From: a virus
Taxonomy: Duplodnaviria; Heunggongvirae; Uroviricota; Caudoviricetes
DNA: 62,834 nt
IMG/VR virus record: IMGVR_UViG_3300027365_000008
Strand: one strand, 5' to 3'
Part shown: in pieces, positions 1 to 62,834 of the stretch
How positions within the stretch are numbered: position 1 is the stretch's first letter
How the letters are laid out: each line of letters starts with the position of its first letter
Notes under the pieces: generated by a model
Database searches by the model: none
What the model saw: the letters and a program-made list of their open reading frames with translations, nothing else
Told to the model about the DNA's origin: nothing
Position numbers and translations under genes: made by a program

Positions 1-1
1 A

Positions 2-58
2 TTCATCCCCCCCCCCCGAGCTTCGCTGCGCTCGCTCCCCAGCGGGGGCTTGTTAGAT
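2..58 (-). repeat. Copy 1 of a ~58-bp GC-rich inverted repeat (partner at 4624-4681)
   Basis: Reverse complement of 19-58 is identical to 4624-4663 (40 bp: atctaacaagcccccgctggggagcgagcgcagcgaagct). Both copies continue with a poly-G tract and atgaa. Confidence 0.9.
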
Positions 59-160
59 TTTATTAGTAGAAATGGGATTGGATTTTGCCCCAGCAAATAG
101 AATTAGATCAATACTATGGCGATAGCCTAAGATGATTACACGTTGAAGAGTTATAGAAAT

Positions 161-190
161 CCCCTATGAGTCGTGAGATACCCATAGGGG
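161..190 (-). terminator. Probable intrinsic terminator of the tail tube gene
   Basis: cccctatg (161-168) / catagggg (183-190) stem downstream of the minus-strand tube gene, followed by a T-rich stretch on the minus strand. Confidence 0.55.
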
Positions 191-224
191 ACATTGGGAG
201 GGTCTATAAGCTGATGATCAGCCG

Positions 225-740
225 TTATGCGGCTTCATAGAGGTTGGAGTCAAAGCTGAAGGTCACTTCAACCGTCATATGTTCGCTGGAATCATAACTC
301 ATCTGAATGTCACCAATGGTAGTCGGGAACACAGCAGTCAGACGGTGTTGACCAGTGAGGGTGGTTGAATCATGAGCGAATTGCTTGATGACCATCTCAA
401 CTGAATACAGGTCGCGTGCTACACCACCACCAGTGATGCTATTGGAGATACCGTTCTCCATCCAGTCCTTGAAGAAGGTATAGACGGTGTGTGCTTCGTC
501 GTCCCAAAAGGTCACGGTTGCGGTATGACCAGAAGCATCGCGCCCCGCGTAGAGGGCTTTGCGGCCTTTGTAGTTGATCTCAATCGTCTCAACCGAGGTT
601 TCGGGGATACTGGCGGACTGGACCCGTTGGGTCAGCAGGGGCACATTGCCGGTAGTCACATTACCAAGGATTTCAACTTCGTATTCATAGGCGCGCTGCG
701 GCGGCGTACCAGATGAACGGATGTCTTGAATACTAGCCAT
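225..740 (-). CDS. gp19: Tail tube protein (T4 gp19-like)
   Basis: 171 aa with gp19-type motifs (VQSASIPETSVETIEINYKGRKALYAG, TVTFWDDE, QMSYD, VTFSFD); strong SD; downstream of the sheath gene. Confidence 0.85.
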   Translation of the reverse strand: MASIQDIRSSGTPPQRAYEYEVEILGNVTTGNVPLLTQRVQSASIPETSVETIEINYKGRKALYAGRDASGHTATVTFWDDEAHTVYTFFKDWMENGISNSITGGGVARDLYSVEMVIKQFAHDSTTLTGQHRLTAVFPTTIGDIQMSYDSSEHMTVEVTFSFDSNLYEAA

Positions 741-767
741 TACATTTCTCCTACATTTGAAGGTTTG

Positions 768-781
768 TGATTGTATTTATC
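768..781 (-). promoter_or_regulatory. T4-type late promoter for the tube gene (gataaatacaatca)
   Basis: TAAATA core; the same 14-mer occurs at 4481-4494, and taaatacaatca at 51688-51699. Confidence 0.65.
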
Positions 782-805
782 GGAGAAAGGCAAAAGGGAG
801 GAAAA

Positions 806-825
806 TGAATACAGGGGAGGTATCG
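806..825 (+). repeat. Dispersed motif TGAATACAGGGGAGG (copy 1)
   Basis: Exact 15-mer also at 53561-53575 (inverted) and 53698-53712; variant at 5520-5539. Confidence 0.75.
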
Positions 826-829
826 TCTA

Positions 830-858
830 TTGCTAAATAAACCGGCGTGTGAGACAAT
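830..858 (+). promoter_or_regulatory. Candidate sigma70-type promoter for the endonuclease gene
   Basis: TTGCTA-17 nt-GACAAT with an extended -10 TG, about 30 nt upstream of ATG 889. Confidence 0.45.
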
Positions 859-888
859 GGATTTTTACCTACAGCCAGTGAGGACAGT

Positions 889-2697
889 ATGTACGACGAT
901 CTGAAGCGATACCTTGAGGACCACGGATACCCGAACGGTAGGGAACTCATGAACGCCAAGCACAAAGCCTTCAAAGCAGCGGTAATGGAAGCAACTTCAT
1001 TTGTCAATGACATGAAGCGCAAACCGCCTTTCGCACTTCGCTTGCATTGTATCGAGAAAGGCATCACCGCCATCCCCCTCTGTATTCATTGTGGTGAGAA
1101 TGAGGTGTCGTGGAACCAAGTTCAGGATTTCGATGGTGTGTACAAAAAGGTCTTTGCAAAGTTCTGTTCATCGAAATGTTCTAATAGGAGTGAACAGACT
1201 ATTGCGAAGAAGCATAAAACGCTCAAGGACAATTATGGCGGACCATCATACCTGTGTTCTGAGGAAGGGAAGAAACGCTACGCAGATAGCATACAACGCA
1301 ATCTGAAAGCAAAAGGAATTGATGATCCATCGATAACTCACCCATCCCAACTTCCTTGGTACAAGGAGAAGTACCGAAAAACCTGCATGGAGCGTTATGG
1401 CGCTGACGATTACATGAGGTCCGAGGAAGGCAAAGAACGTGTCAGGAAGATCGTCAGGGAGCGCTATGGTGTGGACAACGCCATGCAGTGTGAGGACGTT
1501 GCAGAGCGCTCCTTGAAGCTGTCTGACGGCACCTATCGTGTAGCTTCCCCGGAAACAAAGGCCAAAATCAAATCATCTTTCGAACGATTTGAGGGCGGTC
1601 ATCCGATGCGCGATCCGAAGATCAAGTGGAAGATCACACAAAGTAACCTCGCCAAGTATGGTGTGGAATCGCCGTCTCAGCGTCATATATCGGAAAGGGC
1701 TATCGCTATCCTGAGTGACAAGGAAAGCATGGAGCAAATGATTGAGGAACATACGTTCCTATCGAATGTTGCCGATGAGTTGGGGGTTTCGTTCTCGGCG
1801 GTTCAACGGTCAGCAGCCAATCTTGGTATACCCATCAAACAAACGACCTCAAAATCCGAGGACGATCTGGCTGATTTGATTTCCGGTTGGGGATTTGACA
1901 TCGTTCGTAACACTCGGGAACCCCTTCGTGAATACAGAAGGGAGGTCGATATTTTCATTCCAGAAGCGAATCTGTGCGTCGAGTTCAATGGTGTCTACTG
2001 GCACAGTGAGATTTACAAGGCTAGGGACTATCACCAACGCAAATCCCTTGCGGCCCATGAATCGGGCCTTTCCATGGTTCATGTGTGGGAAGATGATTGG
2101 AATGATCCAGTCAAGCGGGAGATCATCATCAAGAAGATCAAATCCAAACTGGTTGGTGGGGATGAACGTGTATTCGCCCGTAAGTGTGTTGTTGAGGAAA
2201 TCGACACCAAGGAAGCAAAAGCCTTCTATGAATACAATCATATTCAAGGTCATGTTAACGGAACACGATACATCGCACTGCGTCATGGGGGTAACATCGT
2301 TGCATGTGTTACATTCAAAGACACCGGCAACGGGGTCTTTGATCTGTCGCGCTATGCCACGTCCGTTCACGTCATCGGTGGACTTGGAAAACTGATGAGT
2401 TATTTCAAGAAGACCTATGACCCTTCCTCTGTATTCACTTTTGCCAGCCTAGACTACAGCAACGGGAATCTGTACGAGAAGACCGGGTTCACGCGCCAGC
2501 ATGTGACACCTCCCAACCTATGGTATGTCAAACAAGGCTCAGATAAGCGTCTCAACCGACATCTCTTCATGAAGCATAAGCTGAAAGACCGATTAGACGT
2601 GTTCGATGAATCGTTGACAGAGAGTGAGAATATGAGAATGAATGGATTCTACCGAATCTATGACAGTGGATCGATCAGATACGAAATGACATTCTAA
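889..2697 (+). CDS. Free-standing homing endonuclease-like protein (Cys motifs, KYG repeats, HTH, PD-(D/E)XK nuclease, C-terminal GNAT-like domain)
   Basis: CxxC motifs (CIHC, FCSSKC); repeated (E/K)(R/K)YG(V/A)D motifs; HTH-like VADELGVSFSAVQR; nuclease core EVDIFIPEANLCVEFNGVYWH; lies antisense between sheath and tube. Confidence 0.7.
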   Translation: MYDDLKRYLEDHGYPNGRELMNAKHKAFKAAVMEATSFVNDMKRKPPFALRLHCIEKGITAIPLCIHCGENEVSWNQVQDFDGVYKKVFAKFCSSKCSNRSEQTIAKKHKTLKDNYGGPSYLCSEEGKKRYADSIQRNLKAKGIDDPSITHPSQLPWYKEKYRKTCMERYGADDYMRSEEGKERVRKIVRERYGVDNAMQCEDVAERSLKLSDGTYRVASPETKAKIKSSFERFEGGHPMRDPKIKWKITQSNLAKYGVESPSQRHISERAIAILSDKESMEQMIEEHTFLSNVADELGVSFSAVQRSAANLGIPIKQTTSKSEDDLADLISGWGFDIVRNTREPLREYRREVDIFIPEANLCVEFNGVYWHSEIYKARDYHQRKSLAAHESGLSMVHVWEDDWNDPVKREIIIKKIKSKLVGGDERVFARKCVVEEIDTKEAKAFYEYNHIQGHVNGTRYIALRHGGNIVACVTFKDTGNGVFDLSRYATSVHVIGGLGKLMSYFKKTYDPSSVFTFASLDYSNGNLYEKTGFTRQHVTPPNLWYVKQGSDKRLNRHLFMKHKLKDRLDVFDESLTESENMRMNGFYRIYDSGSIRYEMTF

Positions 2698-2700
2698 AAG

Positions 2701-2723
2701 AAAGCCCCGCTTGGCGGGGCTTT
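2701..2723. terminator. Bidirectional intrinsic terminator between endonuclease and sheath genes
   Basis: aaagccccgc-ttg-gcggggcttt flanked by A and T runs, between convergent stop codons. Confidence 0.85.
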
Positions 2724-2727
2724 TTGC

Positions 2728-4206
2728 TTACTTACCGAAGGAGAGGGATACCCCAGTCCGGGTAACGATAGTGCTGACACGCACGTACTCGGCTGTTTTA
2801 ACAGGCTGCACGTAAACATCAACCATCAGTTCGTTGTTGTCAATCGCCTGTGGCGTGTTGATATCCGTCGAGGTATCAACAGCGAAGCCATACAGACCAC
2901 CACGAACCTGAATGGATTCAAGGAAGCTGGACAGAAGGAAGTTGACCGCATTCCGGGTGTATTCAGTATTGGGTTCGAACACAAACGGCTTGAGGGCTTC
3001 TTTCATGCGCTCATTGATCCACAGCAGACTCATGACCACGTTGGCACGATCAAGGGCACTGGCAGCCATCTGAAGCGATTTCTGACCGAAGATAACAGCA
3101 TTGACACCGGGGAACGAGGTAACGGGGTTGATGCCGTTGTTGTAGAGCATGTCACGCTCACCTTCATTCATGACCTTGGTCACGCCCAGCGTGCTAGGAA
3201 TGACACCACGACGCATACCAGCCGGAGCGTCCCAACGCTCATAGTTGGTTGCCGTATCAACGAAGGCAGCCGCCACGTCGCCAGACGGAGGGATCGTCAC
3301 TTCACGGTCGTTGTACTGGTCATACACCTTCAGCCAACCGCCATACAGACCACCGAAATAGGTATCGGCACCCAACTGGGTGTTGCGATAGTCAATCATG
3401 TCCTGAATGCTGGATGCAGCAGACTGGGGTACATCGAGAATGGCATAAGCATCAAAACGAGTGTCAGCCACTTCCAGCATCTTGCTCTGGACAGAAGGAG
3501 CGGTCCAACCTGCATTGATCAGAAGCTGGGCTTCGACATCTTCTTCATTCTTGAACTCATCCCATGCAGTCATGATGTCACCAGAGGTCGGAGCCACGGT
3601 GTCATCGGCACCACCAGACAGGTTGATAACAGCACTCATGTTATACGGCGCAGTGATAGTCGGGTTGTCCTGAACCTGAATGAACTCAGACTGGTTATTG
3701 ATGACATCCTCGATGAAGATGTTGTTGCCATAACCATTCTTGGCATCCGGGTCACGACTTACGCTGAATTGCTCAACCACCTGTCCGTCTTCCTTCACAA
3801 CCACGCCGAAAACGCCCGTAGGGGCACCCACAATGGTCGCAAACTCGACAGTGATGGCATTGCCCCATGCACCCTCGTTCGCCGCTTCTACGGTCAAATG
3901 GGGGACGGGACCAGAATTTGGGTCAGGCAGATCGCCAGTTGCCAGCGTAGCGTCATTGATCACGCGACGAACACTAAGAATTCCAGCACGATTAAGGAAG
4001 CGCAGAGCGCAATACAGAGACGGGTTATCACGACTCGGAAGACCGTACTGACGAATGAATTGTTTTGCAGAAGTCACAACATTGACTTCAGTGGGGCCAC
4101 GCTTTGCTGACACGACAATGCCACCAGCAATCACGCCACCGCCACTAACCACGAAGGATTGATCTTCAATCCTGTTATACACACCCGGTGAATTTCCAAA
4201 AGACAT
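2728..4206 (-). CDS. gp18: Tail sheath protein (gp18-like)
   Basis: 492 aa; N-terminal SPGVYNRIEDQS; C-terminal WDAPAGMRRG, LYNNGINPV, FVFEPN, VDVYVQPVKTAEYV. Confidence 0.92.
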   Translation of the reverse strand: MSFGNSPGVYNRIEDQSFVVSGGGVIAGGIVVSAKRGPTEVNVVTSAKQFIRQYGLPSRDNPSLYCALRFLNRAGILSVRRVINDATLATGDLPDPNSGPVPHLTVEAANEGAWGNAITVEFATIVGAPTGVFGVVVKEDGQVVEQFSVSRDPDAKNGYGNNIFIEDVINNQSEFIQVQDNPTITAPYNMSAVINLSGGADDTVAPTSGDIMTAWDEFKNEEDVEAQLLINAGWTAPSVQSKMLEVADTRFDAYAILDVPQSAASSIQDMIDYRNTQLGADTYFGGLYGGWLKVYDQYNDREVTIPPSGDVAAAFVDTATNYERWDAPAGMRRGVIPSTLGVTKVMNEGERDMLYNNGINPVTSFPGVNAVIFGQKSLQMAASALDRANVVMSLLWINERMKEALKPFVFEPNTEYTRNAVNFLLSSFLESIQVRGGLYGFAVDTSTDINTPQAIDNNELMVDVYVQPVKTAEYVRVSTIVTRTGVSLSFGK

Positions 4207-4249
4207 TTAAAACTCCTTGACTGTTTTAACTGGTAATGTGGCTTCAGAC

Positions 4250-4453
4250 TTACTCTGAGGTCTTACTGGTGGAACGTGTAGTTGTACGCTTCGTGGTATC
4301 TTCAACTTCAACTACCTTGATACCGTCTTCTGCACGGGCAGCTTTATCATCACTTTCGATGGACTGACCACGCATGAGGAACTGAGTTGAACCATCACTG
4401 AAATGAACAGCACGAAGTTCAGACGTATAGTTCGTATATCGTTTCTTTGACAT
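4250..4453 (-). CDS. Small hypothetical late protein upstream of the sheath gene
   Basis: ATG at 4453 (MSKKRY) with GGAGA SD, under the late promoter at 4481-4494. Confidence 0.65.
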   Translation of the reverse strand: MSKKRYTNYTSELRAVHFSDGSTQFLMRGQSIESDDKAARAEDGIKVVEVEDTTKRTTTRSTSKTSE

Positions 4454-4480
4454 AGTTCTGTCTCCCAAATGGATTAACTT

Positions 4481-4494
4481 TGATTGTATTTATC
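4481..4494 (-). promoter_or_regulatory. Late promoter for the small gene/sheath operon
   Basis: gataaatacaatca on the minus strand, identical to the tube promoter. Confidence 0.65.
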
Positions 4495-4623
4495 AGGAGA
4501 TGAAATAATCCAAGCACTATGAATAGGAATCATTCTTACATGAGTATAGGACTCAAATGACTCAATAATGCGTTTGCCAATGTTATTAAATGAGAATAAT
4601 AATCGTTTACCATTGTTAATAAT

Positions 4624-4681
4624 ATCTAACAAGCCCCCGCTGGGGAGCGAGCGCAGCGAAGCTTGGGGGTGGGGGGATGAA
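4624..4681 (+). repeat. Copy 2 of the ~58-bp inverted repeat, next to an AT-rich tract (4500-4623)
   Basis: 40-bp perfect inverted match to 19-58, then a G tract with small differences. Confidence 0.9.
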
Positions 4682-4682
4682 A

Positions 4683-4708
4683 ATAGATATATCTTGATGT
4701 CAAATCCC
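4683..4708 (+). repeat. 26-bp motif atagatatatcttgatgtcaaatccc (copy 1)
   Basis: Exact copy at 52714-52739. Confidence 0.85.
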
Positions 4709-4718
4709 ATATTCGCAC

Positions 4719-4727
4719 CATAAATAC
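4719..4727 (+). promoter_or_regulatory. Late promoter (cataaatac) for the plus-strand tail module
   Basis: TAAATA core about 40 nt upstream of ATG 4764. Confidence 0.55.
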
Positions 4728-4763
4728 CCGATGAAACGAGACATACATAGGAGCAAGCCGTAA

Positions 4764-5366
4764 ATGGGATTTGATCTAATTTCATCTGGTAAGAAGATGC
4801 TGGGGTCTGTTGGCAGGATGGCAGGTAACCAGAATGGGGATAGTCTGTTGGGTACAGTGGGGAATGTGGCCAAGGGGGTGTTTCGACCCACAGGAGAACC
4901 CCAGAAAGCATACATGTGGGAAGTGGTGTTCTTGGATGGGTTCTCATCACGCATCACCTACTATGCCAGTGACGTAGCCCTGCCTTCCCATACACAGAGT
5001 CAGATTACCCGATACGTCCAGAACAAGCCGGTGAAGTACCCCGGCAAGGACAATTCGCCGAATACCTGTCGCATCACGTTTTGGGACGATCAGGACTTGA
5101 CCTCATATCGCTTCTTCGTGGAATGGTACCGCGATATGAACACTGCCCTAGAAGGCCGCAGGAAGCGCCCAGAAGGCTACAAGCGGTCCATTCGACTCAA
5201 CCTCAAGGATACGTCTGATTTCCTCATAGACGAGGCTGTGACGCTTTCTGGATGCTTTCCCGTCGAGATCAGCCCGGCACAGATGAGTTATTCGTCCAGC
5301 GAAGTCTTCACCTTCGATGTGGACATTGCGTTCGACACCAAGCAACTCGGCAATGGGGGTATCTAA
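4764..5366 (+). CDS. Tail tube-fold protein (gp19/gp54-like tube initiator)
   Basis: DVALPS, VKYPGK, ITFWDDQD, FFVEWY, GCFPVEIS, QMSYSS, FDVDIAFD parallel the tube protein motifs. Confidence 0.7.
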   Translation: MGFDLISSGKKMLGSVGRMAGNQNGDSLLGTVGNVAKGVFRPTGEPQKAYMWEVVFLDGFSSRITYYASDVALPSHTQSQITRYVQNKPVKYPGKDNSPNTCRITFWDDQDLTSYRFFVEWYRDMNTALEGRRKRPEGYKRSIRLNLKDTSDFLIDEAVTLSGCFPVEISPAQMSYSSSEVFTFDVDIAFDTKQLGNGGI

Positions 5367-6115
5367 TGGCTTCGCGGATTCTTGACTATACACAACGTAA
5401 GAACGATCAATCACCTCAGTATGATTATCTCTGGCGAGTGGAAATGCCTATCATTTCATCCCATCCCATCGACCCCACCTCGGGTAATGTGATGTCGGGC
5501 GGTGGCCTCTATGGAAAAGTGAATACAGGGGGAGTATCGCAAAAACGCGATGAATCGGCGTCAGATGCAGATGAGATTAATCATCGGGTGCATTCGATTG
5601 AGGTTCCGTTTTACTCTTTTGATACCCAGAAGGTGAACGGTGCGCCCGGATACATCTACACGGCCCATCACCGTGACCTCGGTGCCATCACCGTGACCCT
5701 CGATGAGTATGAGGACGGCAGGACTCTCAAGTACATCAATGACTGGACCCATTTGGTTGAGAACCCAGATGGAACTTTTAACCCGCCAGCATTGTACAAG
5801 AAGACGATTAAATACTATCGCATGTCCAGTACGAACATCGATCTTCATGTGAGTTACTATGAGGGATTCTTCCTGACTAATGTGGCAGCATTGAGTTCAT
5901 CACAAGAGAGTGATGGAATCATGCAGTATTCGTTGACCCTGACTGGGGATCGTGTCAAGCACAAGATCATTCCCGAATCGGAACTCATGCCTAAGATTGA
6001 AGCGGCGGAACGTGAGATTACGTTTGAACAGAGCAATCATTCCAAGTTCGTATTCGGTGACATGGATGGCATGACCAAATCCCGCATATTCAATCGCATC
6101 ATCGATTTCCTATAA
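5366..6115 (+). CDS. Second tail tube-fold protein (gp48/gp54-like)
   Basis: ATG overlaps the previous stop; YLWRVEMP, SIEVPFYSFDT, ITVTLDEYED, YINDW, YSLTLTGD resemble tube-fold strands. Confidence 0.55.
   Translation: MASRILDYTQRKNDQSPQYDYLWRVEMPIISSHPIDPTSGNVMSGGGLYGKVNTGGVSQKRDESASDADEINHRVHSIEVPFYSFDTQKVNGAPGYIYTAHHRDLGAITVTLDEYEDGRTLKYINDWTHLVENPDGTFNPPALYKKTIKYYRMSSTNIDLHVSYYEGFFLTNVAALSSSQESDGIMQYSLTLTGDRVKHKIIPESELMPKIEAAEREITFEQSNHSKFVFGDMDGMTKSRIFNRIIDFL
5520..5539 (+). repeat. Variant copy of the TGAATACAGGGG motif inside a CDS
   Basis: tgaatacagggggagtatcg versus tgaatacaggggaggtatcg at 806-825. Confidence 0.6.
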
Positions 6116-6118
6116 ATA
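6111..6118 (+). promoter_or_regulatory. Late promoter TATAAATA
   Basis: Perfect T4 late consensus upstream of ATG 6145. Confidence 0.7.
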
Positions 6119-6144
6119 GGGCGTGACAAAGGAGTAGCAATTCT

Positions 6145-7029
6145 ATGGCAACAAAGAAACCGACTCAGGCTATGTTTGAAGATGAGGATCAGCCTAAGCG
6201 TCGAACCACTCGGCGCAAAACCTCTCAACCGAAACAGGACAAGGAAGAACCGAAACAGGAATACGTTCCTGAATCGGATACATCCATTGAGTCCAGCACC
6301 ATGGTCATCGATCTGCCGTCTGGTGGATACCTTTGGTACCCGGCGTCTATCACCTGTCGTGATATTCTGGTCAAGGACGAGGAACTGTTGTCCACCGCGA
6401 CCACGGAGAACTATGCACGCACGCTCAACAGCGTTCTGAAGGGCATTCTCAACGACTGTGACTACTATGAGAAGATCGCTGTCAATGATCGTGACTGGCT
6501 GTTGGTTTGGATTTGGGCCAACAACTATTCCGCCATCAAGGAAGTGGAACTGACGTGTTCGAATCAGGAATGTTGGCATAAGTCCAGTCACAAGGTTGAT
6601 CTGACCAAACTCGATGTCAATGATCTCGATGAGAATGTAAAGGTGCCGCTCAAGATTCCCCTGTCCAAACAGCCGGGCAGTGCGATTGAGGTTCGTCACA
6701 ATATCGTTGCCGATGAGATCGAAGTGGAACAGTTCATGACCACCAAGGAAGGAAAGCAGTACGAATACGATTATCTGATGCGTATCGCTTCTATCGACAC
6801 CGGTATGAAGATGCCTATGCGCAGTAAGATTGACTGGGTTCGTGAGAATGTCACGGGTAAGGAAATGGCATTCGTTCGTAAGTATCACGATTACTTCAGT
6901 TTCGGTGTTCAACGCTACGTCGATTACAAGTGCCCCGCGTGCGGGGAGGTCACGCGGGGACCGCTGCCCTTTCAAGCAGAGGATGTTTTATTCCCAGCCG
7001 CACCAGATGGTTTTGAAGAACTGCTATGA
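6145..7029 (+). CDS. gp26: Baseplate hub assembly protein (T4 gp26-like)
   Basis: IDLPSGG, LVKDEELL, NDRDWLLVWIWANNY, ELTCSNQEC and YKCPACG Zn motifs. Confidence 0.75.
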   Translation: MATKKPTQAMFEDEDQPKRRTTRRKTSQPKQDKEEPKQEYVPESDTSIESSTMVIDLPSGGYLWYPASITCRDILVKDEELLSTATTENYARTLNSVLKGILNDCDYYEKIAVNDRDWLLVWIWANNYSAIKEVELTCSNQECWHKSSHKVDLTKLDVNDLDENVKVPLKIPLSKQPGSAIEVRHNIVADEIEVEQFMTTKEGKQYEYDYLMRIASIDTGMKMPMRSKIDWVRENVTGKEMAFVRKYHDYFSFGVQRYVDYKCPACGEVTRGPLPFQAEDVLFPAAPDGFEELL

Positions 7030-7168
7030 GTTGTGCAAGATTCTAAGAATCTCGCCGATTGACATTGGTCAGATGTCGGTGGCCAATGTTAGGTTCTTCA
7101 TAACCGAACTTGAAAAGGACATAAAGAACAAAGACCCGTATGTTCTCCCAAAAACCCTCTCGTTCTGA
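7007..7168 (+). CDS. Small baseplate assembly protein (T4 gp51-like)
   Basis: 53 aa overlapping the gp26 end; helical pattern LCKILRISPIDIGQMSVANVRFFITELEK; typical gp26-gp51 pairing. Confidence 0.5.
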   Translation: MVLKNCYELCKILRISPIDIGQMSVANVRFFITELEKDIKNKDPYVLPKTLSF

Positions 7169-7176
7169 GAGGGTTT
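7152..7176 (+). terminator. Intrinsic terminator
   Basis: aaaccctctc-gttct-gagagggttt followed by a T-rich run. Confidence 0.75.
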
Positions 7177-7183
7177 ATCTTTT

Positions 7184-7191
7184 TATAAATA
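7184..7191 (+). promoter_or_regulatory. Late promoter TATAAATA (second TAAATA at 7208-7213)
   Basis: Perfect consensus upstream of ATG 7226. Confidence 0.7.
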
Positions 7192-7225
7192 CCCAAGAAA
7201 TCGATCATAAATAGGGGATTTTCTA

Positions 7226-9382
7226 ATGGCCAATGATCCGAATCAATTTGACATGGAAGATGTCGGCAAGTATCTTCTGGAAGAACTTGTTAAGAGCAAT
7301 CTCATTGAGAGTTCTGAAGCGTTCGTTATGTCGTCTCAGGTAATGTTGTCTGAGGCGAAAACCGAAAACAACACGGAGTTTCGGGGTAAGGATATTTCGT
7401 TTGATAGTTTCAAGCGTGTGTATTCAAACTATGACAGTTATCCCACTTCTGTCGCAGTATTGCAGGGTCTGGGTGTTGATATTAGCCAGATCACCAGTGG
7501 TGATAGTGCAACGAAAGCGGTACGTCGAATTGCTAAGCATTTCCGTGTGAATGGAAAGACCATCAACGGCTTGCCTATTGTTCCTCCCGGAATGCGTATC
7601 AAGTATTATAGTAGGCAGGCTAGAATTGCCATGAAGAATGGTGGTCATCCATATGACCCGTCCATAGATGATATTGATCCGGGTGAGCGCAACAAGCGGA
7701 ATCGTGCAACTGTCATCGTGGATAAGATCAACGCGCAGGAAATTATTCCGGGCGAGTTCTATGCTAACCATACCCGTATCCCGAAGTCTCGGTGGGCAAG
7801 CTGGTGGAAGTTCTGGGATCAGAGCAAGCAACATGTTCGACCCAACAAATTTAGCCTGACTGGTCAGCATTGGGGGAAGACATTCATTCTTGGTTACCAG
7901 ATTGATCAGAAGATGTTCGTGGAAATTTGGTACAACAGTCTCGATAGTTCATTCAGCCTCTATGATCGTAACGGAGTGGAACTGGGTACTCCTGTCGAGA
8001 CGGTACAAGAAGCCATTCGACATCTGACGCTCAACGTGGCGCGTATGGATAAGACCGATGGTGATATCTTTGCTCATGGCATCAATAATGGCGTCGCCCA
8101 GTCGATGATGCGCTCTTTGTCGAAAGACCTCACGGGCGAAGTTGGCGAGTTGCGTCGTCAAGACATGCTCAAATCTCGTCAGGATGCGGAAGATAGTGCC
8201 CATGTTCAAGCCAAAGCGGATGCCAAGCGACAAGCACGGGTTGACCGTGTGACGCAATACAAACGTAAAAAGAAAATTGAGGCTGCCACATATCGGGTCA
8301 CTCGTAAACTCATCAATAAAGGAAAATCGTTCGATTACGAAACTTTTAAACAGGAAATGAAGCGCGAGTACACGGATATGCGCGGCGATGCTGCGAATTG
8401 GACTACGTTCGTAAAATATGATCTCCCGACCTATTGGGAAGATGCCAAGTCCGAGTACCAGCAGGCTAAATCTGAATACTACCGGAACAACACTGCACCT
8501 GACCCTGAAGAAGCGGCTCGTGTGGTGGATATTCAGAGTCAGATTCGCCAAGGCAATGAACAGCGAGCAAAACGCCAAGCCGAACAGCGTGCTAAAGCGG
8601 ATAAAGAGTTTCAGGACAAGCATGGTACCAACATGAAGAATGCTCTGAATAAAGCCCGCAATAGCATGGATCGTATCAAGAATACCGATCAGGAATCTGC
8701 ATCGTCCGCCGAACGTGAAGCCGCCCTGATTGCACAGCGCAAACAGTTGGCTAAGGATATTGCCGATGAAGGTCAACCGGATGAAACCACAAGCAACGGG
8801 AAGAGTGGTCTGGGCAAACGGTTCAATCTGAATCCGCGCCGCAACAAGATGGAAGAGTCATACGTCCCCATGGATGAGGATGGTATCGATCAACGGGCCA
8901 TGGATTCTCGTGTTGAGAACATTCGAACTCATGCAGAGAACAGTGCCTATACCCAAGCGGCTCTCAAAGGGAAGGTGATGCAGGACTTGTTCACCATCTA
9001 TCACCAGACCAAAGCGGATGACAGCATGGCGACCAGTCGTTTCAGTCGTTGGATGCGCAATTTGTTCTTCAAAAACCGCAAGGACAAGATTATTTCACCG
9101 ACCGATCCGGCACCGATTTGGGATTCCATCAAAATGGGATTGAAAGGTCAGAAGTATCGGGCTGACTTCATCGTTGGTTTCAGCCTTGCGGATAAGGTCA
9201 ACATTGAAATCTGGTATGTCACTGAACCCGGCCCGGAAACGGATCGATTCAACATGAACACCACTATGCAATCCAGCTTCTATGTTTATGATGTGACTTC
9301 GAAAACCGTGGTCAGGAAGTATCTCCCCTACTATCGCAATGCGGTTCAGGTTGCATATTCCAAGTTGGGGACAACACTCTAA
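7226..9382 (+). CDS. Large hypothetical (probably virion) protein with a duplicated domain and central coiled coil
   Basis: 718 aa under a late promoter; FILGYQIDQKMFVEIWY...SSFSLYD recurs as FIVGFSLADKVNIEIWY...SSFYVYD. Confidence 0.6.
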   Translation: MANDPNQFDMEDVGKYLLEELVKSNLIESSEAFVMSSQVMLSEAKTENNTEFRGKDISFDSFKRVYSNYDSYPTSVAVLQGLGVDISQITSGDSATKAVRRIAKHFRVNGKTINGLPIVPPGMRIKYYSRQARIAMKNGGHPYDPSIDDIDPGERNKRNRATVIVDKINAQEIIPGEFYANHTRIPKSRWASWWKFWDQSKQHVRPNKFSLTGQHWGKTFILGYQIDQKMFVEIWYNSLDSSFSLYDRNGVELGTPVETVQEAIRHLTLNVARMDKTDGDIFAHGINNGVAQSMMRSLSKDLTGEVGELRRQDMLKSRQDAEDSAHVQAKADAKRQARVDRVTQYKRKKKIEAATYRVTRKLINKGKSFDYETFKQEMKREYTDMRGDAANWTTFVKYDLPTYWEDAKSEYQQAKSEYYRNNTAPDPEEAARVVDIQSQIRQGNEQRAKRQAEQRAKADKEFQDKHGTNMKNALNKARNSMDRIKNTDQESASSAEREAALIAQRKQLAKDIADEGQPDETTSNGKSGLGKRFNLNPRRNKMEESYVPMDEDGIDQRAMDSRVENIRTHAENSAYTQAALKGKVMQDLFTIYHQTKADDSMATSRFSRWMRNLFFKNRKDKIISPTDPAPIWDSIKMGLKGQKYRADFIVGFSLADKVNIEIWYVTEPGPETDRFNMNTTMQSSFYVYDVTSKTVVRKYLPYYRNAVQVAYSKLGTTL

Positions 9383-9390
9383 GGTGATCT

Positions 9391-11718
9391 ATGAATATCT
9401 CTCAGTCTGAGATCGATCAGTTCAATTCGATGACCAACCTGTTTGAACAGCAAGGAGTGACGGATTCGGCGGCATCGCTAGGTGCCGCTGGGATCATGCG
9501 TCAACAACTTCAAGCTATTCAGGACAACACGGAAGCGGTTGCTGGGCTGACGAAACAGGAACGTGATTCCAACGGGCGGTTTGTTAGTTCTGGATCATCA
9601 CCAATCAGACCGCCTCAAATGCAATGGCAAGAAGACGAATATGTTCCTCTTGTTGAACAACTGAAAGGGACTGTATTCACGGTTCGTGTTTCCAATGCCT
9701 TCAACGAGATTGTCGATCCGATGTATAGGCGGATGCAACTTATTTCAGTCGATGAACGGTTGCATACGAACAAATTGCATCTGGAATCTAAGCGCCAGCG
9801 TCGTGAAATGATCCGTGCGTTGGAACACCTAACTTCGAAAGGCGAAACGTCTCTCCGGTCGTTGTACTTGAGTTTCCAAGACTTCATGCGGTTTCCGGTA
9901 TGGAATACGCTTCGTTTTATCGGCAATTCACTTAGAACCACGGTGAGTGGTATTCTTTTTGGGTTCAAAAAGAGAAAGAGTGATACTGATCGTATTGTCG
10001 AAGCTATTAGCAAACAGACCGAGTTCCTGAGAACGGGTGCCATCGACAACACAAATGGGTTCTTTGTGCGCATGTGGCGTCAAGGGATCATGGGTATGCC
10101 GGTTAAGGCTATCGGTGAATCGCTATTGGAAGCTACTACGGGCATCAGTCGGTCGCGTGCCCAGAACCGCGAGGATGCGCGTGCGCGGGGAGAACAGGGT
10201 GACTCCCGGTGGGGTGCCCGCATGTCCACCCTTATGTATCTGCGAAGCCTCAATCTCCGTGGAACAAACGCGGGCGCGTCTGGTGGTTTGGATCAAGACC
10301 CTAAAGTGAGTCTTTTGACTGAAATCCGTGATATCTTGTTAGGATTCAAACAGGATGTTTCGGGTATGTTTGGTAATGTGGTTGATATCGGTGGTGCCTT
10401 TGCAAGTGCGATCATCAATAGTCAGGTTCAACAACATACCTTGCTTTATCAGCAAAGTGTTCTGAATCACCTATCAGTAATTGGATCGAACACGCAGTTG
10501 CTTACTCACCAGAACGCTCAGTCCATTGGTGATATGCTGAGTAGTTCACCGCTGAATGTTTCAATGGTCAACATGGCGGAAATCACCAAAGGCAACGAAC
10601 GAATGAAAGAAGTCATCGTTGCTATGGCCGAAGAGAACAGCAATTGGCAAAAACGCAGTTACGATCAACAGCAGAAAACAGGCAGTACGATTGATCGTGA
10701 GTTTGTATCGCTCAATGACATCGGGGATACGCTGAAGAAATCTACCGAGCATGAGAAAGATCAGGTCAAATGGCTCAAGCGGCTTCGTGACGGGCAGATT
10801 TGGCAGACCATCATGAAAGGTGCCAGTATCGCCTTGAACGGTATCAGGACGGTTCTGGGAACGATCTCGAATACCCTGTTGGGGATTGCTGGAACGGTGG
10901 CTGCTATTCTGAAACTGCGCCGTCTTGGTGGATTCGGTAACTCGACTCCCGACATTGATCCGTCTACCGGAAAACCGAAGCCCAAAGGGAAGAATCCCAA
11001 AGGTGGAATGATCAAACGGGCGCTTGATTTCCTTAAAAAGAACGCTACTAAAGCAGCGCCGGTTGTTCGTAAAGGGGTTTCCATGGTTCGTGCAGTACCG
11101 GGTCTTGGTACCATGGCAACAGTAGCCACCGGAGCATCCCTTGCCGGTCAGATGCTGGCTCCTGATCTGGCTTCCCCCGAAGCGATGAAGAAGCGTTACG
11201 TTGCGCCGCCTGACTCGAATCAGTATATGTCTCGTCCCGCTGACGGACTGGCACTCCCCAATGATGGCGGGCAATTCGTGAGGGATGCTAAAGCGGCGAA
11301 AGAACAATATATCGCTTCCCAGAACACCAAGGATGTGACCCCGAGGATTGGTGACTCGGTTGATGGCTTGAAAGAAAGCATGAAGTCGCTTGGTGATAAA
11401 TTGGATAGCCTATATGACCAGAAATTCAAGAAATTCTTCTCGTCAAACAGCATTGATACCAACAATGTGAAAAACGCAATTAAGGATATCAGTGCTAAGT
11501 ATGATGCGTCCTATCCTCAGTTGGATAAGGTTCTGAGTCAGGTCAAAGACGAGATGAAGTCTACCTATGATTCCGGTGCCAAGAAATCGGAAGACCTACT
11601 GAAGAAGGTTGAAGAACACCTGCGTAAGCTGGTGGAAAATGATAACAAACGTGGTACGGATTCATCCCCCATCGTTCATTTTCCGTCTGGCACCAATCAT
11701 AGCATTTACGGAGATTGA
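9391..11718 (+). CDS. Probable tape measure / hub protein (gp29-like)
   Basis: 775 aa, mostly helical with two hydrophobic Gly/Ala segments; lies between gp26/gp51 and the gp48-like/gp53 genes. Confidence 0.5.
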   Translation: MNISQSEIDQFNSMTNLFEQQGVTDSAASLGAAGIMRQQLQAIQDNTEAVAGLTKQERDSNGRFVSSGSSPIRPPQMQWQEDEYVPLVEQLKGTVFTVRVSNAFNEIVDPMYRRMQLISVDERLHTNKLHLESKRQRREMIRALEHLTSKGETSLRSLYLSFQDFMRFPVWNTLRFIGNSLRTTVSGILFGFKKRKSDTDRIVEAISKQTEFLRTGAIDNTNGFFVRMWRQGIMGMPVKAIGESLLEATTGISRSRAQNREDARARGEQGDSRWGARMSTLMYLRSLNLRGTNAGASGGLDQDPKVSLLTEIRDILLGFKQDVSGMFGNVVDIGGAFASAIINSQVQQHTLLYQQSVLNHLSVIGSNTQLLTHQNAQSIGDMLSSSPLNVSMVNMAEITKGNERMKEVIVAMAEENSNWQKRSYDQQQKTGSTIDREFVSLNDIGDTLKKSTEHEKDQVKWLKRLRDGQIWQTIMKGASIALNGIRTVLGTISNTLLGIAGTVAAILKLRRLGGFGNSTPDIDPSTGKPKPKGKNPKGGMIKRALDFLKKNATKAAPVVRKGVSMVRAVPGLGTMATVATGASLAGQMLAPDLASPEAMKKRYVAPPDSNQYMSRPADGLALPNDGGQFVRDAKAAKEQYIASQNTKDVTPRIGDSVDGLKESMKSLGDKLDSLYDQKFKKFFSSNSIDTNNVKNAIKDISAKYDASYPQLDKVLSQVKDEMKSTYDSGAKKSEDLLKKVEEHLRKLVENDNKRGTDSSPIVHFPSGTNHSIYGD

Positions 11719-11721
11719 TGA

Positions 11722-12471
11722 ATGACACAGCATAGAATGCGGGAGGTTGATTCTAAGTTCAAAGTCAAGATTACTGCTTATGGCGGTGACAAAGGCATTG
11801 AAATGGTCGAAGCGCCACTGCCCGAGACATTTGGTGTAACTGTGGGGTCGGAATTTTCGGCCCCGTTTGATGGAAACTTGGTCAATGGGACACTCGCCAA
11901 GGTGGCAGCACTTCAGGGCATGGCTAAGAAGACTGGGATGTCGGGGAACAAGATGTATTCTAACCCCGAACCGTCTGAGATTTCATTTGAACTTGAATTT
12001 GAAGCATACTATTCCGCTAAGGAAGAAGTTCTGCTTCCGGTGGCCTTGCTGATGACCATGGCCCTCGGTACTCACTTGACCATGGAAGACCTCGATGCTT
12101 CAACTCGACGTTTCCTCGGTAAAGCCGATAACTTCCTTGGAACATCGTCTGAAAACACATACGATTCTGTCGATGTGGCATCTCAAAACACCGAACATTG
12201 GGCAGATCGTATCAGTAACTTCATCGGGTTCATTCAGGGACCGAGAAAAGTGAGGATCAACTTCGGTAACACATTCAGATTGCCTTCTGTTTGGATTTCT
12301 AGTGTGTCTCCGCAATTCAGTAATGTTCTTGATGCAGAAGGGTACCCGATGTCAGCAACGGCATCTGTCACCTGCGTACTCGAACAGGAACCGATTGTTG
12401 AGGATGTGAATGAATGGTTTAGTGGTGCCATCGGTGGTGGCGTCTCGTCTCGTGGTGATATTGGGAGGTAA
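11722..12471 (+). CDS. Baseplate-tube junction protein (gp48-like tube fold)
   Basis: PEPSEISFELEF, GPRKVRINFGNTFRLPSVWISSVS, GYPMSATASVT. Confidence 0.55.
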   Translation: MTQHRMREVDSKFKVKITAYGGDKGIEMVEAPLPETFGVTVGSEFSAPFDGNLVNGTLAKVAALQGMAKKTGMSGNKMYSNPEPSEISFELEFEAYYSAKEEVLLPVALLMTMALGTHLTMEDLDASTRRFLGKADNFLGTSSENTYDSVDVASQNTEHWADRISNFIGFIQGPRKVRINFGNTFRLPSVWISSVSPQFSNVLDAEGYPMSATASVTCVLEQEPIVEDVNEWFSGAIGGGVSSRGDIGR

Positions 12472-12476
12472 TACGA

Positions 12477-12794
12477 ATGTCAATGATTAGCACTCGTGAG
12501 TTCTATGGTCAACATGATCTGGATGAACTCACCTTGGAACTGGATTACATCGATACCAATATCCACAAGATGGATTTGCCAACCACACAAACCATTCGGC
12601 TGCCGGTGGCCTTTGAATATCGTCCTGATCTGTTGTCTCAGAAATACTTTGGCAACTATCACATGGGGTGGCTGATCACACTCCACAACAACTTCCTCGA
12701 TCCGGTCAGGGATTACTATGTGGGTCGATTGGTCGATATCCCTGATCTGGATGCGTACTATCGATTCTATAACAACAATGCGAAGGTGATCTAA
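12477..12794 (+). CDS. gp53: Baseplate wedge LysM-like protein (gp53-like)
   Basis: EYRPDLLSQKYFGNYHMGWLITLHNN...GRLVDIP. Confidence 0.75.
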   Translation: MSMISTREFYGQHDLDELTLELDYIDTNIHKMDLPTTQTIRLPVAFEYRPDLLSQKYFGNYHMGWLITLHNNFLDPVRDYYVGRLVDIPDLDAYYRFYNNNAKVI

Positions 12795-14092
12795 TGGCAG
12801 ACGAGACGATTATTTTTGAACAGATGCTAGGCAAACCGAATTACGATGATGCTATCTTCGTTCGGTTGTCTACGTCTGCCGATATTGGCATGTTCATGTT
12901 TCGGGTAGGTGGCATCGTGGTCAAGGAAGGGTTGTCATTGGGCAGCCCTGTGGCAATCATCGATTTTATCGATGCTACGGGCGATCTGGTCAATCACAAT
13001 CGTCTCGATACGAATGCCACATACAACTTGCACATTGGCAAATCCCCTGAGCATACCAAAGTGGTATCGCTGAAGATTTCACGAATTGATTTCGAGAATC
13101 ATATCGGCGGGAAGACGGAACAGGTCAACTTCCGGGTTCACTTTGTTCATGCGACATGGGAAGCCATGATGCACAAGTCACATAACCGAGGGTGGAACAA
13201 CACCAAGTTGTCTTCGGTGGTGAATAGCATCGTGTCGGATATCAATTTCCGTGACAAGTACGTATCACCGACCAGAACAGTTCATGAGTTCGTGGTTCAA
13301 CCCAATTGGACAAACCAGACCTTCCTCAAGTGGCTTGCTGAACGATCTGACACTAACTCCCAGTATGATGGTCACTTCGAGTTCGGAATCACCATGGATG
13401 GAACTTTCTTCTATGGTTCTATTCCTGACTTGGTTGATCGATTCAAATCCATGAAGAATGTCATTCCGTCGATCAAGATGGGTGGTTACTATGGGTCGAA
13501 TGATCGTCGCAAGGAAGCCACCAAAGCGAACGAATATGTTCCTATCAATTTCACGAAACTCGGATGCACCGAAGATTTCTTCGAGATGACATTGCAAGGA
13601 GCCGGAGGCGTCAGGACACGCTATTACGATTTCGAACGAGGGGAGTTTGTCGTTCGAGATAACAAGTATGGCGATTCTCGCTCATCCCAATTGTCAGATT
13701 GGTCATTGATCCATCCTGAGAATGAACTGGCAGGACTCAACATTGCCTATGGACGGGATACCCTTTCGGAGAACAACAGCAATAACCGGGTATCTTCAGC
13801 CACCATGTCGATGCAACGGATGAAAGTGGAGATCAATGGCACGCCTTTCGTTTCCATCGGGGATATCATCGAAGTCATCATTCCGACGCCTGTGGATTCG
13901 AGTAAAATACCCTATAGTGAAATGTATTCTGGATACTACATGGTGTCCGAAGTCGAACATCTAATTACCACCAGAACACAATCGACAAATTACACCACTG
14001 CCTTGACTTTGAGCCGTCAGGGGATTGATGGAAAATCGATTAAGGGTCTGGTGAAATCAAAGGTAGGTAAGGTTCAATTCAATGATTCATAA
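12794..14092 (+). CDS. Baseplate hub protein (gp27/gpD-like)
   Basis: 432 aa directly before the spike gene; VQPNWTNQTFLKWLA, INGTPFVSIGDIIEV, YSGYYMVSEVEHLI. Confidence 0.7.
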   Translation: MADETIIFEQMLGKPNYDDAIFVRLSTSADIGMFMFRVGGIVVKEGLSLGSPVAIIDFIDATGDLVNHNRLDTNATYNLHIGKSPEHTKVVSLKISRIDFENHIGGKTEQVNFRVHFVHATWEAMMHKSHNRGWNNTKLSSVVNSIVSDINFRDKYVSPTRTVHEFVVQPNWTNQTFLKWLAERSDTNSQYDGHFEFGITMDGTFFYGSIPDLVDRFKSMKNVIPSIKMGGYYGSNDRRKEATKANEYVPINFTKLGCTEDFFEMTLQGAGGVRTRYYDFERGEFVVRDNKYGDSRSSQLSDWSLIHPENELAGLNIAYGRDTLSENNSNNRVSSATMSMQRMKVEINGTPFVSIGDIIEVIIPTPVDSSKIPYSEMYSGYYMVSEVEHLITTRTQSTNYTTALTLSRQGIDGKSIKGLVKSKVGKVQFNDS

Positions 14093-15536
14093 GTCATACG
14101 ACAGGAAGACGAATGAAAAGTCTTTCACGGGAAATTATCGCGGCGTTGTCATCAATGATCTTGATCCTATGGAAGCGGGCAGGGTCAAGATTCGGGTATT
14201 TGGGGTGCATGACGAACTCCTAGAGGATGATATTCCGTGGGCGATCTTTGCTGATCCGTTGATGGGAGGTCAGCCCGGACTCGGTGGGTTCATTACCCCG
14301 GATGTCGGTTCTCATGTGTGGGTCTTTTTCGAAGGAGGCGATCACATGCAACCCGTCTTCTTCGCCGGGGCACCCGCCAAACCTCATGGACCCCCCGAGA
14401 AGACCCTAGATGGTGTCCAGTACCCGCGCAACAAGGTATTCAGGACCAAGGCAGGGCATGTGATTGAAATCGATGACACGCCCGGTGACACGCGGATTCA
14501 TGTTCTTCACAAGTCAGGCACCCACAAGACATATCATGAGAACGGGGATGCTGTTGAAGAGATCACCAATAATCTGAGCATCTATGTGGAAAAGGATGCT
14601 TCCATCTATGTCAAAGGGAATGTGGACGAAACGGTAGAGGGTAATGTCAAGCGGCAGGTTCAAGGTGACGTTGAAGAGATTGTCAACGGGGACTTCACCA
14701 CCACAATTTTCGGACGCAGAAAGGAACAGTCGGGTAATGGTACCGAATATCTGTCATCCAATAATGTGACCGTCTCCGGTTCCCGAATCGATCTTAACCC
14801 CGGTGGTGTGGCAATCCGAATGGTGGCAGGACGATTCGTTTATACGGCTCCCTATGCCTACTCCTACGGGTCAGCGAAGCCTCTGGTCGAACAGGCTGGT
14901 GTGAACGCACCTTTTGATACCCCTGATGAGCAGAATGTGAAAGAAGCCGAATTGGCGTATGGTGAGTATCCGACAGAACCGACAGCACCATTGCCGACAG
15001 AAACTATTACTACTACCGATGAAACGGTAACCGAACAATCAGGAGAATGCCCCGTGGTCAATGATCCAAACGATCCGTACAGTATCCCCCTTGGAAATGG
15101 AACCTTCACGGTTAATGATCTGTCCTTGGGCGCAGTGTTCTCGCATCCTCTGGAAGCCCAGAATGGTCTTACTGTGGATGATATCGTGTGCAACCTTCAT
15201 AATCTGGTTCTCAATTGCCTTGATCCGATTTCAAGCAATTTCCCTGATCTACGAATCAATAGTGGATTCCGGCGGGGCGGCGGGGCCAGCCAACATTTAA
15301 AGGGCATGGCAATTGATCTACAATTCTCTTCAGGGGGAACCAAAGACGATTACAAACGAGTTCTCGATTTCATTGCTAAGAACGTACCCTATGACCAATG
15401 CATCATTGAAACCAGTAACGGATCGACCTATTGGATTCATATAAGTTTCGACAAGGACAAAACTACCCAACGTAAGGAACGTCTGACTTATGTTTCGGGT
15501 CGCAGTCCGGCATACACAAGCGGATGGGAGGTGTAA
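14082..15536 (+). CDS. gp5: Baseplate central spike (gp5-like OB fold and beta-helix) with C-terminal M15-family Zn peptidase
   Basis: YRGVVINDLDPMEAGRVKIRVFG...PWA...PDVGSHVWVFFEGGD; TKAGHVIEIDDTPG; VxGN repeats; C-terminal INSGFR...SQHLKGMAID...WIHISF. Confidence 0.85.
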   Translation: MIHKSYDRKTNEKSFTGNYRGVVINDLDPMEAGRVKIRVFGVHDELLEDDIPWAIFADPLMGGQPGLGGFITPDVGSHVWVFFEGGDHMQPVFFAGAPAKPHGPPEKTLDGVQYPRNKVFRTKAGHVIEIDDTPGDTRIHVLHKSGTHKTYHENGDAVEEITNNLSIYVEKDASIYVKGNVDETVEGNVKRQVQGDVEEIVNGDFTTTIFGRRKEQSGNGTEYLSSNNVTVSGSRIDLNPGGVAIRMVAGRFVYTAPYAYSYGSAKPLVEQAGVNAPFDTPDEQNVKEAELAYGEYPTEPTAPLPTETITTTDETVTEQSGECPVVNDPNDPYSIPLGNGTFTVNDLSLGAVFSHPLEAQNGLTVDDIVCNLHNLVLNCLDPISSNFPDLRINSGFRRGGGASQHLKGMAIDLQFSSGGTKDDYKRVLDFIAKNVPYDQCIIETSNGSTYWIHISFDKDKTTQRKERLTYVSGRSPAYTSGWEV

Positions 15537-15538
15537 AT

Positions 15539-15823
15539 ATGCCAGCAGTAACACGGAAAGGGGATATGAGTAAAGGTCATAAGCCATATCCACCTAGACC
15601 CTCAATTGAAGGCTCACCCGATGTTTTTGTGAATGGAAAAGCAGCACATCGTCAGGGTGATAAATGGGATGTTCATTGCTCTGGTGATTGTCACGATGGG
15701 GTGTTGTCATCAGGGAGTTCGACGGTATTTGTCAATGGCAAGCAATTGGGACGAGTAGGTGACCCAATTAGTTGCGGGGATACTGTCGAAGAAGGCTCAC
15801 CCGATGTTTATGCCGGTGGCTGA
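15539..15823 (+). CDS. PAAR spike-tip protein (gp5.4-like)
   Basis: MPAVTRKGD...GH...EGSPDVFVNGKAAHRQGD...GSSTVFVNGKQLGRVGD. Confidence 0.92.
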   Translation: MPAVTRKGDMSKGHKPYPPRPSIEGSPDVFVNGKAAHRQGDKWDVHCSGDCHDGVLSSGSSTVFVNGKQLGRVGDPISCGDTVEEGSPDVYAGG

Positions 15824-15833
15824 ATAATAAATA

Positions 15834-15851
15834 GGGGACCAACCGGTCCCC
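15834..15851 (+). terminator. Intrinsic terminator after PAAR
   Basis: ggggacc-aacc-ggtcccc followed by tttctcgttt. Confidence 0.65.
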
Positions 15852-15868
15852 TTTCTCGTTTCTGGGTC

Positions 15869-15876
15869 TATAAATA
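15869..15876 (+). promoter_or_regulatory. Late promoter TATAAATA
   Basis: Perfect consensus upstream of gp25. Confidence 0.7.
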
Positions 15877-15903
15877 CGCTTGTAACTATATAGGCTCAGA
15901 ACT

Positions 15904-16290
15904 ATGCCCAAACACATCTATTCTGATTTCGATAAAGAATTAGCGATTGATTCTAAAGGTCAAGTTGAAATCAATTACGACGAAGACGTGATCGTTGAAT
16001 CAATCCGTATGATCATTGCCGTTGTGGCTGGCGAGCGGGTCAGGAGTCCGTTTGGTGGATCACTGGTACGCTATCTTTTCGAACCCATTTCCCCGGATGT
16101 CGCCGAGATCATCGGATACGAACTTCGTGAACAAATCGAACGGTTCGAACCCCGTGTGACCATCGATGTCATCAACGTCTACCCGGATATTGATAACAAC
16201 CGGTATGAGGTTTCTGTTCGTGTGACGATTAAATCACTGCGAACGACCACGACTTTCCAGACCCGTCTTCGTTCACTGGCGGCTGAATAA
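15904..16290 (+). CDS. gp25: Baseplate wedge protein (gp25-like)
   Basis: YSDFD, GERVRSPFGGSLVRYLFEPI, IERFEPRV. Confidence 0.9.
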   Translation: MPKHIYSDFDKELAIDSKGQVEINYDEDVIVESIRMIIAVVAGERVRSPFGGSLVRYLFEPISPDVAEIIGYELREQIERFEPRVTIDVINVYPDIDNNRYEVSVRVTIKSLRTTTTFQTRLRSLAAE

Positions 16291-16301
16291 AAGGAATCAC
16301 C

Positions 16302-18389
16302 ATGAGCAAAGATTTTACCCAGTACGACTATGAATCACTCGTTGACGAGGCCACACAAAAACTGAGCGATCAGCCGGGGTGGGGTCAAGGATATCAATCG
16401 TCAATGGGACAGACGCTTATCCAACTACTGGCGGATATCACCGATAACCTTCAGTTTATGTTGGAACGCCGTACCCAAGAAAGCTATCTGATTACTTCCC
16501 GATTGGATTCTTCGGCCCGTGCTGCGGTGTCGGCTATCGGCTATCGCCCGCGTCGCAAGATCAGTGCCACGGGCCAACTGAAACTGCGCCTCAAGGACAA
16601 TCAAACCGATGCCAGCGTCCCGGCTATTGGAAACATCTTCATTCCCTATGGTACCGAAGTCTATTTCGAGGACAATGCTTTCATTGTCATGGAAGATGCC
16701 ACGATTGCTTCTGGGGATTCGGAAGTCACCCTGTCGGTGAAGGAAGGATCGATTCGTCAGGAGACTTTTAACTTCGAAGCCTCTCCCTACCGAGAAAACA
16801 ACTTCCTTGAGTTCAGCGACTATGTGAATAAGGAAGAGTTCTCCCTTTATATTCAGGATGCCAAGGGCGAGTTCTATGACGTTGACAACGAGATCAATGG
16901 CATCCGTCTCGGGGCACTCTCGTTTGCTGATTCCAAGACCCGCGCCTATGACATTCGCTATTACCGCTCAGGGATGCGGATCATTTTCGGTAACGATATC
17001 TTCGGCAAGAAGCCGGAAGGTGAAGTCGTGGTCAATTGGGTGGAATCCTCTGGGTCCGAAGTCGATGTGGTCAAAACCGGACTTGAGTTCAATTTCGCAT
17101 CAGAATACCTTTATGACGACACCACTACCACTCCGCGAAACATCTATTACTATGAACTCACCAATACGACTCCTATCCGGGGTGGTAATGATGAAGAAAG
17201 CATTGTGGAGATGCGTCGTAACGTCGCTGAGTACGTCAGGACTAATGATCGTGCTGTCACCAACTTCGATTATGAGTTTTGGACTCGTCGTTCTGGCATC
17301 GGTGATATCGTTGACGTGACTGCCTATGGGGAGCATGAGGCGGATACGATCATCTTCACCATGAACAATGTCTATATCGCCTATCTGACCAAGCAAGGCA
17401 TTCCTCTTAACGCTGTCCAGAAGACCCAACTCGGTGAGTACCTGAGCAAATACAAGGTGAACACCACCCATCTGGTCATCAGTGAAGCGGTTCGAACCTA
17501 TTTGAAATTGGATATTGATTTCAAGCGACATCCCAAGCTGCCGATTTCTGATGCCCAGTTGGTCAAGATTCTAAAGGATCGGATCAACGAGTATTTCGGT
17601 ATTCGGGAAGGTGCCATCGGTACCGGATTCCAGCATTCTGAATTTGTCGAATACCTTCAGAACCTAACCACGGTATTCAATAACATCACCTATCCGATGA
17701 CGGACTTCGTGAAGGTGGAAATCGATGCAATGATTCCTCTGCCGATCCCGCAACCGGCTTACGATGGGATTGTGGAATTGAGTTACGATTATGTCATCAA
17801 CAAGGATGATATCTGGAACGTAACCATCAATGGGAATACCTATTCGATTCTTGTTTACGATACGGATACCGTGGAAACCTTGGTGGCACGTATGAAGGAC
17901 AAGATTTTCCAGAATACCAGCCTCATGTTAGCAACACCGAAGGCTAATCAGATTCGAATTAAAGAGCCTACTGAGACGGGAACCTATACCCTTTCAGTCG
18001 GTACCGGTGATTTGGTTGAGTTCACTAGGTTCCGTCAGTTGATCCAATTGCCTAAGTCACAAAATGTGGCTACATCTAACAGCGATCAAATCAAACCTAA
18101 TTCGGTTCGTATCGTGGATGATCAGGAAACCATCATCATGCAGGACGATGGTAATGGTAATGTCGAACCAACTGATGGGTATTTCTTCCCGGTAGTCTTC
18201 GTGGATTACAAGCGGTCGTTGATCGAAGCCCCGTCTGTTCCGAATGGCATGTACTATGTGAAATTCCAACAGAACGAATATCAGAACTTCGATGTGGCAC
18301 GGGATGGTGCGGTCTTCAAAATGCCTTTCGCGGATGAGCCGACCAATACCCAGACCAGTAATTACAGTGTTCTCAACATCATTCGCTAA
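16302..18389 (+). CDS. gp6: Baseplate wedge protein (gp6-like)
   Basis: DFTQYDYESL, QESYLITSRL, IGYRPRRKISA, IIFGNDIFGKKP, GGNDEESI, DRAVTNFDY. Confidence 0.85.
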   Translation: MSKDFTQYDYESLVDEATQKLSDQPGWGQGYQSSMGQTLIQLLADITDNLQFMLERRTQESYLITSRLDSSARAAVSAIGYRPRRKISATGQLKLRLKDNQTDASVPAIGNIFIPYGTEVYFEDNAFIVMEDATIASGDSEVTLSVKEGSIRQETFNFEASPYRENNFLEFSDYVNKEEFSLYIQDAKGEFYDVDNEINGIRLGALSFADSKTRAYDIRYYRSGMRIIFGNDIFGKKPEGEVVVNWVESSGSEVDVVKTGLEFNFASEYLYDDTTTTPRNIYYYELTNTTPIRGGNDEESIVEMRRNVAEYVRTNDRAVTNFDYEFWTRRSGIGDIVDVTAYGEHEADTIIFTMNNVYIAYLTKQGIPLNAVQKTQLGEYLSKYKVNTTHLVISEAVRTYLKLDIDFKRHPKLPISDAQLVKILKDRINEYFGIREGAIGTGFQHSEFVEYLQNLTTVFNNITYPMTDFVKVEIDAMIPLPIPQPAYDGIVELSYDYVINKDDIWNVTINGNTYSILVYDTDTVETLVARMKDKIFQNTSLMLATPKANQIRIKEPTETGTYTLSVGTGDLVEFTRFRQLIQLPKSQNVATSNSDQIKPNSVRIVDDQETIIMQDDGNGNVEPTDGYFFPVVFVDYKRSLIEAPSVPNGMYYVKFQQNEYQNFDVARDGAVFKMPFADEPTNTQTSNYSVLNIIR

Positions 18390-18397
18390 GGAGCCTT

Positions 18398-20089
18398 ATG
18401 GAAACGTACAAGAAGCTATTGCCTAAGAGGATTCCAGAATATCTCCAAGGCGACAATGAACTTCAGGAATATCTTGAAACCGCTGGCGAACTCTTCGATG
18501 AGTTCGCTGCTGCGATTGAGGATATGGACAACCTGCATGATTACGCTAGGGTGCCCGAACAACATCTAGCCCATCTGGCGAGTCAGTTTGCCATGGAGTT
18601 CCCTCGCAATTTAAACCCCGAACTCCAAAGAACGATCATTCGTGACCTAGAGGCTATCTATAAGAAGTCCGGTACCGTAGATGTAGTCAATTGGGTATTC
18701 CGACTGATCGGCTGGGATGTCAAGGTCGAATATGCTTGGCTTCCTAACCCTGAGAAATATGATCCAGAGATCGGTAAGGTGTTCTCTCTGGATGATTATG
18801 ATCAACAGCAAATGGAAACGGTTATCACTGATTTTTTCAGAACCGACTTTAGATCGTTTTTGATCGGTGATAGCTATGTCGATACTGCCGGGAACACGTA
18901 TTTCAAAGGAAGAAAGTTTTTTGACACGTCAGATACTTTGTCCCAGCTAGAGATCGTGGGGGAGAAGTATGACGAGACGACTAAAGTTCGTACTCCTGAC
19001 AAGGTGATGAGTACCCCATATATTTTCATTCGGGTGAGTGAAGAGACATATAACATCTTCATGGAGCCTTACGTTGATGAGGATACCGGGGAGGTTTATG
19101 CTTACACCGATCTTGAGTTTTATAAGGTCGTTGAAAACATTTTCAATTTCTTCCTGTTCAATGCCTTCCGCCCGACGAATGTTCGGGTTGTGGTAATTGT
19201 AACTCCGCACACCATTTACGACAGGAGCGTGATCAAGGAAGATTATCGTGACTTCTATATTGCCAAGCCGCTGGAAATGGAAGACGAAGGTGTTCTCATA
19301 CACCAAGACTTCGATAGGATGCCTTATGAATTGCAGGTCAGTAAGGATTTCTTAGCAGGAACACCACCGAGTCCGTTTTCCAAGGACATGGTAATTTCAC
19401 CGGTCCAGAAGGTTGATTATCGAAATTCAGATGGCGTGGATGAGTATTCGGATCAAGATGCTTCAAATGGATTTCGGTTCGATAATCCAAATGCGTATCC
19501 GGTACCTCGGGTCGGGACAGAAGAGTTTGTTTTTGTTACCCCTCACGAAGAATCCTTTTCGTATCGTTTGGTATATTATGGAGGTGTTGTCGAGAGTGTG
19601 TTGTCTGGAACAACACCCCCTTATTCAAATGATGAAACCGCGCTGTCCTTGTGTTTTGATTTGACTACCGATTCGTATGGCATCATTGAAACACTGGCAT
19701 CCTTGGATGGTTTTTTGATTCGTAACCCGACTGAGATTCGTTCTCAGAATTTCCGACCGGATACGGTGACCAACGAATATATGGTAGGTGTCCCGCAAGG
19801 GTCTGGGTTCGAGGATAACACCTTGGTTGATTTCAATTTTGTGACAGGTGACCTAAAAGCGGATTCATCACCTAAACAGTTCACCTATTCTTTCGAGGTG
19901 ACTATCTTCGGTAAGGAAGACAATCCTGATCCCAACTGGAAATCAACCACTTTTACACCGGATAATACGTCTCTGGCAAACATTACTGAATACAATAATA
20001 TTTGGTTTTCGTTGGATAGACCTATCGGGTTCGACTTTGTGTTCGACATTAAATACAAAGCGCAACCCCATTGGGACAATCGAGGGTAA
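18398..20089 (+). CDS. Baseplate wedge protein (gp7 / P2 gpI-like)
   Basis: LAHLASQFA, IYKKSGT...WVFRLIGWDV N-terminal motif; follows gp6. Confidence 0.65.
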   Translation: METYKKLLPKRIPEYLQGDNELQEYLETAGELFDEFAAAIEDMDNLHDYARVPEQHLAHLASQFAMEFPRNLNPELQRTIIRDLEAIYKKSGTVDVVNWVFRLIGWDVKVEYAWLPNPEKYDPEIGKVFSLDDYDQQQMETVITDFFRTDFRSFLIGDSYVDTAGNTYFKGRKFFDTSDTLSQLEIVGEKYDETTKVRTPDKVMSTPYIFIRVSEETYNIFMEPYVDEDTGEVYAYTDLEFYKVVENIFNFFLFNAFRPTNVRVVVIVTPHTIYDRSVIKEDYRDFYIAKPLEMEDEGVLIHQDFDRMPYELQVSKDFLAGTPPSPFSKDMVISPVQKVDYRNSDGVDEYSDQDASNGFRFDNPNAYPVPRVGTEEFVFVTPHEESFSYRLVYYGGVVESVLSGTTPPYSNDETALSLCFDLTTDSYGIIETLASLDGFLIRNPTEIRSQNFRPDTVTNEYMVGVPQGSGFEDNTLVDFNFVTGDLKADSSPKQFTYSFEVTIFGKEDNPDPNWKSTTFTPDNTSLANITEYNNIWFSLDRPIGFDFVFDIKYKAQPHWDNRG

Positions 20090-20092
20090 TAA

Positions 20093-21496
20093 ATGTACGA
20101 ATATGCAAAAGGTGAAGTCACCATAGAAACATACGACCGCAAAACTGGAAAACGAATCGAGATTTGCGGTCCCTCTGATAATATTGTCACGGATAAAGGC
20201 ATTGGGCAGATGTGGCGTCGTATCTCCATGTCCGATTCCAGTGGAATTTTTAAATTCGAAACCATTGCCATTGGTACAGATTTTGGTGATCCGGCTACAT
20301 GGTCTGTCTTTAATCCCGAACCTGCGACTCGGGATTTCACCAGTGCTGATCAGACGGCAATTTATTTCGCCAAGGTCGATCAGGTCTTTTATGACTATCC
20401 ATTGGACCCGACTATCAAGGTCACGGCGATCATTGATGGTGCTATGACCATGGCGCAGAGTTTTTCGGATCAGTTCTCAGCGGATTTCAGTTCGGCGACT
20501 TTGCGTTTCGGTAACGGGGAGACGTTTGCCTACAAGCGGTTTCCAATTCGATCCATTACCCGTGATGTGAATATCAAGATCGTCTGGACGATTACCCTGA
20601 AGAACGCGGCGGAATACTGTAACGAGGGTATCTTCGATGATGGAATCACTCTGGCCTATTACTGCACCGATGGTAGGAATGAGGTCAATGAATTGGATAT
20701 TACTGGGTCATTGGCCTTTTCTTCACGCCTCCATGATAATGAAGTCATCTGTGTTGCATCGGATTTGACCAAGAACATCTATTCGGCTAGTGCCATTGAT
20801 CATGTGATCATTAAAATGAATCGCAGTGGCGTGGAACAATGGCGCTATGATGCACATACTGACACCATCACCGGACTCAAGACAGACGACAGGGGCAACC
20901 TGTACACGTCCTCGAATGATGGAACCATCGTCAAGTTGAACTCGGATGGCTTGCCCCTGTGGACGTATGATGCCGGTATGCCGGTAGTGGTGGGAGATGT
21001 AGCGAGCAATGGAAGCATTCTCATTTATACCCCGTCTAACAATGTCATGACGAAACTCAATTCGAATGGAGGGCTGGTGTGGACGAGCAACTATCATCCG
21101 TCAACGATTCTGGATGTGGCATTTGCTGCCAACGATTCAGTTTATACCGGGTCTAGTGATAATCTTCTTCGTAAGTTCGATTTTGATGGATCATTCGAAT
21201 GGGAGTATAACGGGTTCACGGATTTTGTGACATCGGTATCCGGGGATTCTCTAAACAACGTGGTGGCTGGGTCCAATGATAAAACCGTTCGTAAAGTGTC
21301 ACCCGCAAAGACCGAGGTGTGGAAGAATACGGATAGCACAGAATGGATTCAAAAGGTCATTGTCGATGCCAGCAACTCCATTTTCGTTTTGTCTACTGAT
21401 GGGTACATCCGCAAATTGAACTCTGATGGCAATCAGATTTGGATGTATGCCCAAGAAGAAGATAATGTCAATGACATGGCAGTTAATAGGAACTAA
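20093..21496 (+). CDS. Baseplate-associated protein with C-terminal beta-propeller
   Basis: N-terminal domain paralogous to 21499; ~40-aa blades (YTSSNDGTIVKLNSDG..LW, YTGSSDNLLRKFD). Confidence 0.65.
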   Translation: MYEYAKGEVTIETYDRKTGKRIEICGPSDNIVTDKGIGQMWRRISMSDSSGIFKFETIAIGTDFGDPATWSVFNPEPATRDFTSADQTAIYFAKVDQVFYDYPLDPTIKVTAIIDGAMTMAQSFSDQFSADFSSATLRFGNGETFAYKRFPIRSITRDVNIKIVWTITLKNAAEYCNEGIFDDGITLAYYCTDGRNEVNELDITGSLAFSSRLHDNEVICVASDLTKNIYSASAIDHVIIKMNRSGVEQWRYDAHTDTITGLKTDDRGNLYTSSNDGTIVKLNSDGLPLWTYDAGMPVVVGDVASNGSILIYTPSNNVMTKLNSNGGLVWTSNYHPSTILDVAFAANDSVYTGSSDNLLRKFDFDGSFEWEYNGFTDFVTSVSGDSLNNVVAGSNDKTVRKVSPAKTEVWKNTDSTEWIQKVIVDASNSIFVLSTDGYIRKLNSDGNQIWMYAQEEDNVNDMAVNRN

Positions 21497-21498
21497 TT

Positions 21499-22974
21499 AT
21501 GAAACCAAAACAACTTGCCGGTATTCAGGGCATTCTTACCATTCGTGAGATTGACAAGGCGACAGGGGCAACCCTGTCTGAATTTTCTGATAAGAATGTA
21601 ATCACCGAGAAGGGTATGAATGCCCTTTGGAAACGGTTATCGTTGGATGATACGAACGATGACTACCGGTTCAGTGCGTTCTATTTGGGTGAGGACTACG
21701 GTGCCGGTGAAGATACCGGGGACTGGTCTATTTTTCTTCCAAGACCCGCCAAGAAGAATTTTACGGACATGAACCAACAGGTCATCTATCAGGTTGATCC
21801 GACTGAAATGGTTTACAGTTTTCCTGATGAAAATGTTCTTGAAGTGGCAACGCTTCTGGATGGAAAGAACATCATGGACACCTTGTTCCCGAACGAGGTG
21901 AATGCCAAGTACAATTCGGCGACGCTTCGAGTTGGTAATGGGACTGTGTTCTCTTACAAGCGATTCGGTGTGCGATCCATTTCACGCCTGATTGATATTC
22001 AGGTTATCTGGACATTCACCCTTATGGATTCCAGTTTGTATGATTGCTCCATCGAACCGCCCCCGGTTGATCCTCCGCAGATGGATCATGATCATGGGAT
22101 TCCGGTCTATGCAGGCTATTGGGGAGACAATAGTGTTCGCAAGATAAATTCGGTCAATCAGGAAGTATGGTCATATACGGGTCATATTAACTGGGTGACT
22201 GATCTAACGCTTGATGACGTATTTGTTTACAGCGCATCGCGTGATTTCTCAATCAAGAAACTTCGCCAATCCGATGGTACCGAAGAGTGGTCACGCCAGA
22301 TTCATACGGACGTGATTCGTTCAATCAAATATCACAACGAATATATCTACTCGTGTGGTAACGATAGCACCGTCATGAAGATGGATCGTCAGGGTAATAT
22401 GATCTGGATCATCAGTGGCGATACGGCGGATGCCATGGACCTCGCGTTCATGCCTAGTGGCAACATTCTGGTCGGGTATCGAAACGGTAACGTCTATGAA
22501 ATAGATGATGCCACCGGAACACTGGTTACCGCAGGTGCCTTTGATACCAAGTCTTCAGAACTGGTAGCGATTGCAACTGATTCTGTGGGCAATTGTTATG
22601 CGTCGGTGTTCGACACCATCTTCAAGGTCAAGAAGTTCAACACCAGTCGTGGGCGCGATTGGGAGAAATCCGATTTCACCGACTTCAGCCATTGCTTAGT
22701 CGTTGATGCTAACGATGTGCTTTATGTCGGGTCTGACGATAACACAGTAAGGAAAATCGATCCGACCGGCTCAGAAATTTGGAAGTTTGAGCGTCACACG
22801 GACATTGTTCGTGGATTGGACGTGGACTATTTGGGATATGTGTACTCAGGCAGCATCGATCAGACCGTAAGGAAGATTACCCCGAACGGTAATCAGGTTT
22901 GGGTCTTTGTTGGTAATGAGAACGCTTGCGCTGCTATTGCGGCTGGATTGAAACCAGTTACAGGAACACCCTAA
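21499..22974 (+). CDS. Paralogous baseplate-associated protein with C-terminal WD40-like propeller
   Basis: Shares SATLRxGNGxxFxYKRFxxRSIxR with 20093; GH..W blades (WSYTGHINWV, WKFERHTDIV). Confidence 0.65.
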   Translation: MKPKQLAGIQGILTIREIDKATGATLSEFSDKNVITEKGMNALWKRLSLDDTNDDYRFSAFYLGEDYGAGEDTGDWSIFLPRPAKKNFTDMNQQVIYQVDPTEMVYSFPDENVLEVATLLDGKNIMDTLFPNEVNAKYNSATLRVGNGTVFSYKRFGVRSISRLIDIQVIWTFTLMDSSLYDCSIEPPPVDPPQMDHDHGIPVYAGYWGDNSVRKINSVNQEVWSYTGHINWVTDLTLDDVFVYSASRDFSIKKLRQSDGTEEWSRQIHTDVIRSIKYHNEYIYSCGNDSTVMKMDRQGNMIWIISGDTADAMDLAFMPSGNILVGYRNGNVYEIDDATGTLVTAGAFDTKSSELVAIATDSVGNCYASVFDTIFKVKKFNTSRGRDWEKSDFTDFSHCLVVDANDVLYVGSDDNTVRKIDPTGSEIWKFERHTDIVRGLDVDYLGYVYSGSIDQTVRKITPNGNQVWVFVGNENACAAIAAGLKPVTGTP

Positions 22975-23846
22975 TGGCTTCAACACTCGGTAAGTATATT
23001 CGTTTTACAGAACTCACAGAGGTCACCACGATTGGTGCCAATGATGAAGTTGTGATTGTCGATAAATCGGACGTGTCCTCTTCCCCGGAGGGCACCGATG
23101 TCAAGGTTACGGTGCAAAACTTCCTTGAACAAGCACCGGTTCGACCGTCTGGCGATCCGTCTGATGTCAAAACGCTGACCAAATGGATTGACCAATGGAA
23201 CAATAAGATTCGTTTCCTAGAGAATGTCACCCAATATGCCACTACCTCGTCTGTTGGGGTGGTGGAATTGGCGACAGATATTCAAGCAACGGATAAGGCA
23301 AGTACCACAGCGGTTATCACTGCCTCAAATTTCGCTGCTATGGACTCCACACATGCTTTCGCGGGCTTGGTAGCCTTGGCTACCGGGTTAGAAACATCGA
23401 CCGGTACAGACGATTCTAAGGCGGTTACGCCCCTGTCTCTTTTCGAAGGGATTCTTGGAGCAAGTCTGTTCGGCAATGATACCTTCGTCTTCAAGTTTCC
23501 TGTTAAGGATTCCAGTGATGACAAGAAGCGCGAGATCATCATTCAGTATGCTGAGGTTCAAGCTGCATCGGTTTATAATACTGCTGACCCGTCTAGCAGT
23601 TTCAATCACATTCATTCTTATTTCGATCTGAATGTGACATTCCCCCAAGCGATGCCCAACAAGACATTGATGGTTATCCCCGTGGGGTATGAAGTTGATC
23701 CCGCCAATTACCATGAAGGGACAGATTTCTTCATTCGGGCTATCGAGCAAAATACAGGTGGTGCAAAACTTCGGGCTACCCGCATCGGCGGGGTAAATAC
23801 CAATGCAGAGAAACTAGGTGTTCGATACCTAGTCATCGGATTCTAA
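22974..23846 (+). CDS. Short tail fibre-like protein
   Basis: ATG 22974 (MASTLGK); T4 gp12/gp34-type repeats ATTSSVGVVELAT and AGLVALAT..ETSTGTDDSKAVTP. Confidence 0.65.
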   Translation: MASTLGKYIRFTELTEVTTIGANDEVVIVDKSDVSSSPEGTDVKVTVQNFLEQAPVRPSGDPSDVKTLTKWIDQWNNKIRFLENVTQYATTSSVGVVELATDIQATDKASTTAVITASNFAAMDSTHAFAGLVALATGLETSTGTDDSKAVTPLSLFEGILGASLFGNDTFVFKFPVKDSSDDKKREIIIQYAEVQAASVYNTADPSSSFNHIHSYFDLNVTFPQAMPNKTLMVIPVGYEVDPANYHEGTDFFIRAIEQNTGGAKLRATRIGGVNTNAEKLGVRYLVIGF

Positions 23847-23857
23847 GGGGTATTTGA

Positions 23858-24727
23858 ATGCTTTATACACCGATTGTTCTATACAGCAATGGTGAACCGC
23901 TTGATGAGATTACACTGAACCGTGCATTGCATGATATTCAAGTCAATCTCGAACAAGCCATCACGAACATTGAAGATGTTTTGAATGCTACCAGTGAAGC
24001 GGTTCCCTTTTCACTGGTGCGCCGAGATGCGGCAGGTCAGTCTAAGTTTGGCACGCCGACCGATGAGCAGCACGTTATCCGGGTCGCCGAATTTCGTGTG
24101 CTTGATGAGTATGTCAAAGATCTCATCAACCAGACAACACAAAATGTCAAACGTAGTCGTCTCCCATGGGCATCGTTGTCTGATCGTGGCATTGTTCAAT
24201 TGAATAATTCCACCAATAGCACCATTCAGGATCAGGCCGCTACACCGTATGCAGTCAAGAAGGCATATGATCACGCATCCAGTGCCATGTCTGCGGCTAA
24301 CTCAGCACGCGCCGCCATTCCCGATGTCATTGATGCAGTCGACAGCAATGACACAGACGACGCGGGTAGTGCCAATGCTGTTCGTTTGGCTTATGAAAAC
24401 GCACAATCATTGTGGGATATTTTCATCAACGAACATGATGACCCGTCCCCGGGTCAAAACAGTGGGTGGTTTAATTTGCCGGGCGGGTTGATTGTTCAGT
24501 ACGGGTGGATCGTTCTTGAATCACCGGTTGAACAAAAGTCTATAAACTTTCCAAAGCCTTTCCAAAACAGGGCATTCATAGTCATTGGTAGCAAGGGTGC
24601 TTATTTCGATAAAGAAAGTTCTGGAATGTACGGGTTTGATGTAAAGGATAGATTTTCTTTTGTAGCGACCAACTTAAATGACACAGGGTTCGGCCAAGGT
24701 CATTATTGGCTGGCAATTGGGAGGTAA
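23858..24727 (+). CDS. Tail fibre protein
   Basis: Fibre repeat ASLSDRGIVQLNNSTNS...AATPYAVKKAYD; C-terminal GWFNLPGGLIVQYG...INFPKPF domain. Confidence 0.75.
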   Translation: MLYTPIVLYSNGEPLDEITLNRALHDIQVNLEQAITNIEDVLNATSEAVPFSLVRRDAAGQSKFGTPTDEQHVIRVAEFRVLDEYVKDLINQTTQNVKRSRLPWASLSDRGIVQLNNSTNSTIQDQAATPYAVKKAYDHASSAMSAANSARAAIPDVIDAVDSNDTDDAGSANAVRLAYENAQSLWDIFINEHDDPSPGQNSGWFNLPGGLIVQYGWIVLESPVEQKSINFPKPFQNRAFIVIGSKGAYFDKESSGMYGFDVKDRFSFVATNLNDTGFGQGHYWLAIGR

Positions 24728-24729
24728 AA

Positions 24730-25857
24730 TTGTTAACTACAGTTCCCTTTGGTGATTTATTTACCATCCATAGAAATTCTGATAAGTGGTTGTTTGATGT
24801 TAACGGGGATTTGGTAAAAATCCCCGTTTCTGCTATTCCTTATGCCTATGACCCTCGATTGAAAACACTAGAAGGGATTCAGATAGAGGGTTACTCCCGC
24901 AACCTATTCAAGCACAGTGATACTCTCGATGATTTTGTTCTTAGCAGCGGCATGTCACTGACTTCATCCAATACGCTCATGGGTGCAAGCAATGCCCTAC
25001 ATATGGATAGTTCGGTCGTTGATAAGACTGCCAAGGTTGTCTTTGACACTCCCCTTGATTGTGAATACATCGGAGTCTCTTATTTCGTCAGGACATCCGA
25101 TAACAGTTACCCGATCATCGGTAGGTCATATAGTCGTTGGGCAGAGATGCACCTACTGATCAATGGGCAGGATGTCATGGATGCGGATAGCACCTATGAT
25201 ATTCGTGGTCCGCTCAAGGATGGGTCGTTCTGGGTCCGCTCAAGGATTCGTTCACCCGAGACGCCTATTGTGGATTTTGCCTTTGCTACGTCACACGAAA
25301 ATCTTAAGAAGGATATTTGGATTTCCACTATGCAGATCGAGGAAAACCTGTATTCGTCATTGATTCCTACCAATGGGGCAATCGAAGAGCGTCTTCCCGA
25401 TTATATCACGGGTGCATTGGAATACGGTCGTACCATGAATAAGCAACAAGGTACTATCGATTTCATGTACGAACCTCACCCCGGTTCTAAAGGAACTGCG
25501 TTCCGACTCCATACGGCTGATCTCAAAGAACATATCCAGATTGGCAGATTGGATCAACCGAATAATATCAAAATTGATTCTGAAAACGCATTGTTTGGAT
25601 TTGAAGATAATTCCAATCTTCTCCAAGGAGAATCGTTCATTCGTTTTACCTATAGTCCCTATGGAGTGAGGATGGACATCAATCAAGGCACTGAATTACG
25701 GGAATACAAAGATTTCAATATGTTTGAATTGAATACCCCGAATATGATTACCATCGGAGAAAGCACGGAAAGTTCGTATTTCACCGGGTTAATCAAACTG
25801 TTTCGTTGCTACGCACGGGCTTATGTAGATACGGAGATGTCAAATGGCGCAGTTTAA
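24730..25857 (+). CDS. Tail-associated protein (possible lectin/LamG-like C-terminus)
   Basis: Probable TTG start at 24730 after GGAGG; DVNGDL...YDP...GIQIEGYSRNL motif common in phage tail proteins. Confidence 0.55.
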   Translation: MLTTVPFGDLFTIHRNSDKWLFDVNGDLVKIPVSAIPYAYDPRLKTLEGIQIEGYSRNLFKHSDTLDDFVLSSGMSLTSSNTLMGASNALHMDSSVVDKTAKVVFDTPLDCEYIGVSYFVRTSDNSYPIIGRSYSRWAEMHLLINGQDVMDADSTYDIRGPLKDGSFWVRSRIRSPETPIVDFAFATSHENLKKDIWISTMQIEENLYSSLIPTNGAIEERLPDYITGALEYGRTMNKQQGTIDFMYEPHPGSKGTAFRLHTADLKEHIQIGRLDQPNNIKIDSENALFGFEDNSNLLQGESFIRFTYSPYGVRMDINQGTELREYKDFNMFELNTPNMITIGESTESSYFTGLIKLFRCYARAYVDTEMSNGAV

Positions 25858-26353
25858 CAAGAAGAAACTGGGTGAGATGATTTCCTATTCTCGCCCAACG
25901 CCCAACGAATACCAAGATGAGTTTGGACATACGATAATGGCTGCCCCTAACCGAATTCGTCTTGAGTATAATGATCAAGGGTATCTGATGGGCATCAAGT
26001 TCGGGGATGGGGATACCATGCGTATTCCGCGTCTCACCAATAAGCAATGGATGGGCAATGGCGGTGGAACTCTATTTGTGATTGGGTCTGCACCGGAAGG
26101 AGTGACATGGTTCAAGTGTGGGAATATTGAGATTGAAGGCGTAAATGCCCTCAAGCTGCATATTTTCGAATTGACGCCCAGTGAAGTCCAAACCCTCGAT
26201 AAAGACATGCTGATTTTCCCGAACGCGGATACCGTAACGGGTCAATCTTACTTCCTTATGGCTAAATATTACAATGACAATATCACCATCCCGGCTGATG
26301 AGCGGGCCATGATGGAAGAGTTTAACCAATTTATGAATCAACCTTGGAGTTAA
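25844..26353 (+). CDS. Tail-associated protein, N-terminus related to the previous gene
   Basis: YSRPTPNEYQDEFG..AAPNRIRLEYNDQGYLMGI resembles the same motif. Confidence 0.5.
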   Translation: MAQFNKKKLGEMISYSRPTPNEYQDEFGHTIMAAPNRIRLEYNDQGYLMGIKFGDGDTMRIPRLTNKQWMGNGGGTLFVIGSAPEGVTWFKCGNIEIEGVNALKLHIFELTPSEVQTLDKDMLIFPNADTVTGQSYFLMAKYYNDNITIPADERAMMEEFNQFMNQPWS

Positions 26354-26356
26354 TGA

Positions 26357-28015
26357 ATGGCGACCACGACTATCACCCCAATCATCACACAGATGGAACT
26401 TGATCGTGACCGGCTGAAGAAACTGGTTAATGGCACAGATACCGATACGGTCGTTCTTGAAAACCGTACCGAACGGTCGATTGCGAATATGGTTCAATAT
26501 CGTTTGGATACTCTGACCGTATCGTTGAACGATGCCATCACTCGGTCTGAAACCGCAGCAACCAATGCTGAGACTTCCGAAAATAATGTGGCGGCTGCCG
26601 AAACCCGCATTAATACGGTAGAGACGAATGTTTCTACCATGGAAACGGATGTTACCAACCTATATAATCAAACGGATGGGTTGGCGACTGATGTTTCGAA
26701 TACCAAAGCCGCAATTGATACGATCAAGACGGATATCGATACCACCAAATCGAATATCGATACGACTTATAGCAACATTCAGACCATTGAAACGAATGTC
26801 AATAGTACCTACTCCCAGACCAACGATCTTTATACTAACCAAGTCCAACCAGCCGTTCTTAATGCTATGAATTATAGTATGGATGCAAGGAATTCTGCGG
26901 ACGATGCCCAAGCCGCCGCTTCGACGGTTCAGAATATGATCAACTTGCCTTCAGTGGAAATGGGCAAAGCGATCCAAATGTATCCTAGGGGCGGGACAGT
27001 TATGGGCAATAGTTTGTTTTTCGTGGCCAGCGTACCCATGCCTTTTAATGGGCGTGCATTGTGGTATGAGCGTGAATTTGAAATTGCCGAGGTGGATAAT
27101 TCAGTTAGCCCTGCTACCTATACAACAGTGGATTCAAATACTACCCAGTCGAGTTTTTCCTATTCGTTCGGTGAGATGATAACAACTTCGGTTGTTTCCG
27201 ACGGTTCGGGTGGGACAAGTACGGTGACCAATGATACCTCGGGTCCGTATACTCATGATGGTACTGTGACCTATGCGTGGCGCGTGCGGGACAAATACAT
27301 CATCGAGGAAGACGCCCAAGCGGTCGTCACAACCCTCGAATGGTCTCCGTGGGAAGAATTCACCATTGATTCGACCAATGGATTCGATGTGTCTACCCCG
27401 ACGGTTACCCTAGCAAATGCAACTGACACCAGTCTGTCATTTGAAGTGACATCAGATGCATTTGATTCGACTGATACCTCAGAAACCCATGCTGTCTCCC
27501 AGTGGGCAATTATCTTGGCAGACACTAATGCCCTCGTGGAATTCCATGAGAGTAATAGTGATACCGAATCATGGACTATCCCCATCAATACGTTGCGCCC
27601 GGACGAAAGCTATAAAATTGCGGTTCGTTATATTGGTGATCAGGGTCACGAATCCAATTGGTCGACGTTCGAATTGTTTGCCACACAGGACAGCTATTAT
27701 ATCGAGCCGCCACGGGTGCATACCGATCTGGCAGACACCACCATTGATGTCTCTCAGGGTGAATTCTTCTCCTACACGCTGGATACGTCCAACGTCACGA
27801 TTGAATTTACTAACCTTCCCGGGGCAAACGCTGGTAAGGAATTCTATTTGTACTTGGAAGGGGATGGATCACTGGTCTCATGGAGTGGAAGCAATACCAT
27901 CCAGTGGTACCAAGGATCAGCACCGACATCAATTGGCAACACATGGAACCTGTTTAAATTCGTTTGGATGGGTGACAAGTTGATCGGCAAGCTGGATAGC
28001 TACGAGAATGTCTGA
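26357..28015 (+). CDS. Fibre-like protein: coiled coil, FnIII-like domains, C-terminal beta domain
   Basis: Heptad-like Thr/Asn-rich stalk; ETHAVSQW...VRY.G..G..S.WS domain shared with the long fibres. Confidence 0.65.
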   Translation: MATTTITPIITQMELDRDRLKKLVNGTDTDTVVLENRTERSIANMVQYRLDTLTVSLNDAITRSETAATNAETSENNVAAAETRINTVETNVSTMETDVTNLYNQTDGLATDVSNTKAAIDTIKTDIDTTKSNIDTTYSNIQTIETNVNSTYSQTNDLYTNQVQPAVLNAMNYSMDARNSADDAQAAASTVQNMINLPSVEMGKAIQMYPRGGTVMGNSLFFVASVPMPFNGRALWYEREFEIAEVDNSVSPATYTTVDSNTTQSSFSYSFGEMITTSVVSDGSGGTSTVTNDTSGPYTHDGTVTYAWRVRDKYIIEEDAQAVVTTLEWSPWEEFTIDSTNGFDVSTPTVTLANATDTSLSFEVTSDAFDSTDTSETHAVSQWAIILADTNALVEFHESNSDTESWTIPINTLRPDESYKIAVRYIGDQGHESNWSTFELFATQDSYYIEPPRVHTDLADTTIDVSQGEFFSYTLDTSNVTIEFTNLPGANAGKEFYLYLEGDGSLVSWSGSNTIQWYQGSAPTSIGNTWNLFKFVWMGDKLIGKLDSYENV

Positions 28016-28259
28016 TACCAATCATCCTAATCCGAATATCTGGTGGAAGAATCGTCGTCGGATGGCTTACATCGCAATCGTATGGGTCATCCTTCAGACG
28101 TTCCTGTGGGCCATTCTGGCGGCTTTTATCCCTGCCGCCATAGGTAGCCTTGGGGTGGTCATTGGATGGTCCTACGGCGTCCCTGCGACGATTATAGTGG
28201 GGTATTACAGTAACACCGCCGTTGAGGAAGCGGTTAAACACAAAAGGAATCCGTCATGA
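28008..28259 (+). CDS. Probable holin (two TM segments)
   Basis: 83 aa; basic KNRRR then two hydrophobic helices; directly upstream of the spanins. Confidence 0.6.
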   Translation: MSDTNHPNPNIWWKNRRRMAYIAIVWVILQTFLWAILAAFIPAAIGSLGVVIGWSYGVPATIIVGYYSNTAVEEAVKHKRNPS

Positions 28260-28660
28260 ATTTTCTCATGAGGTTATTTGTGAATCGAAAAACCATTTTG
28301 GCCCTGATTTTTATCGGGGCTTTATTTGGTGGTGGCTGGTATGTCAATGGCGTTATCAAGGAACGGGATGCCTTGCAAACCCAAGTCACTGCTTTGCAAT
28401 ACACCAACCAACAAAATGCCAATAAACTTAAAGCACAGGAGGAACGTCACAAGGAAGTGATGAAAAGCTATGATGCGGCCATGCGCCACTATGTGAATGC
28501 TGTTGCTGATTCCTCCGAAACAAATAACAAACTCAAATATCAATTGGAGAATCTAAACAATGAAAAACTGGATGCGTGCATGGGCACTGGCGTTGATGCT
28601 GAGTTTCTTGACCGGGTGTTCAACTACCCCACAAACGACCATACCGGCAATCACGATTGA
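28256..28660 (+). CDS. i-spanin (Rz-like)
   Basis: N-terminal TM, coiled coil, C-terminal Cys (DACMGTGV). Confidence 0.75.
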   Translation: MNFLMRLFVNRKTILALIFIGALFGGGWYVNGVIKERDALQTQVTALQYTNQQNANKLKAQEERHKEVMKSYDAAMRHYVNAVADSSETNNKLKYQLENLNNEKLDACMGTGVDAEFLDRVFNYPTNDHTGNHD

Positions 28661-28871
28661 ACAACCTGTGTATCCGAGTGATGTCTTATTGCAACCGTGT
28701 TACCCATCGAAAGAGGCAATGAAACTACTGTATGCCAAAATCGATAACAATGATCTTGTCACCCTGAAGGATATCTTGGTTCTCCTAGATAGAACGGTCA
28801 GGCAATGTAATGATCAGTTGAGCAGTCTTCGACAATGGAAGGCGTCTCAACAGTCAACGACGAGTGAGTGA
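28560..28871 (+). CDS. o-spanin lipoprotein (Rz1-like), overlapping the i-spanin
   Basis: Signal peptide with lipobox LTGC (Cys20), Pro-rich mature part, C-terminal QCN; 101-bp overlap. Confidence 0.8.
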   Translation: MKNWMRAWALALMLSFLTGCSTTPQTTIPAITIEQPVYPSDVLLQPCYPSKEAMKLLYAKIDNNDLVTLKDILVLLDRTVRQCNDQLSSLRQWKASQQSTTSE

Positions 28872-28874
28872 ACC

Positions 28875-29219
28875 ATGTCAGCAAAAATTGATTACGTCAT
28901 TTCAAGTGATTGGAATGACGGTTTTGTGTTAGAAGTGTTTGTGACCGATACCACAAGTGAAACTATTGATTCCCCAGTTGTTCACATGGAAATACCTGAA
29001 AACATTTCTGATCTATGGAACGGGAATAAGATTCAAACCAGTGACGGTTATGATGTGGAAGGAATCAACGCCGGGTCGGTATTGGAACCTAACGAGCAAT
29101 GGCGGTTCTCGTTCAAGGTGGATGGGGATGATCACACCTTGCCGACCGTGACGGATGTCCAAGGGGAGGTCGATGGTCAACTGTTGATCCTTGGCGTAAA
29201 TACGGACCAGACTCAATAA
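28875..29219 (+). CDS. Stand-alone CBM2-like carbohydrate-binding protein
   Basis: SSDWNDGF...ISDLWNG...LEPNEQWRFSF matches the CBM2 pattern. Confidence 0.65.
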   Translation: MSAKIDYVISSDWNDGFVLEVFVTDTTSETIDSPVVHMEIPENISDLWNGNKIQTSDGYDVEGINAGSVLEPNEQWRFSFKVDGDDHTLPTVTDVQGEVDGQLLILGVNTDQTQ

Positions 29220-29237
29220 CACAGGAGATTGAATTAG

Positions 29238-29795
29238 ATGAACGTAACGACTTTTACTAATATCATCGGTAGCGCAGATGGCTATGAAATCGATAGCACC
29301 CGTTTTATTCCGAGTGCATCACTGGAAGCTATCGATCATACCCTGCTGGGCGCAGTAACCGATATCGACACCGATACCCTGCCCAACGGCATGGCTGCGA
29401 TTGATCAGTATGGTGATCTGATTGTTGATCCGAATGAATACGTGTATTCTCTGAATGCACCGGTTACCCAGCGTATCGTCGGTTCTGATCATATTGCTCC
29501 GGCGAATGAAATCACCATGACCTTCGATCCGCACCGTGGAGCCATTACCGAAGTGTATCCGGTATTCCTTGATGCCTCTGGTAATCCGATTAACACGGGG
29601 TCTGGTACCGTTGAGGTTTTCATTACCTACATGTCAGGCTATGAGAAATCCATTGGTACCGTCAATGCGGCTACCCCGGAAGCCCTGACCGTGGCACCGA
29701 CCCTGTGTACTCAGGTTCGCATTGTTCCTAATACCCTTTCTGGTATCGATACCCACATGACACTGGTCACTCAGGAACGGGATTACGTGTCTTGA
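29238..29795 (+). CDS. Hypothetical beta-rich protein
   Basis: 185 aa with strong AGGAG SD. Confidence 0.6.
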   Translation: MNVTTFTNIIGSADGYEIDSTRFIPSASLEAIDHTLLGAVTDIDTDTLPNGMAAIDQYGDLIVDPNEYVYSLNAPVTQRIVGSDHIAPANEITMTFDPHRGAITEVYPVFLDASGNPINTGSGTVEVFITYMSGYEKSIGTVNAATPEALTVAPTLCTQVRIVPNTLSGIDTHMTLVTQERDYVS

Positions 29796-29824
29796 TATAA
29801 GGATTTAACTAGGTAGGAAAAGAT

Positions 29825-29846
29825 AAGGGAGCCATTTGGCTCCCTT
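29825..29846. terminator. Bidirectional terminator
   Basis: aagggagcc-attt-ggctccctt between convergent genes. Confidence 0.8.
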
Positions 29847-29851
29847 TTTGT

Positions 29852-30178
29852 TTATTGTGATTCGATGAAGGTTTCGTAAATCTCCTTTAGTTTTTCTTCA
29901 GGGCATTCATGGGGTGATTTGTTCCACAGTTCCATCATGGCATCAATGGTCTTTTCTTTTTCTGAACGAATCGGACGGAAACGATTCGGTGTCTGCCAAT
30001 AATACTTCAAATCCGAACTGATGGGGCATTTGAAGACCGCAATCCCCGGATAAATGGAAATCCCTTTCTTGTGGATGGATTCATCGGTATGTACGATGGT
30101 CACTTTATGCCACTCACCATCCGAACACACTGCTTCACATACGGTACCCACCGGAGGTAGTGAATGACCTTCAGCCAT
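29852..30178 (-). CDS. Hypothetical phage protein (LPPVG.xCE motif)
   Basis: 108 aa; starts SLPPVGTVCE...W..V.I, a motif seen in small phage proteins. Confidence 0.55.
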   Translation of the reverse strand: MAEGHSLPPVGTVCEAVCSDGEWHKVTIVHTDESIHKKGISIYPGIAVFKCPISSDLKYYWQTPNRFRPIRSEKEKTIDAMMELWNKSPHECPEEKLKEIYETFIESQ

Positions 30179-30298
30179 GCCTTCACTGAAACCAGTTTCT
30201 TCAGATCGGATTTCAATTGATCCGTTTCTATCATTTTCATCACAATTCCTTTCTTTTCAGTAAATAGGTTTGTAACCAGACAAAGAGGTATACAGGCC

Positions 30299-30670
30299 AT
30301 GTCAGAATATAATGTAGATCACAGCGTTGTCAAGAAGCCGGGGCAGGATCGTCCCCTTACATCGGAAGAAGTCGATGAATGGCTGAAATGTGCTGATGAT
30401 CCGATGTATTTCTTTACCAATTACTGTTATGTGGTTGGTCCTCGTGGAAAACAATTGTTTGATCCTCGTGAGTATCAAGAGGAATTGCTTGATGACATTC
30501 AGAATGAAAGGTATTTGATTTCAAACGCGCCAAGACAGTGTGGAAAGTGCTCGGGCAAAATGACTAAATACACCGTGAGAAACAAACACACAGGAGAAAT
30601 CTATGAACTCACGGCAGAGCAATTCCACGAAGCGGTACAAGAAGAAAATCAAAACCTTCACAATCGATGA
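30299..30670 (+). CDS. terL: Terminase large subunit N-fragment fused to a 40-aa N-intein
   Basis: EWLKCADDPMYFFTNYCYV...YQEELL...PRQCGK (T4 gp17 N-terminus to Walker A), then CSGKMTKYTVRNKHTGEI from Cys at 30548. Confidence 0.9.
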   Translation: MSEYNVDHSVVKKPGQDRPLTSEEVDEWLKCADDPMYFFTNYCYVVGPRGKQLFDPREYQEELLDDIQNERYLISNAPRQCGKCSGKMTKYTVRNKHTGEIYELTAEQFHEAVQEENQNLHNR

Positions 30671-32091
30671 GATGCTTACAAAGGTAGCCAAATTCCCGAG
30701 ACGGATGGGTGTCGATCTTTCGGTTGAAGAAATCGGTGACGTTGATCAGTTCGTCACCGTTTTCAATCGCCTTGCCAATCTCACCACCGATGAGGTCAGT
30801 GACATGTTTGGTAAAGCGATGTCAAATGAGAATAGAAACAACAAGATCAAGCTGATGCAAAGCTACCTTGCAAAGATCGTCAAGTACAACAAGGAAGTGA
30901 CGGATTACTGGCAACAGGTATTGCTTTGCCAGCAATACCCTAAAAAGACCGAGAACATGGAGTTTTACACGCTGCTCTACGGCGAGGAACATGCCAAGGA
31001 AAAATTGAACAAGAAAGCGTCACGGGTCAAAGGAGAAAACAATCCGGGCTACCAGCATGGAGGGAAATTTTCTCCTTTCAGCAAGAAATTCGTCGCTGGC
31101 GATATATCGGAAGAAACCAAGAAGAAAGCGGTGGCTTCACGAGACGCCAACAACAGCGTTACCGCTCGTCTTTCTTATTGGACCGAACGCTACGGTGAGG
31201 AAGAGGGTCAGCGCCTTTACTATGATCGTCAAAACACGTTCAATCGTGAAAAGCTAATTGCTAAGTATGGCGAGGAAGAGGGCATTCGTCGCTGGAACGA
31301 GCGCCAAGAGAAATGGCTTGCGTCACTCGAAGCACTGCCCGAGGAAAAGAAGATCGAAATTAATGCCAAGAAAGGCTTCTGGAAGCACAGCGAACCAAAA
31401 ACCCAATTGATGGACCCCGATGATCCGTTCAATCAGATCGATACCAAGCTGTATGTGATTGAATATCAGCCGCTCGGTTATGATAAATCCTTTATCAAGA
31501 TTGGTGTGACTTCCAAGTATCTGTCACAACGATTTCCTTCTGTTACGATCAAAGACGTAATCAAAGTCTATCATGCAGACCGGTTTACGAATTTTAACAG
31601 GGAATGTGAGATCAAGAAATACATACTCGGAAATCAACTATCCATTCTGATCGAATCAGAAGATAAGAAATTCGATGGATGGACCGAATGTGTAGAAATA
31701 GAACACAAAGACGAACTACTAGAGGTTGTCAATGAAGCCGTCCGAAAATACAACACGTAAGTTTGAAGAGGTAATGGAAACGTCATCGTGGGAAGTGCTT
31801 TCCCACGATGGTTGGAGAGATGTCAATTCATCGAATAAAACCGTTCCCTATGAACTCCATAGGGTTGAATTGGAAAATGGATTGACCCTTGAGTGTGCCG
31901 ACACTCACATTCTCATCACCGAAGATTTCCAAGAGGTATACGCCAAGGATTCTGTCGGGGTCATCATCAATACGATTGATGGCCCGTCCCGTGTCGTTAA
32001 AGTTGAAGCAACCGGTGTTCGTGAAAATATGTACGATCTATCGGTGTCTGGCGATAACTTGTATTACTGCGATGGTGTTCTGTCTCACAAT
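30548..32091 (+). mobile_element. Atypically split intein (IntN 30548-30667, IntC 31732-32091) with an intervening endonuclease gene
   Basis: IntN begins with Cys1. IntC has ECADTHIL (block B-like), MYDLSV...YYCDGVLSHN, then Thr+1. Splicing would rebuild Walker A PRQCGK-TT. Confidence 0.88.
30603..31760 (+). CDS. Free-standing homing endonuclease (YGEEEG repeats, GENNP motif, C-terminal GIY-YIG/T5orf172-like domain)
   Basis: AGGAG SD 6 nt before ATG 30603, inside the IntN coding sequence; KLYVIEY...FIKIGVT...QRF...REC...DGWTEC. Confidence 0.7.
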   Translation: MNSRQSNSTKRYKKKIKTFTIDEMLTKVAKFPRRMGVDLSVEEIGDVDQFVTVFNRLANLTTDEVSDMFGKAMSNENRNNKIKLMQSYLAKIVKYNKEVTDYWQQVLLCQQYPKKTENMEFYTLLYGEEHAKEKLNKKASRVKGENNPGYQHGGKFSPFSKKFVAGDISEETKKKAVASRDANNSVTARLSYWTERYGEEEGQRLYYDRQNTFNREKLIAKYGEEEGIRRWNERQEKWLASLEALPEEKKIEINAKKGFWKHSEPKTQLMDPDDPFNQIDTKLYVIEYQPLGYDKSFIKIGVTSKYLSQRFPSVTIKDVIKVYHADRFTNFNRECEIKKYILGNQLSILIESEDKKFDGWTECVEIEHKDELLEVVNEAVRKYNT

Positions 32092-33384
32092 ACCACGGTA
32101 ATGGGGTTATACGCTCTTCACATGGCGGTGTTCGAAGATGACAAGACCGTAGGCATCACCTCCTACAAGTCCGTCAACTGCAAGGATTTCATGGATCGAA
32201 TCAAATATTCCTATGAATCCCTCGAAGATTTCCTGAAGCCTCCCTGTACCGTGTACAACAAGGGGGAAGTCAAGTTCACCAACGGGTCTTCTATTTTCGT
32301 TCAGGTAACATCCGAACAAACCTTTCGCGGACGAACCATCACTGGCATGGCGATCATTGACGAATTTGCGTTCGTCAAACCCCAAGTGGCTGAGGAATTT
32401 TACACGGGGTTCATGCCGTCCTTGGAAGCGGCGGGGGAAGAGAGTTCGGCTAAGGTCGTCATCATCTCAACCCCCAACTCATCCACTGGGAAATACGCGG
32501 AATTGTCGTTTGGTGCCATGGAGGGCATGAATGGTTTCAAGTATCACCAAGTAGACCATTCAAAAATCCCCGGTCGCACCGAAGAATGGCGAGAAATGAT
32601 GATTCGCAAGCTGGGCATCAACAAATACCGTCAGGAATTTGAAGGGGCATGGCTCTCCGATAACAGTTCACTGATCAACTCCCAAGTGATCGAGTCCATC
32701 AAGCCCCTTGATCCGATTCGCCAGTACGGGGACATGGAAATCTATGTGGATTCCTTTCAAGGCCGAACCATTGCGTTCGCGTGTGATGTGTCTGAAGGAG
32801 TCGGGAAGGATAACCATGCGATCCAGTTCATCGATGTGCATACCTTTGAACAGGTAGCCGAGTTCGCCAATAACACGATTAACCAGACCAACTATTTCAA
32901 GACCATCCTGCGCATCATGCATCTGCTGTTCAATGAAGGCGCAAGAGAAGTCTATTACACGGTCGAGAACAATGGATTGGGGAATGGCATTCTTCGTCTG
33001 ATCGAAAACAGTGATGATCCCATTCTAAACCAAGCGGTGATGATCAATGACGTGAATGATCACGGTATCCCGACTGGAAAGATGGGTTTATATACCACCA
33101 ACAAAAAGAAGTTGGAAGGATGTACCCAATTGAAAGATTTGGTTGAGGAAGGAAAACTCACCCTGCGTAGTGCCAAGCTACTCAATGAACTCAGGATGTT
33201 CACTAAACATGGTGCAACCTTCAAGGCGGAAGCAGGAGCCAAGGATGATCGGGTGATGGCCATGGTACTACTCATGTTGGTGATGAAGCAATTGTCCAAC
33301 TATGAGGATTTTGTTTACGACACACTCAACGAGGTGTCGCTGGGTGATGCCTTGGATGATTCCGACTGGGGGATCATTTTCTAA
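31732..33384 (+). CDS. terL: C-intein (120 aa) fused to terminase large subunit C-fragment
   Basis: ATG 31732 with AGAGG SD; after SHN come TTVMGLYA, FTNGS, FRGRT, Walker B IIDEFAF, IISTPN, YRQEF, DVSEGVGKD, ENNGLG, KDDRVMA. Confidence 0.9.
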   Translation: MKPSENTTRKFEEVMETSSWEVLSHDGWRDVNSSNKTVPYELHRVELENGLTLECADTHILITEDFQEVYAKDSVGVIINTIDGPSRVVKVEATGVRENMYDLSVSGDNLYYCDGVLSHNTTVMGLYALHMAVFEDDKTVGITSYKSVNCKDFMDRIKYSYESLEDFLKPPCTVYNKGEVKFTNGSSIFVQVTSEQTFRGRTITGMAIIDEFAFVKPQVAEEFYTGFMPSLEAAGEESSAKVVIISTPNSSTGKYAELSFGAMEGMNGFKYHQVDHSKIPGRTEEWREMMIRKLGINKYRQEFEGAWLSDNSSLINSQVIESIKPLDPIRQYGDMEIYVDSFQGRTIAFACDVSEGVGKDNHAIQFIDVHTFEQVAEFANNTINQTNYFKTILRIMHLLFNEGAREVYYTVENNGLGNGILRLIENSDDPILNQAVMINDVNDHGIPTGKMGLYTTNKKKLEGCTQLKDLVEEGKLTLRSAKLLNELRMFTKHGATFKAEAGAKDDRVMAMVLLMLVMKQLSNYEDFVYDTLNEVSLGDALDDSDWGIIF

Positions 33385-33405
33385 TTGCTTTGGAGTTTCA
33401 ACGCC

Positions 33406-33816
33406 ATGTCTCAAAAAATTAAATTCCTGACTGGATTATATCTTCAGGACATTGATAGGAATACATTCGTTCCGTGGTTGGATAAGGATGCAGACAAGTT
33501 CAGGGTAGACAAGAATTTCGAAGTCTGGTTTGAAGGCGACACTATTGTGGTAGAGGCAGGTTACATTACTGACCTGTCCAGTGTCCCTAAGCTGTTTTGG
33601 TTCTGGTATCCGCCCGCTTCCTCGTATGGTCGCAAGCCCTCGGTGATTCATGATTACATTTACAGCCGACTGTATCATGAATACTCCAAGTCCTATGCGG
33701 ATCGATTGTTCTATGAAGGATTGAAAGCCATGGGGATGCCCAACTGGAAAGCCTATATCGCCTATTGTGGGGTTCGTTGGTTTGGAAAGGGTGGGTGGGA
33801 TAACGCATCTTACTGA
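33406..33816 (+). CDS. DUF1353-family protein
   Basis: GYITDLSSVP...SVIHDYIY...ADRLF...M...YCGVRWFG. Confidence 0.8.
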   Translation: MSQKIKFLTGLYLQDIDRNTFVPWLDKDADKFRVDKNFEVWFEGDTIVVEAGYITDLSSVPKLFWFWYPPASSYGRKPSVIHDYIYSRLYHEYSKSYADRLFYEGLKAMGMPNWKAYIAYCGVRWFGKGGWDNASY

Positions 33817-33855
33817 TAAATATCTCGGCACACTATCTGTTTATAGGAGATCACT

Positions 33856-34068
33856 ATGGCTGTATGGGAATCCCCTGATGTTCGGTTCAGGAATACCCTG
33901 TTTGGTAACGGCAAAGCAGGACGCTGGAAAGGTCCAGAACTCAGGAATACATTGCCGCCTCCCGACATCAATTATCAGTTCACGTTGAACTGGGCTGATG
34001 TCATGTTCGATGCAATGGACTTCACTGATCCGTATTCCGTTACCATAGAAAATCCTGACACCCTCTAA
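33856..34068 (+). CDS. Small hypothetical protein
   Basis: 70 aa with AGGAG SD. Confidence 0.55.
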   Translation: MAVWESPDVRFRNTLFGNGKAGRWKGPELRNTLPPPDINYQFTLNWADVMFDAMDFTDPYSVTIENPDTL

Positions 34069-34087
34069 CACAACTTTGGAGTAATCA

Positions 34088-34702
34088 ATGAGCAAGTATA
34101 TTAAGCTGTCTAACGATCACAAGGAATTGCGTTCGGCCCTGTATTCGCAGAAGCCGCGTCAGATTAAACGTCTTTCCGATGATGTGATTCATTACCACGA
34201 CTGGTTCGTGGTTGAAGAAGTCTACCCGACCGAAGCCAAGAACATGAACCTGTACCAGCCCGTAAGGGATGACTGGTATGTGGATGGTACACGGGTCAAG
34301 TTCGTCTATCGCTATGATCTGAAGCCGGTAGAAATGCGTCGCCAGTACATGGTCGATAAGGTCAATGACTACCGGGCACAGTATTTGAATCAGGCTATCA
34401 GTCTGGATGGCAATCTGTATGATCGAGATGAGAAATCGATGATGCGTATTGCCGGGGCGACCGTGATGGCGATTACCGATTCGACCTATCAGGTGGAATG
34501 GGTCACTGCCAACAATGGGTCAGTCATTCTCACGGCAGGGGAAGTGGTCAAGTTGGGCAAGGCTCAAGCCATTTTCGAATCGCGGGTCATTAACTATGCC
34601 CGGCGTATCAAGGATGAGATGTTGGCTTCGGATAGTCCAGAATCGATTGACTATCTAAACGGTTGGCCTTCGCCGCATTTCCTCTCAACCGATATCCAGT
34701 AA
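34088..34702 (+). CDS. Tail fibre assembly chaperone (DUF4376-like)
   Basis: DGNLYDRDEKSMMRIAGA...EWVTANN...LTAGEV...ARRIKDEM. Confidence 0.7.
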   Translation: MSKYIKLSNDHKELRSALYSQKPRQIKRLSDDVIHYHDWFVVEEVYPTEAKNMNLYQPVRDDWYVDGTRVKFVYRYDLKPVEMRRQYMVDKVNDYRAQYLNQAISLDGNLYDRDEKSMMRIAGATVMAITDSTYQVEWVTANNGSVILTAGEVVKLGKAQAIFESRVINYARRIKDEMLASDSPESIDYLNGWPSPHFLSTDIQ

Positions 34703-34708
34703 ATACAC

Positions 34709-34730
34709 AAGGGCTTCAATCGAAGCCCTT
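34709..34730 (+). terminator. Intrinsic terminator
   Basis: aagggcttc-aatc-gaagccctt followed by ttt. Confidence 0.7.
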
Positions 34731-34754
34731 TTCAATCTCAAAGGAGAAACTATA

Positions 34755-35171
34755 ATGCCTGCTGTTATTCTGGAATCCGCTACTACTCGCTCACCGGTCA
34801 CCTTCATTCATGCCAAACTCGAAACTGTTCCGAAAGGTCAACTTGCCAATACGTTTGAAATTGAAGATCAACCTGAACGTCCGCATGTGGAAGTGTATCA
34901 GATCGCTCGCCTCTATGGGAATATTGAAACCCAAGAAATCTGGTGGGAAGTTGAAACCAAACCGACACTGAAACCTGTCGAAGTCCTGTCCATGATTCCT
35001 CGGAGTGATCGTATCAAACTCCGTAGAGCCATTCGTATGGAACACGATGAACTCCTAGAAGACTGGTGGGAGATGTTGATTTTAGCTGAGGAAGTAAATA
35101 CAGCCGACACAGATTTCTTAGAGGGCGTCGAGCATATTGAACAGAATTTCGGCGTCAAGATTTTCAAATGA
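34755..35171 (+). CDS. Hypothetical protein, possibly a fibre assembly factor
   Basis: 138 aa with AAGGAG SD, directly upstream of the long fibre gene. Confidence 0.55.
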   Translation: MPAVILESATTRSPVTFIHAKLETVPKGQLANTFEIEDQPERPHVEVYQIARLYGNIETQEIWWEVETKPTLKPVEVLSMIPRSDRIKLRRAIRMEHDELLEDWWEMLILAEEVNTADTDFLEGVEHIEQNFGVKIFK

Positions 35172-35183
35172 TAGGGACCATAA

Positions 35184-38100
35184 ATGAACTCACTTGAACA
35201 AATGCTGTATGACTCCGCGCAACAGGCGCAGGAAGTCAATCGTCTTATCAATGAAATCCTTTCAAAGAGTAAGACAGAAGAAGTCATTCTGAATGCGAAT
35301 GGTGAAACTGTTCCTTCTCTGGCTCGTCGTGTTCATCTCTACCTGTCGTCGCTGGTTGCCAGCGGCGCTCTGGATGGTGAAGATGCGATTGGCCTCAGCA
35401 CCGCTAAAATCGATGCAAGTGGCAACCTGATTATCGATCTCACCAATGGCATTTCTCTGAATCTTGGTCGGGTCGAAGGGAAAGATGGTAAGTCGGTTAG
35501 CAATGCCGCTATCGTTGGTACTGATCTGGTAATTACTCTGGACGATGGCACGAACTTCAACGTGGGTCGAGTCGTTGGTGCGGATGGGGTGAATGTTACC
35601 AAAGCCTATATCGACACCGGACGACTCAAGGTTGATCTGTCGGATGGTAGCACTATCGACGCTGGCGATGTGACTCAGTTTGGTGGGGTTGCTGCTCAGG
35701 ATGCAGACATTACCAACGAAGGTGATCTGGTTGTTGTCTATACCGATGGCACGGTTGAAAATGTGGGTCGCGTTGTTGGTGCCAAAGGTGCTAACGGTCT
35801 TAACGTGGTTACCGCCTATGTGGATGGCAAGGGTCAGCTTAACCTTCTGATGTCCAATGGTGATACTATTATCGCCGGTAAGGTCAGCAAGACGGTGATC
35901 GATGGAACTACCAAGTCAGTCCAGAGTGCCACTATCAGCACCGATCCGGCTACCGAAGGGCACCTCATCATTACCCTGTCTGATGGTACCACCATTGATA
36001 CGGGTCGCGTAACCGGTCTTGATGGGACCAATGGTATTGATGGTGCTGACGGTAAAGATATTACCAATGCATCTATCAATACAACGGGCGAACTGGTCTT
36101 CGATTTCTCTGACGGTTCTACTCTGCCGGTCGGGATGGTCAAGAAGACGGTTATCGATGCCTCCAACGTCAGCATTGCGGATGCCACCAAAGACCCGAAC
36201 ACTGGAGTTCTGACGCTGACCGTTTGGGATGGCAGCAATCTTAAAACTTACGATCTGGGCGTTATCGATGGTAAGGATGGGGTTGATGGTGTTGATGGTG
36301 TTGGTATCACTGCTGCCACCTTCAATGGGGACACCCTGACCTTCACCATGTCTGATGGTTCGACCATGACAGCCGGTGATGTGGATCGGAGTGTTCTGAC
36401 CTCTGCCAATGTGGATCAAACCACTGGCGAACTCATTCTTACCTATACCCGTAGCGATGCAACTACCTTCGACAAGAATGTGGGCGTTGTGCGCGGTGTC
36501 GATGGTGTCGATGGTGTCTCTGTTTCCAATGTGACCATGGATGCGTCGGGACTACTCACCTTCACTTTCTCTGATGGCAATACCGTAACCACCTCTGGAA
36601 GCGTCTTTGCACCCACTGAGACGAACGCCGCACTGAGTGGCAATGATCTGGTCATCACCCTGTCTGACGGCTCTCAGAAGACGTTTACGGGCATTGTGGG
36701 GACTGATGGTACTGATGGTGACACTATCACTGGTGTGTCATTCGATAATACCACGGGCACGTTCACTTTCACCGCGTCGCAGTCTGGCGATTTCACCACT
36801 GGTCCTGTTTCTCGAAACATCAAGGATGCCTCGATTGACAGCGCGGGTGATCTCAACATCGAACTGTACGATGGAACTATCTTCCCTTGCGGAAATGTGG
36901 TTGGGACTGATGGTGCCGATGGCAAGGATGGTGCTTCCGTCAGTTCTATCGAGGTTCAAAGTGAATCACTCATCATCACCCTCGAAGACGGATCACAAAA
37001 GATCGTATCTGACATCGTTGGTGCGGATGGTACCGATGGCGTTGGGGTAACGACGATCAATTTTGACGGCACTGATCTTCTGATTAGTCTGTCTGATTCA
37101 TCGACTGTCACTGTTCCGGCTATCAAAGGGGTTGATGGTGTATCGATGGACAGTGTTACTATCGATGCCAATGACAATCTCGTGTTCACCATGTCAGACG
37201 GTACCATTACTCAGTTCTCTGGGCTTGCGGGTCAGGATGGCATTTCGATTGATACCCTGAGTTACGATGGAACCAATCTGAATATCGCTCTGACCGATGG
37301 CACTTCTACCAGTGTGCCTATGGTTAAGGGTGAAGACGGTCGAACCATTACTAACATGGCATTCGATGGAACGAATCTGAACATTGATCTTTCGGATTCT
37401 ACCAGCGTTTCAATTCCTTCCGTGAAAGGTGTTGATGCGGTTGGTATCGATACCATGGTGTCAACTGATACCGATGTCACCACCACTCTGACCGATGGGA
37501 CAACCACTAGCATCCCGTATAGCCAAGCCGTGGACGGCGTGGGTATCGTGGATGCCACAATCGATTTGTCTGATCGTCTGGTCTTCGACATGACGGACGG
37601 AACGACTATCGATGCAGGTCAACTGGGTCGTGGTATTGATTCTGCTAACGTCAACACCGATGGCGAATTGGAACTGATGTTGACCGATGGCACGGTTCTG
37701 GTTCCGGGTGTGGTTAAGGCGACCGATGGCACGTCCATGGCATCTGCTTCTATTGATGCCAACGATGATGTGAGTGTAACGCTCACCGATGGGACGGTGA
37801 TCCCGGTTGGTAATATCAGCCGCATCGAAGTATCCAGCATTGATCTTTCGACTGGCGATCTGATCATCACCCTGTCTGATTCGTCTACCATCAACGCGGG
37901 CCGTGTGAATGGTCTGGACGGTCGTTATGTGACTGGGGCGACCATCGATGCCAATGAAGACCTGACATTCCAAATGAGTCGTGATGGTGACATTCTGGTT
38001 GGTAATGTCATGGGGTCTGCGGGTCTTGCTATCGACAAGGCTGAAGTGTTCCTGAATGGTGATCTGGTTATTACCTATACCGATGGGTCTACCGAGCGTG

Positions 38101-40382
38101 CGGGTAACGTGGGTTCTGGTGCCGGTCTGACCCTCTGGGAAACGGGCAACAGTTATCAACAGGATCGTGTTGTTGTTCACAACGGTGGCATGTATATCGC
38201 ACTGGTGGATGGGGCAACGACCGAACCGCCGTCTACCGAATGGCGTGCGTTTGCGTTTGGTGATGAGATTACCGAAATCCGCAAACCGACCATTGTATCT
38301 CCGTCTGGAACGGCTGAGAACCTGAATCCTGATTTGGTCGGCTCTCCGTTTGCTCCGATTGTATCTGGTGATCCGCGTGACTACCGTGAGTTTCAGGTAG
38401 ACGTTTCCACTGGGGATTTCAGTGCACCGATTTATACGGCTCAAGAAAACTCTGACAGTCATGAAGTGGCAACTGCCCTAACTTCCGGGTCTGCTTATAT
38501 CTGGCGCTGCCGTGATGTGAGTGCATTGACTGGGTATATCAGTGATTGGAGTGATTCTGGTTCGTTCACTACGCCCACTGCGTATATCGATCAGCCTGTT
38601 GTGTCTCTTGATTCGAATGAAGACCCGGCTGCGGCTTCTGGTGCCACGGCGTTTACTTCTAGTCCGTTTGCTGTTACGGCTGGTACTGGTTCTGAAACTC
38701 ATGTCAGCACCGATTGGCAAGTTATCGAAACGGCTGGTGGTACCGTGGTGTCTTCCTCACTGGCGGATACGATCAACCTGACTTCTTGGTACGTTCCGAT
38801 GGGCGATCTGTCTCCGTCTACCGAGTATCAGGTTCAGGTACGTTATAACTCTAGCGCACTGGTTTCCGCTTGGAGTGCGGCGGTGACCTTTACAACCGAA
38901 GCGTCTTTCGACTATCTGGGTGCGCCTAGTGTTGCTTATAGTGGTAGGGATGCAACCCAAGCCTCAACCACCCCGCGTTTCCTGTCAACGCCCCTGAGCG
39001 TTTTGGGTGGATACACGGATACGCATGTGGCAAGTGATTGGGAAGTCGTTCGCAAGTCTGACGGTGTTATGATGTTCAGTTCCTATGGAGATACCACGAA
39101 CCTTCAAGACATCACCGTATCTCCGGCACTGGCACTGAATGAAACCTATCAGGCGCGTGTGCGATATCAGGCAGAGCGTTTCGGTTGGACAGCGTGGAGT
39201 AACTGGCAGGATGTTACGACAGCGGCTTACATTGACACTCCGGTGATTTCAACTACCGAAGATGTGAATGCGTTCCCGCTTGATGGTTTGGTGTCTGCTT
39301 CTGCTTTCTATGGTGTTAACGATACTCACGTCAGCACTGATTGGCAGGTGGTTCAACCTGTAACTCAGACTGTGGTATGGGAATCTCTTGGTGACACTAC
39401 CAACTTGGAGTCAGTGAATGTAAATATTCCTGCTGATTACATTTCCAGTGATCTTTTGATTCGGGTTCGATTCAATGGAAGTTCAGTGACAAGTGATTGG
39501 TCTACTGATCTGAGCGTGTTCACCATAAGCATCGTCCCTATCAATTCTTACAGTGGTTCTTACGACGACACCGTTAAGAAGATTGATCCTAACGGAAGTG
39601 AAGTTTGGACATTCAGTGGGCATACGAATAATGTTTGGGGTGTGGCCGTTGACTCTTCTGGTAATGTCTACAGTGGTTCTCAGGACGACACCGTTAAGAA
39701 GATTGATCCTAACGGAAGTGAAGTTTGGACATTCAGTGGGCATACGAATAATGTTTATAGCGTAGCCGTTGATTCGTCAGGCAATGTCTACAGTGGGTCT
39801 TATGACCAGACTGTTAAGAAGATTGATCCTAACGGAAATGAAGTTTGGACGTTCAGTGGACATACGAGTAATGTTTGGGGTGTGGCCGTTGATTCGTCAG
39901 GCAATGTCTACAGTGGTTCTTCTGACCAGACTGTTAAGAAGATTGATCCTAACGGAACTGAAATTTGGACATTCAGTGGGCATACGAATGCTGTTAACGG
40001 CGTAGCCGTTGACTCTTCTGGCAATGTCTACAGTGGTTCTTCTGACCAGACTGTTAAGAAGATTGATCCTAACGGAACTGAAATTTGGACATTCAGTGGA
40101 CATACGAATGTTGTTCGATCAGTGGCCGTTGATTCCTCTGGTAATGTCTACAGTGGGTCTTATGACCAGACTGTTAAGAAGATTGATCCTAACGGAACTG
40201 AAATTTGGACATTCAGTGGACATACGAATGTTGTTCGATCAGTGGCCGTTGATTCCTCTGGTAATGTCTACAGTGGTGCTTATGATAACACTGTCAAAAA
40301 GATTGATCCTGATGGGGCTGAAGTTTGGACGTTCAGTGGACATACGAATTATGTCATGGGAGTAGCCGTTGACCAGCACTAA
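35184..40382 (+). CDS. Long tail fibre/adhesin A (acidic beta repeats with GxDG linkers, ChtBD-like module, FnIII-like domains, 7-blade WD40 tip)
   Basis: 1732 aa; repeated ASIDxxGxLxxTLSDGxxxxxGxVxGxDG; WETGNSY...YIA...W module; C-terminal 7 x 40-aa repeats. Confidence 0.85.
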   Translation: MNSLEQMLYDSAQQAQEVNRLINEILSKSKTEEVILNANGETVPSLARRVHLYLSSLVASGALDGEDAIGLSTAKIDASGNLIIDLTNGISLNLGRVEGKDGKSVSNAAIVGTDLVITLDDGTNFNVGRVVGADGVNVTKAYIDTGRLKVDLSDGSTIDAGDVTQFGGVAAQDADITNEGDLVVVYTDGTVENVGRVVGAKGANGLNVVTAYVDGKGQLNLLMSNGDTIIAGKVSKTVIDGTTKSVQSATISTDPATEGHLIITLSDGTTIDTGRVTGLDGTNGIDGADGKDITNASINTTGELVFDFSDGSTLPVGMVKKTVIDASNVSIADATKDPNTGVLTLTVWDGSNLKTYDLGVIDGKDGVDGVDGVGITAATFNGDTLTFTMSDGSTMTAGDVDRSVLTSANVDQTTGELILTYTRSDATTFDKNVGVVRGVDGVDGVSVSNVTMDASGLLTFTFSDGNTVTTSGSVFAPTETNAALSGNDLVITLSDGSQKTFTGIVGTDGTDGDTITGVSFDNTTGTFTFTASQSGDFTTGPVSRNIKDASIDSAGDLNIELYDGTIFPCGNVVGTDGADGKDGASVSSIEVQSESLIITLEDGSQKIVSDIVGADGTDGVGVTTINFDGTDLLISLSDSSTVTVPAIKGVDGVSMDSVTIDANDNLVFTMSDGTITQFSGLAGQDGISIDTLSYDGTNLNIALTDGTSTSVPMVKGEDGRTITNMAFDGTNLNIDLSDSTSVSIPSVKGVDAVGIDTMVSTDTDVTTTLTDGTTTSIPYSQAVDGVGIVDATIDLSDRLVFDMTDGTTIDAGQLGRGIDSANVNTDGELELMLTDGTVLVPGVVKATDGTSMASASIDANDDVSVTLTDGTVIPVGNISRIEVSSIDLSTGDLIITLSDSSTINAGRVNGLDGRYVTGATIDANEDLTFQMSRDGDILVGNVMGSAGLAIDKAEVFLNGDLVITYTDGSTERAGNVGSGAGLTLWETGNSYQQDRVVVHNGGMYIALVDGATTEPPSTEWRAFAFGDEITEIRKPTIVSPSGTAENLNPDLVGSPFAPIVSGDPRDYREFQVDVSTGDFSAPIYTAQENSDSHEVATALTSGSAYIWRCRDVSALTGYISDWSDSGSFTTPTAYIDQPVVSLDSNEDPAAASGATAFTSSPFAVTAGTGSETHVSTDWQVIETAGGTVVSSSLADTINLTSWYVPMGDLSPSTEYQVQVRYNSSALVSAWSAAVTFTTEASFDYLGAPSVAYSGRDATQASTTPRFLSTPLSVLGGYTDTHVASDWEVVRKSDGVMMFSSYGDTTNLQDITVSPALALNETYQARVRYQAERFGWTAWSNWQDVTTAAYIDTPVISTTEDVNAFPLDGLVSASAFYGVNDTHVSTDWQVVQPVTQTVVWESLGDTTNLESVNVNIPADYISSDLLIRVRFNGSSVTSDWSTDLSVFTISIVPINSYSGSYDDTVKKIDPNGSEVWTFSGHTNNVWGVAVDSSGNVYSGSQDDTVKKIDPNGSEVWTFSGHTNNVYSVAVDSSGNVYSGSYDQTVKKIDPNGNEVWTFSGHTSNVWGVAVDSSGNVYSGSSDQTVKKIDPNGTEIWTFSGHTNAVNGVAVDSSGNVYSGSSDQTVKKIDPNGTEIWTFSGHTNVVRSVAVDSSGNVYSGSYDQTVKKIDPNGTEIWTFSGHTNVVRSVAVDSSGNVYSGAYDNTVKKIDPDGAEVWTFSGHTNYVMGVAVDQH
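39549..40376 (+). repeat. Seven tandem 120-bp WD40-coding repeats in fibre A
   Basis: Units start at 39549, 39669, 39789, 39909, 40029, 40149, 40269; units 5 and 6 differ at 2 of 120 nt. Confidence 0.95.
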
Positions 40383-40387
40383 ACTTT

Positions 40388-40407
40388 AACCCCTCTTCGG
40401 AGGGGTT
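40388..40407 (+). terminator. Intrinsic terminator with C-UUCG-G loop
   Basis: aacccctc-ttcg-gaggggtt followed by ttcttttt; TAAATA late motif follows at 40428-40433. Confidence 0.85.
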
Positions 40408-40449
40408 TTCTTTTTCCTACCCATCGATAAATACCATTGAAAAATCTTA

Positions 40450-43400
40450 ATGATGGAGATATCGATGGCAACGATCAATGACTACCGCCTAGCTATTGCC
40501 CGGTGCGTCCAAGCATCTGAACTGTATCGAGATGTAATCAGCAAGGACGACACGGCTGTAATTAACCTAGAACACAAAACCATCCCGTCACTCGCCAAGG
40601 TCGTCAAAGACCACCTTAACGCGATGGACTATTCCTCGTATCACGGTAAAGATGCCATTGGTATCGATACCATGGTAATCACGGGAGAAGACCTTGAAGT
40701 TACCCTGTCCGATGGTTCTTCTTTCATCGCGGGCTCCGTGGTGGGTCACGATGCCATTGGTGTCGATAACATCACCATGACCAACGGCGATCTTACGGTA
40801 AGCGAGGATGATGGCACGTCCAATACCTTTACCGGTATTGTCGGAACTGATGGTGAAACGACTTCCACGATTACCATCCACCCCAATGGGGACGTGGAAT
40901 TTATCGATGGTACCGGTGCTTCCACCATCGTTGGTAACATTTCTGATCTGGCGGGGGGCCAAAAGATTGCATCAGCGGGGCTGGATTCGAATGGCTATCT
41001 AACGATTGGATTCACGGATGGAACCAGCACCACGATCAATAAAGATATCACTGGTGAACCGGGCGAGGATGGCGTCTATATTACCACTGCTGATCTGGAT
41101 TTGACTTCAGAAACCATTGGAATGGATTTGACCGATGGCACCACACTGACTGTCAAGAACGTTCCGGTAATCAACAAACCTGCCGCTGATTATGAAGTTG
41201 CCAGCACTGAAATCACTGATGTGAATGGTGAGCGTCATCTGATGTTCACGGATTCTAATCAGAACATCAATGATCTGGGTAACATCGATGGGTCAGATGG
41301 AACGGATGGTGTTGATGGTACCGATTCCACTTACGTCAAGACTATCCATTATGACGATACCAATCTCGCACTGTCATTCACGCTGACCGATGGCACCACT
41401 CTGTCTGCGGGTAATTTCAGCATCGAAAACGTGGCTGGTGATGCCACGGTGACCAATGCCTATACCGGTTCCACGGGCGCACTGCTTCTTGATCTCACCA
41501 TCAATGGCAATGCCTATACACTCCCGTGTGGTAAGATCGTTGGTAAGGATGGAAAAGATGCGGTCGATGGTGGGTCTGTTACGGATGCCTATATCGATCA
41601 AGGTGTCCTTCATGTGGTAGATGACATGAATGGCGACCAAGCCTTGATTCATGTCGATGCAGTCAAAATCGATAAGGCATCTATCTCCCCGAAAGGTGTT
41701 CTGACGTTCTCGCTCACCGATCCTACCCTGCCGGATATTGAAGCCGGGCAAACCGATGGTCTGAATGGTCAGGTTGGTGATGTCATCATTTCCATGTCAA
41801 TCGACAGCGACACCAATCACATGGTTCTCCAATCTGTTCTTGGTGCAACCTATGATGTCGGTGTTGTTAGGGAACCGACGCAAGTTCAAGTCGATATGGT
41901 CAATTCTGAACTGATTTTTACTTTTGCCGATGGTTCGACTGCCAATCTCGGTGATATCCATGGCATCGATGGGGTTAACGGTGGACTTCTGACAGATATC
42001 GCTATCAATGGAACCACGTTGACCTTCACCTTCGATACAGGCAGTTTTGATGTGACGATCAATGGTGTTAATGATGCTCTGGTCGATGATGCCACCGGCA
42101 ACCTCAATGTCACACTGTCTGACGGCACTACTGCAACCTTTGGTCCGGTTCGAGGCACCGATGGGGTTGATGGAAAGGACGGTCTGGATGGCTATTTCCC
42201 GCTCGATGGGGCTGGCATTCAAAGTGATCGTAGCCTTCAGTTCAATATGTCTGATGGTACTACTCTGACCTTCAAGGATATCGAAGGTTATACCGGCGTC
42301 GATGGCGCATACCCGACCGCTTTTCGTGTTGATACCGTCAATAAGGTTAAGACTCTGATTGCCGAAATGCGTCAACCGGACGGGTCTTCCAAAGACCTTA
42401 CCGTGGGTCCGATTGATGGTACCGATGCGCCTTATCCGACAACAATAACGTTCGCCAATGACCAATACACCATCGATATGTCTGATGGTAGTCAGTTTAT
42501 TGTCCCCGGCGTAAATGGCGATAATGCACAACTGATTGATACTATCACCATTGAAAGCGGCACTCGTGAATTTGTCATGACCATGGCAGATGGAACCGAG
42601 TATCGTCCCGGCGTCATTGATGGTGCTGATGCCGATTACATTACTGCGTTTTCGATCAATGCAGATCGTGAACTGGTGGCGTCTCTTGATCTTGCGGGTG
42701 ATCAGATCATCGGACTCATCGACGGTAAACCGAATGTGTGGCTAGACACGCTCACTGTCGATTCTAACGGCGATTTGATTGCTACCCTGACCGATGGTAC
42801 TACCCAGTTCAATCTCGGTCCTACGCAGGGTGTGGACGTGACTAACGTCTATCTGACCCCTGATCTGAAGATTGCGGCTGATACCTCTGATGGCAATACC
42901 GTAACGTCCACGGTGTCATTGGATCGGACTATCAACAGTGCCGGTATCGATGCCAATGATGATCTTTTCATCGATGTGGCGAATCAACCCACTCCGATCA
43001 TTGCGGGTAACATTCCTCCCGGTACGGATGCGGTTCGTATCGACAGTATGTATGTTGCCAGTGATCGTCTCAAACTGGAACGTACCGATGGAACGATTGA
43101 CGATCTTGGACCTCTGAAACGTACCTATGTGAGTGGTGCTTATCTCACCGCCAATCGTGAACTGGTTGTTCAGCTTTCCGATGGAACAGAAACGCCTCCC
43201 AAAGCGGTGCTTGGTGCTGATGGTCGTGATGTGGTTGATGCCTATATCGATATCGATGGCACACTGGTCATCACCATGTCTGACAGTGAAATCATTCGCC
43301 CCGGAATTATCAAAGGTGATGATGGACTGAGCGTTTCTAGTTCTTCTATCGTCAATGGCGAACTGATCTTTACCATGGCAGACACCACACAAATCAATGC

Positions 43401-45753
43401 CGGTTTTGTGGACGCAGACTTCGGTTTCAACCCGTGGGACGCACTGGATGCTCCTTACGATGAAGGTCAGACGGTTACCCATATGGGTGATGCGTACATG
43501 GCTATTCGTCAAACGTCTCAGGAACCTCCGGGTGAAGATTGGATGAAGGTTCGTGCGCCGGGCGATGCCTATGATCAGCGTGCGCCCCTGTTGATTTCTC
43601 CGATCAATGGGAATGTAGCCGAAGGTGAAAAGCCGTATCTGCTGGGAACCAAGTTCGGTAAGTTCTTCTCCGTCGATGAACGCCTGTATCGTCAGTTTGA
43701 AATCGATGTTGAAGGCGGGGATTTCTCGAATCCGATTTACACTGCTAACGAGAACTTCGATGGGCATCAAGTTACCATGGCCCTCGATCCGACCAAAACC
43801 TACATCTGGCACGCCCGTGATGTGAATGCGTCCACTGGGTATGTTAGTATTTGGAGTAAGACAGGAACCTTCACGGTCCCCAGTGCTTACATTCAGACTC
43901 CGAGTGTCGCATCTATGGTTGCGGACACCACTCAGATTGATAGTGTGGTTGGCTTCATCGGTTCACCTTACACTCGTAATGGAGTCAGCAATTCCCATAT
44001 CGCGTCTGATTGGGTTATCCGCGATGCAGATACTCAGGAAGTGATCTATGAGAGCCTGAATGATACCACCAATCTGACTAAGATTTCTATTCCTTTCGGA
44101 ATCCTTCAGGTCTCTCGCAATTATGAAGTTCGCCTTCGTTATCATGGGGATGATGGTCATAGTTCATCATGGTCAAGCTGGCTGGCTTTCCAGACCAAGG
44201 ATAAGTTCACGTTTGCTATCAAACCGCTGCTGACCTATCTGGGGTCTGATCGTAACGCAACTCCGGCTGAACCGCGTTTCCGGGCGACCTTCAATGACTA
44301 TGAGTTCATCAAGGATGATCTCTATGGAGAACCGCGTGCGACTGCCCAGTGGCAGGTGACTAAGGTTTCTGACGGGAGTGTAGTGTGGGAAACTCAATCT
44401 CGTTTTGTTGAGATTGAAGACATGATTGTGTCTGAGTCTCTGACTTCTGGCGTCCAGTACGAGATTCATGTTCGTTACTCAGGCGGCAATTATGCGGGGC
44501 CGAGTGATTGGAGTGATCCGGTTCAATTCACGCCCAGCTACAGCATTGCTGATCCGGTTCTGTCCACGAGTTACGATGTCAACGCATTCCCTTATGCGGG
44601 TGGTTCATTCTCGGTAGCACCTTTCTCCGTCACCAATGAAAAGATTGTCAGTGTGGATTGGGAAGTTGTGTCAATCGATACTGGTGAGGTTTTGGTGGGT
44701 GATTATATCAATTTTGATAAACCGACCACATTCAAATTTGAGGTAGATGGAAAAACCTACGGATTGACCGATGCCAAGGTTCGTGTTCGTTTCCACGGTC
44801 AGTATTATACAACGCCGTGGGCGGAGATGAGTTTCACATTCGCTGAATATGTTCCTATCTATGTTTACAGTGGTTCTACTGACCAGACTGTTAAGAAGAT
44901 TGATCCTGACGGAAGTGAAGTTTGGACATTCAGTGGTCACACGAAAACTGTTAACGGCGTAACCGTTGATTACTCTGGTAATGTTTATAGTGGTTCTAAC
45001 GACTACGCCGTTAAGAAAATCGATCCTGATGGGGCTGAAGTTTGGACGTTCAGTGGTCATACGAATAATGTTATGGGAGTAGCCGTTGACTCTTCAGGTA
45101 ATGTCTACAGTGGTTCTGCGGACAACACCGTTAAAAAGATTGATCCTAACGGAAGTGAAGTTTGGACGTTCAATGGACATACGAATGTTGTTCGATCAGT
45201 GGCCGTTGATTCGTCAGGTAATGTCTACAGTGGGTCTTATGACCAGACTGTTAAGAAGATTGATCCTGACGGAAGTGAAGTTTGGACGTTCAGTGGACAT
45301 ACGAATGCTGTTTATAGCGTAGCCGTTGACTCTTCTGGCAATGTCTACAGTGGTAGTGGTTCTGCGGACAACACCGTTAAAAAGATTGATCCTAACGGAA
45401 GTGAGGTTTGGACGTTCAGTGGGCATACGAATATTGTTATGGGAGTAGCCGTTGACTCTTCAGGCAATGTCTACAGTGGTTCTTACGATAACACCGTTAA
45501 GAAGATTGATCCTAACGGAAGTGAAGTTTGGACGTTCAGTGGTCACACTGGTTATGTTCGGGGTGTAGCCGTTGATTCCTCTGGTAATGTCTACAGTGGT
45601 TCTGCGGACAACACCGTTAAAAAGATTGATCCTGACGGAAATGAAGTTTGGACGTTCAGTGGACATACGAGTTATGTTAACTCGGTCGCATGCACCAAAA
45701 TACAAACAGAACTCGTTAAACCAGTCCTGATCAAATCTAAATACACCGCATAA
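40450..45753 (+). CDS. Long tail fibre/adhesin B, paralog of A
   Basis: 1767 aa, same architecture; shared TIPSLA anchor motif and YIW..RDV..STGY.S.WS domain; WD40 tip plus a short C-terminal tail. Confidence 0.85.
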   Translation: MMEISMATINDYRLAIARCVQASELYRDVISKDDTAVINLEHKTIPSLAKVVKDHLNAMDYSSYHGKDAIGIDTMVITGEDLEVTLSDGSSFIAGSVVGHDAIGVDNITMTNGDLTVSEDDGTSNTFTGIVGTDGETTSTITIHPNGDVEFIDGTGASTIVGNISDLAGGQKIASAGLDSNGYLTIGFTDGTSTTINKDITGEPGEDGVYITTADLDLTSETIGMDLTDGTTLTVKNVPVINKPAADYEVASTEITDVNGERHLMFTDSNQNINDLGNIDGSDGTDGVDGTDSTYVKTIHYDDTNLALSFTLTDGTTLSAGNFSIENVAGDATVTNAYTGSTGALLLDLTINGNAYTLPCGKIVGKDGKDAVDGGSVTDAYIDQGVLHVVDDMNGDQALIHVDAVKIDKASISPKGVLTFSLTDPTLPDIEAGQTDGLNGQVGDVIISMSIDSDTNHMVLQSVLGATYDVGVVREPTQVQVDMVNSELIFTFADGSTANLGDIHGIDGVNGGLLTDIAINGTTLTFTFDTGSFDVTINGVNDALVDDATGNLNVTLSDGTTATFGPVRGTDGVDGKDGLDGYFPLDGAGIQSDRSLQFNMSDGTTLTFKDIEGYTGVDGAYPTAFRVDTVNKVKTLIAEMRQPDGSSKDLTVGPIDGTDAPYPTTITFANDQYTIDMSDGSQFIVPGVNGDNAQLIDTITIESGTREFVMTMADGTEYRPGVIDGADADYITAFSINADRELVASLDLAGDQIIGLIDGKPNVWLDTLTVDSNGDLIATLTDGTTQFNLGPTQGVDVTNVYLTPDLKIAADTSDGNTVTSTVSLDRTINSAGIDANDDLFIDVANQPTPIIAGNIPPGTDAVRIDSMYVASDRLKLERTDGTIDDLGPLKRTYVSGAYLTANRELVVQLSDGTETPPKAVLGADGRDVVDAYIDIDGTLVITMSDSEIIRPGIIKGDDGLSVSSSSIVNGELIFTMADTTQINAGFVDADFGFNPWDALDAPYDEGQTVTHMGDAYMAIRQTSQEPPGEDWMKVRAPGDAYDQRAPLLISPINGNVAEGEKPYLLGTKFGKFFSVDERLYRQFEIDVEGGDFSNPIYTANENFDGHQVTMALDPTKTYIWHARDVNASTGYVSIWSKTGTFTVPSAYIQTPSVASMVADTTQIDSVVGFIGSPYTRNGVSNSHIASDWVIRDADTQEVIYESLNDTTNLTKISIPFGILQVSRNYEVRLRYHGDDGHSSSWSSWLAFQTKDKFTFAIKPLLTYLGSDRNATPAEPRFRATFNDYEFIKDDLYGEPRATAQWQVTKVSDGSVVWETQSRFVEIEDMIVSESLTSGVQYEIHVRYSGGNYAGPSDWSDPVQFTPSYSIADPVLSTSYDVNAFPYAGGSFSVAPFSVTNEKIVSVDWEVVSIDTGEVLVGDYINFDKPTTFKFEVDGKTYGLTDAKVRVRFHGQYYTTPWAEMSFTFAEYVPIYVYSGSTDQTVKKIDPDGSEVWTFSGHTKTVNGVTVDYSGNVYSGSNDYAVKKIDPDGAEVWTFSGHTNNVMGVAVDSSGNVYSGSADNTVKKIDPNGSEVWTFNGHTNVVRSVAVDSSGNVYSGSYDQTVKKIDPDGSEVWTFSGHTNAVYSVAVDSSGNVYSGSGSADNTVKKIDPNGSEVWTFSGHTNIVMGVAVDSSGNVYSGSYDNTVKKIDPNGSEVWTFSGHTGYVRGVAVDSSGNVYSGSADNTVKKIDPDGNEVWTFSGHTSYVNSVACTKIQTELVKPVLIKSKYTA
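44866..45700 (+). repeat. Seven tandem 120-bp WD40-coding repeats in fibre B (unit 5 is 126 bp)
   Basis: Units start at 44866, 44986, 45106, 45226, 45346, 45472, 45592; extra agtggt in unit 5; near-identical to the fibre A repeats. Confidence 0.95.
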
Positions 45754-45765
45754 ACGGAGAGATAC

Positions 45766-46919
45766 ATGAAGATTGATGTCACATGGTACGATCCAAATGG
45801 GATCGAAGATGGATACCGGGTTTACCGGGGCGATGGTGCCCCGGTTGATCTCAACAACCTACCTGCTCATGTCGCTGACCTCCCAGCGGATACGATGCTG
45901 TACAGTGATACTTCGGTCACCTTCGGTGCGGAGTATTACTATCTAATTGAAGCCTATAAGGGGGCTGATTCCGTTTATGGGGATCAGATTCACGCTTTTG
46001 CGGTCCCTGATCAGAATGTGTATGTGGCGGTTACCCAAAGAATAGAAAGCATTGACGTGGATGGAAACCAGCTATGGCAGTTACTCCACCCAGTGGAATC
46101 GTAAATAGTGTTGTCAATGATGTTAATGGATATTCATATTTGGCATCAGACGACAACAAAGTTAGAAAGGTCGATCCTTCCGGTGTAGAAGTCTGGAGCG
46201 TCAACCCTTCCGCTTCATCATTGAATTGTGTTGCAATTGACGATCAAGGAAGTGTATATGTCACTTCGACAGCCGGTACCCTGTTCAAATTGGACCCGAA
46301 TGGAAACCAGCTATGGTCATACGGGGATGGAACAGTGATCATTGGTGCAATGGCGGTCGATTATGCAACCGGTCAATCCTTTATTGGGTTTGCGGATGGA
46401 AGGATTAAATCTGTATCTACCGATGGTGTCGAATTGTGGAACGTATCGAAAGGTTCCTTGTCATCGGGTCCGTCTGTCACCTCAATCGACGTAAATGACA
46501 CCATGCTGGTCGTCGGGGATGCTAACTTTGCTGTCACATCATTATCTAAAGTGGATGGAAGTGGAAGTAGTTATGAATGGATATATGTAGGACTGACCGA
46601 CGAACCCAATTCCATTTCTTTCACACGCACCGGGAATATTGTCGTTGGCGGTAAGGAAGGTGTGGTGTGCTATCTGGACACTAATGGGAATGAACTCGAC
46701 AGAATCACCTTTGCGGCTGCTGTTCACGACGCCCGCACTGATTATAAGGACAATTTGTTCGTTTGTACGGAAGATGGCAATCGCCTGATCAAATTGGATG
46801 AAAACTACACCAAGCAATGGGAAGTAGCTTATGGAACGGTTATTCCATTACAGTCTTCCGTGGAAAGCATTCAGTTTAATCTCAATGAACCGTCTTATGT
46901 GTCTGGCGCTAACGTCTAA
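45766..46919 (+). pseudogene. FnIII-propeller gene split by an apparent 1-bp deletion (ORFs 45766-46104 and 46074-46919)
   Basis: Restoring one T after tgg at 46077 gives a continuous blade DGNQLW-SVT-PPSGIVNSV, matching NGNQLWSY at 46300 and LWSVT in 49136. Confidence 0.6.
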
Positions 46920-46928
46920 GGGGATTCC

Positions 46929-47993
46929 ATGGCAATCAAATTAACATGGTACGATACCAATGCGATTGAAGGAGGCTACCGGGTGTATCGCTCGGTATCT
47001 CCCATGGACCCTGCTGCCCTGCCGACTCCCATCGGTGATGTTGCGGCGGATGTTCGAGAGTTCACGGATAGCACGGCAGTAGTAGGAACCACCTATTACT
47101 ATCGGGTTTCTGCCTACAAAGGATCAGATGAAGTCGTTGGTGATGAGATTACGATTCTGGCAGAAGATTTATACTTAGGTCCGGGGTCTACTACTTTCGT
47201 TGGTGGCGATTACGGTACAACTGGATTCTTGGGTGAAGTCGATACGACGACTCTGATTGATGGGGATACCCTCGCAAGCGATATTGGTTTGACTGAAGGG
47301 ACGAGTAAAAACCCAACTGAACCGTGGTTGAAGTTTGCTATTGATGGAAAGATTCTTTTCGTTGCCAAGAAGACATATCGATACTCCGTGACTTGGGATG
47401 CTATCAACGCGGCGAACGCGGTGTATGGAGACAAAATAATCACCATAGGTGGCTATGCTTTCAAACTTCGTCTCCTTACCGGTGCTGAAAGTGATCCTTC
47501 ATCGCTTACAAGAAACACGGCTGATCCAGCGGGTTCAGAAGTTTCAGAATGGAATAAGTTGATTTACAAAGTCCATGTCGATGTTCCGTCTTCCCAATCA
47601 GGGGCTAATTGGGTCAATTACACGAACACCGATTTGGATGTAGGTGGTACCTCATCCGGCACCGCAACGTGGTGTCAAGAACATCATACTTATGCTAGTA
47701 ATTATGCGGTTTTTAGGGGTTACAACGGCATGAGTATGTTCAATAGCACGGGTTCAAACGCTTTTGCGGCAGCATACGGCTGGCGTCCCGTTCTCGAACT
47801 CTTACCGAAAGATTATGTGTTCCCGGTTACTAATACGACTGGCGTCTACTTTGGTTACAACCAACCGGTTATAACCAACGGTACCAGTGAACAGCAATTC
47901 GCTTCAGATATACAACCTGTTAAGAGTAGTTCGACCGGGTATTACTCTTACAACAAGCCAATCATCACTAATGCAGAGCAGACACAAGCATAA
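46929..47993 (+). CDS. FnIII-module protein with a distinct globular head and duplicated C-terminal tail
   Basis: MAIKLTWYDTNAIEGGYRVYRS...YYYRVSAY, then GFLGEV...WLKF...SEWNKLIY...WRPVLE. Confidence 0.75.
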   Translation: MAIKLTWYDTNAIEGGYRVYRSVSPMDPAALPTPIGDVAADVREFTDSTAVVGTTYYYRVSAYKGSDEVVGDEITILAEDLYLGPGSTTFVGGDYGTTGFLGEVDTTTLIDGDTLASDIGLTEGTSKNPTEPWLKFAIDGKILFVAKKTYRYSVTWDAINAANAVYGDKIITIGGYAFKLRLLTGAESDPSSLTRNTADPAGSEVSEWNKLIYKVHVDVPSSQSGANWVNYTNTDLDVGGTSSGTATWCQEHHTYASNYAVFRGYNGMSMFNSTGSNAFAAAYGWRPVLELLPKDYVFPVTNTTGVYFGYNQPVITNGTSEQQFASDIQPVKSSSTGYYSYNKPIITNAEQTQA

Positions 47994-48005
47994 CGGAGTT
48001 TTAAT

Positions 48006-48251
48006 ATGGGTACAGTAACGATCAATTGGACAGATACTAACGAACTCGAAGTTAAATACCGAGTATACCGTGGGGATGCATATTTCGATACGGCGTCTCT
48101 ACCGGCTTTCATCGCCGAACTGACAGAAAACACAGTCACCTATACCGATACTGCGGTAACTACGGGACAACAGTATTGGTACCGAGTGAGTGCGGTATTT
48201 CCTAATAGCGTAGAAGTATTCAGTGACGCAGCTTTGTTCACGGCAGCCTAA
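48006..48251 (+). CDS. FnIII-module-only protein
   Basis: 81 aa: VTINWTD...YRVYRG...LPA...YTDT.V..G.QYWYRVSA. Confidence 0.8.
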   Translation: MGTVTINWTDTNELEVKYRVYRGDAYFDTASLPAFIAELTENTVTYTDTAVTTGQQYWYRVSAVFPNSVEVFSDAALFTAA

Positions 48252-48265
48252 AGGAGAAATAGACA

Positions 48266-49132
48266 ATGGCAAATGGCGGTGTTGTTCTTAGATGGTCTAC
48301 CCAAGACCCTAACGTAGAAACATTTAACATCTATCGTAGCACATCAGCAATTGATCCTGCTGCGCTCCCTGCTGCTCTGGATACTGTAGTAGGCACTGTG
48401 ACTGAATACAAAGATTATGGTGTCACTGAAGGAGTAACTTATTACTATAGGATTGAAGCGACAAAGCTGGGGAAAACCTCGATTAGTGATAGCATAAAAG
48501 TCGTCGCAACACCAATTGCTGCGCCAGATGTGTTTGGTGATGGCTCTACTGTGGCTACCTACCTTTTTGATGGTGATTTATCTGAAATCACCAACGGAAA
48601 TAATGGAGTGTGGGCAGTAGGATCACCATCTTATGACGTTGGGCAAAATGGTCAATGCATATCTACTGATGGAACAAATTACGTAACCGCTCCCGTAACC
48701 GTACCGGGAGCCTTCATAGCGGTGTCAATGTGGGTTAGATTGAATACTGCATCAACAGGGCTTAATTCTGTATTGGAGATCGAGTATGACGCTGGGAAGA
48801 CGTTTACTATTTCGACAAATTCTCAATCTATAGGCGTCATTACCAATGGTACCAATTCTAGTGAACTGTCTATTAGAAAGAATTTAACAGTAGGAACTTT
48901 TTATCACGTTTATGCGGATTCTGACGGTGATATGTTTATAGACAATGTGCAAGTGTCAGAAATTGGTAGAACAGCTTTTTACACCAATACCGCCATAGGC
49001 CAAATGGTATTATCCTCCCGCACTAAGGGAGGTATAGCCAATGCACCACAATACGGAATCGATTTGCTTAGAATTTACAATAGAAAACTTACAGCGCAAG
49101 ACATAGATACATTATATAAAAGGGAGTCGTGA
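48266..49132 (+). CDS. FnIII module fused to a LamG/concanavalin-like domain
   Basis: VLRWS...FNIYRS...YYYRIEA; ATYLFDG, AVSMWV, FYHV, IDLLRIYNRKLT. Confidence 0.75.
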   Translation: MANGGVVLRWSTQDPNVETFNIYRSTSAIDPAALPAALDTVVGTVTEYKDYGVTEGVTYYYRIEATKLGKTSISDSIKVVATPIAAPDVFGDGSTVATYLFDGDLSEITNGNNGVWAVGSPSYDVGQNGQCISTDGTNYVTAPVTVPGAFIAVSMWVRLNTASTGLNSVLEIEYDAGKTFTISTNSQSIGVITNGTNSSELSIRKNLTVGTFYHVYADSDGDMFIDNVQVSEIGRTAFYTNTAIGQMVLSSRTKGGIANAPQYGIDLLRIYNRKLTAQDIDTLYKRES

Positions 49133-49135
49133 TAG

Positions 49136-50449
49136 ATGTCTATAAAACTCACATGGTATGACACAAACGCAATCGAAGGGGGATATCGGGTCTATCGATC
49201 CGAGTCCCCTATCGATCTTCAAAACCTCCCAGCCCCATTAGCCGATCTTCCGGCTGACACGATGGAGTTGCTGGACAAGAATGTGGTGATAGGAACCACT
49301 TATCACTACGTTATTGAATCGTATACGACTACTGATTCGGCTTTCAGTGGTGAGATCGTCATTACGGCACAAACCGTTTCATACTTGTATGCTACGGATT
49401 CGAATGGCTTTGTCACAAAGATAGACCCATCTGGTAACCAAGTGTGGAAAATCAGACCTTATACTTACATCCCCAGACAAACCAAATTGGATCACTTAGG
49501 TAACATTTATACGGTTTACAATAATGGTTATCGAAAGGCGTACAATACCACGGATGGAGTGTCAATCAATCAAAGATGGTCTTTTAATACGGGCAGTGAA
49601 AGTAAGAGCCTGTATATAGACACATTCCCTAATGATCATCTCCCGCCGAAAATTTATGTGGTTGACGATGATTGGTATTTGCGGGTGTACGACTTTGATG
49701 GCAATCAGGTTAATTATATCAGGGACACATCTGCTCTGAAATCGGTGGTCACTGATAAAGACCGTAATATCTACTACAGTAGGTATTCTACCGCAGTCAT
49801 TAAGAAACTCGATGAATCACTTAATGAATTGTGGTCAGTGACTACCAATGGTGGTTTTGCTAAGTACATGGCGATTCAAGGATCGACCATCTTTTATATC
49901 ACAAACGCCAATTACATGGGTGCTATTTCGGTTGATGGGACTATTGTCAACGCTGGAATAAATATTGGAACAGCCGTTTATCAACTTGCAGTCTATGATA
50001 CTTCGATTTATGTGGCAGCCGGAGCAACTCTGAAGAAATACGACACTTCATTGAATCTGATCTGGGACAAAGCGGTTACTCCAGCAACCATTAATGTGGT
50101 CGCTGTTGATGTAGATGAATCGGGTGAAGTCTATGTTGGTTGTTCGGACGGATCGACCATCCGGTTAAAGGATGATGGTACCGAAGTTTGGAATGTAAAG
50201 TATTTTTCCGGTTCAATTGAAACAGTCATCAACGATGTGGTTCAGGAAGTGACTTACATTTTTAGTCCATTTGATGGAAGTGAGAATGTGGTGAACACCT
50301 ACACTGCCAAAGCAATAGACGTTTCTTCTGTGGTAGTGAAACCTGTCGGTGAAACACATTTTGACGTTAATAGTTATACAGCAATCCCTCTGGCTCAAGT
50401 AGTGGTTAAGCCTATATCAACATCCACTAACGTTATACATAGTTACTAA
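49136..50449 (+). CDS. FnIII module fused to a divergent beta-propeller with duplicated tail
   Basis: N-terminus almost identical to 46929; blades such as KIDPSGNQVW and KLDESLNELW; tail VN(T/S)YTA...VVVKP twice. Confidence 0.75.
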   Translation: MSIKLTWYDTNAIEGGYRVYRSESPIDLQNLPAPLADLPADTMELLDKNVVIGTTYHYVIESYTTTDSAFSGEIVITAQTVSYLYATDSNGFVTKIDPSGNQVWKIRPYTYIPRQTKLDHLGNIYTVYNNGYRKAYNTTDGVSINQRWSFNTGSESKSLYIDTFPNDHLPPKIYVVDDDWYLRVYDFDGNQVNYIRDTSALKSVVTDKDRNIYYSRYSTAVIKKLDESLNELWSVTTNGGFAKYMAIQGSTIFYITNANYMGAISVDGTIVNAGINIGTAVYQLAVYDTSIYVAAGATLKKYDTSLNLIWDKAVTPATINVVAVDVDESGEVYVGCSDGSTIRLKDDGTEVWNVKYFSGSIETVINDVVQEVTYIFSPFDGSENVVNTYTAKAIDVSSVVVKPVGETHFDVNSYTAIPLAQVVVKPISTSTNVIHSY

Positions 50450-50474
50450 GAATTGAAAATTACGGAGATCAAAC

Positions 50475-51674
50475 ATGACTAGCGCAGTTATCAAATGGGA
50501 TGACATAAACGCCTCTACGGTTCCCATCGGTTTCAAGGTTTATCGGTCGGACACTCCAATCGATCCTAATGGAACTCTACCCGCTCCTCTGGCGACTCTC
50601 ACACGGGATATTTTCGAGTACGAGGACACCACGGTTGTATTTGGAAATACCTATTATTACAGGGTGTCAGCTTACACTGATACGAATGAGTCATTCAGTG
50701 ATGAAATCGTTGCGACCGTCAAGCAGAGTGTATATGGTTCTTATAGTAGTTCATTGCAAAAAGCATCATGGGGTTCTACTGAAGTCGGTTTCAGTAAGTA
50801 TGTATCAGGAAATATAAAAAGTATAACTGCTGATGTGAATGGAAACGTCTATGTAGTTAATGATACAGGAAATGATGTTTATAAATTAGATGCGTATGGT
50901 AACGTTCTGTGGTCTTACTCATTTACAGCAGCGGTGAAAGATGTAGCTATTGATAATGCCGGTAATGTGTATGCTGGTGGAGATGATAGAACACTAACAA
51001 AACTAGATGCTTCTGGTGCTTTGGTGTGGAGTGTCAATCCTTCAAATTCCTACAACTATTTCGTATCTTTTGCAGTAGATGCACAAGGATTCATTTGGTG
51101 CGCTGGTACTGGCTCCACCGACGTAGGCGTACATTTGTTTAGAGTTGATCCAAACGGCGTGTTACAAAACAACATAACAATCGATCATAGTGGTTATTCA
51201 AAACTACCGCATATAGCAGTCGATGATTCCATGAATTGTTATATTTTGTATGCTTATGACTATTCAACCACAAGCAGACAATGCACACTGATAAAATTCG
51301 ATCCAACCATGACTGAACTATGGCGTGTTGATCTGGGCGGAACAAATTACTATCTTTCGTATTCTATAGCAGTTGATCCTAAAATGCAAAGAGTATACTG
51401 TGGTACTAATAGTAACCTTAAAGCGTATGACTTTCAGGGAAATGATGTATCAGCCTTTACATCAGGTTATGCTGGGGCAAGTGGTGTAGCAGTAGACAAT
51501 GATTCGAATGTATATATTCAAGACTCCAATTATAGGTATAGAAAGTTTGATTCAACGATGGCTGACCTCGGAACATACACTTTTTCTGGACAATATTTTT
51601 CCGCCAGTGGTGGTTTTGAAGTAGACCCCGGACGCTACTATATCCAGAATAATCTAGTAGCACCAACCGCATAA
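50475..51674 (+). CDS. FnIII module fused to a beta-propeller
   Basis: VIKWDD...FKVYRS...YYYRVSAY; blades ITADVNGNVYV, VAIDNAGNVY, VAVDNDSNVY. Confidence 0.75.
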   Translation: MTSAVIKWDDINASTVPIGFKVYRSDTPIDPNGTLPAPLATLTRDIFEYEDTTVVFGNTYYYRVSAYTDTNESFSDEIVATVKQSVYGSYSSSLQKASWGSTEVGFSKYVSGNIKSITADVNGNVYVVNDTGNDVYKLDAYGNVLWSYSFTAAVKDVAIDNAGNVYAGGDDRTLTKLDASGALVWSVNPSNSYNYFVSFAVDAQGFIWCAGTGSTDVGVHLFRVDPNGVLQNNITIDHSGYSKLPHIAVDDSMNCYILYAYDYSTTSRQCTLIKFDPTMTELWRVDLGGTNYYLSYSIAVDPKMQRVYCGTNSNLKAYDFQGNDVSAFTSGYAGASGVAVDNDSNVYIQDSNYRYRKFDSTMADLGTYTFSGQYFSASGGFEVDPGRYYIQNNLVAPTA

Positions 51675-51698
51675 TTTTCAATTAGACTAAATACAATC

Positions 51699-51763
51699 AG
51701 TGGAATGATTTTGCCTCCTTTGCGTTCCACATTATTAGCCCCTCAATTAGAGGGGCATTTTTA
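51699..51763 (+). ncRNA. Candidate ~60-nt late small RNA with an anti-SD loop
   Basis: TAAATA at 51688-51693; hairpin gtggaatg/cgttccac with loop attttgCCTCCTttg; then terminator; no plausible ORF. Confidence 0.35.
51738..51756. terminator. Terminator between convergent genes
   Basis: gcccctc-aatta-gaggggc followed by attttt. Confidence 0.75.
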
Positions 51764-52150
51764 TTTCACACGTCGAAGGTTGGCGAGTTCTTTCCTTGTG
51801 AGGCCACCAGAATCGCCCTCTGAGCCGCCCTGATCGCTTTCAGGACTAGGGGCGGCCTTAGCCTTGGTACCCTGTTTCTGAACCCGCTCACGGGCAATCT
51901 GTAGCTTCTCTTTCTTATCCATCGCGTCCTTGGCTTCACGTAGGAAGTCCCGTGCCAGTTCCTTGGCTTTCAATCGACTCTTCGGCTCCATCAGGGCACT
52001 GTCATCCAACAGTTCCTTGTAGTTCCTGAGTGCAAAATCAATGATGACATCCAGATCGCGTTCCTCTTCCGGGGGAATCACGATCTCTTCTTCGTCCCCG
52101 ATCATGTCAGGGGAAATCTCGAACGTATCGTCAAGTGGGTGTTTGGCCAT
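51761..52150 (-). CDS. Possible terminase small subunit (gp16-like) or other late protein
   Basis: Acidic N-terminus, two long helices, short basic C-terminal helix; under a minus-strand late promoter. Confidence 0.4.
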   Translation of the reverse strand: MAKHPLDDTFEISPDMIGDEEEIVIPPEEERDLDVIIDFALRNYKELLDDSALMEPKSRLKAKELARDFLREAKDAMDKKEKLQIARERVQKQGTKAKAAPSPESDQGGSEGDSGGLTRKELANLRRVK

Positions 52151-52159
52151 GAAAACTCC

Positions 52160-52657
52160 TTAGCTTTCCTGAAACTCAATGAACTCTTCGATGAGTTTGT
52201 GATGAGTGTCTGCCGTAGTGTTGCTCATGCGATAGTGGGTCATATAAGCACTTGCTACCTCGTCCAGTCCCATCGGCATGTCATCCAAACGACTCAGGTA
52301 CCAGTAGAAGGTCAATAGAATCTGGAAACCGATGTTATAGGCAGCCGCCTCGAACATATCATCGATAGAATCGGATCGAGGATCAATCAGAACCACGTCA
52401 GCCACATTCTTGCTGTACTTGTCACGGGGACGAATCACATCCCGAATCACATCCTCAACACGATTGCGAGTCATTTGCATGAAGCCATGTTTGATAGGGA
52501 ACTGGCGTTCAGGACTGTACACATCGTCACAATATGATTCGAAATAGAAGGTGAACTGGATCAGATCGATCATAGAGTCTGTGATTTGCCCATGATAATC
52601 AATCTCATTCAATGTATCTCGGATTAAGCGTCTAATTGTATTCGGATTCAATTCCAT
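52160..52657 (-). CDS. Lysozyme-like (transglycosylase-fold) protein, possible endolysin
   Basis: TFYFES (catalytic Glu position), HGFMQM, AYNIGFQ...WYL...P, AYMTHY pattern of phage lysozyme-like proteins. Confidence 0.5.
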   Translation of the reverse strand: MELNPNTIRRLIRDTLNEIDYHGQITDSMIDLIQFTFYFESYCDDVYSPERQFPIKHGFMQMTRNRVEDVIRDVIRPRDKYSKNVADVVLIDPRSDSIDDMFEAAAYNIGFQILLTFYWYLSRLDDMPMGLDEVASAYMTHYRMSNTTADTHHKLIEEFIEFQES

Positions 52658-52697
52658 TCTCCTTTAATCTGATAAGCTATGGTTTTGGGGGTGTCTG

Positions 52698-52703
52698 TAT
52701 TTA
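52698..52703 (-). promoter_or_regulatory. Late promoter (ctaaatac) for 52657/52150; a divergent TAAATA at 52763-52768 precedes phoH
   Basis: TAAATA cores on both strands of the divergent intergenic region. Confidence 0.55.
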
Positions 52704-52713
52704 GTGTATGAAT

Positions 52714-52739
52714 ATAGATATATCTTGATGTCAAATCCC
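52714..52739 (+). repeat. 26-bp motif (copy 2)
   Basis: Identical to 4683-4708. Confidence 0.85.
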
Positions 52740-52807
52740 CTATGGACGGTCTTCAGGGAGCCTAAATACGGATAGCCACCTATGGCTCAACAGAAGGAAC
52801 CACATCC

Positions 52808-53560
52808 ATGGCAAAGGCAAAACAGCGCAACAAGTTCAACACCAAGCGTGAACCGGATTCAGTCGTTCATGACATTGGCAAGCGTAAGAAGTTTACACCC
52901 CATGACCTATGCTCCCTGACCCCTTCCTCTCTCAACCAATCCAATTTCCTCCGACTCTTCTATGATGATACCCCGCTGATCACTGCCACAGGCCCGTCAG
53001 GCACCGGGAAGACGATGGTGGCCCTGTACGCCGCCCTGAGCCTCGTGCTGGACGAAAGTACCGAGTTCGACAAGATCATCCTGATTCGTTCTGCGGTTGA
53101 GTCACGCGCCCAAGGCTTCATCAAGGGTGATCTGAATGAGAAGAATGCCCCTTACGAAACCCCCTATATTCAATCCGTGAAGAAGATTCTTCCGGCATTC
53201 AACGATGGATACGAGCATCTAAAGGCACTGGGTTACCTTGAGTTCGCTACCACCGGTTTCCTGCGCGGGCAGACCTTTGACCGGTGCATTGTAATCTGTG
53301 ATGAGATGCAGAACTGCGATTATGACGAACTGGCAACCATCATCACCCGTATCGGGGACCACAGTCGCATCATCCTCCTTGGCGACCGTAAGCAGTGTGA
53401 CCTTCAGCGCAAGCGCGAGAAGTCCGGGTTCGACCGTCTCTACACGGTGATGGAGAAGATGCCTGCCTCTATGGTCGGTAAGATCGAGTACACGCTGGAT
53501 GACATCACCCGTAGCGGTCTGGTGAAAGAGTTCCTGATTGCGGACTACGGCACCGCCTGA
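52808..53560 (+). CDS. phoH: PhoH-family ATPase
   Basis: GPSGTGKT, IILIRSAVE...GF..G, FLRGQTF, DEMQN, LGDRKQCD, DDITRSGLVK. Confidence 0.95.
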   Translation: MAKAKQRNKFNTKREPDSVVHDIGKRKKFTPHDLCSLTPSSLNQSNFLRLFYDDTPLITATGPSGTGKTMVALYAALSLVLDESTEFDKIILIRSAVESRAQGFIKGDLNEKNAPYETPYIQSVKKILPAFNDGYEHLKALGYLEFATTGFLRGQTFDRCIVICDEMQNCDYDELATIITRIGDHSRIILLGDRKQCDLQRKREKSGFDRLYTVMEKMPASMVGKIEYTLDDITRSGLVKEFLIADYGTA

Positions 53561-53590
53561 CCTCCCCTGTATTCAATCGCAAAATGACGA

Positions 53591-53612
53591 TGCCTCTGAG
53601 AGATCAGGGGCA
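53591..53612 (+). terminator. phoH terminator
   Basis: tgcctctga-gaga-tcaggggca followed by ttttt. Confidence 0.65.
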
Positions 53613-53620
53613 TTTTTGTG

Positions 53621-53649
53621 TTGACACGCCTTCTATCGTTAGGTAAGAT
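53621..53649 (+). promoter_or_regulatory. sigma70-type early promoter
   Basis: TTGACA-17 nt-TAAGAT. Confidence 0.75.
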
Positions 53650-53718
53650 TGCATCGTCAAATCGCGTTGAGTGGCTTGGGAGGGTCATGAGACGGGATGA
53701 ATACAGGGGAGGAAACCA

Positions 53719-53952
53719 ATGTGGACCGTTAAGATCGAAGAGAACGTAGTCTCTGGCTACATGATGGATGAGGATGGAGATGATCTGTGTGTCGTCTCAA
53801 TTCAGGTGAACGAAGATGAGTTTGTTGTGCTATCATCCGAAGCACCACAGACCTACGGGTTGAACACATACATCAAGGTTCTCAAGGACACCTTCAAGCA
53901 AGCGGGTCGTCTTCAGAATCGAATCAAGAAGGAAGCCGCTCGTGTTGTCTGA
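53719..53952 (+). CDS. Hypothetical protein
   Basis: 77 aa; its SD is the GGGGAGG of the inverted repeat. Confidence 0.7.
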   Translation: MWTVKIEENVVSGYMMDEDGDDLCVVSIQVNEDEFVVLSSEAPQTYGLNTYIKVLKDTFKQAGRLQNRIKKEAARVV

Positions 53953-54343
53953 AACGAATTACATTAAGATCGAATCTGATATCATCATCGATGCCTGCCA
54001 AATGCTGATCGATGAGATTGATCAGGAACGTGATCGTATGGTAGAAGATGAGGTTCATCGTCTAATGAACCGTCGATTCTTCCGTGCCAAGTCACACAGT
54101 GAAGCAATCGATATGCTTACTCGAAAATCGGGAAGCATCAAATCTGCATTCTTGGACATGATTTATGAGGATGTATCGAACCCGTTTCATCATCGGTGCG
54201 ATGATCTCTGTGATGCGGAAGAGATTCAATCGATGGCACGCCTCAGTGATGCCGTGTATCTGACACAATGGGACGCGAGACTGCTTTCTGAGTTCATTAT
54301 GAAAGTGAAACGTAATAGGAGTAGCGATGGCAACCAAGAATGA
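53942..54343 (+). CDS. Hypothetical protein
   Basis: 133 aa, overlapping the previous stop. Confidence 0.6.
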   Translation: MLSETNYIKIESDIIIDACQMLIDEIDQERDRMVEDEVHRLMNRRFFRAKSHSEAIDMLTRKSGSIKSAFLDMIYEDVSNPFHHRCDDLCDAEEIQSMARLSDAVYLTQWDARLLSEFIMKVKRNRSSDGNQE

Positions 54344-54458
54344 TGTAACCGGCGATAGCATCAAAACCAAAACCAATTCCAAGAAGTATCGAGACAATTG
54401 GGATCGAATCTTCGGGAATAAGAAGAAGGAAAAGAAAGATGAGCGTGGTGATCGTTGA
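54327..54458 (+). CDS. Small basic phage protein (MATKNDVTGDSIKTK...NWDRIFG), not in the ORF track
   Basis: 43 aa with GGAG SD; NDxTGDxI...NWDxIFG motif recalled from small phage proteins. Confidence 0.65.
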   Translation: MATKNDVTGDSIKTKTNSKKYRDNWDRIFGNKKKEKKDERGDR

Positions 54459-54984
54459 TTTCGAGAATCGCACTGTTTACGCAGACCGTAAGACCTCACG
54501 AACTACTTACAGCCGATTGACTCTACCTTCAATCAAAACCAGTAAGTTGAGGGCAATCGAATCTCGAAATGCCGTCGTGACGGGGACCGGCTGTAAGGAC
54601 ACGATAGATAGTGCCTTTGTGTCTCTGCACAGTGATGGGAATATACGATTCCCCAAAGCAGTGCCCGGAACCAATATCATCCTTCTTCAATGGTGTGAAA
54701 CCGGTTTGACTGCTACCGTGTATCGATCCAAAAAGAATTGGCTTGGACGATGCGTATGGGAACAGGAAGTATTCAACCAATCTACTGGCCATTGGGTTTC
54801 TGGTAGCGGTGGTACCTATGCATTGGGTGCGATCCGGGCGGGCGTTCCTATCCAGAAAGCGATTGCAGCATCATCTTCCTGTTGTCCCTATGTGGGATAC
54901 GGGTATGATTACACGCGCATCAACGAAGACTCACTCGATATCTATACCTATGTTGAACCATCAAAACGAAAGGAGCAGGCATGA
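54439..54984 (+). CDS. Ntn-hydrolase (HslV/proteasome-beta-like) protein
   Basis: MSVVIVD...YADRKTS, K...GTG, SGSGGTYALGA..AG..IQKAI. Confidence 0.6.
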   Translation: MSVVIVDFENRTVYADRKTSRTTYSRLTLPSIKTSKLRAIESRNAVVTGTGCKDTIDSAFVSLHSDGNIRFPKAVPGTNIILLQWCETGLTATVYRSKKNWLGRCVWEQEVFNQSTGHWVSGSGGTYALGAIRAGVPIQKAIAASSSCCPYVGYGYDYTRINEDSLDIYTYVEPSKRKEQA

Positions 54985-55544
54985 AGTTCATTTTTCTCAA
55001 CGCCCCACCTCGGTCGGGGAAAGACACGGCGGCTGATTACCTGTCGCATTTCATGATCCGAACCTTCCCGGTGAAGTTCGCTTCGCCACTCTACAACAGC
55101 GTAAGGGAAGTGTTCGGACTCACCAAAGACGAATGGAATCTTCTTTACAATCACCACAAAGAGGATTGTCTTGAACAGTTACGTGGCATGTCACCACGTC
55201 AAGCGATGATCTGGATGTCCGAGGATGTCATCAAGCCTAAATTCGGTTCTGATTTCTTCGGACATGCCATGGTAAACCGGCTACGCAATATCAGCGATGA
55301 TGCGATTGTGATTGCTTCCGATTCAGGATTCCATTCTGAAGCAGTCCCGGTAATGGACTTTGTGGGGGCTGAGAACTGCTTTCATGTCACCATTGAACGC
55401 GATGGATGTGATTTTTCTAATGATTCGCGTAGTCTTTGGGGTGACAATCGTCTCGGAAACAGGTATCATACGATCTCCAACAATGGCACGAAAGATGAGT
55501 TCTATCGAGAACTCAAAACCCTCATGAACGATCAGATTCTTTGA
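54981..55544 (+). CDS. Deoxynucleoside monophosphate kinase
   Basis: NAPPRSGKDT P-loop, FASPL, PRQAMI...KPKFG, SDSGF..E. Confidence 0.75.
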   Translation: MKFIFLNAPPRSGKDTAADYLSHFMIRTFPVKFASPLYNSVREVFGLTKDEWNLLYNHHKEDCLEQLRGMSPRQAMIWMSEDVIKPKFGSDFFGHAMVNRLRNISDDAIVIASDSGFHSEAVPVMDFVGAENCFHVTIERDGCDFSNDSRSLWGDNRLGNRYHTISNNGTKDEFYRELKTLMNDQIL

Positions 55545-55559
55545 CCAAAAGGAAACCGA

Positions 55560-57533
55560 ATGAGCGATAAGCTGAAAAATCTCCGCAAGGCACTGGGCAA
55601 GCGCAATTTCAATATGACCCTGAACGAGCCAGACAATTGGCTTAGTTTTGGCAATCACGCATTGAATTACGTTTGTACGGGTTCTTTTAAAAGGGCGATC
55701 CCCAATCGTCGCCTATCCATGCTGTATGGAATTTCAGGATGCGTCGATGCTGACACCGAGTTCCTGACACCGACTGGATGGAAACGCATTGCGGATTATG
55801 AGGAAGGCGATCAGGTGGCTCAGTTCAATGCTGACACCCATCAGATGTCTTTCGTCCATCCGACCGATTACATCAAGGAACCGTGTTCTGAGTTCTATCA
55901 CATCAAGAGTAAGTATGGCGCTGACCAAATGCTTACCCCGGAACATCGCGTTCTGTATCGGACTACACGCGGCAATCTGAAGGTTCGCACGGCAGAAGAA
56001 GTCGTCGCCATGCAGAACCGCGACTATGGGACTGGATTCGGTGGGCGTTTTCTGACCACGTTTATTCATCCCGAACAGGAAGGAATGGACATCTCTGATG
56101 CCGACCTGCGACTTCAGATTGCTGTGATGGCAGATGGATTCTTCATGGAGAATCGCACCACATGGCCAAACATCGTTCGCATCAACATTAAAAAGGATCG
56201 GAAGAAGGAACGTCTGGTTTCTCTTCTTGAAGCGAGCGGTCGTGAATATAAGCGTTCTGAACGGAATGATGGATTCTCTGTCTTTGAGTTTGGTGCTCCT
56301 ATCAAAACCAAAGTATATGGTCCTGAGTTCTATGCTTGCTCTAAGCATCAACTCGAACTGATTGCGGATGAGTGTCTTCACTGGGATGGAAGCACCACAA
56401 ATGGACGTAAGTCTTTCTTCTCAACCGACAAGGGCAGTGCTGATTTCATTCAGTATGTCTTCAGTGGGCTTGGTCAACGCGCTCGCATCCTTGAGGATGT
56501 GCGTGAAGGGCGGACGACCTGTTATGAGGTAAATATCACCCCGCGAAACACTGTTGGCATTGGTGGTAAAACTCGCAACAAGGTGGATGTGGTTGAATCT
56601 GGTGACGGATTCAAATATTGTTTCACGGTTCCAGATACGTTCTTGGTACTGCGCCGTAACGGTTGTGTGTTTGTGACGGGCAACAGTGGGAAGAGTTTCC
56701 TTATGGGGAACCTTGCCAAAAGCGCTCAGAGCCTCGGGTATCTGGTTATCTACATTGATACCGAGGATGCTATCGATCCCGAATACCTGACCCGTATCGG
56801 CGTGGAGATTGATGATGAATCCATGTTCCTTCCGATTCGTCTGTCTACCATCGAGGAACTGTCTGAGGCCACGGCTGAAATCTTCCAGACCTTCGATAAA
56901 ACCGACAAGATTTGTATTCTGGTCGATTCTTTGGGAATGCTGGAAACCGAAGACCATGTGGATGCCTTCGAGAAGAAAGGCGAAATGAAGAACGACATGG
57001 GCCTGTTTGCCAAGAAGCTGAAGAAGTACCTGAAGAACATCACGTCTAAGGTTGGCGAATACGATTGTTTCTTCGTGGCAAACCAGCACTGTTACGCAAA
57101 CCAAAATGTAACCGATGGTCGTGGTACCCATGTGCCGTCTGGTGGTGAAGCCCAGATTTACATTCCGTCAATCAGTCTGTTCCTGAAGAAACTCAATCTG
57201 AAGGAAGGTAGCGAAGTGGTTGGGGTTCGTATCAAGGCACAGACCACTAAAACGCGATTCACTCAGGTGGGCATGAAGACCGAGGTTGAGGTACCCTATC
57301 GCACGGGTCTTGATCAGTATGATGGCGTCCTAGATATCCTTGAATCGGAAGGGGGTGTCAGTCGCAATGGAGCATGGTATAGCTACGTCAATGACGATGG
57401 CGAAACGGTCAAGTTCCAGAAGAAGGAAACTGCGACCCATGCACCGTATCTGATCGAAAAGTATGAGCCGGAAACCCTTCGTGAGAATCAGGACGAAGAG
57501 TACGAATACGACAAGACCGAAACTGAAGAGTAA
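55560..57533 (+). CDS. uvsX: UvsX/RecA-like recombinase with an intein in the P-loop
   Basis: Spliced Walker A GISG-SGKS; YIDTEDAID, VDSLGML, ANQHCY, SGGEAQIY, KTRFT, NGAWY. Confidence 0.9.
   Translation: MSDKLKNLRKALGKRNFNMTLNEPDNWLSFGNHALNYVCTGSFKRAIPNRRLSMLYGISGCVDADTEFLTPTGWKRIADYEEGDQVAQFNADTHQMSFVHPTDYIKEPCSEFYHIKSKYGADQMLTPEHRVLYRTTRGNLKVRTAEEVVAMQNRDYGTGFGGRFLTTFIHPEQEGMDISDADLRLQIAVMADGFFMENRTTWPNIVRINIKKDRKKERLVSLLEASGREYKRSERNDGFSVFEFGAPIKTKVYGPEFYACSKHQLELIADECLHWDGSTTNGRKSFFSTDKGSADFIQYVFSGLGQRARILEDVREGRTTCYEVNITPRNTVGIGGKTRNKVDVVESGDGFKYCFTVPDTFLVLRRNGCVFVTGNSGKSFLMGNLAKSAQSLGYLVIYIDTEDAIDPEYLTRIGVEIDDESMFLPIRLSTIEELSEATAEIFQTFDKTDKICILVDSLGMLETEDHVDAFEKKGEMKNDMGLFAKKLKKYLKNITSKVGEYDCFFVANQHCYANQNVTDGRGTHVPSGGEAQIYIPSISLFLKKLNLKEGSEVVGVRIKAQTTKTRFTQVGMKTEVEVPYRTGLDQYDGVLDILESEGGVSRNGAWYSYVNDDGETVKFQKKETATHAPYLIEKYEPETLRENQDEEYEYDKTETEE
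55740..56684 (+). mobile_element. 315-aa intein with LAGLIDADG-type endonuclease domain
   Basis: CVDADTEFLTPTGW start; LTPEHRV block B; IAVMADG and CLHWDG motifs; YCFTVP...VTGN followed by Ser+1. Confidence 0.9.
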
Positions 57534-57542
57534 TACCTAATG

Positions 57543-57566
57543 GGATAGGGGATTAGTCCCCTATCC
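57543..57566 (+). terminator. Terminator after uvsX
   Basis: ggatagggga-ttag-tcccctatcc followed by tttc. Confidence 0.7.
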
Positions 57567-57597
57567 TTTCATTCTGTCTATCACGAGAGGATTCACG

Positions 57598-58044
57598 ATG
57601 AATCTCACTAGCGAATACCAGCGACTTTCTGACCTCAACACTGAGTTTGATGATCTATTTGAGTCAGCGGAAGACCTGATTCTGATTGAAAACGTGCGTC
57701 TCAATGATGCCCTGAAGAATCAACTTAAACTGCAACTCAATTGGGAACGGTTTGTCAACAAGGTCAATTTCTTCTACTCGACGTGTGAGGAACTGGTTGA
57801 CAATGCTCATTCCAGTGCTTTTCGAAAGGAAATGAAAGATACATACGTCGATGTCTCGGTGAATGAAGCCAAGGAATACGCCAAAGCCGATCAAGACTAT
57901 CGGGAGGCGCGTGCCCTGTTCAACAAGGCTCGACATCTTCGTGATGAAGCGCGTGGCGTCCTAGAAACAATCACATCGCGCAAATACATTCTGAATAACA
58001 TCACCAATGCCAAAGTGGCAAGCGTGGACAACGATATCCTGTGA
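57598..58044 (+). CDS. uvsY: UvsY-like recombination mediator
   Basis: Long helices, EAKEYAKAD...ITSRKYILNNI; lies between uvsX and uvsW. Confidence 0.7.
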   Translation: MNLTSEYQRLSDLNTEFDDLFESAEDLILIENVRLNDALKNQLKLQLNWERFVNKVNFFYSTCEELVDNAHSSAFRKEMKDTYVDVSVNEAKEYAKADQDYREARALFNKARHLRDEARGVLETITSRKYILNNITNAKVASVDNDIL

Positions 58045-58052
58045 GGTAACCC

Positions 58053-58313
58053 ATGTACACCCCTGAAGAAATCCGCCAAGTTCAATTGATTCTCGATACG
58101 GCTGATCCATTTCTAATCGAAGCCCTCTACCAGAAGACCGAGGATGAGATTCTTGAACAACTGGAACGTCTGAATCGTGAGTATGAACTGATTCCTAAAA
58201 CCAACATCGAATGGCGTAAGCGACACCAAGCGATTATCAAGACGGTGCAAGCCATGTATCAGAAACATCAGATCAATAAGAACGCGCCGAAGGGAGGGTT
58301 GGTCATCGTATGA
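58053..58313 (+). CDS. Hypothetical protein
   Basis: 86 aa with GAGG SD. Confidence 0.6.
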   Translation: MYTPEEIRQVQLILDTADPFLIEALYQKTEDEILEQLERLNREYELIPKTNIEWRKRHQAIIKTVQAMYQKHQINKNAPKGGLVIV

Positions 58314-59770
58314 GCCTGACACTAACCATTCTCGATGAGGTAAACTGTCATATTGAGGGTCTGACCCGCCAAGACATTGAAGAGATCGTGGGTGCAACCG
58401 AACTCCCCGATAAGAGTGCATTCATGACTGCTGCATTCCAAACCGGTAACTGGAATGGGAAGATCAGTATGTTTGATGCTGAAACGTGTATCTTCTTTCA
58501 ACACATGTTGGATACCGTGACAGACGTACTCGAATACCGGGGATATGATCTGGACTCAATTAACATCGTGGATGAGCGCACCAACCGTGAACTGAAGTTC
58601 GATGACCTAGAGTTCGTGGATGATCATTACTTCGGTGATCTGCTTCCATGGCCCCTGAGAGCCCACCAGACGAACGGAATCAATCGGGCAATAGCTGATA
58701 CCAAGGGCATCCTCGAATACGGCACATCGAGCGGTAAGACGGTTCTCGGGGCAGGTATCTGTCGAGTTTTCGAATCCAAGTTGAAGACCATCACCGCAAC
58801 ACCTTCAGCATCCCTCGTCAAACAGACTGCTGCCCAGTATGAGGAACTGGGGCTGGACGTGAAAGCGTTGACACCCTCGATCAAGACAGAAAAGAAACGT
58901 AAGGCGGTGTTTGAGAATCACAGACACATCGTTCTGACCCCTAAACTACTGATGAATTGTGCGGGAATGTTTGATTCCAAGGATTACGTCATCATTCTCG
59001 ATGAGGTTCATCAAATCATGGGTGATGAGTTCTGTCACTTCGTCAGGACTGAACTCGCCGATAGTCCAGTTAGAATTGGATTGACCGGGACGGTGCCACG
59101 GGATCGGTTGAAGCGTCACACCATCGAGTGTCATATCGGTGGCCCTGTTCTGGACATCGTTTCGACCGATCACCTCATGTCGAAGAACTATGTTTCTTCA
59201 ATCGGCATTGAGATGATATCCACGCTGGATCAGGAGATGGAAGCGTTCTCCGAGGAAGCTGATACGTGGACGTGGGATCGTGAGTTCGATTATCTCAATC
59301 TCAATAAGGACAGGATTGAATCGATTGCCCAGTACATCAAATCACTGGACCCGAAGAACACCTTGGTATTGTGTCATCCCCAGTTGGGTAAGCAGTTGGC
59401 TAGTCATTTCGAGGGGAGAATGATCGCCGATGACACACCCTTAGAGACGCGGGAAGGATGGTTCAAAGGATTCGATGATAGCGATGACTTCGTGTTGTGT
59501 GCGTCCTATGGCACGTCAGGAACAGGTATCTCGATCAATCGAATCTTTCGTCTTTTCCTGATCGATGTGGGGAAGAACGAGGTATACATCCGGCAAGGCA
59601 TCGGTCGTGGTCTGCGTCTTGATGGCGATATTAATCACTGTGATGTGATTGACATCAGTGCCGATACCAAGTATTCTAAGCGTCACCGGAAAGAACGCAT
59701 CAAGATTTACAAGCGTGAGAAGTTTCAATACGTCAAAAGCGATGATGCAATTCTTGTCAAACACGATTAA
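58310..59770 (+). CDS. uvsW: UvsW-like SF2 helicase
   Basis: LRAHQ, GTSSGKT, DEVH, GLTGT, GTGISI, RQGIGRGLR. Confidence 0.9.
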   Translation: MSLTLTILDEVNCHIEGLTRQDIEEIVGATELPDKSAFMTAAFQTGNWNGKISMFDAETCIFFQHMLDTVTDVLEYRGYDLDSINIVDERTNRELKFDDLEFVDDHYFGDLLPWPLRAHQTNGINRAIADTKGILEYGTSSGKTVLGAGICRVFESKLKTITATPSASLVKQTAAQYEELGLDVKALTPSIKTEKKRKAVFENHRHIVLTPKLLMNCAGMFDSKDYVIILDEVHQIMGDEFCHFVRTELADSPVRIGLTGTVPRDRLKRHTIECHIGGPVLDIVSTDHLMSKNYVSSIGIEMISTLDQEMEAFSEEADTWTWDREFDYLNLNKDRIESIAQYIKSLDPKNTLVLCHPQLGKQLASHFEGRMIADDTPLETREGWFKGFDDSDDFVLCASYGTSGTGISINRIFRLFLIDVGKNEVYIRQGIGRGLRLDGDINHCDVIDISADTKYSKRHRKERIKIYKREKFQYVKSDDAILVKHD

Positions 59771-59774
59771 AACG

Positions 59775-59794
59775 ATGCCGGGATACCCCGGCAT
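59775..59794 (+). terminator. Hairpin after uvsW
   Basis: atgccggg-atac-cccggcat followed by ttcatt. Confidence 0.55.
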
Positions 59795-59817
59795 TTCATT
59801 CAGATTCAGGAGAGCCA

Positions 59818-60300
59818 ATGAACTACCTTTCAGAGAACATGACCCCACTCGATGCGTCGGTGCAAAGTACCATCAACAAGATGATCTTCGAGTTCCGTTT
59901 CCACAATGAGATTGAAAAGTCCGATTACTTTCTCGTTCACAAGATCAACTGGCAGATTCTTACCGCTGGTATCTACAAGTTTCAGATTGGAGACTGTGTA
60001 CATTCGATTCCGTCTGGTCATTTCGTCATGATTGGTGATGAGAATGGCGACATGGATTGGATCACTGTCGATGAGATGGTGGGTCGTGAAATCGAATGTG
60101 TGCGGTTTGGTGCCGAATTGGGTCACTGGGACGTGAAACCTGCTGTCCTTTTGGATTACTTCGAAGGCCAATACTATTGGCCCACCACGGCACATGCTGT
60201 TCCTATCATCAACAACAACCGTGTCATCATGGTATCCGAGCGGGATCATTACCACAAAATCAAGGATTGTGGGGTCGATCTGTTTCTAGGCAACCATTAA
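59818..60300 (+). CDS. Hypothetical beta-rich protein
   Basis: 160 aa with AGGAG SD. Confidence 0.6.
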   Translation: MNYLSENMTPLDASVQSTINKMIFEFRFHNEIEKSDYFLVHKINWQILTAGIYKFQIGDCVHSIPSGHFVMIGDENGDMDWITVDEMVGREIECVRFGAELGHWDVKPAVLLDYFEGQYYWPTTAHAVPIINNNRVIMVSERDHYHKIKDCGVDLFLGNH

Positions 60301-60306
60301 CCAATC

Positions 60307-60828
60307 ATGTATTACGATCATAAGAAAGAACGAGTTCTTTTGAAAGACGGCACCAGCATCATCACACCCTTTGCATTCGCTAGGCGTCGTCTGTCAGGGA
60401 AAGAGATGGACAATGTGGCTGTGATAGATACCTATGACAGCCAGCAATACGATTTGCTTTATCAAGCAAACACATCCACGGACATTAACGATTCAGAACC
60501 AGAACCAGAAGACCATATTCATTCTGAAGAAGACTTGAACACACTGTACCGGATCATATCAAATTCAACACGATTTGAAGATACACCAGAAGCATTGGAA
60601 CGAATTGAAGAGGAAATGGCATGGTACGAGAAAACCAACAACGTCACCTTTCTTTTGAAATGCTTTGAACTGGTATCTCGGTTCAAGAAGGACGGGGTGA
60701 TATGGGGAGTAGGACGTGGGAGTAGCTGTGCGTCCTATATTCTGTTTCTGTTAGAGATTCACGATATCGATTCTATTAAGTATGACATTCCATTCAATGA
60801 ACTATCAAAGGAGGTAGATGATGGATAA
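60307..60828 (+). CDS. Stand-alone fragment homologous to DNA polymerase III alpha (DnaE)
   Basis: ERIEEEM...GVIWGVGRGSSCASYILFLLEIHDIDSIKYDIPF matches the DnaE GxGRGS...S...Y.L.IT.IDP..Y.L.F motif. Confidence 0.75.
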   Translation: MYYDHKKERVLLKDGTSIITPFAFARRRLSGKEMDNVAVIDTYDSQQYDLLYQANTSTDINDSEPEPEDHIHSEEDLNTLYRIISNSTRFEDTPEALERIEEEMAWYEKTNNVTFLLKCFELVSRFKKDGVIWGVGRGSSCASYILFLLEIHDIDSIKYDIPFNELSKEVDDG

Positions 60829-61267
60829 AGCGTTGCGAGCGAAACACCGGTTTACGGGGAAGGCAACATCGGGGTTAACCTTCAAATCGATTCACCATTT
60901 CATTGAGTTCGCCCGTGATCGAGGGAAAGGGTATGATGATCTGGTTAACGATGTGATCAGCAATGGAATCGCTGTCACGTTTAGTAATTCTATGTTCTTG
61001 ATGCGGAAGTATTGGCTGATCGTCGGGGCGGCTTATATCGGATTCAATTCATCGAGATCACCACACCCACGAGGGGCCAATATTGTCGCTTTGGATCAGT
61101 TGGGCATGGCCGATGAGGACATCAATCTGTTTTTGACGATTTATCGTGAGTTCGTCAGAGATCATTATGGTGATGCTATTGACGAAGACCCCAGAACTAC
61201 GGTAGAGTTCTTCATCAAGGTTGATGATGGACTTCTCACCGAACTCAATGACATCAAGAGGTTGTAA
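60818..61267 (+). CDS. Hypothetical protein
   Basis: 149 aa with GGAGG SD. Confidence 0.6.
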   Translation: MMDKALRAKHRFTGKATSGLTFKSIHHFIEFARDRGKGYDDLVNDVISNGIAVTFSNSMFLMRKYWLIVGAAYIGFNSSRSPHPRGANIVALDQLGMADEDINLFLTIYREFVRDHYGDAIDEDPRTTVEFFIKVDDGLLTELNDIKRL

Positions 61268-61575
61268 TGACAGATCAAAACGTATCGCTCAATTCTTTGA
61301 ATCCGCTCCCCAAGGATATCATCGTGTCGCATGTGGACATGAATGAAGTCAATGGGTCACTCATTCAGGTTAAGGAAAATTCAGATTCAGATACAACCCA
61401 ATTCTATCGTGTCCATCGAATCGGTCGTGATGTGACCATGGTGAGTGAAGGTGATCTGATCGTGATTCCTTGGCGACGTATCACGCCCCCATTCGTGGTC
61501 GATTATGATGGGAAGGAACTCCGGGTGGGTATCACCGCTGAAACAGAAGTGCTGGGGGTTATCGATGCAGAATGA
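61267..61575 (+). CDS. GroES-like co-chaperonin
   Basis: LNPLPKDIIV, mobile-loop-like segment, VHRIG..V..V.EGDLIV, ETEVLGVI. Confidence 0.6.
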   Translation: MTDQNVSLNSLNPLPKDIIVSHVDMNEVNGSLIQVKENSDSDTTQFYRVHRIGRDVTMVSEGDLIVIPWRRITPPFVVDYDGKELRVGITAETEVLGVIDAE

Positions 61576-61861
61576 ACGCCCCTGTGTATTGACAAAGATT
61601 GATCTAACCGACAATGGCCTGAAACGTACCATTGCATTTCTCAATCTGAAGAAGACGGAACAAGGAACATTGACGGCTGAAGGCTGTCATGTTGAATCAG
61701 ATTGTGTTTATTCCATATCCGACTCGGTGGCCCAATGGATAAGTCAACAAGAAGTTTTCGATAAACCGTTGACAGACGATAGTGCATTATCGTATGATGC
61801 TCTCACTGGCTCATTCGAGTTGGCATCACTGAAAGAACTGAATCTTATCATCGATCTGTAA
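61565..61861 (+). CDS. Hypothetical protein
   Basis: In-frame ATG at 61565 overlapping the GroES-like gene end. Confidence 0.5.
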   Translation: MQNERPCVLTKIDLTDNGLKRTIAFLNLKKTEQGTLTAEGCHVESDCVYSISDSVAQWISQQEVFDKPLTDDSALSYDALTGSFELASLKELNLIIDL

Positions 61862-61873
61862 GGAGAAGTTAGC

Positions 61874-62296
61874 ATGGCTAAGAAAGGTAACAAGAGCGTT
61901 TCTCGCAAGAACCAGTACGCAGCCTACAAGACCAACGGTTCTTACAAGAAGAATCGTGTAGCAAAGCTGGAACGTCATCTGAAAAAGTATCCTGACGACG
62001 CACAGGCTGCCGCCGCACTGAAGAACGTGAGCGAAACCCCGCGCCGTACCGGTAGCCACGACAAACTCTGGTCTAAGAATCAGATCGAAGTGGCTCAGAT
62101 GTTCTCCAAGGTGGGCATCAACGGCAACCATGCACTGGGCGGAAAAGCGTCTGAGAAGGTTGGCGACGAAGAACATAAGCGTTACTATGGTGATGCGAAG
62201 TACGACCGTTGGCAAAAGAAGCGTTGGGAAGAAGAGGACAAGGCTGAAGCCCGTAAGACCAAGGCTAAGGCCAAAGCAGTCCACAAGACAGTTTGA
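61874..62296 (+). CDS. Basic (Lys-rich) hypothetical protein
   Basis: 140 aa with AAGGAG SD and highly-expressed-type codon usage. Confidence 0.7.
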   Translation: MAKKGNKSVSRKNQYAAYKTNGSYKKNRVAKLERHLKKYPDDAQAAAALKNVSETPRRTGSHDKLWSKNQIEVAQMFSKVGINGNHALGGKASEKVGDEEHKRYYGDAKYDRWQKKRWEEEDKAEARKTKAKAKAVHKTV

Positions 62297-62302
62297 ATCC
62301 AA

Positions 62303-62322
62303 AAGGGGGCGAAAGCCCCCTT
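62303..62322 (+). terminator. Terminator with GAAA loop
   Basis: aagggggc-gaaa-gccccctt. Confidence 0.75.
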
Positions 62323-62452
62323 CTGATTTTGGAGCCAGCATGATACGTTTGACATTTCAGCGAATCCCATTTGAGTCGGCATGGGAAGAAATGCGTTCTA
62401 GTGGTTGAAAGACCTGATCGCCTTTCGCGAACTCTGATGGGGATAGAACAAG

Positions 62453-62834
62453 ATGAAATTGACTGTTGATAATGTCGTTGTTGAAGTAGATGGAAGACAG
62501 ATCAAACCGACACATGTTTCTATCCCCATACTACCACAATCCTCTTTTGGGAGGTTCGAATACAAAATGCCAGTTGACGCCTTTACTAGCTTCGATGTTC
62601 CACTCGTATCGGTGTCCTTGAAACGTCACCCTATGTGGAAACCGTGTTTCGTGAACCCTTTGTTCCCGAAAGCGAATAAGGTCCACGTTCCAAAATCAAG
62701 GGAGTGGTTTAAGCCTCACCCATTGGACAACGTTGAACAGCGTGACTTCTTTAAGACAACCGCCTACGGAAATGCATACAACGACCCGATAGAATTGGAA
62801 TGCATATGGGCAGATGAAAATATAACTGCAATTC
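62453..62834 (+). CDS. Partial hypothetical protein running off the window
   Basis: Open frame from ATG 62453 (MKLTVDNVVVEVDG) to the end of the window. Confidence 0.45.
   Translation, partial: MKLTVDNVVVEVDGRQIKPTHVSIPILPQSSFGRFEYKMPVDAFTSFDVPLVSVSLKRHPMWKPCFVNPLFPKANKVHVPKSREWFKPHPLDNVEQRDFFKTTAYGNAYNDPIELECIWADENITAI

What the first reader, a model, noticed from the sequence alone, without database searches (positions are those of the whole stretch)
39549..45700. Two fibre tips built from homogenised WD40 repeats that vary almost only at surface positions: a candidate recombination-driven receptor diversifier
SEEN: both ~1750-aa fibres end in 7 x 120-bp repeats with consensus YSGS-X-D-X-TVKKIDP(N/D)GxE(V/I)WTFSGHT-X-X-V-X-(G/S)-VAVDSSGNV. 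The scaffold is nearly invariant, including synonymous sites (A units 5 and 6 differ at 2/120 nt). Five to six positions are hypervariable: after GS Y/Q/S/T/N/A; after D D/Q/N/Y; after GHT NN/SN/NA/NV/NY/KT/NI/GY/SY; after V W/Y/N/R/M. Identical DNA blocks are shared between the two genes in different unit positions: aatgttgttcgatcagtggccgttgattc in A5, A6 and B3; gtttatagcgtagcc in A2 and B4; gttaacggcgta in A4 and B1. Related propellers at 20093 and 21499 are diverged, so homogenisation is specific to these tips. ESTABLISHED: these positions match the top-face binding residues of WD40 blades, and near-identical WD40 repeats with a few diversifying sites are the hallmark of fungal HET-E/HNWD allorecognition proteins. 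INFERENCE: the 14 units form a shared pool shuffled by gene conversion or unequal crossover, possibly via UvsX/UvsY/UvsW. This would be a reverse-transcriptase-free alternative to DGRs for varying a receptor-binding surface. The changes are not adenine-restricted, so it is not a DGR.
Basis: partly seen in the sequence, partly recalled or inferred. Interest (0 to 1): 0.88.

Follow-up and report, generated by a model that had tools for sequence, protein, structure and literature searches.

The report
Shuffled WD40 blades on phage fibre tips
Two neighbouring giant fibre genes of an uncultured T4-like phage each end in a seven-bladed WD40 propeller whose near-identical blades differ almost only at the classic ligand-contact positions and have exchanged DNA within and between the genes, a phage counterpart of the fungal HET-E/HNWD recognition repeats, with no sign of a dedicated or fast diversifying machine.

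Summary
Gene A (35184-40382) and gene B (40450-45753) each end in about 6.9 units of 120 bp. AlphaFold2 models both tips as closed seven-bladed WD40 propellers (pLDDT 96 and 93; TM 0.92 to a WRAP-T designer WD40).

Blades are 82-84% identical in protein, against 17-31% in five other propeller genes of the same window. The three most variable codons (28, 30, 5) are the published WD40 top-face hotspots R1-2, R1 and D-1.

One claim is overstated. Synonymous sites are not nearly invariant (mean pS 0.34). They are still far more alike than in the rest of A versus B (pS 0.73, 32% amino-acid identity).

Units are mosaic: PHI p<=2e-4, 5' and 3' block distances are uncorrelated, and multi-nucleotide haplotypes are re-assorted. 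There is no A-to-B positional correspondence.

Best reading: concerted evolution by ordinary homologous recombination plus diversifying selection on the binding face. This is an HNWD-like regime in a phage receptor-binding tip.

A programmed or high-frequency "RT-free DGR alternative" is not supported. Only one clonal sequence exists, from one sample, and no close relatives were found.

Highly repetitive prokaryotic WD40s with variable hotspots are already published. This scan has also noted similar phage propellers on other DNA. Interest is moderate.

The parts
35184..40382 (+). Fibre gene A (1732 aa). It has an N-terminal ~1000 aa of short DGT/GxDG-type repeats, then four FN3-like 'STDWQV' modules, then the C-terminal WD40 tip.
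   Evidence: ORF and translation. Weak PHROG tail-fibre hit and PHROG 8401 beta-propeller hit. Collinear paralogue of B. Atlas look-alikes are viral collagen/CBM/tail-fibre clusters, a lead only.
39549..40379 (+). Array A: units A1-A7, starting at 39549 + 120k. A7 is truncated after strand a. It encodes a closed 7-bladed WD40 propeller.
   Evidence: TRF, unit table, Pfam WD40, AF2 pLDDT 96.4 and pTM 0.91 with 28 strands, Foldseek 7BID TM 0.92 and 2YMU.
40450..45753 (+). Fibre gene B (1767 aa; the ENA gene call starts 5 codons later). It is a paralogue of A, 32% identical outside the tip and 81% inside it.
44866..45690 (+). Array B: units B1-B7, starting at 44866, 44986, 45106, 45226, 45352, 45472 and 45592. 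It is also a closed 7-bladed WD40 propeller.
   Evidence: TRF, AF2 pLDDT 93.0 and pTM 0.88 with 28 strands. Identical in a second assembly.
45349..45360 (+). Tandem AGTGGT duplication at the B4/B5 junction. It adds Gly-Ser to one b-c (top-face) hairpin and shifts the array register by 6 nt.
   Evidence: Sequence, spacing of 126 nt, and a longer loop between the strands at model residues 183-187 and 194-197.
45691..45750 (+). 20-residue C-terminal tail of B beyond the propeller, predicted to be disordered. A has no counterpart.
   Evidence: pLDDT is about 50-60 for the last two blocks.
20093..22974 (+). Two propeller genes of the same repeat family with diverged blades (internal identity 0.29 and 0.31). 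They serve as the internal control for the homogenisation.
46074..51674 (+). Downstream genes that include three more diverged propellers (46074, 49136, 50475) and a LamG head (48266). They belong to the same host-recognition neighbourhood.
55560..57533 (+). UvsX/RecA-type recombinase gene. It is a candidate, but untested, catalyst of the exchanges.
   Evidence: PHROG 97 UvsX-like hit at residues 374-636. RecA_N on the ENA gene call.

Best explanation
Genes A and B are paralogous phage fibre proteins. The last ~280 residues of each fold into a seven-bladed WD40 propeller that most likely forms the receptor-binding tip.

The 14 blade-coding units are a single evolving pool. The near-identical 120-bp scaffolds, with exact matches up to 114 nt within A and 51 nt between A and B, let ordinary homologous recombination move pieces of blades within and between the two genes. 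The likely routes are in-register gene conversion and occasional unequal exchange corrected back to seven blades. This keeps the scaffold homogeneous (concerted evolution).

Selection meanwhile keeps and spreads different residues at the ligand-contact positions on the top face. These are R1-2 (unit position 28), R1 (30) and D-1 (5), plus their neighbours 7, 27 and 31.

The result is two propellers that each present seven different blade surfaces drawn from a shared alphabet of cassettes.

Shown: the fold, the location of the variability, the relative youth of the tips compared with the rest of the genes, and the mosaicism.

Inferred: that the tip binds the host receptor, that selection rather than mutation bias drives the variable codons, and that the phage's own recombination system does the exchanging. 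The process acts on evolutionary time, not as a switch.
For: Fold:
- Pfam WD40 at E 2e-28 and 6.5e-32.
- AF2 models with 28 strands, pLDDT 96.4 and 93.0.
- Foldseek TM 0.92, rmsd 1.0 to 7BID, also 2YMU and WDR5.

Place of variation:
- Entropy peaks at codons 28 (2.41 bits), 30 (2.27) and 5 (2.22), then 17, 7, 27 and 31.
- DSSP puts positions 5 and 7 in the b-c turn and positions 27, 28 and 30 in the d-a loop and the start of strand a.
- The rule V-R1-R2-V and 'residue before Asp' of Wu et al. 2012 (PMC3419727) assigns them as R1-2, R1 and D-1.
- The same pairs-around-a-conserved-residue pattern occurs in HET-E/HNWD (PMC1805685).

Selection contrast:
- Scaffold pN is 0.014-0.025 against pS 0.34. 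The five top-face codons have pN 0.50, which is 1.5 times scaffold pS.

Younger tips:
- Outside the tips, A versus B has 32% amino-acid identity, pS 0.73 and same-codon use of 0.44, equal to the codon-usage null of 0.41.
- In the tips the figures are 81%, pS 0.36 and same-codon use of 0.77.

One pool:
- pS for A-by-B pairs (0.34) equals that within A (0.29) and within B (0.38), and equals positional Ai-Bi pairs (0.33).

Mosaicism:
- 64-71% of informative site pairs are incompatible. PHI p<=2e-4, and p=0.003 after excluding same-codon pairs and permuting whole codons.
- 11 of 91 pairs have unusually long shared tracts, against 4.6 expected.
- Mantel r between 5' and 3' block distances is -0.14.
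- A four-gamete cycle of multi-nucleotide haplotypes that include synonymous markers links A1, A2, A3 and B4.
- A5 and A6 differ only by a 2-nt patch that matches the A3/B4 haplotype.

Specificity:
- Five other propellers in the window, and the fibre homologues P0027, P0065, P0067, P0117 and P0034, have internal identity of 0.17-0.43.

Reality of the arrays:
- A second assembly is identical, and the unit count exactly closes a propeller.
Against: - Distance-dependent incompatibility is not significant when only scaffold (mostly synonymous) sites are used (p 0.2-0.4, 13-14 sites). The mosaic signal therefore rests largely on the variable codons, where selection could contribute.
- No pair of units passes the tract test after correction for 91 comparisons.
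- pN/pS of about 1.5 at the top-face codons is based on five codons and non-independent pairs. No codon-model test could be run.
- Binding to a host receptor is inferred from position and fold only. The host is unknown.
- There is only one genome, so units clustering by genome rather than by position, the classic proof of concerted evolution, could not be tested.
- No 3D coordinates were available to me. 'Top face' rests on strand topology and published sequence rules, not on measured solvent exposure.
Confidence: 0.66

Rival explanations
1. Young propeller without ongoing exchange. A single blade was amplified to seven recently, as in the 'highly repetitive WD40' route of Hu et al. 2017. The finished tip was copied once into the paralogous fibre. 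Since then the units have only accumulated point mutations, with selection at the hotspots. The apparent mosaicism would be homoplasy at a few fast or selected sites.
For: - Highly repetitive prokaryotic WD40s with variable hotspots are common and are interpreted as young duplications (PMC5587647).
- Fibre homologues elsewhere have ordinary diverged blades, so this tip is a derived state.
- Scaffold-only sites show no significant distance effect.
- Neighbouring units in A are often the most alike: A1/A2 differ at 7 nt, A4/A5 at 9 and A5/A6 at 2.
Against: - Unit divergences range from 2 to 26 of 102 nt, which does not fit one burst.
- 29 of 44 variable sites are parsimony-informative, and most site pairs are incompatible.
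- The re-assorted haplotypes span several nucleotides and include synonymous markers. Examples are the rare GGG at codon 3 linked to TAT at codon 5 in A3, A6 and B4, and Ser-31 encoded as AGC after TAT but as TCA after CGA. These are unlikely to arise repeatedly.
- There is no Ai-Bi correspondence, although one is expected if a finished array had been copied after its units had diverged.
Confidence: 0.2
2. Programmed or high-frequency diversifier. The two arrays act as mutual cassette libraries that are shuffled at measurable frequency in each phage population, giving an RT-free functional analogue of a DGR or of antigenic-variation cassette systems.
For: - The architecture is suitable: two expressed arrays, conserved 54-nt 'VKKIDP..EVWTFSGHT' segments between the variable clusters, and a recombination-proficient T4-like phage with a UvsX-type gene nearby.
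- One very recent event is visible, a 114-nt identical tract.
Against: - Mean pS among units is 0.34, so most exchanges are old.
- Two assemblies of the one available sample give one and the same sequence at about 70-84x depth.
- There are no silent donor cassettes elsewhere in the record.
- No dedicated enzyme or site was seen.
- Both arrays hold exactly seven units. Frequent unequal exchange would break the closed propeller.
Confidence: 0.07
3. Assembly artefact. The arrays, or their unit order and number, are chimeras produced by short-read assembly of a repeat.
For: - The record is a metagenome-assembled contig.
- The second assembly breaks inside unit A3.
- k=31 contigs shatter across both arrays.
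- Units A1-A3 are supported by one assembly only.
Against: - All of array B and A3(part)-A7 are identical in the second assembly.
- All laid contig pieces are at least 99% identical, with no alternative letters.
- Reading frames stay open, and both arrays give exactly the 28 strands needed for a closed 7-bladed propeller at very high model confidence.
Confidence: 0.04
4. Diversity-generating retroelement target. The variable codons are written by mutagenic reverse transcription from a template repeat.
For: Several variable codons (17, 27, 28) vary as NNT around AAT, which superficially resembles mutagenesis of AAY codons.
Against: - There is no RVT_1 hit in the 101.6-kb record, although it is only about 65% complete.
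- There is no extra copy of the unit that could be a template.
- 15 invariant A columns and 16 invariant T columns lie inside the units, and the variable columns have all four bases as majority.
- Codons 5, 30 and 31 cannot be derived from one AAY template.
Confidence: 0.01

Closest known systems
Podospora anserina HET-D/HET-E/HNWD NACHT-WD40 allorecognition genes (Paoletti et al. 2007, PMC1805685; Chevanne et al. 2010, PMC2873952)
   Same: - WD40 repeats with high internal conservation.
- Variable residues occur in two pairs flanking a conserved residue, one pair in the d-a loop and one in the b-c turn, on the top face.
- Repeats are exchanged within and between paralogous genes (concerted evolution), with diversifying selection at the variable sites.
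   Different: - There is no NACHT/STAND or HET domain. Here the propeller ends a ~1750-aa virion fibre.
- Repeat number is fixed at seven in both genes, rather than highly polymorphic.
- Nucleotide identity between units is lower (75-98%, against up to 100%).
- RIP does not apply.
- The presumed ligand is a host-cell surface structure, not a cytoplasmic protein.
Highly repetitive (HR) prokaryotic WD40 proteins (Hu et al. 2017, PMC5587647), e.g. Nostoc punctiforme Npun_R6612 (PDB 2YMU) and its WRAP-T designer derivatives (PDB 7BID)
   Same: - Internal identity is at least 0.7 (0.82-0.84 here).
- Conservation holds everywhere except at the predicted interaction hotspots.
- These are the best structural matches (TM 0.92 and 0.82).
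   Different: - Those are cellular proteins, often STAND/NLR-like or kinases.
- Their repetitiveness is read as recent duplication, without evidence of exchange between genes.
- Here two paralogous genes share one unit pool, and the units are mosaic.
T-even gp38 adhesins with conserved glycine-rich motifs separating hypervariable segments (Trojet et al. 2011, PMC3157838)
   Same: A T4-type phage host-recognition tip is built as a conserved scaffold that presents short hypervariable segments. The conserved motifs serve as the places where recombination re-assorts the segments.
   Different: - The fold is unrelated and there is no sequence similarity.
- gp38 shuffling is between co-infecting phages, not between internal repeats and paralogues of one genome.
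Diversity-generating retroelements acting on phage receptor-binding proteins (e.g. Bordetella phage BPP-1 Mtd; tentaclins, PMC10743442)
   Same: Variation is focused on a few surface codons of a phage receptor-binding domain with a rigid scaffold.
   Different: There is no reverse transcriptase, no template repeat and no adenine specificity. Diversity here is re-assorted from existing units, not generated de novo at high rate.
Beta-propeller receptor-binding domains of other phages (e.g. the five-bladed propeller platform of Staphylococcus phage phi11 RBP, PMC4901313). Within this family: Salicola phage SCTP-2 gp99, a candidate Paceibacterota (CPR) surface protein (P0009), and membrane-anchored cell-surface proteins (P0054, L013).
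   Same: - A propeller sits at the business end of a fibre or surface protein.
- SCTP-2 gp99, P0006, P0015, P0012 and L013 carry the same ~40-aa unit with variability at the same positions.
   Different: - The phi11 propeller is not WD40 and is not internally repetitive.
- The SCTP-2 and cellular proteins have other architectures, and their function is equally untested.

Membership tests
WD40 repeat / 7-bladed WD40 beta-propeller (Pfam PF00400) | Sequence match to the family model above its curated threshold | tested here: met
   98 bits (A) and 109 bits (B) against a cut-off of 27, with 5-6 separate repeat matches.
WD40 repeat / 7-bladed WD40 beta-propeller (Pfam PF00400) | Four-stranded antiparallel blades arranged as a closed propeller with velcro closure | tested here: met
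   28 strands in both AF2 models. The chain starts with strand b and ends with strand a, so the last blade is completed by the N-terminal strands. Foldseek TM is 0.92 to 7BID, with WDR5, Fbw7 and 2YMU also matching.
WD40 repeat / 7-bladed WD40 beta-propeller (Pfam PF00400) | GH dipeptide in the d-a loop, Asp in the b-c turn and a complete D-H-S/T-W tetrad (common in the family but not obligatory) | tested here: inconclusive
   GH (positions 24-25), Asp-6 and Ser-2/Ser-4 are invariant. Strand c reads VKKI with no Trp, and the invariant Trp-20 lies in strand d. The tetrad as defined in PMC3419727 is therefore probably incomplete. This is a departure from the textbook repeat, not an exclusion.
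Highly repetitive (HR) WD40 class of Hu et al. 2017 | Internal repeat identity of at least 0.7 | tested here: met
   Mean pairwise blade identity is 0.82-0.84. Definition from PMC5587647.
Highly repetitive (HR) WD40 class of Hu et al. 2017 | High diversity confined to predicted interaction hotspots | tested here: met
   The top three entropies fall on R1-2, R1 and D-1.
HNWD / HET-E-type recognition repeats (works-like comparison) | NACHT (STAND) NTPase N-terminal to the WD40 array | tested here: not met
   There are no NACHT, NB-ARC or HET hits in A or B. The N-terminus is fibre-like. This is not a member of that gene family.
HNWD / HET-E-type recognition repeats (works-like comparison) | Concerted evolution: repeats exchanged within and between paralogous genes | tested here: met
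   Tip pS is 0.36 against 0.73 in the rest of the genes. There is no positional correspondence. PHI, codon-block permutation, Mantel and haplotype re-assortment tests all point the same way. The cross-genome test was not possible because only one genome exists.
HNWD / HET-E-type recognition repeats (works-like comparison) | Positive diversifying selection on paired top-face codons | tested here: inconclusive
   pN at codons 5, 7, 27, 28 and 30 is 0.50, against scaffold pS of 0.34 (CI 0.24-0.45). Placement is identical to HNWD. No likelihood codon model was run.
HNWD / HET-E-type recognition repeats (works-like comparison) | Repeat-number polymorphism between alleles | not testable with these tools
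   One sample, one sequence. Both arrays have seven units.
Diversity-generating retroelement | Reverse transcriptase gene near the target | tested here: not met
   No PF00078 match in the 101.6-kb record. The genome is about 65% complete, so this is not absolute.
Diversity-generating retroelement | Template repeat / variable repeat pair with adenine-specific differences | tested here: not met
   There is no further copy of the unit. There are 15 invariant A columns, and the variable columns have all four bases as majority.
T-even gp38 adhesin | Sequence similarity, or glycine-rich motifs alternating with hypervariable segments | tested here: not met
   No such family appears among the Pfam or PHROG hits. 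The fold is a WD40 propeller. The resemblance is one of design only.

The most novel reading that the evidence does not exclude
In replicating populations of this phage, the two seven-blade arrays exchange blade cassettes at a frequency high enough to matter ecologically, roughly 1e-4 or more per genome per generation. The exchange is driven by the phage's own UvsX-type recombination-dependent replication. The pair of fibre tips would then work as a built-in, reverse-transcriptase-free host-range diversifier, with each gene serving as the donor library for the other.
Probability: 0.12. Interest if true: 0.8.

Novelty: new variant of a known kind. Interest (0 to 1): 0.55.

Why it matters
Phage host range is set by the tips of fibres. 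The known ways of varying them are point mutation, module swapping between phages, invertible segments and DGRs.

This locus shows a further route that is documented for fungal immune receptors but, as far as my literature searches reached, not described for phage receptor-binding proteins. A propeller made of near-identical blades can be re-tiled by ordinary homologous recombination, both within a gene and between two paralogous fibres. Selection meanwhile diversifies only the three canonical contact residues of each blade.

If this is general, it gives a sequence-only rule for locating the specificity residues of a whole class of uncharacterised phage and cell-surface adhesins. The same unit with the same variable positions recurs in Salicola phage SCTP-2, in a candidate Paceibacterota (CPR) protein and in cell-surface proteins, and this scan has noted similar phage propellers elsewhere. 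It would also give a natural scaffold for engineering binding specificity in laboratory phage-host systems.

Tried and rejected
1. Close relatives for a cross-genome test. megablast of the two genes against 50,697 phage records found nothing. Pattern scans of IMG/VR and of JGI metagenome contigs found only distant relatives, at most 68% identity and of other architectures. No orthologous arrays could be compared.

2. Population variation. Only one public run holds the sequence, a subsurface metagenome from 2017 kept as contigs. Laying it gave 34 pieces at 99% identity or better, with no other letters or joints. Contigs cannot show rare variants, so this says little. Two sibling runs (X2, X3) had no cover, which proves nothing.

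3. Mosaic test on scaffold-only sites was not significant. Single-pair tract tests are not significant after correction.

4. Mapping variable residues on 3D coordinates. I used DSSP strand topology and published sequence rules instead.

5. Reverse transcriptase search in the longer ENA contig: that record is not held.

6. PDB sequence search with the non-propeller 1455 residues gave no match. The Atlas feature search of residues 1-1050 gave only weak viral collagen/CBM/tail-fibre look-alikes (0.84 or less, a lead only).

7. DGR and assembly artefact were considered and rejected (see the rival explanations).

8. No complex prediction was run, because no partner is known.

Full report
WHAT IS THERE

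The window is the minus strand of a 101,610-bp IMG/VR viral record, about 65% complete. It comes from a myovirus-like phage. Supporting genes in the window are a gp6-type baseplate wedge, a large terminase, a UvsX-type recombinase and a helicase.

Two adjacent plus-strand ORFs, A (35184-40382, 1732 aa) and B (40450-45753, 1767 aa), are collinear paralogues. Each has three parts:
- about 1000 residues of short DGT/GxDG-type repeats;
- four FN3-like modules;
- a C-terminal array of 120-bp repeats.

TRF reports the arrays at 39549-40372 (6.9 copies) and 44861-45679 (6.8 copies). No other direct repeat of 40 nt or more exists in the window. I fixed the unit register as YSGS...GNV. That gives A1-A7 at 39549 + 120k, and B1-B7 at 44866, 44986, 45106, 45226, 45352, 45472 and 45592. 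The 6-nt shift in B comes from a tandem AGTGGT duplication at the B4/B5 junction.

FOLD

Pfam calls WD40 far above threshold. AlphaFold2 on small alignments of homologous propellers gives 28 strands, meaning seven four-stranded blades, for both tips. Scores are pLDDT 96.4 and pTM 0.91 for A, and pLDDT 93.0 and pTM 0.88 for B.

The chain begins with strand b and ends with strand a, so the 6.9 repeats are exactly what a closed propeller with velcro closure needs. The best structural matches are the WRAP-T designer WD40 (7BID, TM 0.92, rmsd 1.0) and its natural parent, the 'highly repetitive propeller' 2YMU. WDR5, Fbw7 and other canonical WD40s follow.

In unit coordinates:
- strand a is positions 29-34;
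- strand b is positions 40 and 1-4;
- strand c is positions 9-12;
- strand d is positions 18-22.

One departure from the textbook repeat: strand c reads VKKI without the tetrad Trp, and the invariant Trp lies in strand d.

WHERE THE UNITS DIFFER

Thirty-one of 40 codons are essentially invariant in protein. Entropy by codon is as follows.

| Codon | Entropy (bits) |
|---|---|
| 28 | 2.41 |
| 30 | 2.27 |
| 5 | 2.22 |
| 17 | 1.78 |
| 7 | 1.73 |
| 27 | 1.29 |
| 31 | 0.99 |

The published rule for WD40 hotspots identifies R1 and R2 as the residues enclosed by two V/L/I at the start of strand a. R1-2 lies two residues before R1, and D-1 is the residue before the tetrad Asp (Wu et al. 2012, PMC3419727). 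Applied to V29-x30-G/S31-V32 and to S4-x5-D6, the rule makes positions 28, 30 and 5 the R1-2, R1 and D-1 hotspots. These are the three most variable codons.

Positions 5 and 7 flank the invariant Asp in the b-c turn. Positions 28 and 30 flank the invariant Val at the d-a loop and the start of strand a. This is the same 'two selected codons around a purified one' arrangement, in the same two loops, that Paoletti et al. described for HET-E/HNWD (PMC1805685).

Positions 15 and 17 lie in the c-d loop, on the opposite face. They vary by single-nucleotide steps only. I had no model coordinates, so 'top face' rests on topology and these rules.

HOW HOMOGENISED ARE THE UNITS?

Unit pairs differ at 2-26 of 102 nt. 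Mean scaffold pS is 0.34, with a bootstrap CI of 0.24-0.45.

The comparison that matters is with the rest of the two genes.

| Measure, A versus B | Outside the tips | Inside the tips |
|---|---|---|
| Amino-acid identity | 32% | 81% |
| pS | 0.73 (saturated) | 0.36 |
| Same codon at identical residues | 44% (codon-usage null 41%) | 77% |

So the units share ancestry far more recent than the duplication that made A and B. Scaffold pN is 0.014-0.025, giving dN/dS of 0.03-0.06. The five top-face codons have pN 0.50, about 1.5 times the scaffold synonymous divergence. That suggests diversifying selection but does not prove it.

The homogeneity is specific to these tips. Five other propeller genes of the same repeat family in this window have blade identity of 0.17-0.31. 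Fibre homologues of the same length and architecture from other metagenomes have 0.28-0.43.

ONE POOL, AND MOSAIC

Scaffold pS is the same within A (0.29), within B (0.38), between A and B (0.34) and between same-position units Ai-Bi (0.33). The two arrays are therefore not a diverged whole-array duplicate.

The recombination tests gave these results:
- 29 of 44 variable sites are parsimony-informative, and 64-71% of their pairs are incompatible.
- The PHI statistic is below all or nearly all of 5000 permutations (p<=2e-4).
- Sites inside one variable codon co-vary trivially, so I repeated the test without same-codon pairs and permuted whole codons. The result was p=0.003.
- With scaffold sites alone there is no signal (p 0.2-0.4 on 13-14 sites).
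- A GENECONV-like tract test gives 11 of 91 pairs at p<0.05, against 4.6 expected. None survives correction.
- Distances in the 5' block (codons 1-11) and the 3' block (codons 27-33 or 27-40) are uncorrelated (Mantel r -0.14 and -0.12).

The haplotypes themselves are the most persuasive evidence:
- The 5' type with the rare GGG at codon 3 plus TAT-GAC-CAG-ACT occurs in A3, A6 and B4.
- The type GCG-GAC-AAC-ACC-GTT-AAA occurs in B3, B5 and B7.
- The 3' cassettes are CGA-TCA (A5, A6, B3), TAT-AGC (A2, B4), AAC-GGC (A4, B1), ATG-GGA (A7, B2, B5) and TGG-GGT (A1, A3).
- These are combined freely. A1, A2, A3 and B4 form a complete four-gamete cycle.
- Ser-31 is AGC after Tyr but TCA after Arg, which argues for identity by descent rather than convergence.
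- A5 and A6 differ only by a 2-nt patch that reproduces the A3/B4 haplotype.

Exact matches reach 114, 80 and 73 nt within A and 51 nt between A and B. The C-terminal edge units A7 and B7 are among the most divergent, as expected if edges take less part in exchange.

WHAT IT IS NOT

It is not a DGR:
- there is no RVT_1 hit in the record (the genome is incomplete);
- there is no template copy;
- there are 15 invariant A columns inside the units, and the variable columns have every base as majority.

It is unlikely to be an assembly artefact. An ENA contig of 157,894 bp (k141_143451) is 100% identical over window 39839-55753. That covers all of B and A3(part)-A7, though tellingly it ends inside unit A3. 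The source-type run covers the region at about 70-84x with no alternative letters in its contigs.

WHAT COULD NOT BE SHOWN

Only one run (a subsurface metagenome) holds the phage, and only as contigs. No close relative exists in the phage records, IMG/VR or the JGI metagenome contigs. The two decisive tests were therefore impossible. These are whether units cluster by genome rather than by position, and whether array variants exist within a population.

Nothing indicates a dedicated mechanism or a high rate. With pS near 0.34, most exchanges are old. UvsX involvement is a reasonable guess for a T4-like phage, no more.

COMPARISON WITH WHAT IS KNOWN

The evolutionary regime matches the fungal HNWD genes in four defining behaviours: high internal conservation, paired top-face variable codons, exchange within genes, and exchange between paralogues. 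The protein is not a member of that family, because it has no NACHT domain. The array length is also fixed at seven.

The class 'highly repetitive prokaryotic WD40 with variable hotspots' is published (Hu et al. 2017, PMC5587647) and fits by definition. That work reads repetitiveness as youth and does not treat exchange between genes.

The nearest phage precedent in design is the gp38 adhesin, where conserved glycine-rich motifs separate hypervariable segments and host recombination (Trojet et al. 2011, PMC3157838).

A full-text search for WD40 together with phage tail-fibre and receptor-binding terms returned no paper containing 'WD40'.

The same ~40-aa unit with the same variable positions occurs in several other proteins:
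- Salicola phage SCTP-2 gp99;
- a candidate Paceibacterota protein;
- a Lactobacillus protein;
- membrane-anchored surface proteins (P0054, L013).

So the module is widespread.

This scan has already noted comparable phage propellers on other DNA (e1-3459823, e1-3483095, e1-1685140). I did not re-test those notes.

VERDICT

- Observation: confirmed, with the synonymous-site caveat.
- Interpretation: partly supported. A shared, recombining pool of blades with hotspot diversification is well supported. A programmed, RT-free 'diversifier' is not.
- Novelty: a new variant of a known kind, namely HNWD/HR-WD40-type repeat evolution in a phage receptor-binding tip spread over two fibre genes.
- Interest: moderate, 0.55.

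Noticed in passing
window 39839 (inside unit A3): An ENA assembly of the same phage (contig k141_143451, 157,894 bp) ends exactly inside array A and is otherwise 100% identical for 15.9 kb. The genome is therefore at least ~158 kb plus whatever lies upstream, and the IMG/VR record (101.6 kb) is a fragment.
   Followed up: partly
window 45349-45360: A tandem AGTGGT duplication adds Gly-Ser to the b-c hairpin of one blade of tip B. It is the only length change in either array, and it lies on the variable face.
   Followed up: partly
window 55560-57533: The 657-aa UvsX/RecA-type ORF matches UvsX only over residues 374-636. Residues 54-383 hit PHROGs annotated PhoH-like and ribonucleotide reductase. 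This looks like an insertion (intein?) or a fusion in the recombinase.
   Followed up: no
window 45766-51674: The genes downstream of fibre B include three more diverged propellers (46074, 49136, 50475) and a LamG/ConA-like head (48266).
   Followed up: partly
L013:2-2557 (Ga0102928_1022034) and protein P0054: Cell-surface-type proteins with a C-terminal membrane anchor carry highly repetitive units 64-68% identical to the phage units (YSGSYDDTVKKISPDGSEVWTFNGHS...), varying at the same positions. The blade module seems to be shared between cellular adhesins and phage fibres.
   Followed up: no
window ~38100-38260 (A residues ~975-1025) and ~43390-43550 (B residues ~980-1035): Both fibres have a W..G..Y..G..V.H.G..Y.A......PP....W motif reminiscent of CBM5/12 carbohydrate-binding modules. 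Atlas look-alike clusters carry CBM_5_12 in a minority of members, and Pfam gave no significant hit.
   Followed up: no
window 21499-22974 (residues 409-480): Two adjacent blades of this otherwise diverged propeller are about 60% identical to the homogenised unit consensus (YVGSDDNTVRKIDPTGSEIWKF.RHTDIVRGLDVDYLGYV). They are a possible in-genome source of the amplified blade.
   Followed up: no
window 34088-34702: A DUF4376 protein lies immediately upstream of the fibre genes. As far as I recall, this domain is commonly seen in phage tail-fibre or fibre-assembly proteins; I did not check this here.
   Followed up: no
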